In this document: in pieces, positions 1 through 64,000 of the stretch | How positions within the stretch are numbered: position 1 is the stretch's first letter | Layout of the letters: each line of letters opens with the position of its first letter | DNA from: Eledone cirrhosa | Lineage: Eukaryota | DNA: 64,000 nucleotides | Assembly (NCBI GenBank): GCA_964016885.1 | Contig: OZ024743.1 | Span: forward strand, 375,658,001 to 375,722,000 | Direction: 5' to 3' | Position numbers and translations under genes: made by a program | The notes under the pieces: model-generated | What the model saw: only the letters and a program-made list of their open reading frames with translations | Databases searched by the model: none | Told to the model about the DNA's origin: nothing

Positions 1-2338
1 GCTTCATCAGCAATGTGGAGCAATAGACAGTCCAACAGAATTCTACAGAGAACTTTGCCGACAACAGACAACAGTGATATCCCACGATAGTTTCCGCAGT
101 TATCCCTTTCCCTTGTACAAAACAACCATCACAGCATCCTTCCAGTCATCGGGAACATGATTGTTGTTCTAGGCATCCAGAACCAAAGAATGAAGTCGGT
201 GCAAGAGATTCTCCCCACCGTGCTTCAAGATCTCAGCATACAGCCCATCCAATCCAGGCGACTTCCCACCATTGAGTTTCCTGACAGCACTTTTAACCTC
301 CTCGATCGTTGGAGGTTCAGTAAGGATTTCCTTTACTGGCTTATCAGGTATGGACCTGATAAACTCTTCGTCAACCTCTGAATCCCTATTGAGAAGCTCG
401 TCAAAGTGTTCCCGCCATCTCAACAGGATATCATTGGGATCTCTAAGGAGCTGATTGCCATCCTTTGTCTTAAGAGGCGCAACTGGTGATGTAGGTGGTC
501 CATTCACTTCACGAAGAAGATTATACATTGCCTTAACGTCCTTCACATCCGACGCAAGTTGTATTTCATCGGCTTTGTCATTCCACCACTTATTCTTCAT
601 TTCACGCAATTTTCGTTGCACATCAGCTTTTACGAGCTTCAGCTTATCAGCGATTGCCTTCTGCCGATCGGTGTTTAAATCACTACCAAGCAATGCGGAG
701 TGGAGCATATGTTTCTCCTCCAAAAGCTTGTCTATAAGCTTGTCAGTTTGGTCAAACCAATCCTGATGCTTCTTATCCGTGAATCCAACATCAGCACATG
801 CCCCATAAACTGCCTCCTTAAAGAGAGTCCAGTCATTTCCGCACTCTAAGGCATCCATCTTTTTAACCAGATTTTCTCTGACTTCAGGATCTTTCAGTCG
901 GGCAACGTTCAGCCGTTTCGGAAGTGATACCCCTCGCCGTTTCTCCCTTTTACGAACTACACATCTTGTTCTTGCTCTCACCAGACGATGGTCGGTCCAA
1001 CACTCTGCCCCACGCATCACACGAACACTGCACAGATCCTGTACATCCCGCCGCCTCACAAGGACATAATCAATCAGATGCCCCTGTTTCGATCCAGGAT
1101 GCATCCATGTGGTCTTGTATTTGTCCTTCTGCTGGAACATAGTGCTGCCAATGAACAAGTCCAGCTCAGTGCACATTTGCAATAACAAGAGTCCATTGCC
1201 ATTGCACTTTCCGACCCCATACTTGCCCAGAGCTCTCCAGGTCTCACAATCACGGCCCACGCGAGCATTAAAATCTCCAAGAATGAAAATGTTGTCTGCT
1301 GCAGGCACTTTCCAGACAAGAGACTTTAATTCGTCATAAAAAGCCTGCTTTGCTTCATCAATGCATTCCATAATTGCTGCATAAGCACCAATCACGGTTG
1401 CATATCTTCCTCCCTCTAGAGTAACTCTCACAGTGATCAGTCTGTCACTAACACCTGTCGGCAGCTCCTGAAGATGGTCTGTTATAACTGTTTTTATGGC
1501 AAAAGCGACACCAGCTTCCCTCCTCCATCCTTCCTTCCCCTCCAGAAAAACGTATATCCACCGGATTTCTCTGTGAAATGGCCCTCACCATGAAGTCGAG
1601 TTTCTGAGAGGGCCACAACATCCATATCATAACGCCTGAGCTCCTTGGCAACCAATGCCGATCTTCTTTCAGGTCGCTGTACATTTGTTTCAATATCAAG
1701 CAAAGTACGCACATTCCAGCACCCAAAATTGAGTGGTTTGCACACAGTAAACTGATGACGACCGGGCCTAGACTGCGGCGCCCAGGGACACCTGCCGGGC
1801 CAGACCCTTTCACATGATGCTGATTCAGAGCTCTTGTTGCCATTTACTTCAAATGTGTTAGGTACTTTCATGGTAATGTAGTTTGCCTTTTTAGGCTACG
1901 GCCAGCCAGAGTTCCACATCAAGACGACAAGTGCAGAGAGATCTCCAGATATAAAGCAATGCCTGTGCCGTGAAGCTTTTATAGTGAGCAAAGGCACTGC
2001 ACAAAGCCAGTCCCACTCTCTTAACCAAGATGATATTTACCAAAAAGAAGAACAAGTCAACATCATTGGATACCATCAGAGTTGCAGGTGTTATATCAGA
2101 GTTTTCCTTCTCCTAGAATTCTGCCTTGACAAAGGCTAAGGGGTCATCTCTCCCGGTGATTTTGGATGGCCATTGACTCTTAAGAGCTCCTTTGCCCTTT
2201 GACAGGTTTTATTTTTAGTTTTGCAGGATGTCCAAAGTTACCCTCCTCACCAAGAAACCTTGTTTAGTCGCCAACCCGACCATGAGACAGGTTGTACTGG
2301 GATACTTGTTACCAGTAGCACCAACTGGTGACCTGACA
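1..2338 (-). mobile_element. RTE-clade non-LTR retrotransposon (5' UTR, APE endonuclease, start of RT); frameshifted, continues off the window
   Basis: ORFs 1494-1871 and 169-1431 carry APE motifs GCWNVRTL, VVALSETRL, ILGDFNARVG, HLIDYVLV and TDHRLV, followed by RWREHFDELLN and KSPGLDG (pre-RT). The 5' end abuts (TATG)n. Confidence 0.92.
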
Positions 2339-2429
2339 TACAGACATTCATACATACATACATACATACATACATACATACATACATACATACATACATA
2401 CATACATACATACATACATACATACATAC

Positions 2430-2686
2430 TTGGTGGCTGCCCCCTCGTTATCGAGTATTGCCATTGCACGATATACCATTATTAATAATTATTAATTAAT
2501 TCTATGGTGCAATGCCTGTGCATGAAGATATTTTTTAAAGTGACGAAAGACTGTGCACTGAGCCAATCCCACTCTCTGAGCGACAGTAGTTATAACCTGA
2601 AAAGAAGAAAAGATCAACATCATCGGTAACTACTGAGCCGCAGGTTTTATATCCTGAGTTGCCTTCTCCTAGAAGAATGCCCTGAC
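2430..2686 (-). mobile_element. Short diverged RTE-related fragment (5'-UTR-like piece plus 3'-end piece)
   Basis: 2505-2686 resembles the RTE UTR at 1955-2130. 2430-2480 resembles the 3'-end motif at 2771-2820. It is flanked by (TACA)n. Confidence 0.6.
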
Positions 2687-2770
2687 ATACATACATACAT
2701 GCATGCATACATACATACATACATACATACATACATACATACATACATACATACATACATACATACATAC

Positions 2771-3380
2771 ATGGTGGCTGCCAACTCGTTTTCGAGTACG
2801 GCCACTACTTTATATCCATGTAGGAGAACCCCTACCGATGCGCTGAACGAGTGTGACTTTTTAGTCCAGCCAGCGACTTGAAAACTCTGGTACAAACACT
2901 ACACTTGTGACAATTACTGACACATAGTGCTGGGCCCATGGTACCATGTGACGACAAGTGCAGAGAGATCTCCAGATATAAAGCAATGCCTGTGCCGTGA
3001 AGCTTTTATAGTGAGCAAAGGCACTGCACAAAGCCAGTCCCACTCTCTTAACCAAGATGATATTTACCAAAAAGAAGAACAAGTCAACATCATTGGATAC
3101 CATCAGGGTTGCAGGTGTTATATCAGAGTTTTCCTTCTCCTAGAATTCTGCCTTGACAAAGGCTAAGGGGTCATCTCTCCCGGTGATTTTGGATGGCCAT
3201 TGACTCTTAAGAGCTCCTTTGCCCTTTGACAGGTTTTGTTTTTAGTCCTGCAGGATGTCCAAAGTCACCCTCCTCACCAAGAAACCTTGGTGGGGTTGCC
3301 AGTTTAGTCGCCAACGACCCGACCATGGGACAGGTTGTACTGGGATACATGTTACCAGTAGCACCAACTGGTGACCTGAC
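2771..3380 (-). mobile_element. Short internally deleted non-autonomous RTE derivative
   Basis: 2950-3380 is near-identical to the RTE 5' UTR (1923-2336). It is joined directly to a ~180-bp putative 3' end and a (TATG)n tail, with no ORF. Confidence 0.7.
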
Positions 3381-3381
3381 A

Positions 3382-3412
<31 letters not shown>

Positions 3413-3525
3413 CTACCTAGTTGATGTTGTGTAACTTCCAATGAGAGTGTCTTGTGTCTATGTTAGAAACCGACTCTCTCTCTCTCTCTATTGGTAAAAC
3501 TTTGTGAAATTATAAAACCAGAAGA

Positions 3526-3767
3526 ACATACATACATACATACATACATACATACATACATGGTGGCTGCCAACTCGTTTTCGAGTACGGCCACTACTTT
3601 ATATCCATGAGACATACAAGAGAGTATGTATGTATGTATGTATGTATGTATGTATGTATATATGTATGTATGTATGTATGTATGTACGTACGTACATACA
3701 TACATACATACATACATACATACATACATACATACATACATACATACATACATACATACATACATAC
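3526..3767. repeat. (TACA)n/(TATG)n microsatellites with a 50-bp RTE 3'-end stub (3560-3609)
   Basis: The stub is identical to 2771-2820. (TATG)n and (TACA)n arrays meet head-to-head around 3690. Confidence 0.85.
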
Positions 3768-4242
3768 AAATACAAATTTTCTGAAGATGAGGCTGTGAAA
3801 AATTCGAAACGTTAATAAGCTGACAGCTCCAGGAACACCATTGTTTTCAATCCAAACCTAAAGTATTATAACTAATAAGGAGATATAATTTCTGATAACA
3901 TACATAGCGATAGCTTAGGAAAGATATATTGAGTCAGTAAACCATTATAATTGTCGAGTGACTTGATAATATCTGTGAAACATCTCAAGAGTATAAATGA
4001 CGTTGATTTACGCCAAAACTTGTATTAACCCTGGATTGAGCTACGATACATTCTAATATCACTGTATATACTGATTGAGATATGATAGAACATCTAAATC
4101 TACATTTAATGATCATTGGAGATAAAAACCTCCATCCTTGGATTAAATGGATAAAAAATGACTATGAAGGTTATGGTGACGACGATGACGACGACGATGA
4201 TGACGATGATTATGTTGCTGTTGATGATGATGATGATGAAAA

Positions 4243-4456
4243 TAATTGTTTCTTATATAGGCGTAAGGCCAGCAATTTTGGGGGAGGGGGAAAGTCGATT
4301 AAATTGACCCCAGTGCGTGACTGGTACTTTATTTTATCGACCCCGTAAGGATGAAAGGCAAAGTTAACCTCGGCGGGATTTGAACTCAGATCATAAAGGA
4401 CCGTAACTCTATGCTACAAAGCATGGCGTCCGGCCCTCTACCGATACTGCCAATCC
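4243..4456 (-). mobile_element. tRNA-derived SINE, main family
   Basis: B-box-like GAGTTCAAATCC followed by the core GCCTTTCATCCTTACGGGGTCGATAAAATAAAGTACCAG. More than 25 full or partial copies are in the window. Confidence 0.85.
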
Positions 4457-4598
4457 AATGACCATTTGATATATTGGACAGAGAGATACTGTCAATTGAA
4501 TCGATGCAGTGTACGGCTTATATATACATAGTGAGACCGACGGTGAAGCTTAAACTGTTTCGATGCTCCACCCCCTACATATATATGTAATATATGTA

Positions 4599-4662
<64 letters not shown>

Positions 4663-4911
4663 CACGTACACACATACACACACACACACACACACATATA
4701 CATATAAACAAATAGTAAAAAGGAAAAGAAATACAGTAGAAAATACTGGAGGGATTTTTTTCAGTATAATATCAAAACATTTATTTATAAAGTAGGGATT
4801 TACGCATTTAATCGTGTACCGGTTTCAGCTTTATATGCTTTTGCAAATGGAAGTGCATAGTGCAGTTAAATTGCATATTTATACGACTAAAAATAAAATG
4901 GAGAAATAATT

Positions 4912-5047
4912 ATTTTTAGTTTTTACATACATATTTAGAGAGGAAAAGTTCATATTTTTGTCCGAAGCACACTAACAGAGAACGAAAGAAAACTTCGGAC
5001 TAAAAATATGAACTTTCCTCTCTAAATATGTATGTAAAAACTAAAAA
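4912..5047. repeat. Fold-back inverted repeat (~60-bp arms)
   Basis: ttttagtttttacatacatatttagagaggaaaagttcatatttttgtccgaag ... cttcggactaaaaatatgaactttcctctctaaatatgtatgtaaaaactaaaaa. Confidence 0.85.
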
Positions 5048-7433
5048 CAAAATATATTTTATTGTTTGTTTATACCACGTAACATAGCGGCTCGACAAAG
5101 AAGGACCGATAAAATAAGCACCAGATTTTATAAAATAAGTTCTCGGATCGATATGATCTACCAAATCCAACACTGCCGCAGTTCAATGGCAGAAACTAGG
5201 ATAATAATAATAAAAGAATGTACTTTCGTGTAAATGTAAATATGTATATATGTATGAGTTTTAGCTAGCTTGCCTATATAGGCTTATTGATTAAATATAA
5301 TTGAATTCTTAACAGCCTCGATATGTCCTATCATAGCTTATAGTATGTATGTAGATAAGACGTCACCGCAGTATGAGGGCGAATCATATATTAAATTCTA
5401 TGAAGCAACACATGGCATACATTTCCAATGAGGTGCTTTGATTTTTGTTGTTGGTTTTATTGTTATTTGTTTGTTTTGTTTTTTTTGTGTTATTTTTGTT
5501 ATTTTTTCCATTTATTTTCTCGGTATACATATTTCTATGATGTCGTGAATGTACTGAAATAGTTACATAGGAAGTTAATCGACTTTGTTTCAATAGAGAC
5601 CCGTTCTCTATTCAAATATTTCGTTGCGCATCTAAATCGATCAAAGTTAACATTTAGTCTGAGATACATATCGTAAATTATGCACCTAAAGAGTTAAGCC
5701 TTGTTTGTTAATGTTTGATGTTGTATATTACATGTGCAATACAGTTAATTGACAAATTATATAGGTACACACATCTCTCCACGTTCGTATTGTTATTTAA
5801 TTTTCTGACTGACTAACAGAGGCGGTGAGTCGTTAGAACTTTAGATATAATACTCTGTAGTGTAGTGTAGTGTAGTGTCTGTTACGGCTGTGAGTTCTGA
5901 GTTCAGAATCCGTCAAAGGCAACTTTACCTTTCGTCCTTTCGAGTCCGATAAAAATGTTACCAGTCCAGTAATGGAAACTATTCTTCCACTATATCTCTT
6001 TCTCCGTAAGGGTTTTTCGTAATGTCCAAAACACGTTGTGTGTCCCTACGGCACTCCTACAATGTCAATCAGAAGTTACGGGTCCATACATAGTAAACGA
6101 CACAAACATAACTGTTTTTTATAGTTTCAGGTTATTTCTCATATCAAGCTAGAGGTAAATTGCTAGACTGAAAATGCCACGGTATTTTTCCGGTTCACTA
6201 ACTCCTAGTTCAAATCCCGGCCGGGTTAACTTTGTTTTTTCCCCCTTTCATTATCGATAATTACCATTCTAGTAATAGGGTCGATCCTTTCTTATTTTGG
6301 GAGAATCGCCTGTGTTCCGACGTGGTGATGGATGATCTCCGTCATTTTTTAACTGCCCAAGACATGTCATGTATCAGGACTATGTCCCTAGGACTCCAGC
6401 AGGAGTTAAGGGCCCTTCATCTTATATCCTGTCCATTTTTTCTACTACTTAATTATCACATGTATTAATACAATTGATATAATCCAGCGGCTAGTACCTG
6501 CAATGAAAGGACCAAAGGAAGCAGTTTTCGTTGGTCCGATCTAACAAACGGTTCCTTTCGTTTTTCTTTATGTTGTTGATTGATGCTACTTCTCATGAGA
6601 ACATATATTCAGCAAATTGGTAGAGTCATTAAAACGTTGGATAGACTGTCTAGTGCTATTCTGAGTGAAAATCTCGCCGAGGTCAACTTTGCCTTTCATA
6701 CTTTCGGGTTCGATAAATAAAGTACCAATCCAGTACTTGGATTGATTCTTCCTCTAAATCTCTTTCTTATCTAATTACTTGGGCCGAATATTCTCCTATC
6801 CTCTTCTCTCTCTCCCTCTCTCTCTCCCTCTCTCTCTCTCTCTATCTATCTCCCTCTCTCCATAAATATATATATATAAATCGCTTTCTTTCTATCTCTC
6901 GCCCTCTCTCCTCCCCTCTATCAATCTATTTATCTCTTACTTTCACTCGCTCAATGTCTCTTTAAAAGAGATCAGCTGTGTTCAGACCTGAAGAAGGATG
7001 TGCTCCGTCAAGCAGGTTTAAAATGATCCAGGCATGCCATATGTCTCGACGGTACTCCAACGACGCCATCAAGAGTTAAAAGCTCAGGCAAAGAAAGAAA
7101 GAAAGTAAGAAAGAAGGAAGAAGTTAATACCGTGATGACATTTAAAAGCAGCCGCTTGCATTACGATTTACATATACGCTTTCATAGGTGATATCAAATA
7201 AACTAACATAGCATACGTATTTTATCATTTTATCACCAAAAAAATCTTTAGTGTCCGTCAAACATTCGCCAGATTCTCTGCTGTTTCTATATGTTTTATA
7301 AACATATATTTGTTATATGGGATCTTGTATAAAAGGTTTGTTATTGCAATCAAATTATCTTGTTTTTACTGGCACCACTCTGCTAATTTAAGCGATATCT
7401 AAACGAAACATAGTGCGCTATTGATATGTATGA

Positions 7434-7739
<306 letters not shown>

Positions 7740-8916
7740 TGTGTGTTGGTGTATTATAGATTACATTGATAAAATATGAGATACGTTGATTAAATAGATT
7801 GACAGATAAAATATCCGTTTTGTTCTTTGATTTTTTTCCCATTGTCTTTGTCCTGTGCGCCCCACTATTTTGAATTCATATTCTAAAGACTTGGCCATGC
7901 AGGCTGTTTTTTTTAAACTATCATATAGTAGACATCACACTGCTCAGTCTGTCTTCATTTATTCTCCCTTCTTACCTTTTCTACTCCTGTGTCATTTTGC
8001 TTTGTCTGCAGTCCATATTCTTTCTTGTTTATCTATTTCTCTCCTCTCTATGGTTTTTTTCCTTTGTCTAAGTCCTCAGGCACCGTTCTCTCCCTTCTTT
8101 GTCAGTTTGTGGGGTACTTTTTCATCTATATTTGTGTAATTCACCGAAAGGTATAAATTGTCCTGTCTTTGTCACTACCTGTTTTGTTATGTCCCAATCT
8201 GCACTGGAATGAATGGAAGCGGAAACGTAGTTATTTCCAGAGGTTGACTGAGGAGATGTGACTGTCCGTTTTGCCGTTGCTTAACCAATGTTTTTGTCCT
8301 GTGCACCCCTGTTTCCAAATCATAATCTAAAGTCTAAATATGTATGCGTATGTATGTACACATGTATATGTATGTGTGTATGTATGTATGTATTTGTATG
8401 TATGTATGTGTGTATGTACAATTATGTATGTTTGTTGTGTGTGTGCCTGCCTGTGTGCGCGTGCGTGTAAGTGTGTGTACGTGTGTAAGTGGGCGCGTGT
8501 GTGAATGTGTTTGTCGACACCTGGAATATATATTAAGAGAAACTTGACTATAGGGGGTTCATCCCAACACTTGAATCTGTTGATGGAACCTTTTCTGCCT
8601 TTGTCACCCTCATTTTAGTCTTAAAGAATTAGCTTCTAAAGAATTTCCCTTTTCTTTAAACGATTGAACCCCACCCATCCTGTAGACACCTGTCTTACAG
8701 GCATTGTTACTTTAAGTGATAAACAAGGATTGGTATTCCAATTTTGAACTTATTTACAGTATTCTTTCTGCCTTTGTTAATATTCCGAGGTTCACTTAGC
8801 CTTTCATCCTTACGGGGTCGATAAAATAAAGTACCAGTAATGCACTGGGTAATGTACTGGCTAATCCTACCACCAGATGAGGAAAGACAAAAATACTACC
8901 ATTTACTTGGACAGCC

Positions 8917-9205
8917 AGCTTCCTGATGATTTCTCACGAATGAAACAGTTCTAGTCCTGTAGAATCTGTTCTATATTAAAACTGTTATACTCTGCTATGT
9001 ATTGAGTACCTTACTTACTGTGGTTATCCCCGATTCAACCTGGAATAACTTATATATATATATATATTTAAGTTTTATCCCGGGTTCAATCGAGAGTAAC
9101 CACAGTAAGTAAGGTACTCAATACATAGCAGAGTATAAATATTTCGGCTTCCCAATGATTTCTCCCTAATGAAACAGTTCTAGACCTGTAGAAGCCATTT
9201 CTATA
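8917..9205. mobile_element. PLE-like terminal fragments with an inverted repeat and two hammerhead-like motifs
   Basis: Inverted arms at ~8986-9048 and ~9075-9138 surround (TA)n. A CTGATGA-TTTC-N4-GAAT-GAAAC-AG..CT-GTA motif lies at 8923-8961, with a decayed copy at 9146-9196. Same family as 25380-25670. Confidence 0.7.
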
Positions 9206-9940
9206 TATATATATAAACCGAAAAAATGAAACGAAATTTCATTTCTCACTCTTAGTACGGCTGTTACTTAAATATAAGTATGTACACATACATACATATA
9301 TGTATACAGACGTACAGTAGTATACTTATTACTAATTTATACTTATTCCTAATTAAACTATTTTTCACTGGGAAAAATTTGTCAGCATTTTCTTTTCCTT
9401 TTACTAATATATCACAACTCGTGTGTTACACCTCTATTTTTTTTTAATATATATATAAATATGAAAGACGCAAAATAAGAAAATTATAAAAATTAACTTA
9501 CTTGCTAAGATTTCACTCCAACTAATTAGTTTCTGAAAGGGAATAAACATAGTTTCCAAATGGAGAGCATGGAGAAGCCGTTTCGTCATCAGGAAGTCTG
9601 TTCTCAGCTAAGTTACCAGGCGATGCGTGGACACAGGGAACTTATACAAAAATAATTCAGTGGATGGAAAAAAGCAAGCGTGGACTAAATTCCAAGACAT
9701 TGAAAAAATCACTGCCTACTTGGTCGGTGGCAAATTCAAAAGAATCAATCACGTGACATCGATGTTAATCAGTGAGGAGTGGGTTGTTAAAAAGACAGTA
9801 GCCGAGCCCTTACTATGAACTATAGTAGCAGTTTTGGCAAATTTTTGCTCAACAAAACCTATATATTTGCTAGCATAGGTATGCATCTGTATATATATGT
9901 TGGTAGATATACTAATTCTTTATATATATATATATATATA

Positions 9941-10861
<921 letters not shown>

Positions 10862-11181
10862 AAGAGCAATAGAGTGAGATAGAGCGTTGGGTAAGGAGGT
10901 AGGTAGGATCATCGATCATTTCCTTTAATAAATTAGGTATCATAAATATGAAGTATCAAATATGCTTGTCTGCCTGTGTATGTGTGTGTGTGTCTGCGTA
11001 TATATGTGTGTGTGTCTTTCTGTGTGTATGTGTGTGTGTGTAAAGAGTTGGACAGGAGGCTTTGTTGTACCTCTTCCCGCTCTGCGCGTGCTACATTCAA
11101 ATTATTCCGGCTCCTGTCACTAGAAAAGTATTGACGCTTTTTCTGCCAGGAGTTCCATATGACGATCGGCTCCTTGTATTC

Positions 11182-12417
11182 CTGTTGTTGTTACTGTTGC
11201 TGTTGCTGTTACTGTTGTTACTGTTGTTGCGGTTGCTGTTGTTGTTATTGTTACTGTTGTTGTTACCGTTATTGTTGTTACTGTTGTTGTTGTTACTGTT
11301 GTTGTTACTGTTGTTGCGGCTGCTGTTGTTATTGTTACTGTTGTTGTTACTGTTGTTGCGGCTGCTGTTGTTGTTATTGTTACTGTTGTTGTTACTGTTG
11401 TTGTTACTGTTGTTGTTACTGTTGTTGTTACTGTTGTTACTGTTGTTGCGGCTGCTGTTGTTGTTATTGTTACTGTTGTTGTTACTGTTGTTGTTACTGT
11501 TGTTACTGTTGTTGCGGCTGCTGTTGTTGTTATTGTTACTGTTGTTGTTACTGTTGTTGTTACTGTTGTTGTTACTGTTGTTGTTACTGTTGTTACTGTT
11601 GTTGCGGCTGCTGTTGTTATTGTTACTGTTGTTGTTACTGTTGTTGCGGCTGCTGTTGTTGTTATTGTTACTGTTGTTGTTACTGTTGTTGTTACTGTTG
11701 TTGTTACTGTTGTTGCGGTTGCTGTTGTTGTTATTGTTACTGTTGTTGTTACCGTTATTGTTGTTACTGTTGTTGTTGTTACTGTTGTTGTTACTGTTGT
11801 TGTTACCGTTATTGTTGTTACTGTTGTTGTTGTTACTGTTGTTGTTACTGTTGTTGCGGTTGCTGTTGTTGTTATTGTTACTGTTGTTGTTACCGTTATT
11901 GTTGTTACTGTTGTTGTTGTTACTGTTGTTGTTACTGCTGTTGCGGTTGCTGTTGTTGTTATTGTTACTGTTGTTGTTACTGTTGTTGTTACTGTTGTTG
12001 TTACTGTTGTTGTTACTGTTGTTACTGTTGTTGCGGCTGCTGTTGTTATTGTTACTGTTGTTGTTACTGTTGTTGCGGCTGCTGTTGTTGTTATTGTTAC
12101 TGTTGTTGTTACTGTTGTTGTTACTGTTGTTGTTACTGTTGTTGTTACTGTTGTTACTGTTGTTGCGGCTGCTGTTGTTATTGTTACTGTTGTTGTTACT
12201 GTTGTTGCGGCTGCTGTTGTTGTTATTGTTACTGTTGTTGTTACTGTTGTTGTTACTGTTGTTGTTACTGTTGTTGTTACTGTTGTTACTGTTGTTGCGG
12301 CTGCTGTTGCTGTTATTGTTGCTGTTGTTGTTGCTGTTATTGTTGCTGTTGTTACTGTTGTTGCGGCTGCTGTTGTTGTTATTGTTACTGTTGTTGTTAC
12401 TGTTGTTTGTTGCTGTT
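11182..12417. repeat. Compound (TTG/CTG/TTA) trinucleotide satellite with recurring CGG landmarks
   Basis: Read directly; it produces the poly-Leu and poly-Cys ORF artefacts. Confidence 0.95.
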
Positions 12418-12511
12418 TAGCTCCAAATCGATTGACTATGTAGAAAAGCTGTTCAGTGGTTAAATCAAATTAAGTTTTTACCGAATGTGGTCCCGCTTCT
12501 GTAGTTATCTC

Positions 12512-12833
12512 CCCTAACTCCCACTACACCTAACCCTAACTCCCACTACACCTAACCCTAACTCCCACTACACCTAACCCTAACTCCCACTACACCTAAC
12601 CCTAACTCCCACTACACCTAACCCTAACTCCCACTACACCTAACCCTAACTCCCACTACACCTAACCCTAACTCCCACTACACCTAACCCTAACTCCCAC
12701 TACACCTAACCCTAACTCCCACTACACCTAACCCTAACTCCCACTACACCTAACCCTAACTCCCACTACACCTAACCCTAACTCCCACTACACCTAACCC
12801 TAACTCCCACTACACCTAACCCTAACTCCCACT
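12512..12833. repeat. 22-bp minisatellite (CCCTAACTCCCACTACACCTAA) x ~14.5, telomere-like core
   Basis: Perfect period of 22; unit junctions read CCTAACCCTAA. Confidence 0.95.
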
Positions 12834-13281
12834 GTCAACAATCGGGTCCCCCGCCAGCATCAGATATATATGAAATTTGTATATTTTACTTCTTCTTACA
12901 GTTTTGCTATTGTGACAAGTTCTGACCTGGAGTTCTTTCTGTGTATGTTTCCTTGTATGCGACTGGTGTGGTGGGTGGAAGAGACTGTGGCGGTTAGTGG
13001 GGGAGAGTGTGGCGGATTGAAGAGGAGAGTGAGTGTCGGAGAGGGACAGTGAGGGACAGAGTGAGACAAGAAGAGTCAGAGAGAAACAATGAGAGTAAGA
13101 GAAAAAGATAGAAAAATTGACTGAGACAGAGATAAACAAAAACAAAATGGGAGAGAATGAGATATACAAAGATAGATAGATAGATAAGAGAGAGAGAGGA
13201 GAAAGCTATAAAGAAAAGGTGAGAGGGGGAGAAATAGACGATATGGGAGAATAAGAAAGATAGATAGAAAGAGATAGAGTG

Positions 13282-13343
<62 letters not shown>

Positions 13344-13444
13344 TAAGTTAAAAATGTACATCCACATATGTATACTGAAATACTAGTATGCATATGTGTA
13401 TTCATATGCATACTAGTATTTCAGTATACATATGTGGATGTACA

Positions 13445-13538
<94 letters not shown>

Positions 13539-13617
13539 GGAGTAGAGAGAGAATGAAGAGGAGCTAGAGGGAGAGAGAGAGCGAGAGAGAGAGAGAGAGA
13601 GAGAGAGAGTGGTGATG

Positions 13618-13656
<39 letters not shown>

Positions 13657-13659
13657 TGG

Positions 13660-13710
<51 letters not shown>

Positions 13711-13724
13711 TAGAGAGAGAGTGG

Positions 13725-13804
<80 letters not shown>

Positions 13805-13808
13805 GATG

Positions 13809-13848
<40 letters not shown>

Positions 13849-13852
<4 letters not shown>

Positions 13853-13890
13853 GAAAAAGAGATGAAATCGAAAATGCAACTGGAGTATTT

Positions 13891-13926
<36 letters not shown>

Positions 13927-14085
13927 ATATATATTTATTTGGTTCCTTTACCGGTTTCGCAGTTCTTCTGCTTTTCAAAAGGTGAGTTGAGATGGAGGGT
14001 CTGTGGTTTTTTCTCACTTTTTCTTTATACTTTCACTCGTGTAGGACACCTCGGTTATTTTTCATTTTTGTAAAAAAAACCTCAC

Positions 14086-14153
<68 letters not shown>

Positions 14154-14360
14154 GTGAGGTTTTTTTACAAAATGATAAATAACCGAGGTGTCCTACACGA
14201 GTGGAAGTATAAAGAAAAAGGGATGAAATCGAAAATGCAACTGAAGTCTTATTTTTTTTTTTAAATATATATATTTTTATTTGGTTCCTTTACCGGTTTC
14301 GCAGTTCTTCTGCTTTTCAAAAGGTGAGTTGAGATGGAGGGTCTGTGGTTTTTTCTCACA
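13849..14360 (-). mobile_element. Inverted pseudo-LTR copies of the adjacent Penelope-like element
   Basis: 13849-14017 and 14210-14362 are reverse complements of 16612-16766. 14020-14092 and 14147-14218 are inverted around (TA)n. Confidence 0.85.
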
Positions 14361-16084
14361 TCTGGTTGGTCTCTTTTTGATTTCGATGGCAATACTTACA
14401 AGCAAAATATCGGGGACTGCGATGGGCACAAAAGCCGCTCCAACTTATGCCACTTAGTCATGGCATACTTAGAAGTCCAGATATATGAACAGTCCAAATC
14501 AAAAATACGGATTGAACTTCCACAAAATATTTTATCAGAGAATTGGAAACGCTACTTGGATGATTGCCTCATTCTTTGGTCCCACACACTCGACCAACTG
14601 AAGGATTTCAAAAAACTTAATAAACGGCATCAATAACCACATCCAATTCACAATGGAATACAGCCAAGATCAACTCCCATTTCTGGACATCTTAATCACA
14701 AAAAAAAGACACAAATATCGAAACTGACATACACTACAAACCAACAGATTCCAAACAATATCTGCTATTCACCTCCAACCATCCAAAGCACACGAAGACG
14801 AACATTCCTTTTAACCTAGCAAGAAGAATTTGCACAATTGTCTCCAATTATGAAACGCGAAATAAAAGACTTCAAGAATTAAAGGAAATTCTACTTGAGA
14901 GAGAGTACCCACTATTACTAATAAATAATGGAATAGAAAGGGCTAAAGCAATAGGCATTGATGAATTACGGAAACAGAAAAAAATTCAAGGTACGTCCAA
15001 TATTCTATCATATATCTCAACACACAACCCAAGAAATGCGGAAGCTTACAACACTATTCACAATAACATCCCACTACTAAAACAAAACCCAAGAATGAAA
15101 AAAGCCCTTGAAACATACAAAATAATCAAAAGCAAAAGACAACCAAAATCACTGAAAACATTACTCACCAATGGCAAATTACCTACCACAAACCCACAAC
15201 CAAGTATCAAAAAATGTGGTCGCTCTAATTGTGGAACCTGCACTCACCTCATTGAAGGCAACACGTATACATTTAAATCAGGACAAAATTTTACTGTAAA
15301 ATTCACTTCACTTGCTCATCAAAAAATCTAATTTATGCCATTAAATGTAAAGGATGCAATGAAGATTATTTAGGACAAACTAAACTCACACTCAGAAACA
15401 GAATGACAGTTCATCGCCAACAATTACGAGATCCAACCACGAGACAGATACCACTAAGTGCATATCTAGACATTTGCGCAAGTAATAAGACACCCAAATT
15501 CCAAGTCTTCCCATTTTACCTTTGCGCTAACAATACAACAGAACAAATGCGAATAAATAAGGAAAATATGTAGACCAACATTAAATAAGGTTTAATATAC
15601 ATTATGTCAACACCACAATATGACATACACACACACACATAACACCTTCTACTTTAGAAAATAAAAACCCGAACTAAATAAACCTTAAACATACGTTTGC
15701 ACTGGCAATACAACAGCAAACACGAAAAAGTCAGGAAAATATGTTCATTCAAAAATATTCCTACTAAAGGAATCATTTTCCTACACACACACATACACAC
15801 ACACACAATATATATATATATATATATATATATTCTCTTCATCTTAACATGCTAACCATACTCCCACACACATAACACCCATACACACACATAACAACCC
15901 CCACACCTACAACACCCTCCCCATTTCTACTAATAGAACCACTTTCCTACACACATATATATATACACACACACAAAATATATATTCTCTCTATCTAACA
16001 TACTCGCACACACACACATAACACCCATATACACACACACACAACTCCCTCCCCCATCTCTACTAATAGAATCATCTTCCAATA

Positions 16085-16130
<46 letters not shown>

Positions 16131-16761
16131 AGCACACAAATAAACACATATCTTCAGTCTCAATAGAAAATCTGAACTCTGACACCTGAACTCTGACAGC
16201 TGGCCATATTCACTGAACCAGAACATTTCTCCCAATCCCTTTTCCCTTGAACACTATCTCTCCATTGTCATAACATTCACTATAAAGACTACAGAATAGT
16301 TTTCCAAATAAGGGCGCAAAAATGTAATGAAAACTTGTTCACGTGACAGCCAAATTTCATTTATAACCAACCAAAAAAAAGCCTTCGTGAGCCTCATTTT
16401 TTCAAGTAAAAAGAAATTCAAACACTCATATATGAAAAAACAACCTGTGACAACCCCCCCCCCCCGACCCCCTCTCTTATTTGAAGAACTATTGTAACGC
16501 GAACTGGCGCGAAATTTATTATAATTATTGACAAACCAATCAAATTACTTCTCGAAAAACCTGGTTTTCGAGCCACTTTTTCCATATAAAACAAGTAACA
16601 TTTAGAGACCAACCAGATGTGAGAAAAACCACAGACCCTCCATCTCAACTCACCTTTTGAAAAGCAGAAGAACTGCGAAACCGGTAAAGGAACCAAATAA
16701 AAATATATATATTTTAAAAAAAAATAAGACTTCAGTTGCATTTTCGATTTCATCCCTTTTT

Positions 16762-16768
<7 letters not shown>
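14360..16768 (+). mobile_element. Penelope-like retroelement, 5'-truncated and frameshifted (RT C-terminal part, GIY-YIG endonuclease, 3' pLTR)
   Basis: RT motifs across frames: G.AMG.K.APTYA, WKRYLDDC, IQFTME, LPFLD. Then KKCGRSNCGTC, NLIYAIKCKGCNEDYLGQT and RMTVHRQ (GIY-YIG). It has an inverted pLTR at the 5' end. Confidence 0.9.
16653..16690 (+). ncRNA. Variant minimal hammerhead motif in the PLE pLTR
   Basis: cctt-TTGAAAA-GCAG(aagaa)CTGC-GAAA-CCGG-TA-aagg: stem I cctt/aagg, stem II GCAG/CTGC, palindromic ACCGGT stem III. The core deviates from CUGAUGA. Confidence 0.6.
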
Positions 16769-18085
<1,317 letters not shown>

Positions 18086-20064
18086 TCTTCATCTTCTTCT
18101 TCGTTGTCTTCTTCTCCCCAGTCTTCTTTTTTTTCTTCTTCTCCCCAGTATTCTTTTTCTTCTTTTTCTTCCCAATCTTCTTTCTTCTTTTTCTTCTTTC
18201 TCTTCTTCCTTCTCTATCTTTTTCTTCTCTTTCTTTTCTCCTCCTCCTGTTTGTTTTTGTGTTTCTTCTTGGTCTTTGTTGTTGTTTGTGTCGAAATCAA
18301 TGTATTTCTTTCATCCAACTCAGAATATACCATGTCTAGTTGGTCCTTCATTACAAAAGGGGGACCACCAATCAAATTGCCTACTAAATTCTTTAATACA
18401 TTTATTTGCCCTCGTCTCAAAATCGATGCAGTTTTCCTTTTCTGCTGGAAGTGGGTGGGTGATTGAAGGTCAACAAATGAGGGGGTGGGGAGGGTAATCA
18501 ATATCATTTTGGTCACGTTCTCTACTACCTATAACTTTGATATCTTATGTATATATCGATAATGATCATTCATTGATAAACGAAGCCTGAAAAAGTATAT
18601 GCCTCACTCCGATCTAACAAATCAATAATGATTGCCTACATAGAGCAAAAGTAGAAGTATTTTGTTTTTCCAAAAGATGCTTAGTTAAGGATTAAAAAAA
18701 CATTTCCCACTATCTACAGAAACGTGTATGAAATATATTTTTCACCAGTGTAGCTTTATGACTTTATCTTGGTATATATAATATAGCTGAAGTTCTAAAA
18801 GTTAAGGTTTTCTTCTTATAGGAAACTATATAAATAATAAATTTTCTCTCCCAGGATACTGTGAAATGCTTCTTGTCTTGGAAAATACCGGAATATTTTT
18901 AAATGCTATATTCCAATATTTTGTGCTAAGACTTGAAAAATATCATAAATAATATCATTATATCTTATAGGGGAGTGGATTGGCAACATTAGTAGAGCGT
19001 CGGATAAAATGCCATTGTGGTATTTGTAATGGATCTTTACAGTACGAGTTCAAATCCCACCGGGATCAAATTTACTTCCATCTTTCCGGGGGTCAATAAA
19101 ATAAAGTATCAGTGAAGTACTAGGATTGATTTAATCAACTTTACCTTTGGCTCAAATTTGTTGGTTTTGACACTAAATTAAAAAATCAATGTTATTAGAA
19201 TTTATCAGAATATAAAATTAGAAATAGAAGCTTTCGCCGTATGTTTTACTGACTAAAGACATTTTAGCCTAACAGTGGGGTTTAGAACCCTCTAAGCAAT
19301 GGGAAATAATGAGTATTGACGTATATTGGCGTCGAACCTACATTACACCAATTTTCGCCATTTTTATTTTGTATGTCTGTGGTCTATTCGTCGTGTTTGT
19401 CTTAATATTATTTCCACTGTCCGGTCTCATTCACATGTCATTTCAAAGAGGGAATCACGATTTCAAAATGAACACATTTCATCGAAACAAAACTTAAACT
19501 TAATTATATTAACCAAGAATAATGTAGTTTCAAATGATTTCTTTTGCTGGAGAATACAAGGCTATGGTATTATAAACAAAATAAACGAAAAACTTATTTA
19601 TTTGTATGGATTAACCAGTAACTCCTGATGGAGCTGTAGAAGTGGCATGATGATATACATTGTGTCTTGCTGAGCCCAACCCTCTCCAGGTCTGAATAGA
19701 GCCAATTTCTTCCCGAGAAAGAGAGAGAGTGTGTGATAGAGAGGCAGTAAGAAAGAAATACAGGGGAAGAATCGATCCCAGTACATGGTTGCTAGTTTTT
19801 TATCGAAATGATTTAAGGGAAACTTGACCTCGAAAGAATTGTAACTGAGAGCTAACAGAAAGCCGAACCGAATACTGCAAAGCATTCTGTCCGTCTTTCT
19901 AACGACTCTGCCAAATCACCACCTATCCCATTCATTTAGAATCATTGAAAAGATCCTGATTTCTTCATTTATTTATTCATGTCTCAAAGACTTCTTGCTT
20001 CTTTTGTACGTTACATTTCCTGTTATTTCTTTCTATTGCAGATCAGGTGAAAAGAATAGGTGAT

Positions 20065-20156
20065 ATGGAGAGGTATTACCCGGTCCTAAGGGCAGCTGTC
20101 TTAATTACCCTTACGATCATTACTCTTTGTCATGCTTCAGAGATTTCCGAATCAAG
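20065..20156 (+). CDS. Coding exon 1, signal peptide (MERYYPVLRAAVLITLTIITLCHASEISES)
   Basis: Acceptor ttctattgcag ends at 20041; donor ag|gtaa; hydrophobic leader. The frame is open back to the acceptor, so an upstream start cannot be excluded. Confidence 0.75.
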
Positions 20157-21317
20157 GTAAAAATCATATAAATTTTATTTGCTTCTAGATGACTGAATAA
20201 GTGGTTATGGCTGTGCGCAGATTTGATTTTAGGAGCTATCTTCGATTTTTTTCAAAATAAAATGTCGATTTTTCTAGTACGAGTGGATTTTTTGTGTTCA
20301 TATAATATATAAACAAATCAATATTCTACTAATGTTGTCATCAACGGTGCACAGGAACACCAACGTTCGATTCCCGATAGTGTTTCTGTTCACTATTTTC
20401 CATCTCCAGGGGGTACTCTATCCGAATTATTCAACTATAATTCATAGTAATGCTTTGTTTCTAAAAAAAAAAAAAAGTTTTATTATCCTTCCTCTTCTCC
20501 CTCTTTCTATTTCTATTTCATCTTTTATTTTTCATTCTATCTTCTGATAAATCACTAGTGTCCTACTATATAAAGCTTTAAACTCAAATTTCTTCATTGT
20601 ACTGTGTCGTTTGCGTTGTTATTTCTGTTTCCTTTTTGCATCTCTCTCTCTATATATATATATATACACACATATATATATATATATATATATGCATAAG
20701 TTATATTTAATTTGTTGGATTCAACAAGCTTAAAGGTTTTATAACTGATATAAAGCACTCAACAAATTACTGGAGTAAATATTCAATAAATGGAAACTAT
20801 ATTTATAAAACCATAATTATTTTATTATATATATTCAAGGGCAACCAAGGCAATTTTGGTGCGCTTTCATCAGATAAAATACAAAATATGTTTTATAAAT
20901 GTTGACATACCCGTAGAAAAACAACCTTGACAGTTGAAGGTTCGCTGGATAACGAACCTTCAACTGTCAAGGTTGTTTTTCTACGGGTATGTCAACATTT
21001 ATAAAACATATTTTGTATTTTATCTGATGAAAGCGCACCAAAATTGCCTTGGTTGCCCTTGAAATATATATAATAAAATAATTATGGTTTATAAATATAG
21101 TTTCCATTTATTAATATATAGGGCGGTGGATTGGCAGTGTCGGTAGAGGGTCGGACGCCATGCTTTCCAGCATAGTTACGTCCCTTTACGATCTGAGTTC
21201 AAATCCCGCCGAGGTTGACTTTGCCTTTCATCCTTACGGGGTCGATAAAATAAAGTACCAGTAATGCACTGGGTAATTGCTGGCCTTGTGCCAAAAGTAG
21301 AAACAATTAATATATTG

Positions 21318-21357
<40 letters not shown>

Positions 21358-24300
21358 TTCTAAGAATATCTACCAACCAACAATTGTTTCTGCTTCTGTA
21401 TGTATGTATGTATGTATGTACATAAGTCGGGGTAAAGTACCCCTGGAGATAGAAAATAGAGGACAGAAACTCCAGCGGGAATCGAAAATTGACGTTTTTT
21501 GTGCACAGTTTATGACAGTATTAGTGGAATATTCATTTGTTTCATAAATGCATTTGTTAGGAAAGATCCAGTTCATCACTTAACTATATCACTGGCATGT
21601 ATTTCATTAATCATATAGAACAAACTAAGTAGATTTCATAGAGATATGAATATACCAATATACCGTAGCCACGGGGTGACTCGTGCCTTGTGAAAGAAAG
21701 AGGGTAGACGGAAACTGCTTGGAAGCCCATCAGATGGACGACTATACCTATAAATTCAAAAAGCCAGCCTTGTCAACTACTCTGTCACATTAAATCTCCC
21801 TGAGAATTACGTTAATAGTACACGTGTCTGTGAAATGTTGAGTCACTTGCACGTTAATTTCACGAACAAATTGTTCCGTTGATCGAACAACTGGAAGACT
21901 CATCGCCGAAACTAACGGAAGTCCATTCCACTTTTCAATGTTTCAATCCTTAATTCAATCATTCCCCAACATGTGTGAATGTCATTACAATATATTAAAT
22001 ATTATTAGTTTAAATTAATTATAAAAATATTAAAATTTTACGTTGAATAAATCAAGGAAATATCCTAATTATGAACATGAACATGCAATAATTGCTTGAA
22101 CAATTAATTTATAATATGTAATGTAATTTGTAGGTGGTGAATTGGTAGAGTCGTTAGAACGTTGGATAGAATGTGTTGCAGTATTCAGCTCTCAGTGCTC
22201 TGTGTTCAAATCCCGCCCAGGTCAACTTTGCCTTTCATCCTTTCGAGGATGTGCTTAAATCAAAAACCAATATAATTCCCTTAATAATTATTGAGCCTCT
22301 ATGATTGGTTTTTCCGAGGTTATGTGCTCATAACACAATGAAAGGAAAGTTGTTCTGTTTTAATATAACAAACTTGATTTAATTTAATTTGACTATAAAA
22401 TTTACTAATTTGTCAATAAAATATACTTAACCCTTTTGACACCTCCACGCCTTAATATCTTTTGGTAACTAGGAAATGTTAGTAAATTGGGTCACTTAAT
22501 CGAGTGTTTATGGAACAATCGAATTATTAATGAGCTGCTAGAAATATGGTGGGTTTAATGAACACAGAAGCCTGCTAACAACGGTTAAAATGCTTTGTGT
22601 TGTTCGTTCAAACTCTCTGTGCTCTGAATTTAAATCCTGCCGAAGTCAACTTTGTCTTTTATCCTTTTGGGGTCAATAAAAATAGTACCCAGGGTCGGAT
22701 TTAATGGGGTGCAAAGATGTCAATTGTCCCGGACCTCCTGCAATGGGGAGGGGTACCAGCGACACCCGTAACAATTTATTTGTTCCCTCAGCTGGGCTTT
22801 TTAGTTTTAGGATGGTTAGAATTTTTCAATCTAATACCTGTATGTATAACTTTTCAATTACTTGCGCCAAGCTAACTTTGATATGTAAAATTGTGGGATT
22901 TGCTGTGTATTCTAATTGTTTGTGTATACCCCCCCCCCCCCCCCTGAAATGCCCCGGGATCCCCAAGGTCTAAATCTAACCCTGATAGTACCACTGCATT
23001 ATTGGGGTCGCTTCTTCTTCTTTTATATACCTTTCTCACTTCCTCTCTACCACTCTCTTTCGGTCCTCCTTTTTGTAATAAATTGGTGACCAGACCTGGA
23101 GAGAGAAGGCTGATCTCTGCCAGGTTTAAAATACCGAAGACACACCGTATGACATTACAGCGGCCCTCCGACTCTACCAGGAGTTACGGGTCCATACATA
23201 CACATGCTATGAACAACAAGTTCTCCATCGGTTAATTCATTCGGTTTAATCTATAAAAACGAAAGAAATTATAAATATAAAGAAATATAAAGAATTCAAG
23301 TCAGTTGGAGTTGAAATTTAAGTGGTCTTTATTATGTTACAGCTATCCGTATGGATTCCATTTTTCTTGCTTGATGACGGCAGATAATGAATTTTCTTTA
23401 CTTTTCTTCACCCTTTTTTCTATTCTATTTAAATATGAAACGCAATAAGATCTCGAGGTTAGAGGAATTTAAATATTTGCTTTGGCATTTTTTCAATGAG
23501 CAATGAGAATTCTTTCAGACACCATAATTATTCCTTCTATTTAGTGTCAGTAGAAATTCCTGCTAGAAGGCACTTTATGAAGGCCTTTTAAGACGCCATG
23601 ATTCATAAAAGAAATAACTATATGGAAAGGAAAGTTAATCTAATTATTTTTGTTGTGTGTTAAGTTTTAAAATATAAAAAAATAAGTAGTCAGGTTTAAA
23701 TCTGATTCAGAAGCAAAAAAAATATCTCGTAGAAATTCTATATTATATTCTATAAAAAAAATTTGATTAACTGTTATTGGTTAAATGAATGTTGCTAATG
23801 GAAGTGAGAAACATTAGTTACTTCCTACAGACATTTTTATTAGATAGAATAGCTGATGTGTGAGAAGAGTTCAACAGCAGATGAAGTAAACTCTTGGGAT
23901 TGACCAGGACTGGGCAGAGTTCACAATGAACATGTAGATTATCTATTTGAAGTGAGATTCAATGCCACAACGTTAACAGACCTGCCAACATTTAAAAATC
24001 TAAACGGGAAGTACCAGAAAAAAAGTGTTCCAAAATGGAGAGAAATAAGGCAAAATGAGGAGATTTTACATAATGAAAACTATACGGATTTTCACAACAG
24101 AAGACATCTCTCACCCACCCCAAAGTGCGTGGAAGATCTCCCCGTCGGACGGGGAGAGTTGGCAGGTCTGACGTTAAGGAACCCCTCAATGGTTATGTGA
24201 GCAACATATATATGTATTTCGTGTGACCGAATCAACGAGGGAGTCTCTGTTATGTCTTAGTCCGAGTTTATGTATAGTTGTAGGAGCTGTGATTGTTAAG

Positions 24301-25703
24301 CATGACTTTCATATCTGTGTAAAACAAATTATCTTTTTTATAGAGATCATAATGTTTGAGGGGATGCAACGGGAGAGGGACCAAGCAAAGGATCCAGGTT
24401 TGGTGTGCTGATGAGTAAAGGCCTTGGATTACGGTGAACTCTGAAGGAAGAGAAGGATGATTCAGGAACGATGTGTGAAATGTATTAGAGTCGGAAATGA
24501 TGTAGGATGGGCTCTGGTTTTGTTGGGTGTCAAGGTGGAAGGTGAGGGGGAAGATAATAGGATTGAGCACAGGGTTGGATTGTGACCTTGGGGGCCCAGG
24601 GAACTTCAGGTTTGTGAGGGGCCCTCATACACAGCAAACCTCCCAATTTTACATATCAAAGTTAGCTTGGCGCAGGGTTGGATTGTGACCTTGGGGGCCC
24701 AGAGAACTTCAGGTTTGTGAGGGGCCCTCATACACAGCAAACCTCCCAATTTTACATATCAAAGTTAGCTTGGCGCAGGGTTGGATTGTGACCTTGGGGG
24801 CCCAGAGAACTTCAGGTTTGTGAGGGGCCCTCATACACAGCAAACCTCCCAATTTTACATATCAAAGTTAGCTTGGCGCAGGGTTGGATTGTGACCTTGG
24901 GGGCCCAGAGAACTTCAGGTTTGTGAGGGGCCCTCATACACAGCAAACCTCCCAATTTTACATATCAAAGTTAGCTTGGTGCAGGGTTGGATTGTGACCT
25001 TGGGGGCCCAGAGAACTTCAGGTTTGTGAGGGGTCCTCATACACAGCAAACCTCCCAATTTTACATATCAAAGTTAGCTTGGCGCAGGGTTGGATTGTGA
25101 CCTTGGGGGCCCAGAGAACTTCAGGTTTGTGAGGGGCCCTCATACACAGCAAACCTCCCAATTTTACATATCAAAGTTAGCTTGGCGCAAGTAATTGAAA
25201 AATTATACATACAGATATTAGATGAAAAAATTCTAACCAACCTAAAACTAAAAAGCCCAGCTTATGGGCACATCCCATATACTGTAGCTGTAATCCAGAG
25301 ACTGTGAGTTAACTGAAACAAACAGGAACCTCCGTTGGGTATACACCGCAATTTTTTTTATCTATTCTGCACCGTTACATGTATTGAGTACTCCTTTGAA
25401 TAGTGATTATCCCCATTTTCCGACCATAGACATTATATATATATGTGCGTATGTGTGTGTATGTGTAAATCCCGGGTTCAATTGGGAGTAACCAAAGTAA
25501 ATAAGGTACTCAATACATTAGTAGAGTGTAAACATCATATTTAATATAGAAATGGCTTCTACAGGACTAGAACTGTTTCATTCAAAAGAAATCGTCAGGA
25601 AAGGGCTTTCCTGATGATTTCCATTGAATGAAACAGCTCTAGTCCTGTAGAAGCCATTTCTATATTAAACATGATATACATATGTATATATATATATATA
25701 TGC

Positions 25704-25776
<73 letters not shown>

Positions 25777-28700
25777 AAGAGAGAGAGGTTTAGGTATACA
25801 AGAATAGGTATGTTTATAATGCACATATTTCAATACACATTGAATATACATGTATACATGTGTGTGTGAGTGTGTATAATAACTCAAGTAAAACATATTT
25901 GTACCATATTATTCTACAGACGCGCAAAGTTCACAATTCAATAATTGAATAATTACTAAGATTTCAATTTACATGTTTCCTCTATTTGTTTTTATTTCAG
26001 GTCAAAAGTCATACAAAACCTGACCGACGGGTATGACAGTGGTATTTCTCCTCATTTTGATTTGGGTGAGTCTCGGCTGCTTTCTCTTAAAACACGATTG
26101 CTCCCCCACAAAATAATCGTTGACGCTGTTCACCGTCACACACGCACTCTCTATTGACGGTATCTTCGCCCTCCCACATCCTACCTACCCCATCATCATT
26201 CCTCTTTTAACCTCTACCCCTCTCACCTTCCATCTTGACACCAAACATATCCATTGCGCCATCAACCTACGTCACTTCCGATTCTGATACTTCTCGCACG
26301 TCTTTCCTGAATTCCCTCCCCTTTCCTTCAATGATCACCGTAATTAGAGGCCGTCGGTTCCACAGTTTATTCACCCCTGACCACATCAAACCTTTTGGTT
26401 AGGGCGCTGTTGGGCTTACCATCATAATTGTTTCTGATTTAGGCACAATGCCAGCAATTTTGGGGAAGGGGAAAGTCAATTAAATCGACCCCAGTATGTT
26501 ACTGGTACTTTATTTTTATCGATCCCGCATGAATGAAAAGCAAAGCAAACCTCAACTGGATTTGAACTTAAAACGTAAAGGGACGTAACTATATGCCGCG
26601 AAGCATGTTGTCGCTTTACGTTCTAAGTTCAAATCCTGCCGCCGAGATTAGCTTTTCTTTTCATCCATAAGAAGTCATAACTGTTTCTACTTTAGGCACA
26701 AGGCCAGCAATTACCCCAGTGCATTACTGGTACTTTATTCTATTGAGCCCGTAAGGATGAAAGGCAAAGTCAACCTCGGCAGGATTTGAACTCAGATCGT
26801 AAAGGGACGTAACTATGCTGGAAAGCATGGCGTCCGACTCTACCGATACTGCCAATCCACCGCCCTATAATATCGTAGGGTTAGTTTCTAGACCAACCGG
26901 ATTGTTTGTTGTGTTCTTGAGCAAAACACTTCACATCACGTTGTTCCAGTATATTCATCTGAAAATGAATACCAGCAGTAGTTGAGAGTTAACCTTGCGA
27001 GGGACTAATGTCCTGTCCAAGGCGCGGGGAGTATTATATCCACAGTCACTTATCTCTGATGAAACCATGATAAGCATCGGACCTGATTACCCTTTGCTTG
27101 CTTTCTCTCCCGTTCAAGACTCTCAAACATTATGTTCTATAAAAATATAATCATTTGTTTTACATAGATATCGAACTTTGGGCAAATACGGTGAAAGTCT
27201 TGCTTAACAATCACAGCTCCTACAAATATACATAACCTAATTCAAACTAAGACATAACAAAACAAAGTAGAAACTCCCTCGTTGGTTGGGTCACACGAAA
27301 TACATACATATGCTGTTCACATAACTATTGAGGGTTTCCTCAACGTTGTGGTACAACTCTTTGTTGCTAGCTGAATGGACTGGAGCAACGGGAAGTAAAA
27401 TGTCTTGCTAAAGAATCCAATGCGCAACCGGGAATCGAACTCACAACCTTACAATCGTGAGTGTAATACGCTAACCACAAAGCAACACGCCTTCTTATTT
27501 ATTTATAGTGAATAGGCAACAGCACTGAGTTAAACTGGGCCGTCTAATTGGTATGACAATGCATTTGTTAGATACAGGGTTATTTAATAAATAATGCACT
27601 CACATTTATTGATGATTCGAAATGTAATGTGAGGTTTTGTACCTTTATCAAGATGTAACAATGTAACAACAACAACGATAGTTTTTGCCTCGTCCTGAAT
27701 TGAACACTTAGGTTTTATCTCCCCCTGGGCAGAAAAAGTGGAATCATTCTGACAAATTTTGATTCTTTTTGAAATCTCCTCATGGAAATTAATACCCCCT
27801 TCCTCTGTACATGGGAAGAATTAATAGCTTATAGCTATTTGTATTGAATACAAGCCAGGACTCAGCTAAACTGGTAAACCTAATTTCAATAACAGTGCAT
27901 TCATTGCCAAGATAGCTAATTAATTAATTAATAATGCTCACGATGGTTTTATTGGATAATTTTAGCTATAATGGAAGTGTATTTCTATTGAGGTAACAAT
28001 AACATTTTAGCTTCACCGTGAAATAAAACCAAATATAAACAAATCTTTTTATCCTTTCGTAGGCGAAAAATTTGTGATCGGTCTTATAAGTTTCATGCCT
28101 TGTTTGAATCTCATCAGAAAACAAGTACGCCTAACCTCTGTCTATTTCATGATAATTGTTTCTACTTTTGGTACAAGGCCAGCAATTAACCAGTGTATTA
28201 CTGGTACTTTATTTTATCGACCCCCGTAAGGATGAAAGGCAATGTTAACCTCGGCAGGATTTGAACACAGAACGTAAAGGCTCGTAACTCCATGCTGCAA
28301 TGCATGGCATCGGACCCTCTACCGATACTGCCAATAATTGTTTCTACTTTTAGGCACAAGGCCAGCAATTACCCAGTGCATTACTGGTACTTTATTTTAT
28401 CGACCTCGTAAGGATGAAAGGCAAAGTCAACCTCGGCGGGATTTGAACTCAGATCGTAAAGGGACGTAACTATGCTGGAAAGCATGGCGTCCGACTCTCT
28501 ACCGATACTGCCAATAATGGTTTCTGATTTAGGCAGAAGGCCAGCAATTTGGGGGAAAGGGAAAGTCGATTAAATCGACCCCAGTGCATGACTGGTACTT
28601 TATTTTATCGACCCCGTAAGGATGAAAGGCAAAGTCAACTCGGCGGGATTATATAATATCTTTTCTTTCGCCAAATTACAGCAGGTGTTTGTTTATTTAT

Positions 28701-31700
28701 TTCATTTTATTTTCTTAATTTACAGATGTGCCAACAGAAGTTAAAGTTCATATTTATATTAGCAGTTTCGATTCAATTCGGGAATCGGCTATGGTGAGCT
28801 GACTTTCAATTAAATATTTCATTGTTATTTGTTTCTTCTTCTTTCTTTTCTTTTTTTCTCTTTATTTACAACTTGTGGCCCCGTGCCGTAAATAATGATT
28901 TATAATTTAAGCATAAGTTCAACGAGAAACTTGATAATAACAACACCTATACTTTATTGGTACTTTATTTTACTGACGCCAGAATGATGAAAGGCAAACT
29001 TGTCGCTCTTAAGGTGCAATTTTTTTATTTGAAAGTAGTGAGTTTTTCCAACACTGGAAGTCGTGAATGGTATGTGTTTTAAGCTATGTTCTGATCTAAG
29101 CTTGATTGTATTTATTTCTGAACTAGAATGAAGTGTTGAAGTGGGTATGTGTATGTTAGCCACAGGGTGTTGAGTTCTAGCTTGTTGTTGATTTGGAAGT
29201 TGAGTTTAGCTATTAGAACAGATTCTTTGATTCTGAGATTGCCAGTATTTCCATCCATGAATTCGCTAATAGATATTATTTAGTTATTTGTGTTTGAGTG
29301 TATGTGGGCGACAACAGATATCCTGCGCCGAAGTAGTTGCCTCAATTATTCTTTTAAGGAAGAGATTTTATCCCGAAACAGAAAGAGCAATAAAGAACTC
29401 TAAGGTAACATATAGGACCGTACCATTTTTATATTTCTAACATCTAAGACTATACCAGTTTTGTATGTCTATCATCAAGGATATACCATTTTTAGAAAAT
29501 ACTATGTTTTACTAGAAGGCTACAGCAATGCAAATGAGGCATCAAATGTTAAGAATAATTCTAATTAAGATGTTAGAATGTTACTTTGGAGTTGTTTAAT
29601 ATATTTCGGAATAAAATTCCCCCCTCAAAAAAATAATTTAGGAAACTAATTTGGAGAAAGGTATCTTGTGTCGTTCTTATGTTGTCCTGTTTTTTAGTTT
29701 GAAAGTGGTGAACATCTAGGACTATACCATTTTTGGTATTTCTACTATCTAGAACTATACCATTTTTTGTATTTCTACTATCTAGGACTATACCATTTTT
29801 TGTATTTCTACTATCTAGGACTATACCAATTTTGGTATTTCTACTATCTAGGACTATACCATTTTTTTGTATTTCTACTATCTAGGACTATACCATTTTT
29901 GGTATTTCTACTATCTAGGACTATACCATTTTTGGTATTTCTACTATCTAGGACTATACCATTTTTGGTATTTCTACTATCTAGGAATATACTATTTTTT
30001 GTATTTCTACTATCTAGGAATATACTATTTTTTGTATTTCTACTATCTAGGACTATACCATTTTTTGTATTTCTACTATCTAGGACTATACCATTTTTTT
30101 GTATTTCTACTATCTAGGACTATACCATTTTTGGTATTTCTACGATCTAGGAATATACTATTTTTTGTATTTCTACTATCTAGGACTATACCATTTTTTT
30201 GTATTTCTACTATCTAGGACTATACCATTTTTTGTATTTCTACTATCTAGGACTATACCATTTTTGGTATTTCTACTATCTAGGACTATACCATTTTTTG
30301 TATTTCTACTATCTAGGACTATACCAATTTTGGTATTTCTACTATCTAGGACTATACCATTTTTTGTATTTCTACTATCTAGGACTATACAATGAACTTC
30401 ATAATAACGCAGAAATGGACTGATCCCAGATTAAACTACACCGGGACAAGTAATGCAGAGATTCTGGAACTCGACACTCGCATCATGAACTGTATTTGGG
30501 TACCAGATTTATATTTCGCTAATGAGAAAAAAGCATCCTTCCACGAGGTGACAGTACCAAACAAGATGATGCACCTCCATCGGAATGGAACAGTGGTATA
30601 TCGTGCGAGGTAAATTGAATGGGGGACATTGTTGTTGTTGTTGTTATCATCCTCTTGGTCGTTGTCGTCGCATGGTATCTAGAGTGCCGTCATATGCTCG
30701 TGACCCTTTACCAGATTGACAATGCGATAGGCGGCCAGACAACACTTTATTGTTAACTAAAATAATTGTTTCTTCTTTTGGCACAAGTCCAGCAATTACC
30801 CCAGTGCATTACTGGTGCTTTATTTTATCGACCCCGTAAGGATGAAAGGCAAAGTTAACCTCTGCGGCATTTGAACTTTGATCGTAAAGAGCCTTAACTA
30901 TATACTCAAAGCATGGCGTCCACTCCACTCTACCGATTTTGCAAATCCACCGCCCTTATTATTGTTAATTATAATAACTAGCAGAAAAACCACCCTTCGC
31001 GTGGTTTTCTGCTAGCATGTGTAGTGTGTATATTGATATTATACGCAAGTATATATACATGTAGATATGATACATGTGTAGTGTGTATATTGATATTATA
31101 CGCACGTATATATACATGTAGATATAATACATGTGTAGTGTGTATATTGATATTATACGCAAGTATATATACATGTAGATATGATACATCAAATAAAATC
31201 GTAATTGACAATATACACAGAAATTGAACGAAGACTACGTTACACTCTCTTATTTAATCAGTAACGTAATCCACGATACATTAAAAAAAAGGCTATTATA
31301 TATGAACTGCATTAGGAGAAAATTAGTGACAGAAAATTAGTATGTTTATTTAAGCGATCGCCACCGGAAGTGTTGACATTTGAAAATTTTAAAGAAGTGA
31401 ATCTTTAAATATATAATAAAATATATTTAATGAACAGCCACGAAATTTAGTAGATAAATTATGTAATATTCATTCATTATTTATTCAAAGTAATCCAACT
31501 TATTTTACTAATGGGATAAAAAAAATTATAAACCGCACGCAATCCCGCACTCCTTACTTTATTATAGTTTAGATAATAATTACTTTGATATCTCAGTCAT
31601 TGATGTTATTTAACCGGAAAATTTGCCTACCTGCAACCTCAGATATTCATGACGTATCAGAGGGTCCTTGCTGATTTCAGTAGGCATGCCTTCTGGAGTG

Positions 31701-32501
31701 TCCCCCCCCCCAAAAAAAGGGGGGGGGGCTAGACTAATATTTTTTAACCAGCCTTGGAAGCTCTTCGGGATAGTACGTAGTGTCCCTATGATGATGGGGA
31801 CGACCTTGATCTCATGACAATTCCAAATCCTTTCAGTAACCACCTTAGATCCTGGTACCGGTTAATTTTCTCTTTCTCCTTTTCTTGCACTCTTGTGACA
31901 AAGGGGCAAGCTACATTTATAATCAAGCAAGATCTTTATTTCCGACAAAAACCACCAGGTCAGGCCTATTGTGTTCTAATCCTTTGTCTGTTTGTATCCT
32001 GAAATCCCACAGCATCTTCACCCGATCGCTTTCTATCACTGACTCTGGCTTATGCTCCTCATACCATTTCTCAGAATGAGGTAATTTGTACAGTTTGCAA
32101 TAATAATAATAATTGTTTCTTCTTTAGGCACAAGGCCAGCAATTAGAAATGGGGGAAAGTCGATTAAATCGATTCCAATGCATTACTGGTGCTTTATTCG
32201 ATCGACCCCGTAAAGATGAAAGGCAAAGCTAACCTCAGATCGTATAGTTACGCCCCCTTACGATATGAGTTCAAATCCCGCCAAGGTTAACTTTGCCATT
32301 CATCCTTACGGGGTCGATAAAATAAAGTACCAGTCACACACTGGGGTTGATTTAATCGGCTCCCCCCACCCCCCAAAAAGCATTGCTGGCCTTGTGCCTA
32401 AAGTAGAAACAATTATTATTATTATTATCATCAAACTCGGCTATGCTTGCATATGTGCATGTCTATACAAAATAATACATTCTCTCTTTCTTTCTCTTTC
32501 T

Positions 32502-32579
<78 letters not shown>

Positions 32580-35500
32580 CTTTTCCAGGTTGACAATGAC
32601 ATCGGCATGTCCTATGACACTTGAGAAATTCCCACTTGATACACAGATGTGTTCAGTTGTCATTAAAAGTTGTAAGTATTCTCCTCTTCACCACTACAGC
32701 AAGTACTCTCTCTCCTCTTCACCACTACATACAGCAAGTACTCTCTCTCCTCTTCACCACTACATACAGCAAGTACTCTCTCTCCTCTTCACCACTACAT
32801 ACAGGAAGTACTCTCTCTCCTCTTCACCACTACATACAGAAAGTACTCTCTCTCCTCTTCACCACTACATACAGGAAGTACTCTCTCTCCTCTTCACCAC
32901 TACATACAGGAAGTACTCTCTCTCCTCTTCACCACTACATACAGGAAGTACTCTCTCTCCTCTTCACCACTACATACAGCAAGTACTCTCTCTCCTCTTC
33001 AACACTACATACAGGAAGTACTCTCTCTCCTCTTCACCACTACATACAGGAAGTACTCTCTCTCCTCTTCAACACTACATACAGCAAGTACTCTCTCTCC
33101 TCTTCACCACTACATACAGGAAGTACTCTCTCTCCTCTTCACCACTACATACAGGAAGTACTCTCTCTCCTCTTCAACACTACATACAGGAAGTACTCTC
33201 TCTCCTCTTCAACACTACATACAGGAAGTACTCTCTCTCCTCTTCACCACTACATACAGGAAGTACTCTCTCTCCTCTTCAACACTACATACAGGAAGTA
33301 CTCTCTCTCCTCTTCAACACTACATACAGCAAGTACTCTCTCTCCTCTTCACCACTACATACAGGAAGTACTCTCTCTCCTCTTCACCACTACATACAGG
33401 AAGTACTCTCTCTCCTCTTCAACACTACATACAGCAAGTACTCTCTCTCCTCTTCAACACTACATACAGCAAGTACTCTCTCTCCTCTTCACCACTACAT
33501 ACAGGAAGTACTCTCTCTCCTCTTCAACACTACATACAGCAAGTACTCTCTCTCCTCTTCAACACTACATACAGGAAGTACTCTCTCTCCTCTTCAACAC
33601 TACATACAGGAAGTACTCTCTCTCCTCTTCACCACTACATACAGCAAGTACTCTCTCTCCTCTTCACCACTACAGCAAGTACTCTCTCTCCTCTTCACCA
33701 CTACATACAGGAAGTACTCTCTCTCCTCTTCAACACTACATACAGCAAGTACTCTCTCTCCTCTTCAACACTACATACAGGAAGTACTCTCTCTCCTCTT
33801 CAACACTACATACAGAAAGTACTCTCTCTCCTCTTCACCACTACATACAGCAAGTACTCTCTCTCCTCTTCACCACTACATACAGAAAGTACTCTCTCTC
33901 CTCTTCACCACTACATACAGAAAGTACTCTCTCTCCTCTTCACCACTACATACAGAAAGTACTCTCTCTCCTCTTCACCACTACATACAGAAAGTACTCT
34001 CTCTCCTCTTCACCACTACATACAGGAAGTACTCTCTCTCCTCTTCACCACTACATACAGCAAGTACTCTCTCTCCTCTTCACCACTACAGCAAGTACTC
34101 TCTCTCCTCTTCACCACTACATACAGGAAGTACTCTCTCTCCTCTTCACCACTACATACAGGAAGTACTCTCTCTCCTCTTCACCACTACATACAGAAAG
34201 TACTCTCTCTCCTCTTCACCACTACATACAGGAAGTACTCTCTCTCCTCTTCACCACTACATACAGCAAGTACTCTCTCTCCTCTTCAACACTACATACA
34301 GGAAGTACTCTCTCTCCTCTTCACCACTACATACAGGAAGTACTCTCTCTCCTCTTCAACACTACATACAGGAAGTACTCTCTCTCCTCTTCAACACTAC
34401 ATACAGCAAGTACTCTCTCTCCTCTTCACCACTACATACAGCAAGTACTCTCTCTCCTCTTCACCACTACATACAGGAAGTACTCTCTCTCCTCTTCAAC
34501 ACTACATACAGGAAGTACTCTCTCTCCTCTTCACCACTACAGCAAGTACTCTCTCTCCTCTTCACCACTACATACAGGAAGTACTCTCTCTCCTCTTCAA
34601 CACTACATACAGGAAGTACTCTCTCTCCTCTTCACCACTACATACAGCAAGTACTCTCTCTCCTCTTCAACACTACATACAGGAAGTACTCTCTCTCCTC
34701 TTCACCACTACATACAGCAAGTACTCTCTCTCCTCTTCACCACTACAGCAAGTACTCTCTCTCCTCTTCACCACTACATACAGGAAGTACTCTCTCTCTC
34801 CTCTTCAACACTACATACAGGAAGTACTCTCTCTCCTCTTCAACACTACATACAGGAAGTACTCTCTCTCCTCTTCAACACTACATACAGGAAGTACTCT
34901 CTCTCCTCTTCAACACTACATACAGGAAGTACTCTCTCTCCTCTTCAACACTACATACAGGAAGTACTCTCTCTCCTCTTCAACGCTACATACAGGAAGT
35001 ACTCTCTCTCCTCTTCACCACTACATACAGAAAGTACTCTCGGCTCCCAAATGACAGAGGCTGGAATAAGCGGGGGGAGGGTTAGAATAAGCGGGGGGGT
35101 TAGAATAAGCGGGGGTTAGAATAAGCGGGGGTGTAATAAGCGGGGGGGTTAGAATAAGCGGGGGGTTAGAATAAGCGGGCGGTTAGAATAAGCGGGGGGT
35201 TAGAATAAGCGGGGGGTTAGAATAAGCGGGGGTGCAATAAGCGGGGTGGTTAGAATAAGCGGGGGTTAGAATAAGCGGGGGTGCAATAAGCGGGGGGTTA
35301 GAATAAGCGGGGGTTAGAATAAGCGGGGGTTAGAATAAGCGGGGGTGCAATAAGCGGGGAGGTTAGAATAAGCGGGGGTTAGAATAAGCGGGGGGTTAGA
35401 ATAAGCGGGGGTTAGAATAAGCGGGGGGTTAGAATAAGCGGGGGGTTAGAATAAGCGGGGGTTAGAATAAGCGGGGGGTTAGAATAAGCGGGGGGTTAGA

Positions 35501-37066
35501 ATAAGCGGGGGGTTAGAATAAGCGGGGGTTAGAATAAGCGGGGGGTTAGAATAAGCGGGGGTTAGAATAAGCGGGGGTTAGAATAAGCGGGGGTTAGAAT
35601 AAGCGGGGGTTAGAATAAGCGGGGAGGTTAGAATAAGCGGGGGTTAGAATAAGCGGGGGGTTAGAATAAGCGGGGGTTAGAATAAGCGGGGTGGTTAGAA
35701 TAAGCGGGGGTTAGAATAAGCGGGGGGTTAGAATAAGCGGGGGTTAGAATAAGCGGGGGGTTAGAATAAGCGGGGGTTAGAATAAGCGGGGGGTTAGAAT
35801 AAGCGGGGGTTAGAATAAGCGGGGGTTAGAATAAGCGGGGGGTTAGAATAAGCGGGGGGTTAGAATAAGCGGGGGTGCAATAAGCGGGGGGTTAGAATAA
35901 GCGGGGTGTTATAATAAGCGGGGGTTAGAATAAGCGGGGGTTAGAATAAGCGGGGGGTTAGAATAAGCGGGGGTGCAATAAGCGGGGGGTAGAATAAGCG
36001 GGGGTTGTAATAAGCGGGGGGTAGAATAAGCGGGGGTTGTAATAAGCGGGGGGGTTAGAATAAGCGGGGGTTAGAATAAGCGGGGGGTTAGAATAAGCGG
36101 GGGTTAGAATAAGCGGGGGCTAGAATAAGCGGGGGTTGTAATAAGCGGGGGTTAGAATAAGCGGGGGTGCAATAAGCGGGGGTTTAGAATAAGCGGGGGT
36201 TGTAATAAGCGGGGGGGGGTAGAATAAGCGGGGGGGGGTTAGAATAAGCGGGGGTTGTAATAAGCGGGGGGGGGTAGAATAAGCGGGGGTTGTAATAAGC
36301 GGGGGGGGGTTAGAATAAGCGGGGGTTAGAATAAGCGGGGGGTTAGAATAAGCGGGGGGTTAGAATAAGCGGGGGTGCAATAAGCGGGGGGGTTAGAATA
36401 AGCGGGGTTTGTAATAAGCGGGGGGGAGAATAAGCGGGGGTTGTAATAAGCGGGGGGGGGTAGAATAAGCGGGGGTGCAATAAGCGGGGGTTTAGAAGAA
36501 TAAGCGGGGCTTAGAATAAGCGGGGGTTAGAATAAGCGGGGGTTAGAATAAGCGGGGGGTTAGAATAAGCGGGGTGTAGAATAAGCGGGGGGTAGAATAA
36601 GCGGGGGTTGTAATAAGCGGAGGGGGTTAGAATAAGCGGGGGTTAGAATAAGCTGGGGTTGTAATAAGCGGGGGGGGGTAGAATAAGCGGGGGTTAGAAT
36701 AAGCGGGGGTTGTAATAAGCGGGGGGGGGGTAGAATAAGCGGGGGGTTAGAATAAGCGGGGGTGCAATAAGCGGGGAAGTTGGAATAGGCGTGGGGTGGA
36801 AAACCGGTAATCTTTCAAGGTTGTCGCTGTTGATATTTTTGTAAGAACCAGAATTAGTTGTTTAGTTTACATCTTGAGACCTCTAATCCATCCTATTTAT
36901 TTTATAACGTATGGGATTTCTAATAATGTACTTTTTTGTCGTGTATAATGTTTTTTAATGTATAAAGAAAATTAATTGTCACAGAAATGCCTTGCCCGGA
37001 CTTGTGCCTCGGGAAGAAACATTCTAGGTGCAAAACCATGGTCATTGGTGACCGATGGGTGCCTTG

Positions 37067-37113
<47 letters not shown>

Positions 37114-39425
37114 TTTATTCTCACATTCAAATGTGTCATTGTTTACCTTGTTGCAGTTGTTTACACGCCAGATAATGTAGTCTTCCGCTGGGAACAAGGT
37201 AATGCCATTACATACAACAAGGAAATGGAAATGGCCCAGTTCGAAATCGGAGAAATTACAAACGCAGACTGCACCGGACACTTTGAAGGTATGGGTTTAT
37301 TATGCATGTTTGTATGTGTGGTGTGGAGCATGGGGAGCGTGTGTCTTTGTGTACGTGTCTGTGTGTGCATGTGAGCGTGTCTCAATTCTCGCCTTAATCG
37401 GGTTCATACAACACATGCCAGGAGAGCCCATCATCTCCATCGATGGGGAATGAAAGACAGCCCAGCATGTGACCGTGGGGATCCTGACCAGACAGTACTA
37501 CATGTTGTTCGGGATTGCCCCCTCCCCCCTCAGACGTTTTCCCGGCAGCCTTGAAGCACTCCATAATGCTGCAAATGACACTTTGGTCTAGCTCACCTGT
37601 CTTGACTCGCCTTTCTAACTATTGTACATGTCATACGACAAAAAAAAAGAATTCTCGTCTAGATCAACATCGCTTTTCACCCTTCTGGGATGGATGAAAT
37701 AAAGTATCACCTAAATACTGTACTCTATATAATTGACTTCCCACTTTTCCCCAAAACTGCTTGCTTTATGCTAATGATAGAAAGAACTAGACCACCCGTT
37801 ACCCGCTGGGGTCATGTTCACTTAATTTTTTCTTTTAAATCATGTTCACTTAAAATAATTTTTAAATAATTAAATATACAGACATGTATATAATGTAAAA
37901 TGAAATTTCAATCTACTCTCTCACAACCACTATCTCTTTCTCTCTATCGTTCTCTCTATTTATGAAGGTACCCAGAAAAAACCCCGAATCTCGGGACCCG
38001 TGCTCCGATTTACGCGAAACTTGTTTTATTCCATTCGTATTCCCATTTCAGGGGCAACTTCCTTTCAAAGTATGTTCCCCTTATGCGTCGTTTTGGCTGC
38101 ATCAAATTACAGACAAGCGCACAATCACCTAATTTTAGTAGTAGATTATCTTTTTATCTTATTTCTATCTTTTTCTTTCTCTTCAGAAAACAACTTTACC
38201 TGTATCCAAGCCGACATTTTCCTAAATCGGAAATTTGAATTTTTCCTACTCCACGTATTTATCCCTAGCACTTTGATTGTTGTCATTTCTTGGGTATCCT
38301 TTTGGTTACCAATTGATGCTGTTCCCGCCAGAATAGCACTGGGTAGTACAACCGTTCTAACAATGATCACGCAACGTCAAAGTACAGCCATATCTCTTCC
38401 TCCAGTGAGTTACATCAAAGCCATCGATGTGTGGACAGTATCGTGTTTGGTATTCGTGTTCGCGGCATTACTAGAGTACGCTTTGGTCAGCATCTACTCA
38501 AGACGAGAAGTTAAACGGATTATGATAAAACTTGTACCTTCAAAAGAAACAAAGGGAAGTTTTATCAAATCGAAATCAGTGAGTATTTCTTCTTCTCTCT
38601 TTTTTGCCAAAGAGTATGATACAGTAATATCTGCATAAATACTAAGTGTGTGACAGAAACTGCACCAACGTGTATAAATATATACACATTTAATATATAG
38701 CTATGTAAATATACCAGAAATTAAGAATTTTCCTGGAAATTGAAAACATGATAAACATCTTTCATCGATGTTCAGATCTAATGGGACCCTCGTCAGAAGA
38801 CCTATATATCATCCAATGAACCACAACGAAGCATGTATTTGATCGGTATATATACCCATTCACTCTTAGTAGTATTCTGAAATGGACATGTTAATTTGTA
38901 TTACTGCACGTGTTGGTAATTTATATATATATATAATTGTTTCTACTTTTGGCACAAGGCCAGTAATTACCCAGTACATTACTGGTACTTTATTTTATCG
39001 ACCCCGGCGGGATTTGAACTCAGAATAGGAAGGGCCGTAACTCTATGCGTCAAAGCATGACGTCCGACCCTCTCCCGATACTGCCAATCCACCGCCCTTA
39101 TATATAAATGCAATGTATATATAAGCAAGTATTGCAGCAAGAAAAATATAAACATCGATGAGAAGTGAGATTAGGGATTAATTGCTTTAACATATGTTTC
39201 TGTGTCTACCTTCACATACATGTGTGAGTGTGTTGAAGAGGTTCACTTTAAATTCAATATATATAGATAGAATAGATAGCTACTAGAGGCTCATCTAGAT
39301 AAGTAAACCTCTGTGACGAGGTTTCAAATATTGCAGGGTTTTGGTAGATATATATAAGTATATAGGTATATAGTACAACAATATAAAGGCTAAAAAAATT
39401 TAAAGCTCGATATAATTTTATAGGC

Positions 39426-39487
<62 letters not shown>

Positions 39488-42400
39488 AATTTAAAGTTAA
39501 CTTTAAAGTGAACCTATTCAACACACGTCTTTTCTTTTACTATGAAAAATTATCTAAGTTGAGCACATTTTTTAATGTATATAAACTGTGTGTGTGTGTA
39601 ATACATATAGTGAAAGATGGACAACAGATGCCTCAGTGAGGAATCAGACCCTGTATCCCTAGAATGTATATAAAGGATAAATAGTATGTTACAAATGTCC
39701 TTGCGCAAAAAAATATAGAAGTTCTTCATAGAATAATTAAATATATATTGTTACAGTATTGGTAGTTGAATTAATATTTCATGATTTACAGTTGCATATA
39801 CCGAACATCAAATATACATCAGAAATATTTATATGTTACAGAATTAGTGCTTGTAATGTCAACGGATGATTAGGTAGGCCCATAAAGCATATGGAGGGCG
39901 TAGAGTCTTGTTTCTGTAAGGAAATTAATAAATTCTTTAGACGAGATAATCATGATTGGGAATTCTAAAATGTTGTCATATTTTAAAGTGTTTAATCAAT
40001 TGTATTTATATGTTTTCATAATGCTTCTCGGCTTTGTAAATTCACTTTAATCTGATGATCTTTTGTTTTTAAAATACGCTAGAAGGAATTTTCTGAAGTG
40101 TCTAAATGTGTTGAAATTTTCAGACATCATATTTGTGAAGATTTTGTACTAAGAAATTATTTTCAATGCTACAGAAATTACAAGTTATCTCGTGCATGTA
40201 TGGCTTGCATTTTCAACAAGTGCAGACATTTAGAGAAATTCCTTCCGGCAGGAAAACCTCAGGACACGAGAGATTAAGTAGATTTTAAATACCAAGACAC
40301 ATCGTGAAAACAAGCACACAGTTCATATCTTTTAATATTGGAAAAATTTCAGAATTAACAAACTAAAATATCTCGTCGAATTGAATTAAACGACCGACCG
40401 AAAACAAAGAGTTTCACCACCTTACACTATACTATACATGACTGCTAATCAAAAGCCCTTACTAAACTGTATCCTTCAGCATGCGGAGATTCTTCCCTTC
40501 TCTAGTTTTGGTATAGACAAGAAGTTTTATATCATAATAACTGCATATATAGTTATTTGAATATGACAAAGCCGGCCATTAATCGCTCGTATACATGAAA
40601 CAGACTGGCTGATATGCAAATCTGGTTGATCAGTGGGTCTGCTGATATACAGATCTGACTGATCAGGCAGTCTGATAATATACAAGACAGGCCGATCAGT
40701 CACTGTATATTTTAGAAAATATCATATATTTTCACTAGTTCTGACAGTTGGAAGGTAAGCAGTATACTGTAGTGATGAAGGGTTACCCAGAAACATTCGT
40801 GTACATGCCAATACAAGAGCAAGAATGATGGGGGCCATTCTACTGACATGGCTTATAAGAGGCTGTCCATTCTGAGTTCAAATCACGCCGAGGTTAACTT
40901 TGCCTTTCATCCTTACGGGGTCGATAAAATAAAGTACCAGTAATGCACTGGGGTAATTGTTGGCCTTGTGCCAAAAGTAGAAACAATTATTATTAATATC
41001 GAGAAACTTAGATTACATTTATTGCATTCAGCCATGGAGAGCAATACACTATTTGTTTTATATATATACTAGCATTAAAGCCCGGCGTTGCTCGGGGTCA
41101 TTAAGTTACCAAAGTTAGGTTGCAGCACTTTTTTGTCTGCCAGGCACTGGGTGAATGAATTGCAGACCTGGAAGCATGAGCTGCGCCAGCAGTGACAATT
41201 GTAGTTTCGCCTATGGATATTATCTCTGTGCAAAAAAGTGTTGAAATTTATTGTTTCACAGTACTTGCGCAACACGCGAGTAGACGATGCCAGCCGAACA
41301 ACAGAGCTGCGATGGAGTTGTTCTGCATGGTTGTCTGTGTGTTTTCTAAATTTAAGACAGTAGGGAGGGTTGTGATATGAGGGAGAGTTAGCTGTTGTTT
41401 CTAGCAGGTTTAGTGACCTCATAGAGGATATGTGTTTTCTAAATTTAAGACAGTAGGGAGTGGTGTGATATGAGGGAGAGTTAGCTGCTGTTTCTAGCAG
41501 GTTTAGTGACCTCATAGAGGATATGTGTTTTCTAAATTTAAGACAGTAGGGAGTGGTGTGATATGAGGGAGAGTTAGCTGCTGTTTCTAGCAGGTTTAGT
41601 GACCTCATAGAAGATATGTTTTCTAAATTTAAGACAGTAGAGAGGGGTGTGATATGGGGGAGAGTTAGCTGCTGTTTCTAGCAGGTTTAGTGACCTCATA
41701 GAGGATATGTTTTCTAAATTTAAGACAGTAGGGAGGGGTGTGATATGAGGGAGAGTTAGCTGCTGTTTCTAGCAGGTTTAGTGACCTCATAGAAGATATG
41801 TTTTCTAAATTTAAGACAGTAGGGAGGGGTATGATATGGGGGAGAGTTAGCTGCTGTTTCTAGCAGGTTTAGTAACCTCATAGAGGATATGTGTTTTCTA
41901 AATTTAAGACAGTAGGGAGTGGTGTGATATGAGGGAGAGTTAGCTGCTGTTTCTAGCAGGTTTAGTAACCTCATAGAGGATATGTGTTTTCTAAATTTAA
42001 GACAGTAGGGAGTGGTGTGATATGAGGGAGAGTTAGCTGCTGTTTCTAGCAGGTTTAGTGACCTCATAGAGGATATTATTGTTTATCATCTATATATATA
42101 AAACTGACTGCACGCCTAACGAAATTTACAGATACATATATTTTAAATAAACTTATATAATTTTTGCTTTTTTTACGAAATATTTGCTAGTTTTACGTAG
42201 TCTTTAAATAGACTTGTTTTCAAGTAAAAATTATTGTGTTAATGTTATTTTAAACGCTGAGAAAGCCAGCGTAATTTTTTTAATTTTTGCACGCAGACGC
42301 TCAATGTAAACAGAACAAAGGGAAATAACTGATCACTTATGCTCAAAAATCGATACATTATATTCGATTTCGTCAGATAGGGCGGGTCAATTTGAAATAT

Positions 42401-42533
42401 TTTTTTCCGATGTCTTCGCTAGGGCTCAATGTACAAGTATAGCAATTTCGGTGCAATTCCGTGAGAGATTCTAAGAGGAGATGTGTGCCAAAAATCGATA
42501 GACAGACAGACAACCACAGTTTTATATATATAG

Positions 42534-42605
<72 letters not shown>

Positions 42606-42752
42606 GTATACACACATCATAGAAAATTGAAGCTTTCACCGTATTTTTTACTAAAGAAATTTTAGCCTGATAGTGGGGTTTAGAACCCTCTAAGAAATGG
42701 GTTCTATTTTCTATTCAAACTCGCTCACTAGTTTAAAACAAAGTATATATAT

Positions 42753-42831
<79 letters not shown>

Positions 42832-45800
42832 ATAATAATAATAATAATAATAAATGTGAAGACTAAAATCCAAAGAGGGCTCGATAAGGAGGATAAATAT
42901 ATATCAAATATATAAGGGACCCTAGAGCAAATATTTATTAAAATAACAGATTAATGTTTAAGCAAAGAATCGCTGCGTTCACCCTTAACGGGATCTTCTG
43001 AAACTAAAAGAAAAAAGAAAAATAAACCAATCTGTGAGCGCAGAAGTAAATATTCCGAAAAACGTTGCAACCGAAGGAAAACAGGAAGATGATACTTTGG
43101 TTCGTGAAGACGTTCCCTGGCAATGAACGGAAAAAAGCGAAGATAATACGTCGTTATGTGGATCGGTGAGAACAAATACACGCAAATACAAAATCACGTT
43201 TATTGTAAAATAGAGTCGTAAACTAATATTCTATTTCTCGACTTCGGAGTTAAGAATAATGTAAATAAATTAGTAGAACGAAAATGTCATAGGTTATTAA
43301 AATCATAAAAGTAATAATAATTAAATATATACATACACACATCTATATACGTACATACACATGCATACGCGAAAACACCCGCCATACATGCACGTACACA
43401 TAAACACGCGCACACATACATAAACCCGCACGACACATGTACCCGTACACATACGAACGTATACACCAAATACACATAAAAAATATGTGTGTATATAATT
43501 ATATAAACGTATATAAGTAACACATTAATTACGTATATCACGCACACACACACACACACACATACCTACAGGTAAATACGCATATGTTCACCAAACGTAC
43601 GTATACCAAATCTCAATGTATACATATACACACCTTACATACGTGCAAACACGCATACACGCATACACACACAAACACAAAATACACATATACACATAAC
43701 CCTATACACATATACCAGAATATATAATATATACACCTATAACAAATACAAGCATATATACATACGAGAAAGTATACGTACCTCCACAAAACATACAGGT
43801 AAGGTATACTTACCTATACAAATAAGTAACGGTATAAACATGAAATATACTTAGCTACCACATCAAGACGTAAATTATCCGCGTATTGTTCGTACTATCC
43901 GTTAGGGTATAATGTGGGGCTGTAATACAGGAAAGATTTATGCAACTTGTGTTTACAAGCCGAAATTGCCTCAGATTTTTTGTTTAAGATTTGATCATTA
44001 GCGTAGAGTATTTCCAAGGCTTCAGCGGTGCAAAGATCGCATGGTCTTTTATTTCCGTTATACGATCTAGCCCTAGCTAGGATCTCCCAGTGTAACCTAT
44101 ATTGGGTGTGGTTGTCTTTTAGACTCCAGATATAAGCTGAAAGTGACGTCATATTCCTTCTTAAAGGGTTAAGAAAAGAAAGAGTGTGCATGTAAAGACG
44201 CTGCTTGAATCTATTGGCGGTTAACCCTATGTAGACCCTACTAGACGTGGGTGTTTCGACCTTACATTTGTAGACAATGTTACTGGATAGGTAGCAGTCA
44301 ACACGATTCCTACAATTACAGTTAGTACTAGCTACAGGGTTGTACGTGTTCCTACGGCTAAGTAATTTACTAAATTTGAAGTAGTGATATTATGTGCAAA
44401 GTTAGGAGTAAGATATTTTAATGATATTTCTATTAAAAATGTTATTATATTTATGTGCTGAGGCGAAATGCTTCTTAATTAAGGAGAGAAGATCTTAGCT
44501 AATGGTGGGGCCACCTCCATATTATATGGTGGGTTATACCATATAATGCGTCGGGATCTATTTTTCCTAGGTTTATGCTCATACTTAGTATATGCTACCT
44601 TATCGACAATTCCACACCGAGCAAGAGCTTAATTGTAATATGTGGAATGGTCGGTGAAAATATGCTCGTTTGTAGATAGACGGGAAAGCCAGGTTCTTTG
44701 TTATGCTGGCAGGATGGTTAGAATGCTTACTGATGTAATTAAGCGTATCATTCGGCTTTCTATTCGGGTAGTGCAAGCCATTCGACAAATTGAGGGTAAC
44801 GTCGAGGTAGTTTACGACCGAGAGGTTGGTCTCAACATGTTTGGAGAGGTTGAAGCCTTTAAAGAAGGCTGTGAGTTCTTTTCTAAACCTGTCGCAAGCG
44901 CGGGGACCACACTTTGTCATGGTCAAAAGACCGGCATCGTGGTACAAACCACCGCCCACATTAGGTAATTCTTCCCTGATAGAGAAAAGAAGGAAAAGGC
45001 CGATAAGATCTGTAACCTCCGCCGAATCGCTGGTGCCCATACTCACGTCGAATGGGGTACTATTAGATTTTTTTATCCAAATAGAGTCGTCGAAATTAAT
45101 CACCGACTTACGGGCATTGAGGATGACATCAACTTCGAAATCCTTAATCACCGTGAGCGTTTTAGCGAAATTGATAGCTTTAAGAAATGGTAAAGTGATG
45201 GAGGAGTAGTAGTTATTGATGTCGAATTGGATAAAACAGCAATGTTCCTTGTTGTATATGCCATTGAACCAATCAATCACCGCGAAAGAATTATTCCACA
45301 GTGCAAGAGGGGCCAAGCTTCCACTTTCAAGTATAATTCTATCTAAAATCCTTTTACTAAGTCTACCTAAATCAGACTTCGTAGGGTTAATTAGTCGAAT
45401 AGAAGGATTGTTAGCGAAATTGGGTTTGTGATCCTTCAGAGTAAAGTGGGAAGAAATAGGATCCAGAGGTTCAGTCCGGTCCTGGATGTTGAGTTCAGAA
45501 GTGGTTTTAAACCCAGCATCGTTGATGTCATTAATGACACTCCAATTGGTTTTCCGGTAATCCTTAGTTACAGCATTATGTAGCAGTTGATGGTAAGTAC
45601 TTCGTTCCACTTGATATAGATTACCAGTTTTGTAGGAATGGACGTGCACGGCATTAGAATCCATAATAGCACGAATCCTATTCTTCAGGTCCTGATGGAA
45701 GGAATTGCTCCTGTTCCGAAATTTGATACTCCGTATGAGTTCCAAGACATCGTTTTCGAAGGGTAGCAAAGCTGAGCTACTCGGAGGGTTATTATAAGTT

Positions 45801-46258
45801 TTAAACCCAAATTTATCCTGTTTATTGTCCGCTTTTTCCTGGTTATCGAAATAAAAGGCACGCCAACGCAACCTTTTAAGGAACGAATCCGTTTTTTTAT
45901 AACAAGTTTTAGATATGTCTTCCTGCTAGGTACGGGTATGTTCTTTGTAGAAATATTCAGGTGTTGTTTCTGCATGATGAATATAAGTCAATAGAGTGCT
46001 CAACCGAGAGAGCCAAATAGTAATAATAATAAATGTTGCCAATATACCGTATGTTTAATTAAAAACATTTAGAAGACTATTCGCTATCATTTTTAAAGTA
46101 GTGACTATGTCACTTACTTATATTTTCGGCAAAGGCTGGGAGAATGGCTGGCAGCTGTTTCTCGCTGACAGCTGTCAGCCATTCTCCCAGCCTTTGGTAT
46201 ATTGCCAAATATACTATACATACATTCATGTATACATAACTATTTCAGAGCACCAATA

Positions 46259-46350
<92 letters not shown>

Positions 46351-46584
46351 CAAAAGGTAATCAGAAATAACAATAAAATCAGTACAGTATATGGAAGGAA
46401 TATATTAGTTAGAACGCTTGAAATAGCAGGAAGAGGATCTTAACGTTTCCGACGCTAGTCCTTCACCAGAAGAAAGAATGAATATATATATATATATATG
46501 GTCGTTTTGGAAACCTCAACACTTGTTGAGGTTTCCAAAACGACTATTTTTTCTATTCCACAATGCTGCAAGCAAACTTTAACA

Positions 46585-46629
<45 letters not shown>

Positions 46630-46867
46630 AATTGCATTATTTCATGGTTTCATTCGAATCTTTGATTTTCTTTCTCATTTTTATCTTTTTCTTCTCCAGA
46701 TAACATGGAGTAACGGTACCAGCGACGGTGTCCCCGTTGATGTTCGAACATCAGAACCTAAGTCTAAATTAAAAGCCAAACGGATCGATGTTATATCTCG
46801 AGTAGCATTCCCATCGTGCTTTTTCACGTTTGTAACACTCTACTGGGTGTTCTATTCACAAAAGTGA
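20065..46867 (+). CDS. Cys-loop ligand-gated anion channel subunit (glycine receptor / GluCl-like), 8 coding exons, ~408 aa
   Basis: join(20065-20156,26001-26065,28726-28793,30383-30609,32589-32671,37157-37288,38187-38578,46700-46867) = 1227 nt, all GT-AG and phase-consistent. It encodes a signal peptide, WTDPRL, IWVPDLYFANEK, the Cys-loop CPMTLEKFPLDTQMC, a loop-C Cys pair, M1-M4 and the PAR motif. Confidence 0.92.
20695..21119. mobile_element. Fold-back PLE-type element with hammerhead motifs (intron 1)
   Basis: Arms ~20785-20944 and ~20952-21111. Hammerhead tattttat-CTGATGA-stem II-GAAA-TATATATA-ataaaata at 21016-21080. Same family as 55317-55770. Confidence 0.8.
21121..21310 (+). mobile_element. 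tRNA-derived SINE, near full length
   Basis: A-box-like TGGCAGTGTCGG, B-box GAGTTCAAATCC, conserved core and an AT-rich tail. Confidence 0.85.
22690..22984. mobile_element. hAT-type MITE inserted into a SINE
   Basis: Imperfect TIRs CAGGGTCGGATTTA / TAAATCTAACCCTG, with an 8-bp TSD ATAGTACC at 22682-22689 and 22985-22992. Confidence 0.85.
24570..25262 (-). repeat. 103-bp x6 tandem array derived from the terminus of the same hAT MITE family
   Basis: Units start CAGGGTTGGATT at 24570, 24673, 24776, 24879, 24982 and 25085 and match the reverse complement of 22862-22984. The sequence then continues into the MITE body. Confidence 0.9.
25540..25668. ncRNA. Palindrome of two back-to-back minimal hammerhead motifs
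   Basis: + strand: ggctttc-CTGATGA-TTTC(catt)GAAT-GAAAC-AG..CT-GTA-gaagcc (25604-25655). The - strand copy has CTGACGA (25554-25601). Confidence 0.72.
26001..26065 (+). CDS. Coding exon 2 (SKVIQNLTDGYDSGISPHFDL)
   Basis: tttatttcag|g ... ttgg|gtgag; phases 2/1; matches the N-terminal helix and YD..I.P motif. Confidence 0.85.
28154..28650 (-). mobile_element. Three tandem SINE copies
   Basis: Head-to-tail repeats of the main SINE. Confidence 0.85.
28726..28793 (+). CDS. Coding exon 3 (DVPTEVKVHIYISSFDSIRESAM)
   Basis: ttacag| ... atg|gtgag; 68 nt; typical beta1 strand. Confidence 0.9.
29715..30390 (+). repeat. 33-bp minisatellite (~20 units) made from the exon-4 splice acceptor
   Basis: Unit TCTAG|GACTATACCATTTTTTGTATTTCTACTA; the last unit runs into GACTATACAATG (exon 4). 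Confidence 0.95.
30383..30609 (+). CDS. Coding exon 4 (DYTMNFIITQKWTDPRL...IWVPDLYFANEK...GTVVYRA)
   Basis: Loops D, A and E of the Cys-loop ligand-binding domain; ag|gtaaat donor. Confidence 0.95.
30977..31574 (+). mobile_element. Putative Helitron/Helentron-type non-autonomous element with an internal 57-bp x3 repeat
   Basis: Starts ACTAGCAGAAAAACCAC..GTGGTTTTCTGCTAG (hairpin) and ends ...ttattatagtttagat. Layout resembles 37787-38146 and 41068-42535. Confidence 0.5.
31620..32100 (-). mobile_element. R4/Dong-type non-LTR retrotransposon 3' fragment (REL endonuclease), decayed
   Basis: Reads LWDFRIQTD, KEKEKINRYQDL and IWNCHEIKVVPIIIGTL across frames; adjacent to (TAA)n. Confidence 0.75.
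32589..32671 (+). CDS. Coding exon 5, Cys-loop (LTMTSACPMTLEKFPLDTQMCSVVIKS)
   Basis: 83-nt exon, ttccag| ... t|gtaagt, encoding C-x13-C. Confidence 0.96.
32674..35040 (+). repeat. 35-bp minisatellite (~67 units) starting at the exon-5 donor
   Basis: Unit AAGTACTCTCTCTCCTCTTCA(C/A)CACTACATACAG(C/G/A), with occasional 31-bp variants. Confidence 0.95.
35062..36800 (+). repeat. G-rich 16-17-bp minisatellite (TTAGAATAAGCGGGGG), roughly 100 units
   Basis: Read directly; variants include TGCAATAAGC and TTGTAATAAGC. Confidence 0.95.
37157..37288 (+). CDS. Coding exon 6 (FVYTPDNVVFRW...MAQFEI...DCTGHFE)
   Basis: ttgcag| ... g|gtatgg; loop B, loop F and the first loop-C Cys. Confidence 0.93.
37787..38146 (+). 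mobile_element. Putative Helitron/Helentron-type non-autonomous element
   Basis: ACTAGACCACCCG..GGGGT start and ...acagacaagc...ttttagtagtagat end; lies 40 bp upstream of exon 7. Confidence 0.45.
38187..38578 (+). CDS. Coding exon 7 (loop C end, M1, M2, M3, start of the intracellular loop)
   Basis: FTCIQADIFLNR, FIPSTLIVVISWVSFWL, AVPARIALGSTTVLTM, LPPVSYIKAIDVW, VFAALLEYALV; tca|gtgagt donor. Confidence 0.96.
41068..42535 (+). mobile_element. Putative Helitron/Helentron-type non-autonomous element
   Basis: 5' ACTAGCATTAAAGCCCGGCGTTGCTCGGG (a related start is at 50907) and 3' GACAGACAGAC...TTTTATATATATAGAT. Confidence 0.55.
41338..42075. repeat. 91-93-bp x8 tandem array
   Basis: Unit GTTTTCTAAATTTAAGACAGTAGGGAG...GCTGTTTCTAGCAGGTTTAGTGACCTCATAGAGGATATGT. 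Confidence 0.92.
42855..46200 (-). mobile_element. Penelope-like retroelement (Naiad-like), near full ORF with frameshifts, antisense in intron 7
   Basis: RT: FIQFDINNYYSSI, FDVSMGTSDSAEV, GLYHDAGL, VNYLDVTL. GIY-YIG: CNCRNRVDC, IVYKCKV..VYIGLT..FKQR. C-terminal CDLC..E...LNKKSE...CKH. Element boundaries are approximate. Confidence 0.85.
46700..46867 (+). CDS. Coding exon 8 (M4 and stop: KAKRIDVISRVAFPSCFFTFVTLYWVFYSQK*)
   Basis: cttctccag| acceptor in phase 0; ID..SR..FP......YW is the M4 signature. The ORF track missed this exon. Confidence 0.93.
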   Translation: MTWSNGTSDGVPVDVRTSEPKSKLKAKRIDVISRVAFPSCFFTFVTLYWVFYSQK

Positions 46868-47409
46868 GCCGAGAAACAAAGAAATATTTAAACCATATAT
46901 ATATATTTATAAAACTGAGAGAGATAAAGCTGAAGCTAACAATGACTGACATTTTAACACAATTAACCAATAAATATCCAAATGGAGGTAGAACGAGGAA
47001 GGAAAACAAATATAGGACGAACGAAACTATATTGTGCTAACATCTCCGCGTTTCTTTTCTCTCACACACTCTCTCTCTATTTCTCATTCGCCATTTTTAT
47101 TGGCTGTTTTTCAACAAGTGAATCTCTATTTTAAGCAACAGCAGTCATCTTTACAGAACCAAACATTTATGTTAATATTGCTGTGATAATGTTACAGTAC
47201 CTCCCTATTAATATTATTACTATTACTCTTATTTCTTTCAAGATCTTTGATATCTGAAAGGAAATTGGTTTGTTTCATAAAAGGGATTTCACAAACATTG
47301 CAAATTTGATACAAACGGAAACTATTATGAAACAAATGGAGGAGGAACAAATGGTTGGGCTAAAATGTTATCACCAATAAAATACATACACATACTCACA
47401 CACACACAA

Positions 47410-47599
47410 GTGTATATGTGCATATATATGTGTGCGTCTGTATGTTTCTATATTTATATATATGTATATATGTATGTATATGTATACATATATATATATA
47501 TATGTGTGTATATATGTATGTATATGTATACATATATATATATGTGTGTATATATATATGTATGTATATCTATATATGTATATATATGTATGTATATGT

Positions 47600-47641
<42 letters not shown>

Positions 47642-47758
47642 ATATATATATGTATGTATATCTATATATGTATATACATGTATATATATATATATATATG
47701 TGTGTATATATATATGTATGTATATCTATATATGTATATACATGTATATACATGTATA

Positions 47759-47804
<46 letters not shown>

Positions 47805-48092
47805 CATGTATATGTACATACATAAGCACAAATATATATACAAATACACACATATATATATATATACAGATATACATATATATAAACCTATACAAATATA
47901 TATATATATACACGTATATACATTTATATATACACAGATATACATATATATATAAACGTATACCAATATACATATACACATATATACATATATTTACATG
48001 CATATACATTTATATATATAAATATATATATATATATATACATACTAATACACATATTTTACATATATATAAACATACTAATATACATATAT

Positions 48093-48136
<44 letters not shown>

Positions 48137-48205
48137 TAGATAGATATATATATATACTAATATACATATATTACATATATATATATGTACATACTAATAT
48201 ACATT

Positions 48206-48243
<38 letters not shown>

Positions 48244-48252
48244 TAATAGACA

Positions 48253-48320
<68 letters not shown>
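47410..48320. repeat. Degenerate (TA/TG/CA)n array
   Basis: Read directly from the sequence. Confidence 0.95.
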
Positions 48321-48322
<2 letters not shown>

Positions 48323-48676
48323 AAAAAGGGATGAAATCGAAAATGCAACTGAAGTCTTATTTTTTTTTTAAATATATATATTTATTTGGTTCCTTTACCG
48401 GTTTCGCAGTTCTTCTGCTTTTCAAAAGGTGAGTTGAGATGGAGGGTCTGTGGTTTTTCTCAGATGTGAGAAAAACCACAGACCCTCCATCTCAACTCAC
48501 CTTTTGAAAAGCAGAAGAACTGCGAAACCGGTAAAGGAACCAAATAAATATATATATTTTTAAAAAAAATAAGACTTCAGTTGCATTTTCGATTTCATCC
48601 CTTTTTCTTTATACTTCCACTCGTGTAGGACACCTCGGTTATTTTTCATTTTGTAAAAAAAACCTCACTTTCTAAT
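48318..48676. mobile_element. ORF-less palindromic pLTR of the 14360-16768 PLE family, inserted in (TA)n
   Basis: 48318-48462 is the reverse complement of 48467-48611; hammerhead variant at 48500-48537. Confidence 0.85.
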
Positions 48677-48970
48677 ATATATATATATATACATATACTA
48701 ACAGACATATTATATATATATATATATACTAATAGACATATATTATATATATATATATACATACTAATATACATTTATCACGTGTATAAATATATATATA
48801 CATACTAATATACATATATTACATATATATAAGCATATGTATATATACATATGTATATACATATATGCATATATATCTATATATATAAACACATACATTT
48901 ATATACATTATTTCTATACATCATATATATATACACATTATTTATATACATCATATATATACATATATCT

Positions 48971-49004
<34 letters not shown>

Positions 49005-49782
49005 GCCTAACATGATTATACTAAGCGAGAAACTTTAGTGTAATCGTGTTATAATCCTGTCTATTTCAGTAACCATCATTCCTTCTTCGGTGTTTCTGTG
49101 TTTATTAAGTTTGTGTTTCGAGAGACTGACGTCAGTAGAAAGTCTGACTCGTCCTGAGAAGAGAGAGAAGAGAGAGAGAGAATGATGTAACACTGAAAAA
49201 TATTGAACAAAGAAGAGATTCATTTAGTTCTGGTTGCTTTCAGGGACATCTATTGACCAATCACAGCAATCCGAGGTTCATCACGTGTGTGTCTTTTGAT
49301 AAATTACAATAGTAAGACTCCCTCTCCACTCTGTTGTTGTGCCAGATGCGACTCCACGATCAAAACACCAAGTAAAAAGCAAGAAGCAAAAATAACAAAA
49401 CCTATTGAATGATTGCAGACGACAAATATTATCCTAATGATTTCTACAACATTGTTAATCTTTGATTCTCATTATTTGTTCTATTCTTTTTTAATCGAGA
49501 TTCCAAAACATGGGCAAAAGAGAAAAAAATAACGAACAAACAAAATTAATCATTGTGTGATCTAAAACGAATTTATATCTCATACATTTTTTTTTTTTAT
49601 TTAAAATATTCTTTTTGTTATCTCGTCTTTTTATTTTTTTTATTTGTTGTTTTTGTTTTATTTTTATTGTTGTTTCAGATATATTTCATTCAGTTGATTT
49701 ATTTTTATTTTTTGTTTTTTCTTGCATCTACTGTTGTTATTTTTATTATTGTTATTATTATTATTATTATTGTTATTGTTGT

Positions 49783-50712
49783 TAGGGCGGTGTGTTGGCA
49801 GAGATGTTAGAGCCTCAGTCAAAATATTTAGCAGTATTTGTTTCGGCACTTTACATTCTGCCGAGGTTAACTTTGCCTTTATATCCTTCTGGAGTTGATA
49901 ACATACAGTAGCAGTCAAGTACGGGGTTGATATAATCGACTTCCCTCAAAACTGCTGGCTTTGTGCCAAAAGTAGAAACAATTATTAAGGTATGGGTTTG
50001 ACAGAGTTGTTAGGGCGGAGAAGTATTTGTTTTGGCTCTTTACGTTCTGAGTTCAAATCCCATCGTGGGAAAATCTGCCTTTCATCCTTCCGGAGTTTGA
50101 TAACATTTAGTACCAGTTAAGTACTGAGGTCGATGTGATTGACTGCTGTTGTCTTTCCCTCAAATTGCTGGCCTTGTGCCTAATTTAGAAATTATTATTA
50201 TTATTATTATCATTGTTATTATTATTACTAGTTGTAGTAGTATAAGTGGATTGGCGGAGAATTAGTAGTAGCGGATTAGGACGGTGGGTTGGCAGAATCG
50301 GACACCATGCTTAGCGGCATAGAGTTACAGCTCTTTACGTTCTGAGTTAAAATCCCGCCGAGGTTAGCTTTGCCTTTCATCCTTAAGGGGTCGATAAAAT
50401 AAAGTACCAGTAATGCACTGGGGTTGATTTAATCGACTTTCCCCTCCCCAAGATTGCTGGCCTTGTTCCTAAAGTAGAAACAATTATTATTTGTAGTAGT
50501 AGTATGGCGATGGATTGGTGGGGTCGGTAGAGCGTTTGACAAAATGTTTTGCGGTATTTAGCTACGATGTCGTCGCTCTGAGTTCAAATTCCGCTGGGGT
50601 CAACTTTGCCTTTTCCTCTTGCACAATAAAATGAAGTCCTATAGATTGATATAAAAGACTTGCTCTTTTACCCCAAATTGCTGGCCTTATGCCAATACTA
50701 GAAAGAATTATT
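49783..50712 (+). mobile_element. Cluster of four same-orientation SINEs
   Basis: Repeated SINE cores separated by (TTA)/(TAG) tails. Confidence 0.85.
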
Positions 50713-51581
50713 ATTAGTAGCAGTATACTTGTTTTTCTTGCTCGATATCAAATGGAGGTTTTAGAATAACTTGTTGAACGTTTTACTTAACAACAACAGC
50801 CACGTCAAGATTTAGAAAAAAGAATATTTTCAATCAAAATTTTTTGGTGAAAAAGGAATCTAGAGTTTGAAGATTTTCTAACATCGTTAAAGTCATGTTA
50901 GTAAATACTAGCAGAATGGCCCGGCGTTGCTCTAGGGTTCATATATATTTCATATCCTAAACGGACGGTAGTCCGTTTAGTAATATTGTTGTGGTCGTGT
51001 TTTCGTTGGCAATCGTCTATTTACGACAGTACAGCGCGGCTCTACTTTATTTAACTGAGATAAAACTTATATGAGCATGAACAGTACGTAGATCATTACG
51101 CATCTTTTGGCTTAAAAATCTAGAAATTTGGTCCAGCGGGAAAAAGTTTATAATCAAAGTTTGCTGATAAATCTTGTGTTCAAGTGAGTGAGTAGTAAGC
51201 GTGACGCTAGAGGAGGTAATCCAGAAATGACGAATTTTTTTCGGCGGAACTCTTGTGATTGTGATTACGTTAGTCAAATGTAGTCAATTTGCATGGGTTT
51301 TTGTCCATTCTAAAAAGTTAAAATGATAAAGTATTACTACTATATAACTTACATTTATTGTTGTAACACCATTGAAATGCACAAGTTTCACCAATTCACT
51401 ATTATGCACTAATCATCTCAAATGCATTCATGATTTACTAGCTTTGTCATTAAGCCAGTTGCCTCAACTAGATTGCAATTATACTCAAAAGAACTTTAAA
51501 ATGTCAATCACTTGTCAGTAATTCACTATGATGATTTAATTATTAGATAGTTGTTGCTTGCATTGCCTTAAAAAATAGTAG

Positions 51582-52676
51582 ACCAGATAGAAAAATGCGT
51601 ACAGCAAAAAAAAGTAATATTGTTGGAATATAAACCTTTAAAAATACAGGACAAGAAACTAAAATAAAACTTTAAAAGAATAGGACAAGAAACTAAGATA
51701 AAACTTTAAAGAATTGGACAAGAAATAAAAGATTTTACAATAATATTAGTGGCAACATTTTTTTATTCGTTTCCTGTGCTATGCCCCAGTATCTTCTTGA
51801 TTAGTGCATAATAATTGTCATGCTCTCATTGTGCGTTGCCCCTGAGCGGTTGGTTCTGGTTGGGGTTGGTTGGCTGAGCAGTTCTGCTCCGTCAGAATGA
51901 CCATTGCAAGAAGAATTGGCCGATGCAGCGGCAGGTCTCCTCCAAGAATGCACTTCTGGTCCCGCAACACCAGACGAAGATGGAGAAGACGACCGGGACA
52001 AGATGTCGACTCTGACCACCGACTACGGCACCTCCCTCAACCACCGGTCCTCCCTCCCTCTGTCCCGTCATCCCTCCAGTCCTCCTGCTCCCCCTTCCTG
52101 TACCAGAAAGCTGTGGCACGCATTCATCTGGACTGCCGGACTTGAACTCAAGGACAAGATGCAAGGAGAAGATGGACGGGTTGGTCAAGATCAAGGATGA
52201 GCGGGACGACAAGACCGTCCGCTGCTGCTCAAGATCTGTGCTCATGGGCCCATGGGTCCATTCACATGATGCATGACACATGAGGCGTGTCGCCGAATGA
52301 TGAAATAGGGGTATGGTTATGGCCCAATTGGTGTTCAAACCAGGATCAAATGATCCCTCTGGTCTGACGACGACCTCTGAATGTGGAACCCAGAGCCTAT
52401 GAATGTGGAACTCGATTTTTTACCAATAAAAATTTTGCCACTAATATTATTGTAAAATTTTTTATTTCTTGTCCAATTCTTTTAAAGTTTTATCTTAGTT
52501 TCTTGTCCTATTCTTTTAAAGTTTTATCTTAGTTTCTTGTCCTATTCTTTTAAAGTTTTATCTTAGTTTCTTGTCCTATTCTTTTAAAGTTTTATCTTAG
52601 TTTCTTGTCCTGTATTTTTAAAGGTTTATATTCCAACAATATTACTTTTTTTTGCTGTACGCATTTTTCTATCTGG
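51582..52676. mobile_element. Element with long terminal inverted repeats containing 34-bp subrepeats and a GC-richer core
   Basis: 51582-51755 is the reverse complement of 52435-52676 except for subrepeat copy number. Confidence 0.75.
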
Positions 52677-52756
52677 TGTATTTATCCTTATCGAGCCTCG
52701 AGAAATAAATACGTTTGTTTAAAATATTATGCTCCATAGCTAGGCTACAATTCTAC

Positions 52757-52895
52757 TGTATGTATGTATGTACATGTGTGTGTGAATAATTTATGTTCAC
52801 ATACATGTGTACACACACACATATGTATATACATATATATATATATATGTGTGTGTGTATGTATATGTATGTATATGTATATATATGTATGTATG

Positions 52896-52972
<77 letters not shown>

Positions 52973-53033
52973 GCATGTATATATATGTATGTATATATAT
53001 GCATGTATATATATGCATGTATATATATGTATG

Positions 53034-53096
<63 letters not shown>

Positions 53097-53112
53097 GTAT
53101 ATATATATATGT

Positions 53113-53174
<62 letters not shown>

Positions 53175-53211
53175 GTATGTATGTATATATATGTATGTAT
53201 ATATGTGTATG

Positions 53212-53298
<87 letters not shown>

Positions 53299-53341
53299 GT
53301 ATGTATGTATATATATGTATGTATATGTATGTATGTATATG

Positions 53342-53398
<57 letters not shown>

Positions 53399-53568
53399 GT
53401 GTATGTATATGTATGTATGTATGTATGTATATATATATATGTATGTATGTATATATATATATATATGTATGTATATATATATATGTATGTATATATATAT
53501 GCATGTATATATATATATGTATGTATATATATATATGTATGTATATATATATATATATGTATGTATGT

Positions 53569-53609
<41 letters not shown>

Positions 53610-53679
53610 TATGTATGTATGTATATATATATATATGTATGTATGTGTATATATATATATGTATGTGTGTATATATATG

Positions 53680-53725
<46 letters not shown>

Positions 53726-53827
53726 TGTATGTATATATATATGTATGTATATATATATATGTATGTATATATATATATGTATGTATATATATATATGTAT
53801 GTATATATATATATGTATGTATGTATA

Positions 53828-53860
<33 letters not shown>

Positions 53861-53871
53861 ATATGCATATG

Positions 53872-53918
<47 letters not shown>

Positions 53919-54177
53919 GTATGTATGTATGTATATATGTGTATGTATATGTATGTATGTATGTATGTATATATATATATGTATGTATGTATATATATAT
54001 ATATGTATGTATATATATATATGTATGTATATATATATGTATGTATATATATATATATGTATGTATGTATATATATATATATGTATATATATATGTATCT
54101 ATATATATATATGTATGTATGTATATATATATATATGTATGTATGTGTGTATATATATGTATGTGTGTATATATATG

Positions 54178-54237
<60 letters not shown>

Positions 54238-54277
54238 TATGTATGTATATATATATATGTATGTATATATATGTTTG

Positions 54278-54309
<32 letters not shown>

Positions 54310-54560
54310 TGTATGTATATATATGTATATATATGTATGTATGTATGTGTATGTATATATGTATGTGTATGTATGTATATATATATATATGTATGTATAT
54401 ATATATGTATGTATATATATATATGTATGTATATATATATATAGGTATGTATATATATATATGTGTATGTATATATATATATGTATGTATATGTATGTAT
54501 GTATGTATATATATATATGTATGTATATATATATATGTATGTATATATATATATGTATGT

Positions 54561-54601
<41 letters not shown>

Positions 54602-54760
54602 TATGTATGTATATATATATATGTATGTATGTATGTATATATTTATGTATATATATATATGTATATATATATATGTATATATATATATGTATATATATAT
54701 ATGTATATATATAAATGTATATATATATATATGTATATATATATATGTATATATATGTAG
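52757..54760. repeat. Degenerate (TATG/TA)n array
   Basis: Read directly; source of the long Y/I/H/M/C ORF artefacts. Confidence 0.95.
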
Positions 54761-54846
54761 GAGGTGAGTTTTATTGTAGTACAATAAAGCAATGCAGATA
54801 TCGGATAAGAAGCACTCTACAGTTTGTAGGACTGGAGTATACATAA

Positions 54847-55172
54847 TATATAAGAACAAAAGATAGTTAAAAGAGTTCCATGTATTTTATTATGCGCATT
54901 TCAAAAACAAATATCATCATGCAATAACATTTGTGTTTTCATCAGATAAAATAGGAAGACATGATATGAAGGTTAAAATCAGTTGTGGATAGTTCAGTTT
55001 TTGATATGTTGATTTAAAACTGCACTATTCACAAGTGTTTTTTTAAACTTCATATCATGTCTTCCTATTTTATCTGATGAAAACACAAATATTATTGCAT
55101 GATGATATTTGTTTTTGAAATGCGCATAATAAAATACATGGAACTCTTTTAACCATCTTTTGTTCTTATATA
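54847..55172. mobile_element. Fold-back element with hammerhead motifs
   Basis: Arms 54847-54971 and 55048-55172; tattttat-CTGATGA-long stem II-GAAA-TGCGCA-TA-ataaaata at 55066-55136. Confidence 0.82.
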
Positions 55173-55231
55173 TGTATATATGTATATATATATATATGTA
55201 TATATATATATGTATATATATATATGTATAT

Positions 55232-55309
<78 letters not shown>

Positions 55310-55316
55310 GTATAAT

Positions 55317-55770
55317 ATGATATTAAATAAATGGAAACTATATTTATAAAACCATATTTATTTCGTTATATATATTTCAGGGATATCATATTAACAATAT
55401 GTTATGCCTTCTTCAGACAAAATACAATATAAACAGTCTTATAAATAAATATATACGACATACCTTTCAATCACCTTGCATTTGGGAGGTTGATTTGCCA
55501 AATCAACCTCCCAAATGCAAGGTGATTGAAAGGTATGTCGTATATATTTATTTATAAGACTGTTTATATTGTATTTTGTCTGAAGAAGGCATAACATATT
55601 GTTAATATGATATCCCTGAAATATATATAACGAAATAAATATGGTTTTATAAATATAGTTTCCATTTATTTAATATCATAAATATACTCCAAATACTTGT
55701 TGAGTGCTTTTATATCAGTTATAAATATTTACTCGTTGTTAACCCAACAATTTAAATATAACTTTCCATA
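55317..55770. mobile_element. Fold-back element with hammerhead motifs (family of 20695-21119)
   Basis: Near-perfect ~180-bp arms centred at ~55498; tattttgt-CTGAAGA-AGG..CCT-GAAA-TATATATA-acgaaata at 55572-55637. Confidence 0.82.
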
Positions 55771-55794
55771 TATATATGTATATACATATATATG

Positions 55795-55825
<31 letters not shown>

Positions 55826-55861
55826 GTATATATGTATATATATGTATGTATATATGTATGA

Positions 55862-55909
<48 letters not shown>

Positions 55910-56002
55910 GTATATATATATATATGTATATATATGTATGTATATATATATATGTATATATATGTATGTATATATATATATATTTATATATATATATGTA
56001 TG

Positions 56003-56033
<31 letters not shown>

Positions 56034-56076
56034 GTATGTATGTATATATATATGTATATATATATATATGTATATA

Positions 56077-56125
<49 letters not shown>

Positions 56126-56371
56126 GTATGTCTATATATATATGTATATATATATATGTATATATATATATATGTATATATATATGTATATATATATGTA
56201 TATATATATATGTATGTATATATATATGTATATATATATATATATGTATGTATATGTATGTATATATATATGTATGTATATATATATGTATATATATATA
56301 TGTATATATATATATGTATATATATATGTATATATATATATGTATATATATATATGTATATATATATATGT

Positions 56372-56412
<41 letters not shown>

Positions 56413-56512
56413 TGTGTATATATATATGTATATATATATATGTATATATATGTATGTATATATATGTGTATATATATATATATGTGTATATATATATGTG
56501 TATATATATATG

Positions 56513-56547
<35 letters not shown>

Positions 56548-56767
56548 GTATATATATGTATGTATGTATATATATGTATGTATATGTATGTATGTATATG
56601 TATGTATGTATATGTATGTATGTATATATATATGTATATATATATATGTATATGTATATATGTATATATGTATATATTTATATATATATATGTATAAATA
56701 AATATATGTATATATATATATGTATATATATATATATGTATATGTATATGTATATATGTATATGTAT

Positions 56768-56799
<32 letters not shown>

Positions 56800-56840
56800 G
56801 TATATATATATGTATATATATATATATGTATATATGTATA

Positions 56841-56922
<82 letters not shown>

Positions 56923-56952
56923 TATATATGTATATATATGTATATATGTATA

Positions 56953-57017
<65 letters not shown>

Positions 57018-57033
57018 ATATATATATTTATAT
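55770..57033. repeat. Degenerate (TA/TATG)n array
   Basis: Read directly from the sequence. Confidence 0.95.
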
Positions 57034-57339
57034 AAAATATCTCTACATGTTCAATATCCGATATAATTAACGTACTTTATCTAAATATATTTATTAAATT
57101 TATATTTACTTTCATTCTTTTCAAAGCCTCCTATACTTACCATAACAAAGTCGTCTGCTAAATGATTGTTTCCACAACTAGCAATGGGACTACTGTATGT
57201 CTCGGTATATAAGTAACACTTATTTTGAAAAAAAATATCAATATTGGTGTTTATTACGTATTAAATAAACTAACCAATATATGCTTATTTATATAGAGCT
57301 ATATTGTACATGCCATTTGTAAAGAATACATATATCATT

Positions 57340-58062
57340 ATTGACAGTATCAGTAGAACGATAGACAAAATGCATTCGGTATGTAGTTATGGCCCTTTAC
57401 GTTCTGAGTTCAAATCCCGCCGAGGTCAGCTTTGCCTTTCATCCTTACAGGGTCGATAAAATAAAGTACCAGTCACACACTGGGGTCGTTTTAATCGACT
57501 TTCCCCTTCACTCAAAATTGTTGGCCTTGTGCCTAAATCAGAAACCATTCTTCTTATTATTATTCGGTGGATTAGCAGTCAGTAGAGCGTCGGACAACAT
57601 ACTTTACGGCATAACGTTACGGCCCTTTACGTTCTGAGTTCAAATCCTACCGAGGTCAGCTTTGACTTTCATCCTTACGGGATCGATAAAATAAAGCACC
57701 AGTAATTCACTGGGGTCGATTTAATCGACTTTCTCCTCCTCAAAATTGTTGGCCTTTTGCCTCAATTGGAAATTATTATTATTCCACAGGCGGTAACTGT
57801 CCACTTTTTCTGTCTCTCGGGACATATATGCCGAACTTGTTCGACTATTTAGTGTAGTGGGATCGTTAGGGAGTTTGACAAAAGGATTTGTGGTGTTTAG
57901 TTACTGCTCATTATATTCTGAGTTCAAATCCCGTCACAGTCAACTTTGCCTTTCATCTTTCTGAGGTCGATAAAGCAAAGTACCAGTCAAGTACTGGGTC
58001 GATATAATCGACTTTCCTCTTTTCCCAAATTTCTAGCCTTGTGCCAATGTTAGAAAGAATTA
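57340..58062 (+). mobile_element. Cluster of three SINEs
   Basis: Main SINE core repeated. Confidence 0.85.
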
Positions 58063-58862
58063 TTATACCTTTTGTGTATAAAACGCAGGCGAATAATGGT
58101 AAAAAAAAAATAATAGTGCGACTTATACACCGGATAACAAGGTGTTCTAACATCAAACCATATATATATATATATTACGGTTACTAAGGACTGGACAAAT
58201 TTTATGCACGATTTTCGAGAAATTCTATTCTACGACAAAGGATTTTAAGAGGAATGGCTGTCTGGTTAAGGAGTTCGGATCATAACCATGTGGTTTGATG
58301 TTCACCCCACAGCAGTGTACCATGGTTACGTATATTCTAATATAGCCTCGAGTTGAGCAAAGACACGTGAGTGGAATTTAGTAGACAGAAGCTTTTCAGA
58401 AGCCCATCCATCATGGCTGTTGTCAAATGACTATAACCAGTAAACGAATATAACGGAATGTTATAACAGATTTATGAATGAAACAAAATTTCAACTTCAA
58501 TGTGCGTCGTCCCGTCTGCCTGGACGTCACGCATGGATGAGTAGGACAACTTGACCATAAATGACGATAATGACCGCTAAATTATAGGACGCCCCCAACT
58601 GTGTTTTGACCGAATACAAACCAACAAGTAGAATAGGGTGTTGACACACCCTATGACAGAATTTGTGGTAGCATATAAGAATGAATCGGGAGAATATTCA
58701 ACCACTCTCAGACGAGAGTCTACATGTTAACACATATCTGAGGAGTTTCCGATTCCAGAGTTAGGTTCGATAATTAATATGTAATTAAATATGTATATGA
58801 TGCGACACTGATTCTTTGTTCCATTATATATTAATATAATATATTATATAATATATTAATAT

Positions 58863-58918
<56 letters not shown>

Positions 58919-59049
58919 GGAGTGATAGGTAGCCTTAAGCCTGAATGCTTGTAATGAAGTACACTCTACTATATGTTCCCAAACGTAATGTGTTAATGTT
59001 AAATCAAGCTTCAGATTGTGTGGGTATGTTTGTTGTGTGCGTGCGTGTG

Positions 59050-59174
<125 letters not shown>

Positions 59175-60303
59175 CTTTGAAATAAAGAACTGCGTATAGA
59201 TTAAGTAATTATTAACTAATTTATAATTAGATAAATAACATTTATCTGTATATTGGAATCAGTTAATATGATTTACACATGAAGCTTTTGAAATGTTAGT
59301 TTACATAATTTGTTTTCCTTTAACGCCATAGTATAGATTATAAGCAAATGGTAACTGCGGCAGTATAGATTAGCTATTGCATAAAATAGTACAGATCAGC
59401 TATTGTATAAAAATACGTACTTGCTTTTTTTATCTGTCAAAAATATGTTTGTCTTAGGCGTTCTTTCTTGCTTCTCAAACATATAAATGACTGCAAACTA
59501 ATTTAATGGGTAACTTTATCATAATAAGTATACCTTCAGCACATTCCAAAGAAGAATGGATAAAAGAAAATTTGCAACACATATGTGACTCTTGTAGAAT
59601 AATAATTTACTCATATGCTATTTAGTGGGTATTTTTAGAGAAGAGCTTACACATGCGAAATCAAATGTTTTTTGTAGTCTTTGTAGTCTGGAAAAGCCAT
59701 TGGTCTTAATACATCCTATCAAATTACTTCATTGCTCCACTGAAATGACTTCGTTATACACTCACGAAGGTATCTACAAAGAGACATTTAAAATAATAGA
59801 GACATGTGATAAAATATCAGTGAAAATCTATAATTTATAAATGACAAGGAACTGCGATGATTGGTGACATGATGGAGAAGACACACCTACTGAGAGGAAA
59901 AAACAAGATGCTCAGTACGCCTCTCCATTTTTGCTTGAATTTCTCACCCCTCCTCCTCTGCGATTTATAGCTCTGCCAGGTATGTATGGACCAGTAACTC
60001 CGTCAGGAGTTACTGGTCCATACATACAATAGAGCTCAGAACTCAAAGCCGACAAAACAATCGCCATTTTTGCAGTGTTTTGACTGTTTATAGCAACGAA
60101 TTGTAACAGTCTGTCGTATTTAAAATATAAGTAACATATATTGGTCATGAACAAAAGCAGCCCTTGCAATACTAAATTGGTAGGTGGCGAAGAAATCGGG
60201 TGTGTTAAGACCTAGGGAGGGGATGGGCTTCGCCAGGTCTTAAATGCCCATGATACACCGAATGACATTACGGCTACCCTACGACACCATATATATATAT
60301 ACA

Positions 60304-60337
<34 letters not shown>

Positions 60338-60826
60338 CTTAATGGGGTCTTTAGCAGCCTACCAATTTAACCATCTGTTGCAGGGTAAGTTTTGAACTGA
60401 ATCGTTAGACGATGGTTCCACATTGTGGTAAACTTTCTTTCTCTCCTTGTACTGAATTCAGCCGTCTTGCTGCAGTTACACTGACCTTAGTTTTAAACAA
60501 ACATCTAGTATATTCATGTATTTTTAACAGATGAATATATTGATGAATATTAGGCGGCGAATTGGCAGAGTCGTTAGAACATAGGATAGAATGATTTGTG
60601 GCATTCGTTCTGACTCTCTGTGCTCTGAGTTCTAATCCTTTCGAGATCAACTTTGACTTTCATTCTTTCGAAGTCGATATAAAAAAAACAATACCAGACA
60701 ATACTACGATTAATTCTTCCTCTATATCACTTTCTGGATATGTGATGGGCTACGCCAGGTTTAAAATGCCAAAACAAGCCGTATGTACACTAAGGCGCCC
60801 CTACGACACGATCAGAATGTATATAA

Positions 60827-61014
60827 CATTGAAAAGCAGACCAAAGAATGTTAATTATATTATATTTTACTTAACGCACGTTTCTCCACATCTTAAGCTG
60901 ACATATAATCAATTATTAGTTAATAATTGATTATATGTTAGCTTAAGATGTAAAAGAGACGTGCGTTAATTAAAATATAATATAATCAAGTCTTTGGTCT
61001 TTTTTTTTCAATGT
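60827..61014. repeat. Diverged fold-back element
   Basis: acattgaaaa..gaccaaaga..ttaacgcacgtttct..catcttaagctgacatataatcaattatta and its mirror; decayed hammerhead-like CTTAAGA..GAAAC. Confidence 0.7.
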
Positions 61015-61453
61015 AATATTTGCTCTATGTGTTTACTTAAACTTCTAAAATAAGATTTCATACAAATAGAATTGTATGTAGCTTTCTGAGTAGTTTACCG
61101 TAATAAATCTCATATTTTGAGCTGTATGTATATATGTATATATGTATGTACGTATGTATGTATGTATGTATGTATGTATGTATGTATGTATGTATGTGTG
61201 TGTGTATGTGTATGTACATATATATATATACAGCAATCAAGGCGTGGAAGAATCATTTTAACCATATGAAAACACACAAAGACCATTAACTAAACTTCAT
61301 ATTTGTAGCTTATTTTTTTGGTGTCAAAATTTTCATCGTATTCTCTGAGGCCCGCGCGCAAAGTTACGCGCGCGCCCGCATGCACACACACACACACACA
61401 TACATGCATACATACACACACACATACATGCATACACATACACACACATACAT

Positions 61454-61517
<64 letters not shown>

Positions 61518-61519
61518 GG

Positions 61520-61850
61520 GTGAAGGCGCATGGCTTTGTGGTTTGAGGGTCGGGCTTACAATCGTGAAGTTGTGATTTCGATTCCGGACTGGGCTGTGCG
61601 CTATGTCCTTGAGCAAGACACTTTATTTCACGTTGCTCCAGTTTACTCAGCTGTAGAAATAAGTTGCGACGTCAATGGTGCCAAGTTGTATCGACCATTG
61701 CCTTTCACTTGGACAACATCGGTGGTGTGGAGAGGGGATAGTGGTATGTATGGGTGACTGCTGGTCTTCCATAAACAACCTTGTCGGATTTGTGCCTTGA
61801 AGGGGAACTTTCTAGGTGCAAATTCCATGGTCACTCGTGACCGAAGAGTG
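61520..61850 (+). mobile_element. Second tRNA-derived SINE family
   Basis: tRNA-like head, then GTCCTTGAGCAAGACACTTTATTTCACGTTGCTCCAGT. Related pieces at 26870-26970, 27370-27495 (-) and 36985-37060. Confidence 0.7.
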
Positions 61851-61860
61851 TCTTTTCCCC

Positions 61861-61975
<115 letters not shown>

Positions 61976-63279
61976 GTGTGTGTGTGTATGTATGTGTGTA
62001 TATGTATGTATTAAATTTTACACTAAGCAGCTATACTCTAAATTCATATCTGTACCGAAGAAACGCTACAGGTTTTAACATATTTTATTTACATATAGAA
62101 CACTTCTATTCATTGTCATATGTAAATGATATACCGAATAAAAGATGTTATACGCATGTTCACACACATCTCACATACAACAGATCTGTATAGAAATTTC
62201 TTTTCTTTATTCTCATATTAGATCTATCTAGAATTAACTTGCAAATAAGTTATATTACTACAATATCTTAGTTCCTGGTCTGCTACTGTTGGTGTTGTTG
62301 TTATTGTTGTTGCTTTTGCGTTTATTTTTATATTATTGCTGGTTTCGTTGTTCATAATGTTTTCTTTCATTTTAAAAATATTTCTTCGTTTAAGATCGAT
62401 TTGTTTTTGTTGGATTAGTTTGTGGTGTTTTTTTTTTGTTTTTTTTTTTAGGAGGACTCACAATACATTTGAAGTATATTATAAAATGGATATCACTTGC
62501 AATTAATATATATATATATAATATGCGCCATAATTAGCTTACAGGCTTACAGTTAAGAAATGTGAATAAAAGTAGAAAACACAGTGATATTAAACTTTAT
62601 TCCAAAAGTAATACAATAGGCAGTTCATGTAAGTTTATATACCTACATTGAATGTTCGAAATACTGCTTGTTTGTATTAATGTAAGCATGCCATTGTCGT
62701 AAGCTAATTATGGCCGACATGTTGAGTTTGTCGCAGATGAATAAAAGATTTAAAAGATACGACTGAAGAGGTAGCCGTAGAGATGGAAGTAAAGGAAAAA
62801 AACATGGAACATATTTTTCTTTTTTGCTGAGGTGGAGTTATGGGAGTCTTGCTTATCATCATAAAAATACACAAGCAAGATAATGCTCTTCAAAATTGTT
62901 GTATCTCCTCCATATATTATGGTGGACGAGGTGAGATTGCTCCTAGTAAACCACATCATATGTTGCTACGGGCTTACGCTTGTTGTCGTTCATCGTTTCT
63001 TTATCGAAGCAAAGAGAGTAGACGCTCACCAATTATTTTGCTCTAGTATGCCAAATAGCGAAACAAGAATAACAACAAAAAGAACAAGATCAAGAACGAA
63101 CGAAGAACAACAGCAACAACAACAAAAGAACAACAAAGAAACACTATATATATATAATTAAAAGAGTAAAACAAGGCAAAGAAAGAAAAAACAAAGAACT
63201 TTTGCAGTTTATATATACATACACATATATATATATACATATACATATATATATACATATATGTTTATATATATGTATG

Positions 63280-63344
<65 letters not shown>

Positions 63345-63411
63345 TCATTTATTTATTTATATATATATATGTTTGTGTGTGTATGTATGTATATATATAT
63401 ATACATATATA

Positions 63412-63511
<100 letters not shown>

Positions 63512-63585
63512 AATATATACATATACACATATATATACATATATATATATATATGCACACATATATATATATATGTATGTATATG

Positions 63586-63637
<52 letters not shown>

Positions 63638-63847
63638 ATTTACTGAAAACTGATACTTCACGAAACATTACTCCAAGTTTTCCTGTTTCCGGTTTTTGAA
63701 GAAACATGCCAATGGTATATAATAGACAAATAGTTGGAATGTTTTTATATTATTATAACTAATGTTGGATTGGTGTATCCATGGTTAACATGGTTAACAT
63801 GCTGAAAGGTTTAGGCAGCGGTTTCATTCTCTGGTTGATTTCTTTAG

Positions 63848-64000
63848 GGTGGCGGATTGGCAGAATTTATAGACTGTCGAATAAAATGCGATTTCGGTAT
63901 TTTTTCTGACAGTTTTACATTCTGAGTTCAAATCCCCACCGAGGTTAGCTTAGCCTTTCATCCTACTGAGGTCGATAAAATAAAGTACCAGTTAAGTACT
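63848..64000 (+). mobile_element. Main-family SINE (runs off the window)
   Basis: GAGTTCAAATCC...GCCTTTCATCC...GTCGATAAAATAAAGTACCAG. Confidence 0.85.

Follow-up and report, generated by a model that had tools for sequence, protein, structure and literature searches.

We detected 20 tandem copies of a splice acceptor at the 3′ end of an intron in a 64,000-nt stretch of octopod DNA (hereafter the window; organism A), and our comparisons confirm that this array exists as described and ends at the authentic acceptor of a Cys-loop receptor exon (Table 1). The array is probably a mirage minisatellite, of which the last copy alone is used in the spliced message seen, and which would represent a tolerated by-product of slippage without a regulatory role.

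Table 1. Positions in the window of the receptor gene, the acceptor array, and the associated repeats.
Feature	Position	Strand	Remarks
Host gene	20042..46867	+	Eight coding exons recognised in the window; 415 codons without internal stop
Upstream exon, 68 nt	28726..28793	+	Donor GT at 28794
About three older, decayed unit copies	29404..29500	+	Also in organism B
Dispersed repeat	29490..29713		Separates the decayed copies from the young array; also in organism B
Young mirage minisatellite	29714..30390	+	20 units of 33/34 bp + 14 nt
Authentic 3′ splice-site AG, last of 21	30381..30382	+	GT..AG joint 28793→30383, run X4
Coding exon, 227 nt	30383..30609	+	Cys-loop ligand-binding domain PF02931, glycine-receptor-alpha-like

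The acceptor array and its host gene

TRF reported a 33-bp period with 20.4 copies and 94% matches at 29714–30390, in which we recognise 20 full units (29714–30376; 17 of 33 bp and three of 34 bp) followed by the authentic site, in good agreement with the earlier note, which had claimed an acceptor amplified about 20 times at 29715–30390. The unit combines the first 8 nt of the exon, a pyrimidine-rich tract, and a TAG that is retained in all 20 units, and the locus thus presents 21 TAG acceptor-like sites, i.e., 20 decoys (AG ends from 29719 to 30349) and the authentic one (AG end 30382). The last unit extends through the used AG and 8 nt into the exon, and these 8 exon bases are also found directly 3′ of 15 of the 20 decoys. 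As the earlier note had stated, the last copy alone continues into the real exon, with the 21st TAG followed by the open stretch of 227 nt. The U-rich tract ascribed to the units is present in general, but the first decoy (29719) lacks a pyrimidine tract, scoring only −2.1 on the acceptor scale introduced below. The 20 full units fall into seven variants with a mean pairwise identity of 94.9%.

A search of the 3.0-Gb genome with the 33-mer of the unit, allowing up to two mismatches, returned 17 matches, every one within the array, and zero matches for the reversed 33-mer used as control. The unit is confined to the array genome-wide and therefore arose locally from the intron–exon junction. 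A dispersed satellite or a transposon as the origin of the unit was rejected, the unit being unique to this locus.

The exact number of 20 rests on the assembly, and no contig spans the array. It is very improbable that assembly error accounts for part of the copy number and that the true array is much shorter, a reading that draws on the lack of any spanning contig or read among those compared for organism A, and on the fact that runs X1–X3 come from one sample, perhaps the assembly's own source. Against this, the seven unit variants are arranged in irregular order, and DNA contigs from both flanks end at 29743 and 30361, within the first and the last unit, these contigs belonging to sample S1, which may itself be the assembly source. 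Besides, the summed depth of X2 reaches up to 41 within the array vs about 4 on the flanks, as expected for a real repeat.

The host gene shares 95–96% identity with Octopus proteins named glycine receptor alpha-1/alphaZ1-like and is intact, with an unbroken reading frame. Its reading is 95.7% identical to protein P0017, and sequences carrying the same name from Octopus vulgaris, O. sinensis, O. bimaculoides, and Argonauta belong to the cluster of the closest protein. The exon that follows the array matches PF02931 with an E value of 7e-16, and its best matches among solved structures are glycine receptor alpha subunits. The gene is not placeable by ligand from the passages of bioRxiv 10.1101/2025.04.02.646353 considered here. 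What had been called exon 4 is indeed the fourth of the exons recognised in the window, but it is at least the fifth of the mRNA, as the RNA-like contig extends about 570 nt 5′ of the first such exon. Codons 21–23 of this exon (30443–30451) read G-T-S in the window and in the X4 contig, vs G-M-S or E-M-S in orthologues, with Thr in place of the Met found in 15 of 15 aligned orthologous proteins.

Splicing across the array

In run X4 (organism A, sample S2), one contig of 2,440 nt with a depth of 93.4 joins 28793 to 30383 with GT..AG ends and shows zero differences over both exons (28726–28793 and 30383–30609). The kind of this run is unrecorded, and we treated it as RNA because the GT..AG joint is seen in X4 alone, being absent from the other three runs compared. 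No decoy joint appears among the X4 joints listed (15 of 17), and the X4 depth is zero in bins 29733–30344, which by itself is not evidence. The dominant stable mRNA is therefore a normal one that uses only the last copy, although this does not imply zero leak: X4 represents one sample from an animal of unrecorded array length, contigs drop rare variants, and nonsense-mediated decay (NMD) would deplete decoy products. For the junctions from donor 28793, this run yields a single contig at 30383, with rare or NMD-degraded forms hidden from view.

We give almost no credence to the units acting as 16-nt microexons, delimited by a decoy AG and a GT inside each unit. There is one GT per unit, 16 nt after the AG, but its context is a poor donor match (by judgement, unscored), and 16 nt would shift the frame. 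Furthermore, the 15 orthologous proteins aligned all lack an insert at the 28793/30383 junction, on which ground exonisation or microexon use was rejected, and no such joint is among those listed for X4.

Read from the phase-0 donor, all of the decoys lead to a premature stop. As the earlier note had predicted for the 33-bp and 34-bp units, respectively, 17 of the 20 stop after 10 codons, at the TAG of the next unit, and the other three (29851, 30083, and 30183) shift the frame, stopping after 121, 103, and 79 codons. The last junction lies 834 nt downstream of the real exon start, and the decoy stops fall upstream of later junctions.

Acceptor strength was scored with a matrix derived iteratively from 80 predicted, unannotated control acceptors of the same genome, which makes the scores a rough guide only; the 80 control exons comprise 11 exons of Cys-loop paralogs and 69 of 138 kinase matches, hand-picked as likely internal. 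The real acceptor scores 10.2, at the 29th percentile of the 80 predicted acceptors. This value is equalled or exceeded by 11 of the 20 decoys, and 18 of the 20 score at least 5; among the control exons (n = 80), at most six upstream AGs score as high as the exon's own acceptor or higher. The decoy nearest to the exon is a weaker variant (5.8 vs 10.2), though nine of the 20 decoys are equally weak and its weakness may be due to chance. Four decoys match the real site over 50–55 nt upstream and 8 nt downstream. Neither the real AG nor decoy 2 has a yUnAy branch motif within 60 nt, and one such motif is located 41 nt before the first decoy. The decoy scores, the shared sequence, and the missing branch motif leave no intron-side signal that could set the last AG apart. 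RNA folding was rejected as an explanation for its choice (z −1.51, with 14 of 200 shuffles folding as well).

Many decoys share up to 55 nt of intron-side sequence with the real site, so that the choice is probably decided on the exon side. The last AG alone precedes true exon sequence with a donor 227 nt away, and the decoys would define exons of 260–890 nt padded with U-rich repeat. The classic experiments with duplicated sites are reportedly those of Reed and Maniatis. In human genes with competing 3′ sites, intervening sequences can act as repressors of the upstream one, according to passages of PMC2095810. A rare mis-splice would meet an early stop and would probably be removed through NMD, which may lower the cost of carrying the array.

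Some leak is plausible, because more than half of the decoys score at least as high as the real site, itself middling. Nevertheless, we regard as rather unlikely a leaky array in which splicing occasionally picks the nearest decoys, NMD destroys the products, and longer alleles have slightly lower receptor mRNA, which is the tuning of the earlier note, whether under selection or not. Such leakage would agree with the decoy scores, with the premature stops of all decoys upstream of later junctions, with the under-reporting of decoy forms by steady-state contigs, and with the use of nearby pseudo-donors in IFI6 and CBS (passages of PMC1557585). On the other hand, the junction is crossed by one unbroken contig with no decoy joint listed, the exon-nearest decoy is of the weaker kind, and organism B is without a long array, contrary to what would be expected of a conserved device. 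It is quite improbable that a lineage-specific, length-variable array sends a measurable share of the pre-mRNA to NMD and thereby makes the dose of an inhibitory receptor depend on repeat length, the steady-state contig missing this because the products are destroyed. The suggestion of the earlier note that array length tunes the ratio of productive to NMD-targeted mRNA finds no support in the single spliced contig from one sample.

Origin of the array

The older degenerate copies that had been reported at ~29410–29500 were found at about 29404–29500, with 71–82% identity to the unit consensus (BLAST E 7e-8), and the coexistence of this old, decayed layer with the young array supports repeated expansion. 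The dispersed repeat of ~220 nt that separates the two layers occurs at about 40 other places at 72–79% identity. Inverted arms flank the old copies (29309–29378 and 29604–29673; 76% over 70 bp) and represent the dispersed repeat family, which often forms inverted pairs elsewhere.

In organism B, one contig of 822 nt (run X5, depth 18.5) connects 29681 with 30344 by way of 32 homologous letters. There is a single upstream unit, with no pyrimidine tract before it, i.e., a 14-nt direct repeat 33 nt apart around a pyrimidine tract; up to three organism B differences in or near this unit are not visible in the alignment. The window thus has 20 units vs one in organism B, and the long array is not conserved in this one relative; a RAD-seq run (X6) has no reads in the array. 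Over 336 letters of intron, the two organisms show 47 differences and 6 gap letters, with two listed exon differences. In organism B the substitutions within the old copies are not the same, and at 29412 and 29447 they agree with the unit consensus.

The array units are ~95% alike vs ~86% for the introns of the two organisms, and this greater likeness fits a young expansion, with no outgroup to root it. The single upstream unit and the shared decayed copies of organism B make two expansions likely, with the later one in this lineage, as judged from one relative. No outgroup roots expansion in organism A against loss in organism B, expansion in A being the simplest order.

We propose the following theoretical scheme. 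An old, short array of the junction would have been split by insertion of the dispersed repeat, so that three decaying copies stayed upstream and a single unit stayed next to the exon. After the species split, organism B would have kept this one-unit state, and in organism A the exon-adjacent unit would have been amplified by slippage or unequal crossing-over, possibly seeded by the 14-nt direct repeat.

Minisatellites elsewhere in the genome

Six homogeneous arrays make up 10% of the window, and arrays with a period of at least 15 cover 6–15% of the flanks of the 80 control exons. The 14-mer of the predicted acceptor is repeated upstream within about 1 kb in none of the 80 control exons, and junction copies were detected at two control donors (L089 and L063). 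Junction-spanning arrays are therefore uncommon but not unique in this genome, and an enrichment of acceptor mirages is not seen in the 80 controls.

The first of these loci (L089; G000:C1:322457984-322460190, 1460–1870) is a donor-side mirage at a MAP-kinase-like exon, the last bases of which (in one copy together with the donor) recur in about seven decayed tandem copies 250–650 nt downstream. In the second (L063; G000:C22:283716-285892, minus strand), the end of a kinase exon and its donor are copied (1158–1277 and 1520–1639) as a single copy of 120 nt with 89% identity, 362 nt downstream. A further locus (L094; G000:C23:7239887-7242195, 488–976) contains about 21 copies of a pyrimidine-rich unit of 22–27 bp, 19 of them ending in TAG. 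In front of a receptor tyrosine kinase exon, this array ends ~40 nt short of the acceptor, with the junction outside the unit, and its TAGs score 5 or less vs 14.7 for the real site.

In the window, 68 copies of a 35-bp unit (32680–35041) start 8 nt past the donor of the next exon; each contains a pyrimidine run and a CAG, with a weak acceptor score (median 2.6). They are followed by a 16-bp G-rich array (35079–36797), and minisatellite sequence accounts for ~4.1 kb of this 4.5-kb intron. A very high-copy short interspersed repeat is also present at 28152–28640 (three copies in tandem), 30770–30930, and 32110–32420, with summed contig depths in the millions at the first two positions.

Comparison with known mirage and splice-site repeats

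Control of expression by poison exons and alternative splicing coupled to NMD (AS-NMD) operates through unproductive isoforms with premature stops. Decoy use in the array would likewise give premature stops upstream of later junctions; unlike in AS-NMD control, no decoy isoform was seen in the contigs of the one sample, and organism B has no long array.

Mirage minisatellites have been described in amphioxus, in the globin genes BflGb6 (3′ end of intron B12.2 and 5′ part of exon 2) and BflGb9, and in Adh3, troponin C, and PGBD5 (passages of PMC3087553 and of PMC3902484, the latter on Adh, troponin C, and PGBD5), and the same passages report that they do not disturb splicing. As in amphioxus, the array consists of homogenised tandem copies across an intron–exon boundary, with an AG in the units and regular splicing, and its unit size is within the 10–160 bp reported there. 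Four of five mirage features were found here, i.e., tandem arrangement, spanning of the boundary, a retained splice signal, and regular splicing in one sample (one X4 contig, in which rare forms are invisible). In contrast to the cephalochordate mirages, the host is a mollusc (an octopod), the copies number 20 vs three to six in BflGb6, just 8 exon bases are included per unit, there are two dated layers with a dispersed repeat between them, and length variation is seen between species only. No cephalopod mirage was found in the literature searched, mostly without subscription papers.

Human donor-side VNTRs are known from F7 intron 7 (37 bp, 5–9 units), IFI6 (6-16), CBS intron 13, LMNB2, and PDGF intron 4; according to passages of PMC1557585, F7, LMNB2, and PDGF use the authentic site exclusively, and in IFI6 and CBS the nearest two pseudo-donors are also used. 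Both there and here a minisatellite reiterates an authentic splice site and the exon-adjacent site dominates, but in the human genes the 5′ site is repeated and its first copy used, whereas here it is the 3′ site and its last copy. No counterpart of the neighbouring pseudo-site use of IFI6 and CBS was seen here.

Implications

If array length did change the receptor mRNA level, the locus would represent an acceptor-side splicing VNTR in an invertebrate, and nothing in the present data points to such a change. The array also provides a natural test case for 3′ splice-site choice: because the intron side is identical for up to 55 nt and there is no consensus branch point, a simple scan for the first AG, starting upstream, cannot explain the use of the 21st. 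Overall, these results extend mirage repeats to cephalopods, a finding of modest importance, at one locus where their history can still be read from an early layer now decayed, a relative with a single unit, and the 20 units present here.

Follow-up and report, generated by a model that had tools for sequence, protein, structure and literature searches.

The closest relatives of the channel described here among all solved structures are vertebrate glycine receptors (GlyR) of the alpha type (9bu2, 7mlu, and 6plr; E 1.6e-99). In GlyR, an acidic residue of loop B lies by the agonist amine, and a threonine of loop C hydrogen-bonds the agonist carboxylate. Recognition of glutamate, glycine, and GABA has been reported to need the amino-acid-agonist (AAA) motif, which comprises a loop D Arg, a loop E Ser, and a loop C Thr together with aromatic residues; responses were lost when its Arg was mutated, and a loop B beginning with Glu is suited to glycine and GABA (PMC4338433). 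The response of GluClAc2 was likewise abolished by R98S, and the benzyl side chain at the position equivalent to F63 was reported to matter for glycine- and GABA-type agonists (PMC4178172). For the glutamate-gated chloride channels (GluCls), a loop A Arg and a loop G Arg serve as the lophotrochozoan and ecdysozoan criteria, respectively, and 'several new subunit classes' without the amino-acid-agonist motif were described in molluscs (Lynagh et al. 2015; PMC4338433).

Anion selectivity without a classical agonist is found in the pH-gated channels (mite SsCl, annelid Alpo7/Alv-a1-pHCl, and insect pHCl), to which the present channel is likened by description. Alpo7 was reported as a proton-gated anionic channel of an annelid (PMC4801368). 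In SsCl, a beta10 Glu and a beta6 Arg from the adjacent subunit form an ionic pair when the channel is open or desensitised, and mutation of this Arg shifted the pH50 (PMC13065796). In a screen of octopus covering 41 ligand-gated channels, Courtney et al. showed that such channels can respond to unexpected agonists; the two that they deorphanised, DopC1 and AChRB1, are from the same animal group and superfamily as the present channel and belong to the nicotinic-like branch, and the GABA-A-like branch is collapsed in their figure (10.1101/2025.04.02.646353). Our literature search for current, ligand, or tissue data on any member of the cephalopod clade described below retrieved none.

Gene structure and family membership

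The window (the whole stretch of Eledone cirrhosa DNA that was analysed, 64,000 nucleotides) contained a chloride-channel subunit gene of eight exons encoding 408 residues in an open frame (20065-46867, forward strand; Table 1), with 14 of 14 splice sites being canonical (seven GT donors and seven AG acceptors). The preliminary description had assigned the channel to 30383-38230, which lies within the gene and takes in no more than exons 4, 5, and 6 and part of exon 7. The gene model was colinear over all eight exons with P0006, a near-identical orthologue (435-residue protein, 1608-nt contig), and this colinearity was the sole basis for the joints of exons 1-5. Exon 1 was placed by its GT donor and the reading frame together with a weak tblastn match to the P0006 N-terminus, and the hydrophobic stretch in its product suggests a signal peptide. 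Transcription and splicing of the orthologues were observed in related species. In three related organisms, individual contigs (X1 record 1, 2104 nt; X5 record 15, 2148 nt; and X9 records 21/22) lay on exons 6, 7, and 8 at the modelled boundaries with the introns skipped; their matches began at 37157 and joined straight onto exon 7. The run of E. cirrhosa itself (X19) looked like DNA.

Table 1. Features of the channel gene and its intron repeats (positions in the window).
Feature	Position	Strand	Content	Remark
Exon 1	20065..20156	+	ATG and predicted signal peptide MERYYPVLRAAVLITLTIITLCHASEISES	then 2 nt of next codon
Exon 2	26001..26065	+	mature extracellular domain begins, RSKVIQNLTDGYDSGISPHFDL	
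Exon 3	28726..28793	+	beta1 / loop G region, DVPTEVKVHIYISSFDSIRESAM	
Intron 3 minisatellite	29714..30390	+	33 bp x 20	reaches first 8 nt of exon 4
Exon 4	30383..30609	+	loops D, A, E	PF02931 Neur_chan_LBD, E 3.7e-16
Exon 4, loop D	30395-30418	+	NFIITQKW	Thr at GlyR R65 position, 30407-30409
Exon 4, loop A	30497-30529	+	WVPDLYFANEK	
Exon 4, loop E	30599-30609, completed by 32589	+	YRAR	Arg at GlyR S129 position, 30602-30604
Exon 5	32589..32671	+	Cys-loop and start of loop B	
Exon 5, Cys-loop	32608-32610 and 32650-32652	+	two Cys	13 residues between
Exon 5, loop B start	32665-32667	+	Lys	GlyR E157 position
Intron 5 minisatellites	32680..36797	+	35 bp x 68, then 16/33 bp x about 52-103	
Exon 6	37157..37288	+	rest of loop B (F-V-Y), loop F, beta9, first half of loop C	
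Exon 6, loop C part	37270-37272	+	first Cys, then ...GHFE	
Exon 7	38187..38578	+	second half of loop C, M1, M2, M3, start of intracellular loop	PF02932 Neur_chan_memb, E 1.8e-26
Exon 7, loop C part	38201-38203	+	second Cys, of E-N-N-F-T-C	
Exon 7, M1	about 38240-38308	+		
Exon 7, M2	38324-38383	+	with PAR motif	
Exon 8	46700..46867	+	rest of short intracellular loop, M4	TGA stop

Intron 5 (4.5 kb) was mostly minisatellite, and in the minisatellite of intron 3, the acceptor AG and the first exon bases of exon 4 recurred in every unit. Introns swollen in this way, in which the exon 4 acceptor recurs as 20 decoys, would fit a young pseudogene, that is, a gene decaying in E. cirrhosa. One otherwise invariant clade column was also broken: codon 26041-26043 (exon 2) encodes Gly, where all other clade members have the Arg of a YDxR motif, and this change, present in this genome only, could hint at relaxed constraint. 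However, with the 408-codon frame open, every splice site canonical, and M1-M3 differing from the orthologue at only two positions, decay is highly improbable; the single departure in the pocket (Phe for Tyr) is also found in the orthologue.

The protein has the layout of a pentameric ligand-gated channel, in which an extracellular ligand-binding domain is followed by a four-helix membrane domain, and its Pfam matches (exon 4 alone and exon 7) indicate a receptor match far beyond chance. The Cys-loop, C-PMTLEKFPLDTQM-C, is encoded in exon 5 (C-x13-C), and a second pair, C-TGHFEENNFT-C (C-x10-C), is encoded over exons 6/7 and aligned with the loop C cysteines of GlyR, confirming that the second disulfide of GlyR/GluCl-type 'two-Cys-loop' subunits is kept. 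A putative pore of the anion type is supported by PAR at the cytoplasmic end of M2 (DAVPARIALG at 38324-38332), a motif linked to chloride selectivity (10.1101/2025.04.02.646353).

A phmmer search of the solved structures using P0006 as the query retrieved GlyR alpha3/alpha1 as the best relatives (E 1.6e-99 to 3e-99), followed by GlyR beta, RDL, GABA-A beta, and GluCl alpha. P0006 was aligned with GlyR over residues 54-363 and again over M4, the latter corresponding to exon 8. The GlyR/GluCl-like scaffold proposed earlier was thus recovered by the GlyR match and the PAR motif. The domain order, Cys-loop, loop C disulfide, aromatic box, PAR, and M2 6'-Thr and 9'-Leu are shared with GlyR alpha, while three residues of M2 and the linker differ (15' Ser to Arg, 19' Arg to Ala, and 24' Lys to Pro in the window protein).

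Residues of the agonist pocket

The alignment of P0006 and GlyR was gap-free in loops D, A, E, B, and C. Loop D (N-F-I-I-T-Q-K-W) stood opposite N-I-F-L-R-Q-Q/K-W of GlyR, loop E (Y-R-A-R) opposite Y-S-I-R, loop B (K-S-F-V-Y) opposite E-S-F-G-Y, and loop C (C-T-G-D/H-F-E-E-N-N-F-T-C) opposite C-T-K-H-Y-N-T-G-K-F-T-C. Accordingly, the Phe and Arg of loop D, Ser of loop E, Glu and Gly of loop B, and Asn-Thr of loop C in GlyR alpha are Ile, Thr, Arg, Lys, Val, and Glu-Glu in the window protein; we take the GlyR numbering of the polar positions and the loop D Phe to be F63, R65, S129, E157, N203, and T204.

These results agreed with the by-eye alignment of the preliminary description, which had read all four motifs, NFIITQKW and YRAR among them, correctly and had proposed a rewired agonist site; the substitutions in loops D, E, B, and C are present in the computed alignment. 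KSFVY and the loop C sequence CTGHFEENNFTC are formed by splicing at the exon 5/6 joint (32665-32671 and 37157-37164) and the exon 6/7 joint (37270-37288 and 38187-38203), respectively. The same description had reported the loss of the carboxylate-binding Arg and the amine-binding acid. Both are replaced, at loops D and B, but with an Arg on loop E beside the former loop D Arg, two Glu on loop C, and a basic loop B, the pocket charges were relocated rather than simply lost, so that a ligand with a carboxylate and an amine may still bind. Loop C was rightly described as substituted, but its gain of two acids at N203/T204 had been overlooked.

The substitutions recurred in the 10 rows of the cephalopod clade. 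The position of R65 is Thr in 10 of 10 rows, and those of S129 and E157 are Arg and Lys in nine, which are the rows having the exon. Glu replaces the AAA-motif Thr of loop C (T204), with the second Glu just before it, and the Ile at the F63-equivalent position is held across the clade. The aromatic box is kept (Y-F in loop A, F in loop B, and F/Y and F in loop C). Neither GluCl Arg was found: loop A reads YFANEK instead of the lophotrochozoan YFRNEK, and loop G reads H-I-Y-I-S-S versus N-I-Y-L-R-S in the nematode rows. Judging from the aligned rows, the polar anchors of the pocket were all replaced and then fixed across the clade.

In the eight full-length clade rows (P0029 and P0123, with parts missing, were excluded), 15 of 16 pocket positions were invariant versus 101 of 205 extracellular-domain columns (49%; hypergeometric P 1.3e-4), a difference that partly reflects structure rather than ligand choice because most families of such receptors conserve their pocket positions. 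The invariance speaks for a site that is functional and specific, not decayed, and the structural subunit that had been offered as an alternative is disfavoured by it.

Outside the clade, the loop B Lys occurred in none of 95 rows and in two of 143 further 50%-identity representatives, and the combination of Thr65, Arg129, Lys157, and Glu-Glu was absent from all 143. Representatives with the GlyR pocket residues showed 45-47% identity to the window protein. A basic residue on loop E was found in seven of the 95 non-clade rows, and the loop D Arg is missing from all seven. This looks like a swap and not a loss, as would be expected of a classical amino-acid receptor (for glycine, beta-alanine, taurine, GABA, or glutamate) that binds its agonist in a shifted pose, the carboxylate-binding Arg having moved from beta2 (loop D) to the neighbouring beta6 (loop E) and the amine-binding acid to loop C from loop B. 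The pocket retains its aromatic box, with one Arg on the complementary face and acids on the principal face. Glutamate-gated channels were reported to use arginines from different loops for the same job (PMC4338433), and GluClAc1, which is without the loop D Arg, was still weakly responsive to glutamate after long transfection (PMC4178172). Nevertheless, we consider a shifted pose unlikely. If the agonist lay as in GlyR, the loop B Lys next to its amine should repel the amine, and the loop C Glu, in place of the hydrogen-bonding Thr, should repel its carboxylate; the benzyl side chain equivalent to F63 is also gone (Ile). The seven rows with a loop E base form one clade, and their association with the missing loop D Arg may therefore be a single event. 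GluClAc1 itself responds poorly, and glutamate showed no stable docking in the GluClAc1 model (PMC4178172).

A cephalopod clade and its paralogs

In a tree from which vertebrate GlyR, GluClAc2, schistosome GluCls, and Alvinella receptors were left out, the window gene grouped with P0006 (SH-aLRT 99) within a clade that is restricted to cephalopods and made up of three paralog groups (SH-aLRT 100), which bears out the lineage specificity suggested before. This clade joined the R/K129 molluscan class and one Liolophura row (SH-aLRT 92), and the GluClAc1 group was the next branch out (SH-aLRT 86). The wider mollusc subfamily without the loop D Arg comprised scallop, mussel, limpet, chiton, and cephalopod genes and was sister to the Aplysia GluClAc1 group; seven of its eight non-clade members have the basic residue on loop E.

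The phylogeny, which had been proposed as a check, did not identify the gene as an orthologue of any characterised receptor for glycine or glutamate; the ecdysozoan GluCls, the molluscan groups resembling GlyR, and the GluClAc1 group all lay outside the cephalopod clade. As cephalopods separately have canonical full-motif GlyR-like genes (P0055 and P0056), the window gene is not a GlyR orthologue. The nearest characterised branch, Aplysia GluClAc1 (identity of about 40%), has its own gastropod members and forms a separate clade. Like the window protein, GluClAc1 is an anion channel with two Cys pairs and without the loop D Arg (Ser/Thr); the GluClAc1-type has a loop A Arg (YFRNEK), loop E Ser, and loop B Gln, whereas the window protein has Ala, Arg, and Lys. 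Gastropod genes are present in both branches (Lottia 125242 and Lottia 111366), which places their divergence before that of the mollusc classes. The window gene belongs to the uncharacterised molluscan subunits of Lynagh et al. 2015. Compared with other molluscan subunits without the AAA motif, only the cephalopod clade has the loop B Lys and the loop C Glu-Glu.

All three paralog groups are present in the E. cirrhosa genome, and the M2 motif of one group is A-A-R in place of P-A-R. Both observations would suit an accessory subunit, which by itself forms no agonist site or channel and works only when co-assembled with the two paralogs or with subunits of the canonical GlyR-like kind. Silence as a homomer is common among invertebrate subunits, and octopus DopC2 and AChRB2/3 were reported to give no current on their own (10.1101/2025.04.02.646353). 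A face without binding is expected to drift; however, this one protein has both its principal and its complementary face altered, and neither varies in the three paralog groups; any interface among them would thus carry the same complete and conserved site. An accessory role is, in our judgement, quite improbable.

Proposed mechanism and significance

The gene is probably a working one, encoding a chloride-channel subunit for an agonist other than glycine, GABA, or glutamate, and the window protein is a credible orphan chloride-channel subunit. Five subunits would form a chloride-selective pore, either as a homomer or mixed with the two paralogs carrying the same pocket. The agonist would bind beneath loop C at the subunit interface, where its cationic group may be held by the kept aromatic box and the new loop C acids and its anionic or polar group by the loop E Arg and possibly the loop B Lys. 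Closure of loop C would then open the 9'-Leu gate, by analogy with glycine receptors.

The same charges would also allow a channel that is its own ligand, in which the ammonium of the loop B Lys and the carboxylate of the loop C Glu form a built-in glycine mimic in the aromatic box; the loop C Glu would pair with the loop E Arg of the neighbour, and the channel would be pH-gated by titration or constitutively active. According to the alignment and the GlyR binding mode, the charges would sit where GlyR holds the amine and carboxylate of its agonist. The Glu-Arg pair of pH-gated SsCl (R122 and E198) may be the counterpart of this pair (PMC13065796), and the proton-gated Alpo7 provides an anionic precedent from an annelid (PMC4801368). 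Bivalve and gastropod relatives, however, have the loop E Arg without the Lys or Glu-Glu, and we regard a built-in ligand as rather improbable. If true, the clade would be a family of chloride channels that need no agonist, with gating by pH or by anything else that disrupts the Lys/Glu-Arg lock, and it would show one way in which a transmitter receptor can evolve into a sensor.

For annotation, the public name of the relatives, 'glycine receptor subunit alpha-2', implies a pharmacology that the pocket does not support. Large brains arose in cephalopods independently of vertebrates, and deorphanisation of the fast transmitter receptors in these animals has only recently begun. The clade is a compact natural experiment on re-specifying an agonist pocket, in which the aromatic cage was kept, the polar anchors were swapped or moved between loops, and the arrangement was frozen across octopods and decapodiforms. 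Whether an agonist is identified, as the preferred reading of an orphan receptor would have it, or the need for one is disproved, either outcome would test whether the charges of a binding site can migrate between loops without loss of function and would add an inhibitory signalling channel to cephalopod neurobiology.

Gene structure, orthologues and repeats

The preliminary description had placed a candidate channel at 30383-38230; the exons in this interval were real, and the interval held only four exons of a larger eight-exon gene. All seven donors were GT and all seven acceptors AG, and the joined exons could be read without interruption through 408 codons to a TGA stop. The exon 4 translation matched the Pfam domain Neur_chan_LBD (E 3.7e-16) and that of exon 7 matched Neur_chan_memb (E 1.8e-26); exon 7 encodes M1-M3, and exon 8 encodes M4. 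The protein begins with a hydrophobic stretch, a putative signal peptide; its Cys-loop has the form C-x13-C, the loop C cysteines are spaced C-x10-C, and M2 starts with a P-A-R motif.

Coordinates of the features in the window
Feature	Position	Strand	Basis
Exon 1	20065-20156	+	stop-to-stop frames and raw sequence
Exon 2	26001-26065	+	stop-to-stop frames and raw sequence
Exon 3	28726-28793	+	stop-to-stop frames and raw sequence
Exon 4	30383-30609	+	stop-to-stop frames and raw sequence
Exon 5	32589-32671	+	stop-to-stop frames and raw sequence
Exon 6	37157-37288	+	stop-to-stop frames and raw sequence
Exon 7	38187-38578	+	stop-to-stop frames and raw sequence
Exon 8	46700-46867	+	stop-to-stop frames and raw sequence
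YDxR motif, altered codon	26041-26043
Residues 211-220	37252-37281
M2 and M2-M3 linker, altered residues	38369-38398
Intron 3 minisatellite	29714-30390
Intron 5 minisatellite, first	32680-35041
Intron 5 minisatellite, second	35079-36797
869-residue open frame (rejected)	32476-35085
471-residue open frame	169-1895	-
Open frames of 441, 164 and 211 residues	43895-45925	-
	14696-15331	+
Simple sequence	52700-57100

With exon 7 as the query, a search across 5.8 billion proteins retrieved P0006, a near-identical orthologue of 435 residues from a 1608-nt contig, which was 96% identical over exon 7 and colinear with all eight exons; the joints of exons 1 to 5 are based on this colinearity. Transcription was checked by aligning contigs from four public runs over 37100-46900. 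Single contigs of three related organisms (run X1, record 1, 2104 nt; run X5, record 15, 2148 nt; run X9, records 21/22) joined exons 6, 7, and 8 and skipped both introns, with matches starting at 37157 and ending at 38578, as predicted for the exon boundaries. Thus, the orthologues are transcribed and spliced. Run X19, from the window's own organism, read across the introns and was DNA-like.

The mature proteins of the window gene and P0006 differed at 32 of 377 residues, with two differences in all within M1-M3. Five of the ten residues at 211-220, directly before loop C, differed, and the contigs of two relatives ceased to align near 37251-37253; this segment appears to be a fast-evolving patch adjoining the pocket. 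The Arg of the YDxR motif, which is kept in GlyR and in 7/7 other full-length members of the cephalopod clade containing the window gene, was replaced by Gly, the sole departure of the window genome from an otherwise invariant clade column. Decay of the gene in Eledone cirrhosa, to which this replacement might point, is highly improbable; the reading frame is complete.

Intron 3 carried a minisatellite of 20 33-bp units that ended inside exon 4, and each unit contained the acceptor sequence together with the eight bases that open exon 4 (TCTAG/GACTATAC). This string matched 22 times in the window (0.17 expected), and the real site was the last of them. As the units end with TAG in the exon 4 frame, splicing to a decoy acceptor would yield a truncated protein. 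Intron 5 consisted mostly of a pair of large minisatellites (35 bp x 68, and 16/33 bp x about 52-103), and the spurious open frames they created, the longest of 869 residues, continued from exon 5. The 869-residue frame was rejected as coding, being minisatellite read-through, and a repeat-derived open-frame artefact was rejected as an explanation of the observation. For five other long open frames of the window, Pfam returned only two sub-threshold endonuclease matches, both in the 471-residue frame; these were to the endonuclease of endonuclease-reverse-transcriptase elements, and the frame is probably a LINE remnant. No Pfam domain matched the frames of 441, 164, and 211 residues, of which two lie antisense within intron 7; they are possibly mobile-element remnants. 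Both strands also carried long but meaningless open frames in a stretch of TA/CA-rich simple sequence of about 4 kb, where GC fell to 0.18.

Pocket residues compared with characterised receptors

When P0006 was searched against all solved structures using phmmer, the top matches were GlyR alpha3 (E 1.6e-99) and alpha1 (3e-99), followed by GlyR beta, RDL, GABA-A beta, and GluCl alpha. At E 1e-99, the sequence settles the fold of the window protein, and the receptor family is well known. The alignment was gap-free across loops D, A, E, B, and C and bore out every pocket substitution listed in the preliminary description. NFIITQKW and YRAR were present inside exon 4, and KSFVY and the loop C sequence CTGHFEENNFTC were also exact, being formed only by splicing at the exon 5/6 and exon 6/7 joints, respectively. 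The alignment added changes absent from that list: GlyR Asn-Thr to Glu-Glu in loop C, GlyR Gly to Val in loop B, and three in M2 and the M2-M3 linker (15' Ser to Arg, 19' Arg to Ala, and 24' Lys to Pro). Positions 19' and 24' of GlyR are startle-disease sites coupling binding to gating. A basic residue at 15' was common to bivalve and limpet relatives (TTQR/TTQK).

In Lynagh et al. (PMC4338433), the amino-acid-agonist motif consists of three aromatics, a loop C Thr, a loop D Arg, and a loop E Ser; mutating the motif Arg abolished glutamate gating, a loop B beginning with Glu favoured glycine and GABA, and Arg was required in loop A by lophotrochozoan GluCls and in loop G by ecdysozoan GluCls. 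According to Blarre et al. (PMC4178172), R98S killed GluClAc2, GluClAc1 with Ser at the equivalent position was a poor responder, and the F63-equivalent benzyl side chain was important for single-acid agonists. Judged by these residues, the window protein has the aromatic box and departs from all the others, with Ala instead of the loop A Arg and Ser instead of the loop G Arg. A canonical glycine receptor and a lophotrochozoan or ecdysozoan GluCl were rejected, as the window protein does not have their defining residues. A classical amino acid might still be bound, but in a shifted pose, the Arg having moved to loop E and the acid to loop C; we regard this as unlikely.

Phylogeny and conservation of the pocket

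A maximum-likelihood tree of 64 rows was built by quick IQ-TREE, with SH-aLRT as the only support and with vertebrate GlyR, GluClAc2, schistosome GluCls, and Alvinella receptors left out. The window gene paired with P0006 (SH-aLRT 99), this pair joined a group of octopod and decapodiform members (93), and a third group completed a ten-row cephalopod clade (100). The clade grouped with one gene from a chiton and a class of seven rows from limpets, bivalves, and cephalopods (92), and this assemblage joined the gastropod GluClAc1 group (86); outside were canonical GlyR-like molluscan, annelid, and hemichordate genes and ecdysozoan GluCls. A search with the P0006 extracellular domain returned 27 proteins, and those with above 60% identity and a named source were all cephalopod. 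When 1.84 billion 50%-identity clusters were searched, a single representative among the best 150 was more than 51% identical, and it was a clade member. The Eledone cirrhosa genome holds two paralogs with exon-7-like sequences 96-97% identical to Octopus bimaculoides proteins. One clade paralog (L003, G000 C4), with 97% exon 7 identity to an O. bimaculoides protein, lies on the window's own chromosome-scale contig, some 0.9 Mb upstream; the other (L002, G000 C1) is on a different contig.

The pocket was aligned in 122 rows, of which 105 had an identity of 25% or more to the window protein (10 clade and 95 non-clade rows). Positions follow GlyR numbering: R65 (loop D), S129 (loop E), E157 (loop B), and N203-T204 (loop C). 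Position R65 was Thr in 10/10 clade rows and Arg in 74/95 non-clade rows. In the nine clade rows having the exon, position S129 was Arg (9/9; Ser in 82/95 non-clade rows) and position E157 was Lys (9/9; Lys in 0/95 and Arg in 1/95 non-clade rows). Loop C read x-E-E-N-x-F-T-C in all ten. Seven non-clade rows had Arg or Lys in loop E; all seven were missing the loop D Arg, and together they formed the sister class in the tree. Therefore, the arginine move predates the cephalopod clade. The loop B Lys and loop C Glu-Glu appear, from the aligned sequences, to be additions specific to the clade. The four features combined were found in none of 143 further representatives, two of which had the loop B Lys and none the loop E Arg. 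In the eight full-length clade rows, the two incomplete ones being excluded, the pocket was invariant at 15/16 positions versus 101/205 extracellular-domain columns (P 1.3e-4).

Proposed function

Attention was drawn in 2015 to orphan anionic subunits of lophotrochozoans (PMC4338433), and public annotation names the clade paralogs 'glycine receptor alpha-2-like'. In the literature searched, the clade, its charge-swapped pocket, and any function for it were not found. An octopus screen of 41 channels against 18 ligands (10.1101/2025.04.02.646353) may include a clade member and bears directly on the 'orphan' claim.

Quite improbably, an agonist may be unnecessary, with Lys and Glu occupying the pocket, Glu pairing with the neighbour's Arg, and pH gating the channel. 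Possible precedents are the mite channel SsCl, with its beta10 Glu-beta6 Arg pair in the open states (PMC13065796), and an annelid proton-gated anionic channel (PMC4801368). An accessory subunit, silent alone, has a comparably small chance.

The product of the window gene is rather likely to function as a subunit in a pentameric channel of the chloride type, with a re-specified orthosteric site. Demonstrated parts of this reading are the intact gene, the transcribed orthologues, the family, the clade, the anion-type pore motif, and the conserved non-canonical pocket. Both pocket faces are altered in one protein, identically in three paralog groups, and thus any interface among these would carry a complete site. 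The subunits would assemble as a pentamer, in which the loop E Arg, perhaps with the loop B Lys, would hold an anionic or polar group, and closure of loop C would open the 9'-Leu gate.

Follow-up and report, generated by a model that had tools for sequence, protein, structure and literature searches.

Long-helix hammerhead motifs in Eledone cirrhosa and their assignment to pseudo-LTRs of Hydra-clade Penelope-like elements

Hammerhead motifs and two-armed insertions in the window

The window analyzed here is a stretch of 64,000 nucleotides from Eledone cirrhosa (contig OZ024743.1, positions 375,658,001 to 375,722,000). It contains exons of a Cys-loop ligand-gated ion channel gene at 30400-46865 on the plus strand (Pfam Neur_chan_memb, E 3e-26), with the TM4 exon near 46,800. 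Inside the channel gene lies a broken Hydra-like Penelope open reading frame (ORF) at 43895-45925 on the minus strand, about 40% identical to that of the family B elements described below. Judged by its motifs, a fragment at 14696-15331 (+) resembles the end of another Penelope ORF, and a fragment at 169-1895 (-) is presumably an endonuclease-type LINE. A TA/TATG microsatellite extends from 52740 to 57070 and has received one insertion of family A and one of family B.

A descriptor scan of both strands identified three type I hammerhead folds on the plus strand, at 21016-21080 (family E), 55066-55136 (family A) and 55572-55637 (family B). All three share an 8-bp stem I, the core sequences CUGANGA and GAAA, an 8-nt palindromic stem III and the cleavage triplet AUA, which confirms the positions, the common core and the triplet reported in an earlier note on this DNA. 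A covariance model, the inputs of which included the window's own motifs, recovered the same three sites. Two further hits of the descriptor scan, at 55424-55359 and 54953-54883, are antisense, and a sixth motif at 20881-20818 on the minus strand, which lacks one A of GAAA, was found by the covariance model. The five descriptor hits compare with a mean of 0.05 hits under loose and 0 under strict settings in 60 approximate dinucleotide block shuffles. At neither of the window's two other Penelope fragments did the covariance model find a copy of the fold.

The family A motif is composed of stem I (55066-55073 paired with 55129-55136), the core (55074-55080), a helix II of 36 nt (55081-55116) followed by GAA, and the palindromic helix III (55120-55127), with a predicted cut after AUA at 55128. 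Its helix II has 15 predicted base pairs, with a C·U mismatch after the first three. In family B, helix II (55587-55617, 31 nt) has 12 predicted pairs with a C·C mismatch after three, helix III is located at 55621-55628 and the predicted cut follows AUA at 55629. In family E, helix II (21031-21060, 30 nt) has 10 predicted pairs, again with a C·C mismatch after three, and the predicted cut follows AUA at 21072. Each motif has a mirror copy on the minus strand. That of family B (55359-55424) is identical, that of family A (54883-54953, left arm) differs in one variant base of helix II, and that of family E (20818-20881), the copy with the incomplete GAAA, is predicted to be dead.

Stem I differs between the motifs by one A-U pair replaced by G-C and one U-A pair replaced by U·G, as described earlier, and the G·U intermediate of this change occurs in sister subfamilies. 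Stem III is indeed palindromic in all three motifs, over 8 nt each. Stem II, which the earlier note took to differ completely between motifs while still pairing in each, does pair in each, but the stems are homologous and have the common base RRR-C-RYA ... URY-Y-YYY. What the earlier reading overlooked is that each motif belongs to one arm of an inverted repeat and is part of a very abundant mobile element.

Three local Rfam scans at the motif sites returned no hammerhead family at E values up to 10, and no hammerhead was present among the 150 of 284 matches listed for the whole window. Rfam probably misses these hammerheads because of the long helix II.

The arms are part of inverted repeats, each arm 133-182 bp long, located in (TA)n microsatellite sequence. 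The family A insertion (54755-55173) has both ends in TA repeats, and its arms, 54846-54978 and 55041-55173, are 98% complementary. The left arm alone carries a tail, at 54755-54845 on the minus strand, which extends about 90 nt beyond the short 3' end. The family B insertion (55316-55769) has fully complementary arms (55316-55497 and 55499-55680, 100%) and a tail of about 89 nt at 55681-55769 (+), on the right arm only. This right arm is 99% identical to the pseudo-LTRs of a near full-length element at locus L069, and in tandem elements of family B the ORF begins about 50 nt past the tail. The family E insertion (20693-21120) contains an inverted repeat at about 20776-21120 (96%), with the tail at 20693-20775 on the left arm, and its pseudo-LTR is about 70% identical to that of family B.

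An element of the form ACTCC...GAGTG, common to the families, was seen in the tails at 55681-55769 and 54755-54845 and at many other loci. The tails also contain a small hairpin, with a TTGT/ACAA core in families A, B, D and E, 11-16 nt before the distal end. Element and hairpin are a candidate start signal for reverse transcription. A common short repeat at 21121-21290, which we take to be SINE-like, directly abuts the end of the family E right arm and also follows pseudo-LTR ends at L100, L145, L162 and L201. Other long inverted repeats in the window, at 16787-17561, 14010-14228, 13310-13480, 51579-52680, 25534-25675 and 8985-9138, are possibly two-armed insertions of other families.

Parent elements and the origin of the short copies

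The element at L069 is organized as pseudo-LTR, ORF, 3' UTR and pseudo-LTR, with the 55572 motif in both repeats. A search with its reverse transcriptase (RT) returned 118 scored matches at 95-100%, of which 44, counted by eye, had an open frame of at least 744 amino acids without a stop in the match. Twenty of these 44 loci were examined, and 18 gave a total of 19 intact ORFs of 737 amino acids, with none at L277 and L284 under the filter used. All 19 intact family B ORFs, which encode RT and GIY-YIG domains, are followed by the 55572-type hammerhead 1.3-1.4 kb past the stop codon. A second hammerhead is located 244-245 nt before the ATG in 13 of the 19, and an inverted hammerhead was found upstream in 10. 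The family B unit measures about 3.8 kb, including a 1.3-kb 3' UTR. At L292, two intact family B elements lie in divergent orientation, each with both pseudo-LTR hammerheads. Family A is linked to an RT/endonuclease sequence about 50% identical to that of family B (at L067 and others), and at L272 an E-type copy is followed by the start of an ORF 73% identical to that of B.

The 737-aa protein of family B displays the motifs YRDD and IIY...YVG, a C-terminal GIY-YIG domain with a single Cys between GIY and YIG, RWR and DKT, a CxCX5C linker, and CxxC and CxH flanking the conserved E and N, but no CCHH. DKT, CxCX5C and CxxC were also identified in family A. Pfam gave no match for seven Penelope-like element (PLE) proteins, and the clade was assigned from protein motifs compared by eye with the published Hydra alignment. 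The marks described for the Hydra clade are RW[K/R], DKT, CxCX5C, CxxC, CxH and a (TA)n target (Craig et al. 2021, PMC8557442). In our set, the 3' ends of nearly all of 101 family A copies run into TA and in some cases CA repeats. Judged from these sequence features, and for families A and E by way of ORF pieces, the window motifs are assigned to pseudo-LTR pieces of Hydra-clade PLEs. A Naiad element was ruled out by domain order. Naiad PLEs have an N-terminal endonuclease, DKA and no canonical hammerhead, whereas the elements here have a C-terminal endonuclease, DKT and a hammerhead.

The group that carries the window motifs is young and very abundant. With the three arms as queries, 366, 811 and 1,752 candidates were obtained, the best 40 at 96-100%. 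In the genome of 3.0 Gb, a pattern of the 3' half of the motif (22 places) matched 52,432 times, with 0 matches for the control, and a pattern of the 5' half (20 places) matched 80,633 times, with 3 for the control.

The ends of the short copies were analyzed in 101 family A copies, selected by the 34 nt 3' of the cut site (the first 100 of 7,382 matches plus one neighbor). The 3' ends fall at two sites, from +45 to +61 in 53 copies and at +135/136 in 47, with a single copy ending at +71. At the other side, 23 copies begin at -124/-125, and only one begins at the cut site, whereas the remaining 100 span it. This result suggests that cut linear RNA is not a main template, and cut RNA was rejected as the template of the short copies, which would derive from uncut or re-ligated RNA.

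The 5' hotspot lies just outside a hairpin in all three families (window 55003-55045, 55499-55530 and 20953-20980) and is possibly a transcription start. In family A it coincides with the palindrome CATATG, which is the center of many two-armed insertions.

Exactly one arm is tailed in 79 of 87 inverted pairs (44 of 47 in family A and 35 of 40 in families B, E and D), where about half would be expected. Of 47 pairs, 35 have eight or more readable diagnostic sites, and in these the two arms differ at 16 of 454 sites as compared to 24.6% after shuffling; a count by alignment gave 45 of 673 sites as compared to 28%. The arms have common subfamily variants, suggesting that both are usually made from one template. 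The few differences led us to reject, for most pairs, an origin of the arms from two RNAs joined by helix III. Among all pairs, the family A pair in the window is the most discordant, as 3 of its 16 sites differ, and the one-template origin may not hold for it. A single master palindrome was also rejected, since the arms lie anywhere from 100 to 4,584 nt apart and haplotypes differ among palindromes with an identical center.

These observations would be explained if reverse transcription starts at either of two sites about 45 and 135 nt past the cut site of an uncut or re-ligated RNA and probably runs to a preferred stop about 125 nt upstream. The same template would then serve for the second arm, and the resulting palindrome would have a tail on one arm only. 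Two 3' ends, one template and uncut RNA fit the Penelope element of the anole, for which two internal start sites and an unprocessed template have been described (Frangieh et al. 2024, PMC11167929).

Variation and covariation of the fold

We collected 293 motifs from 272 loci, a sample biased to the families used as queries. Helix II is 26-36 nt long in this set, apart from two longer hits that are mis-parses, and its base always consists of three pairs, a C·Y mismatch and three pairs. On the 3' side of the mismatch, 292 of the 293 motifs have C or U. The C on the 5' side was demanded by the collecting script, although it was seen elsewhere without that demand, with one exception. These hammerheads have no canonical loop 2, and the C·Y mismatch after three pairs is nearly invariant.

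Helix III occurs mainly as ATGCGCAT (n=124), ATATATAT (n=113) and ATATGTAT (n=28, self-complementary through G·U), in addition to rarer forms. H17 is A in 289 of the 293 motifs, and the free position N7 varies (CTGA[T/A/C/G]GA). The G10.1-C11.1 pair is usual, not absolute, in type I hammerheads. Here it is not kept, with A-U in 252 motifs, G·U in 29, A·C in 10 and G-C in 2, and the subfamily with A·C nevertheless spread. Two intact copies have U·U at this position, which is frequent there in the published Hydra rows (PMC8557442) and has been reported as tolerated (PMC3088659).

Covariation was assessed in 24 family representatives picked by eye, including some sequences met only once. The positions of the catalytic core are all invariant in this set, and 97.5% of the 432 stem cells pair, with 36 G·U as compared to 5 A·C. 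Changes on both sides were observed in 8 of 18 pairs, a number reached by 3 of 500 shuffles. The covariation score of 0.367 was reached by none of 500 shuffles, and slid controls gave at most 0.185. The count of pair types was not above that of shuffles (379 of 500). In a tree built on 110 nt of flanks only, helix II pairs 2, 3, 5 and 6 show double changes in more than one clade. Sequence identity is highest in the core (0.97), followed by stem I (0.88), proximal helix II (0.67), the flanks (0.61) and distal helix II (0.47).

Covariation, proposed in the earlier note as a check of the fold, is thus strong across the 24 representatives by the shuffle test. The suggestion that selection acts on the fold holds for the lineage of transposing element families, because of the covariation and the substitution pattern across families, but not for the three window loci, which are predicted to be dead-end insertions.

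Hammerheads of other types were seen at several of the collected loci. L036 has one with a 48-nt helix II and the palindromic helix III ACCATGGT, in two copies on one strand (cores at 53 and 711, +) 658 nt apart, which could be a tandem unit. Further families have a 14-nt helix II (L019, L038, L054, L068 and L069) or a helix II of 26-27 nt (L005, L034 and L094), with ACTAGT or ACCACTGGT as helix III and GU-type sites.

Comparison with known systems and the role of the ribozyme

The elements agree with published Hydra-clade PLEs such as Hydra-1_Obim in the single ORF for RT and C-terminal GIY-YIG, the (TA)n target, the type I hammerhead near the 3' end and the inverted, 5'-truncated copies with a tail at one end (PMC8557442). 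By our own count of the 26 published Hydra rows in File S2 of that study, one of which is from an octopus, helix II is 12-26 nt long as compared to 26-36 nt here, and the site is GUH in all 26 rows, whereas here it is AUA. Thus, the earlier remark that 30-36 nt is long was correct, since this exceeds the published Hydra-clade set, but the minimal hammerhead was not the right standard of comparison. A helix III that is an even palindrome of 8 nt and the conserved C·Y mismatch also set the motifs apart from the published Hydra rows. Two spike-moss PLE-X candidates with a longer helix II are listed in the same table and marked there as deviating (PMC8557442). The tail is about 85-90 nt here and 30-40 nt in published Hydra elements, and the unit of about 3.8 kb exceeds the size of generally less than 3 kb in this clade, which is a tendency and not a strict criterion (PMC8557442).

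The metazoan PLE hammerheads described by Cervera and De la Pena (2014, PMC4209133) are similar in their location in pseudo-LTRs, an enlarged helix II, a palindromic helix III suited to dimers, families full of covariation, thousands of dispersed copies and opposite-strand pairs 100-700 bp apart. They differ in helix II (6-8 bp, as compared to 10-15 predicted here), in helix I (4-5 bp, as compared to 8) and in a conserved G10.1-C11.1 pair. The Anolis Poseidon element (PMC11167929) shares with the elements here two internal RT start sites that define the tail, an AT-rich target, a hammerhead near the junction of pseudo-LTR and ORF, and a mainly uncut RNA template. However, it belongs to a different clade, its tail is 30-40 nt long and its ORF starts inside the ribozyme, unlike here, where about 245 nt separate the start of the ribozyme from the ATG. 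A type I hammerhead in a short non-coding unit is likewise found in animal non-LTR retrozymes (Cervera and de la Pena 2020, PMC7229834; Li et al. 2026, 10.64898/2026.07.22.740005), which stem from PLE pseudo-LTRs or are related to them. Their units are arranged head to tail in tandem, with canonical loop contacts, and have circular RNAs. The copies here, unlike retrozymes, are solitary or inverted and near-identical to the ends of coding elements. Dimeric PLE hammerheads were reportedly studied by Lünse et al. in 2017.

Earlier publications already describe hammerheads in Penelope pseudo-LTRs, a palindromic helix III and pairs on opposite strands. New details are the helix II of 26-36 nt, the AUA site, the tail of about 85-90 nt, the C·Y mismatch and the copy number. 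Since class, context and inverted arrangement were known, the advance is one of detail and not of kind. In the literature accessible without subscription we found no description of the long-helix AUA variant, although the supplements of PMC4209133 may hold examples of a longer helix II.

Hammerhead numbering and the general role of contacts between stems I and II are established. We consider it likely that the motifs are pseudo-LTR hammerheads of Hydra-clade PLEs that act as slow self-cutting ribozymes and need a partner copy or the element protein. The location in the pseudo-LTRs, the covarying fold and the insertion anatomy are observed, and self-cutting after AUA would be the predicted activity. 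In a transcript of the form pseudo-LTR, ORF, pseudo-LTR, the two hammerheads would join by way of their palindromic helix III and cleave behind AUA. Tandem transcripts would thereby be reduced to unit length, possibly as a step toward circularization. The long helix II would be tolerated beyond its conserved base of 3 bp, C·Y and 3 bp, which probably carries the contact with stem I. At the host locus, the antisense arm would sequester the fold and mask the ribozyme, leaving the window copies inert.

Several observations stand against this reading, namely the single copy of 101 that begins at the cut, the loss of G10.1-C11.1 and the weak, AU-rich helix III. Closing helix III within one molecule is predicted to cost about 2.9 kcal/mol, and the predicted self-duplex of AUAUAUAU is weak (-3.2 kcal/mol, as compared to -10.5 kcal/mol for AUGCGCAU). 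Family A is predicted to cofold with an 8-bp intermolecular helix III (-10.5 kcal/mol), but no helix III dimer was formed in the cofolds of families B and E. Of four triplets tested in one viroid hammerhead, AUA was cut most slowly (PMC1636495), and for the anole Penelope element, insertion in vitro did not require the ribozyme, with no RNA-seq ends reported at the ribozyme site (PMC11167929).

A more specific possibility, which we regard as tentative and rather doubtful, is that the motifs are a distinct hammerhead subclass, in which the C·Y mismatch replaces loop 2 as the stem I contact and AUA is cut only upon helix III pairing of two pseudo-LTRs. If true, about 80,000 copies and dozens of intact parents would be a natural system for testing one-template insertion with two start sites, as well as ribozyme gating.

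It is also conceivable, but unlikely, that the fold is retained because it signals protein binding or folding, for RNP assembly and for placing the two RT start sites, and rarely or never cuts. The 100 of 101 copies that span the cut site are consistent with such a signal, although circular RNA would also yield copies of this kind. The non-canonical 10.1-11.1 pair, AUA and the weak helix III fit as well, as do the dispensable cleavage in another PLE in vitro (PMC11167929) and the poor cutting of PLE hammerheads in vitro (PMC4209133). However, the core is invariant in the 24 representatives while N7 varies, and H17 is nearly always A, and a pure binding site would not require exactly such a core pattern.

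Much less probable is that the short copies amplify as independent units, as a non-autonomous retrozyme or a palindromic MITE-like element. In favor of this, many copies measure just 170-260 nt and have a common 5' end (23 of 101 at -124/-125), and the center of the family B palindrome recurs at other loci. Against this, the arms are 99% identical to the pseudo-LTRs of coding elements, arm spacing ranges over 100-4,584 nt, and palindromes with the same center differ in haplotype. Among the first 100 of the 80,633 matches, taken consecutively, 28 divergent opposite-strand pairs were spaced by no more than 5.1 kb, 14 of these by 500 nt or less. Same-strand neighbors at 500 nt or less numbered only three, each combining two different variants, and head-to-tail arrays were absent from this set.

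Co-option of the hammerheads by the host, for example in ending or destabilizing the adjacent ion channel transcript, is very improbable. Two copies do lie on the same strand as the channel gene, some 8 kb downstream of its final coding exon (stop near 46,865), but they are young copies among tens of thousands, and upstream of each lies its own antisense arm, with which complete pairing is predicted. Whole palindromes fold at a predicted -215 to -282 kcal/mol, as compared to about -5 to -6 kcal/mol for the hammerhead, so that a host transcript is predicted to form a long duplex and not a ribozyme. Just as implausible is a neutral relic with covariation from shared ancestry and transition bias: the changes are almost all transitions, with few independent events per pair (2-4), and related sequences can beat shuffles, but four helix II pairs underwent double changes repeatedly, in separate clades, G·U outnumbers A·C by 36 to 5 although one transition gives either, and no more than 3 of 500 shuffles reached eight doubly changed pairs.

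What hammerheads do in Penelope-like elements is described as an open question (PMC8557442, PMC11167929). The group supplies many intact, near-identical parents and a graded series of covarying ribozymes. It also provides a clean insertion record, with two 3' ends, one tail per pair and arms from one template. Finally, tens of thousands of such motifs in one genome are missed by the Rfam models.
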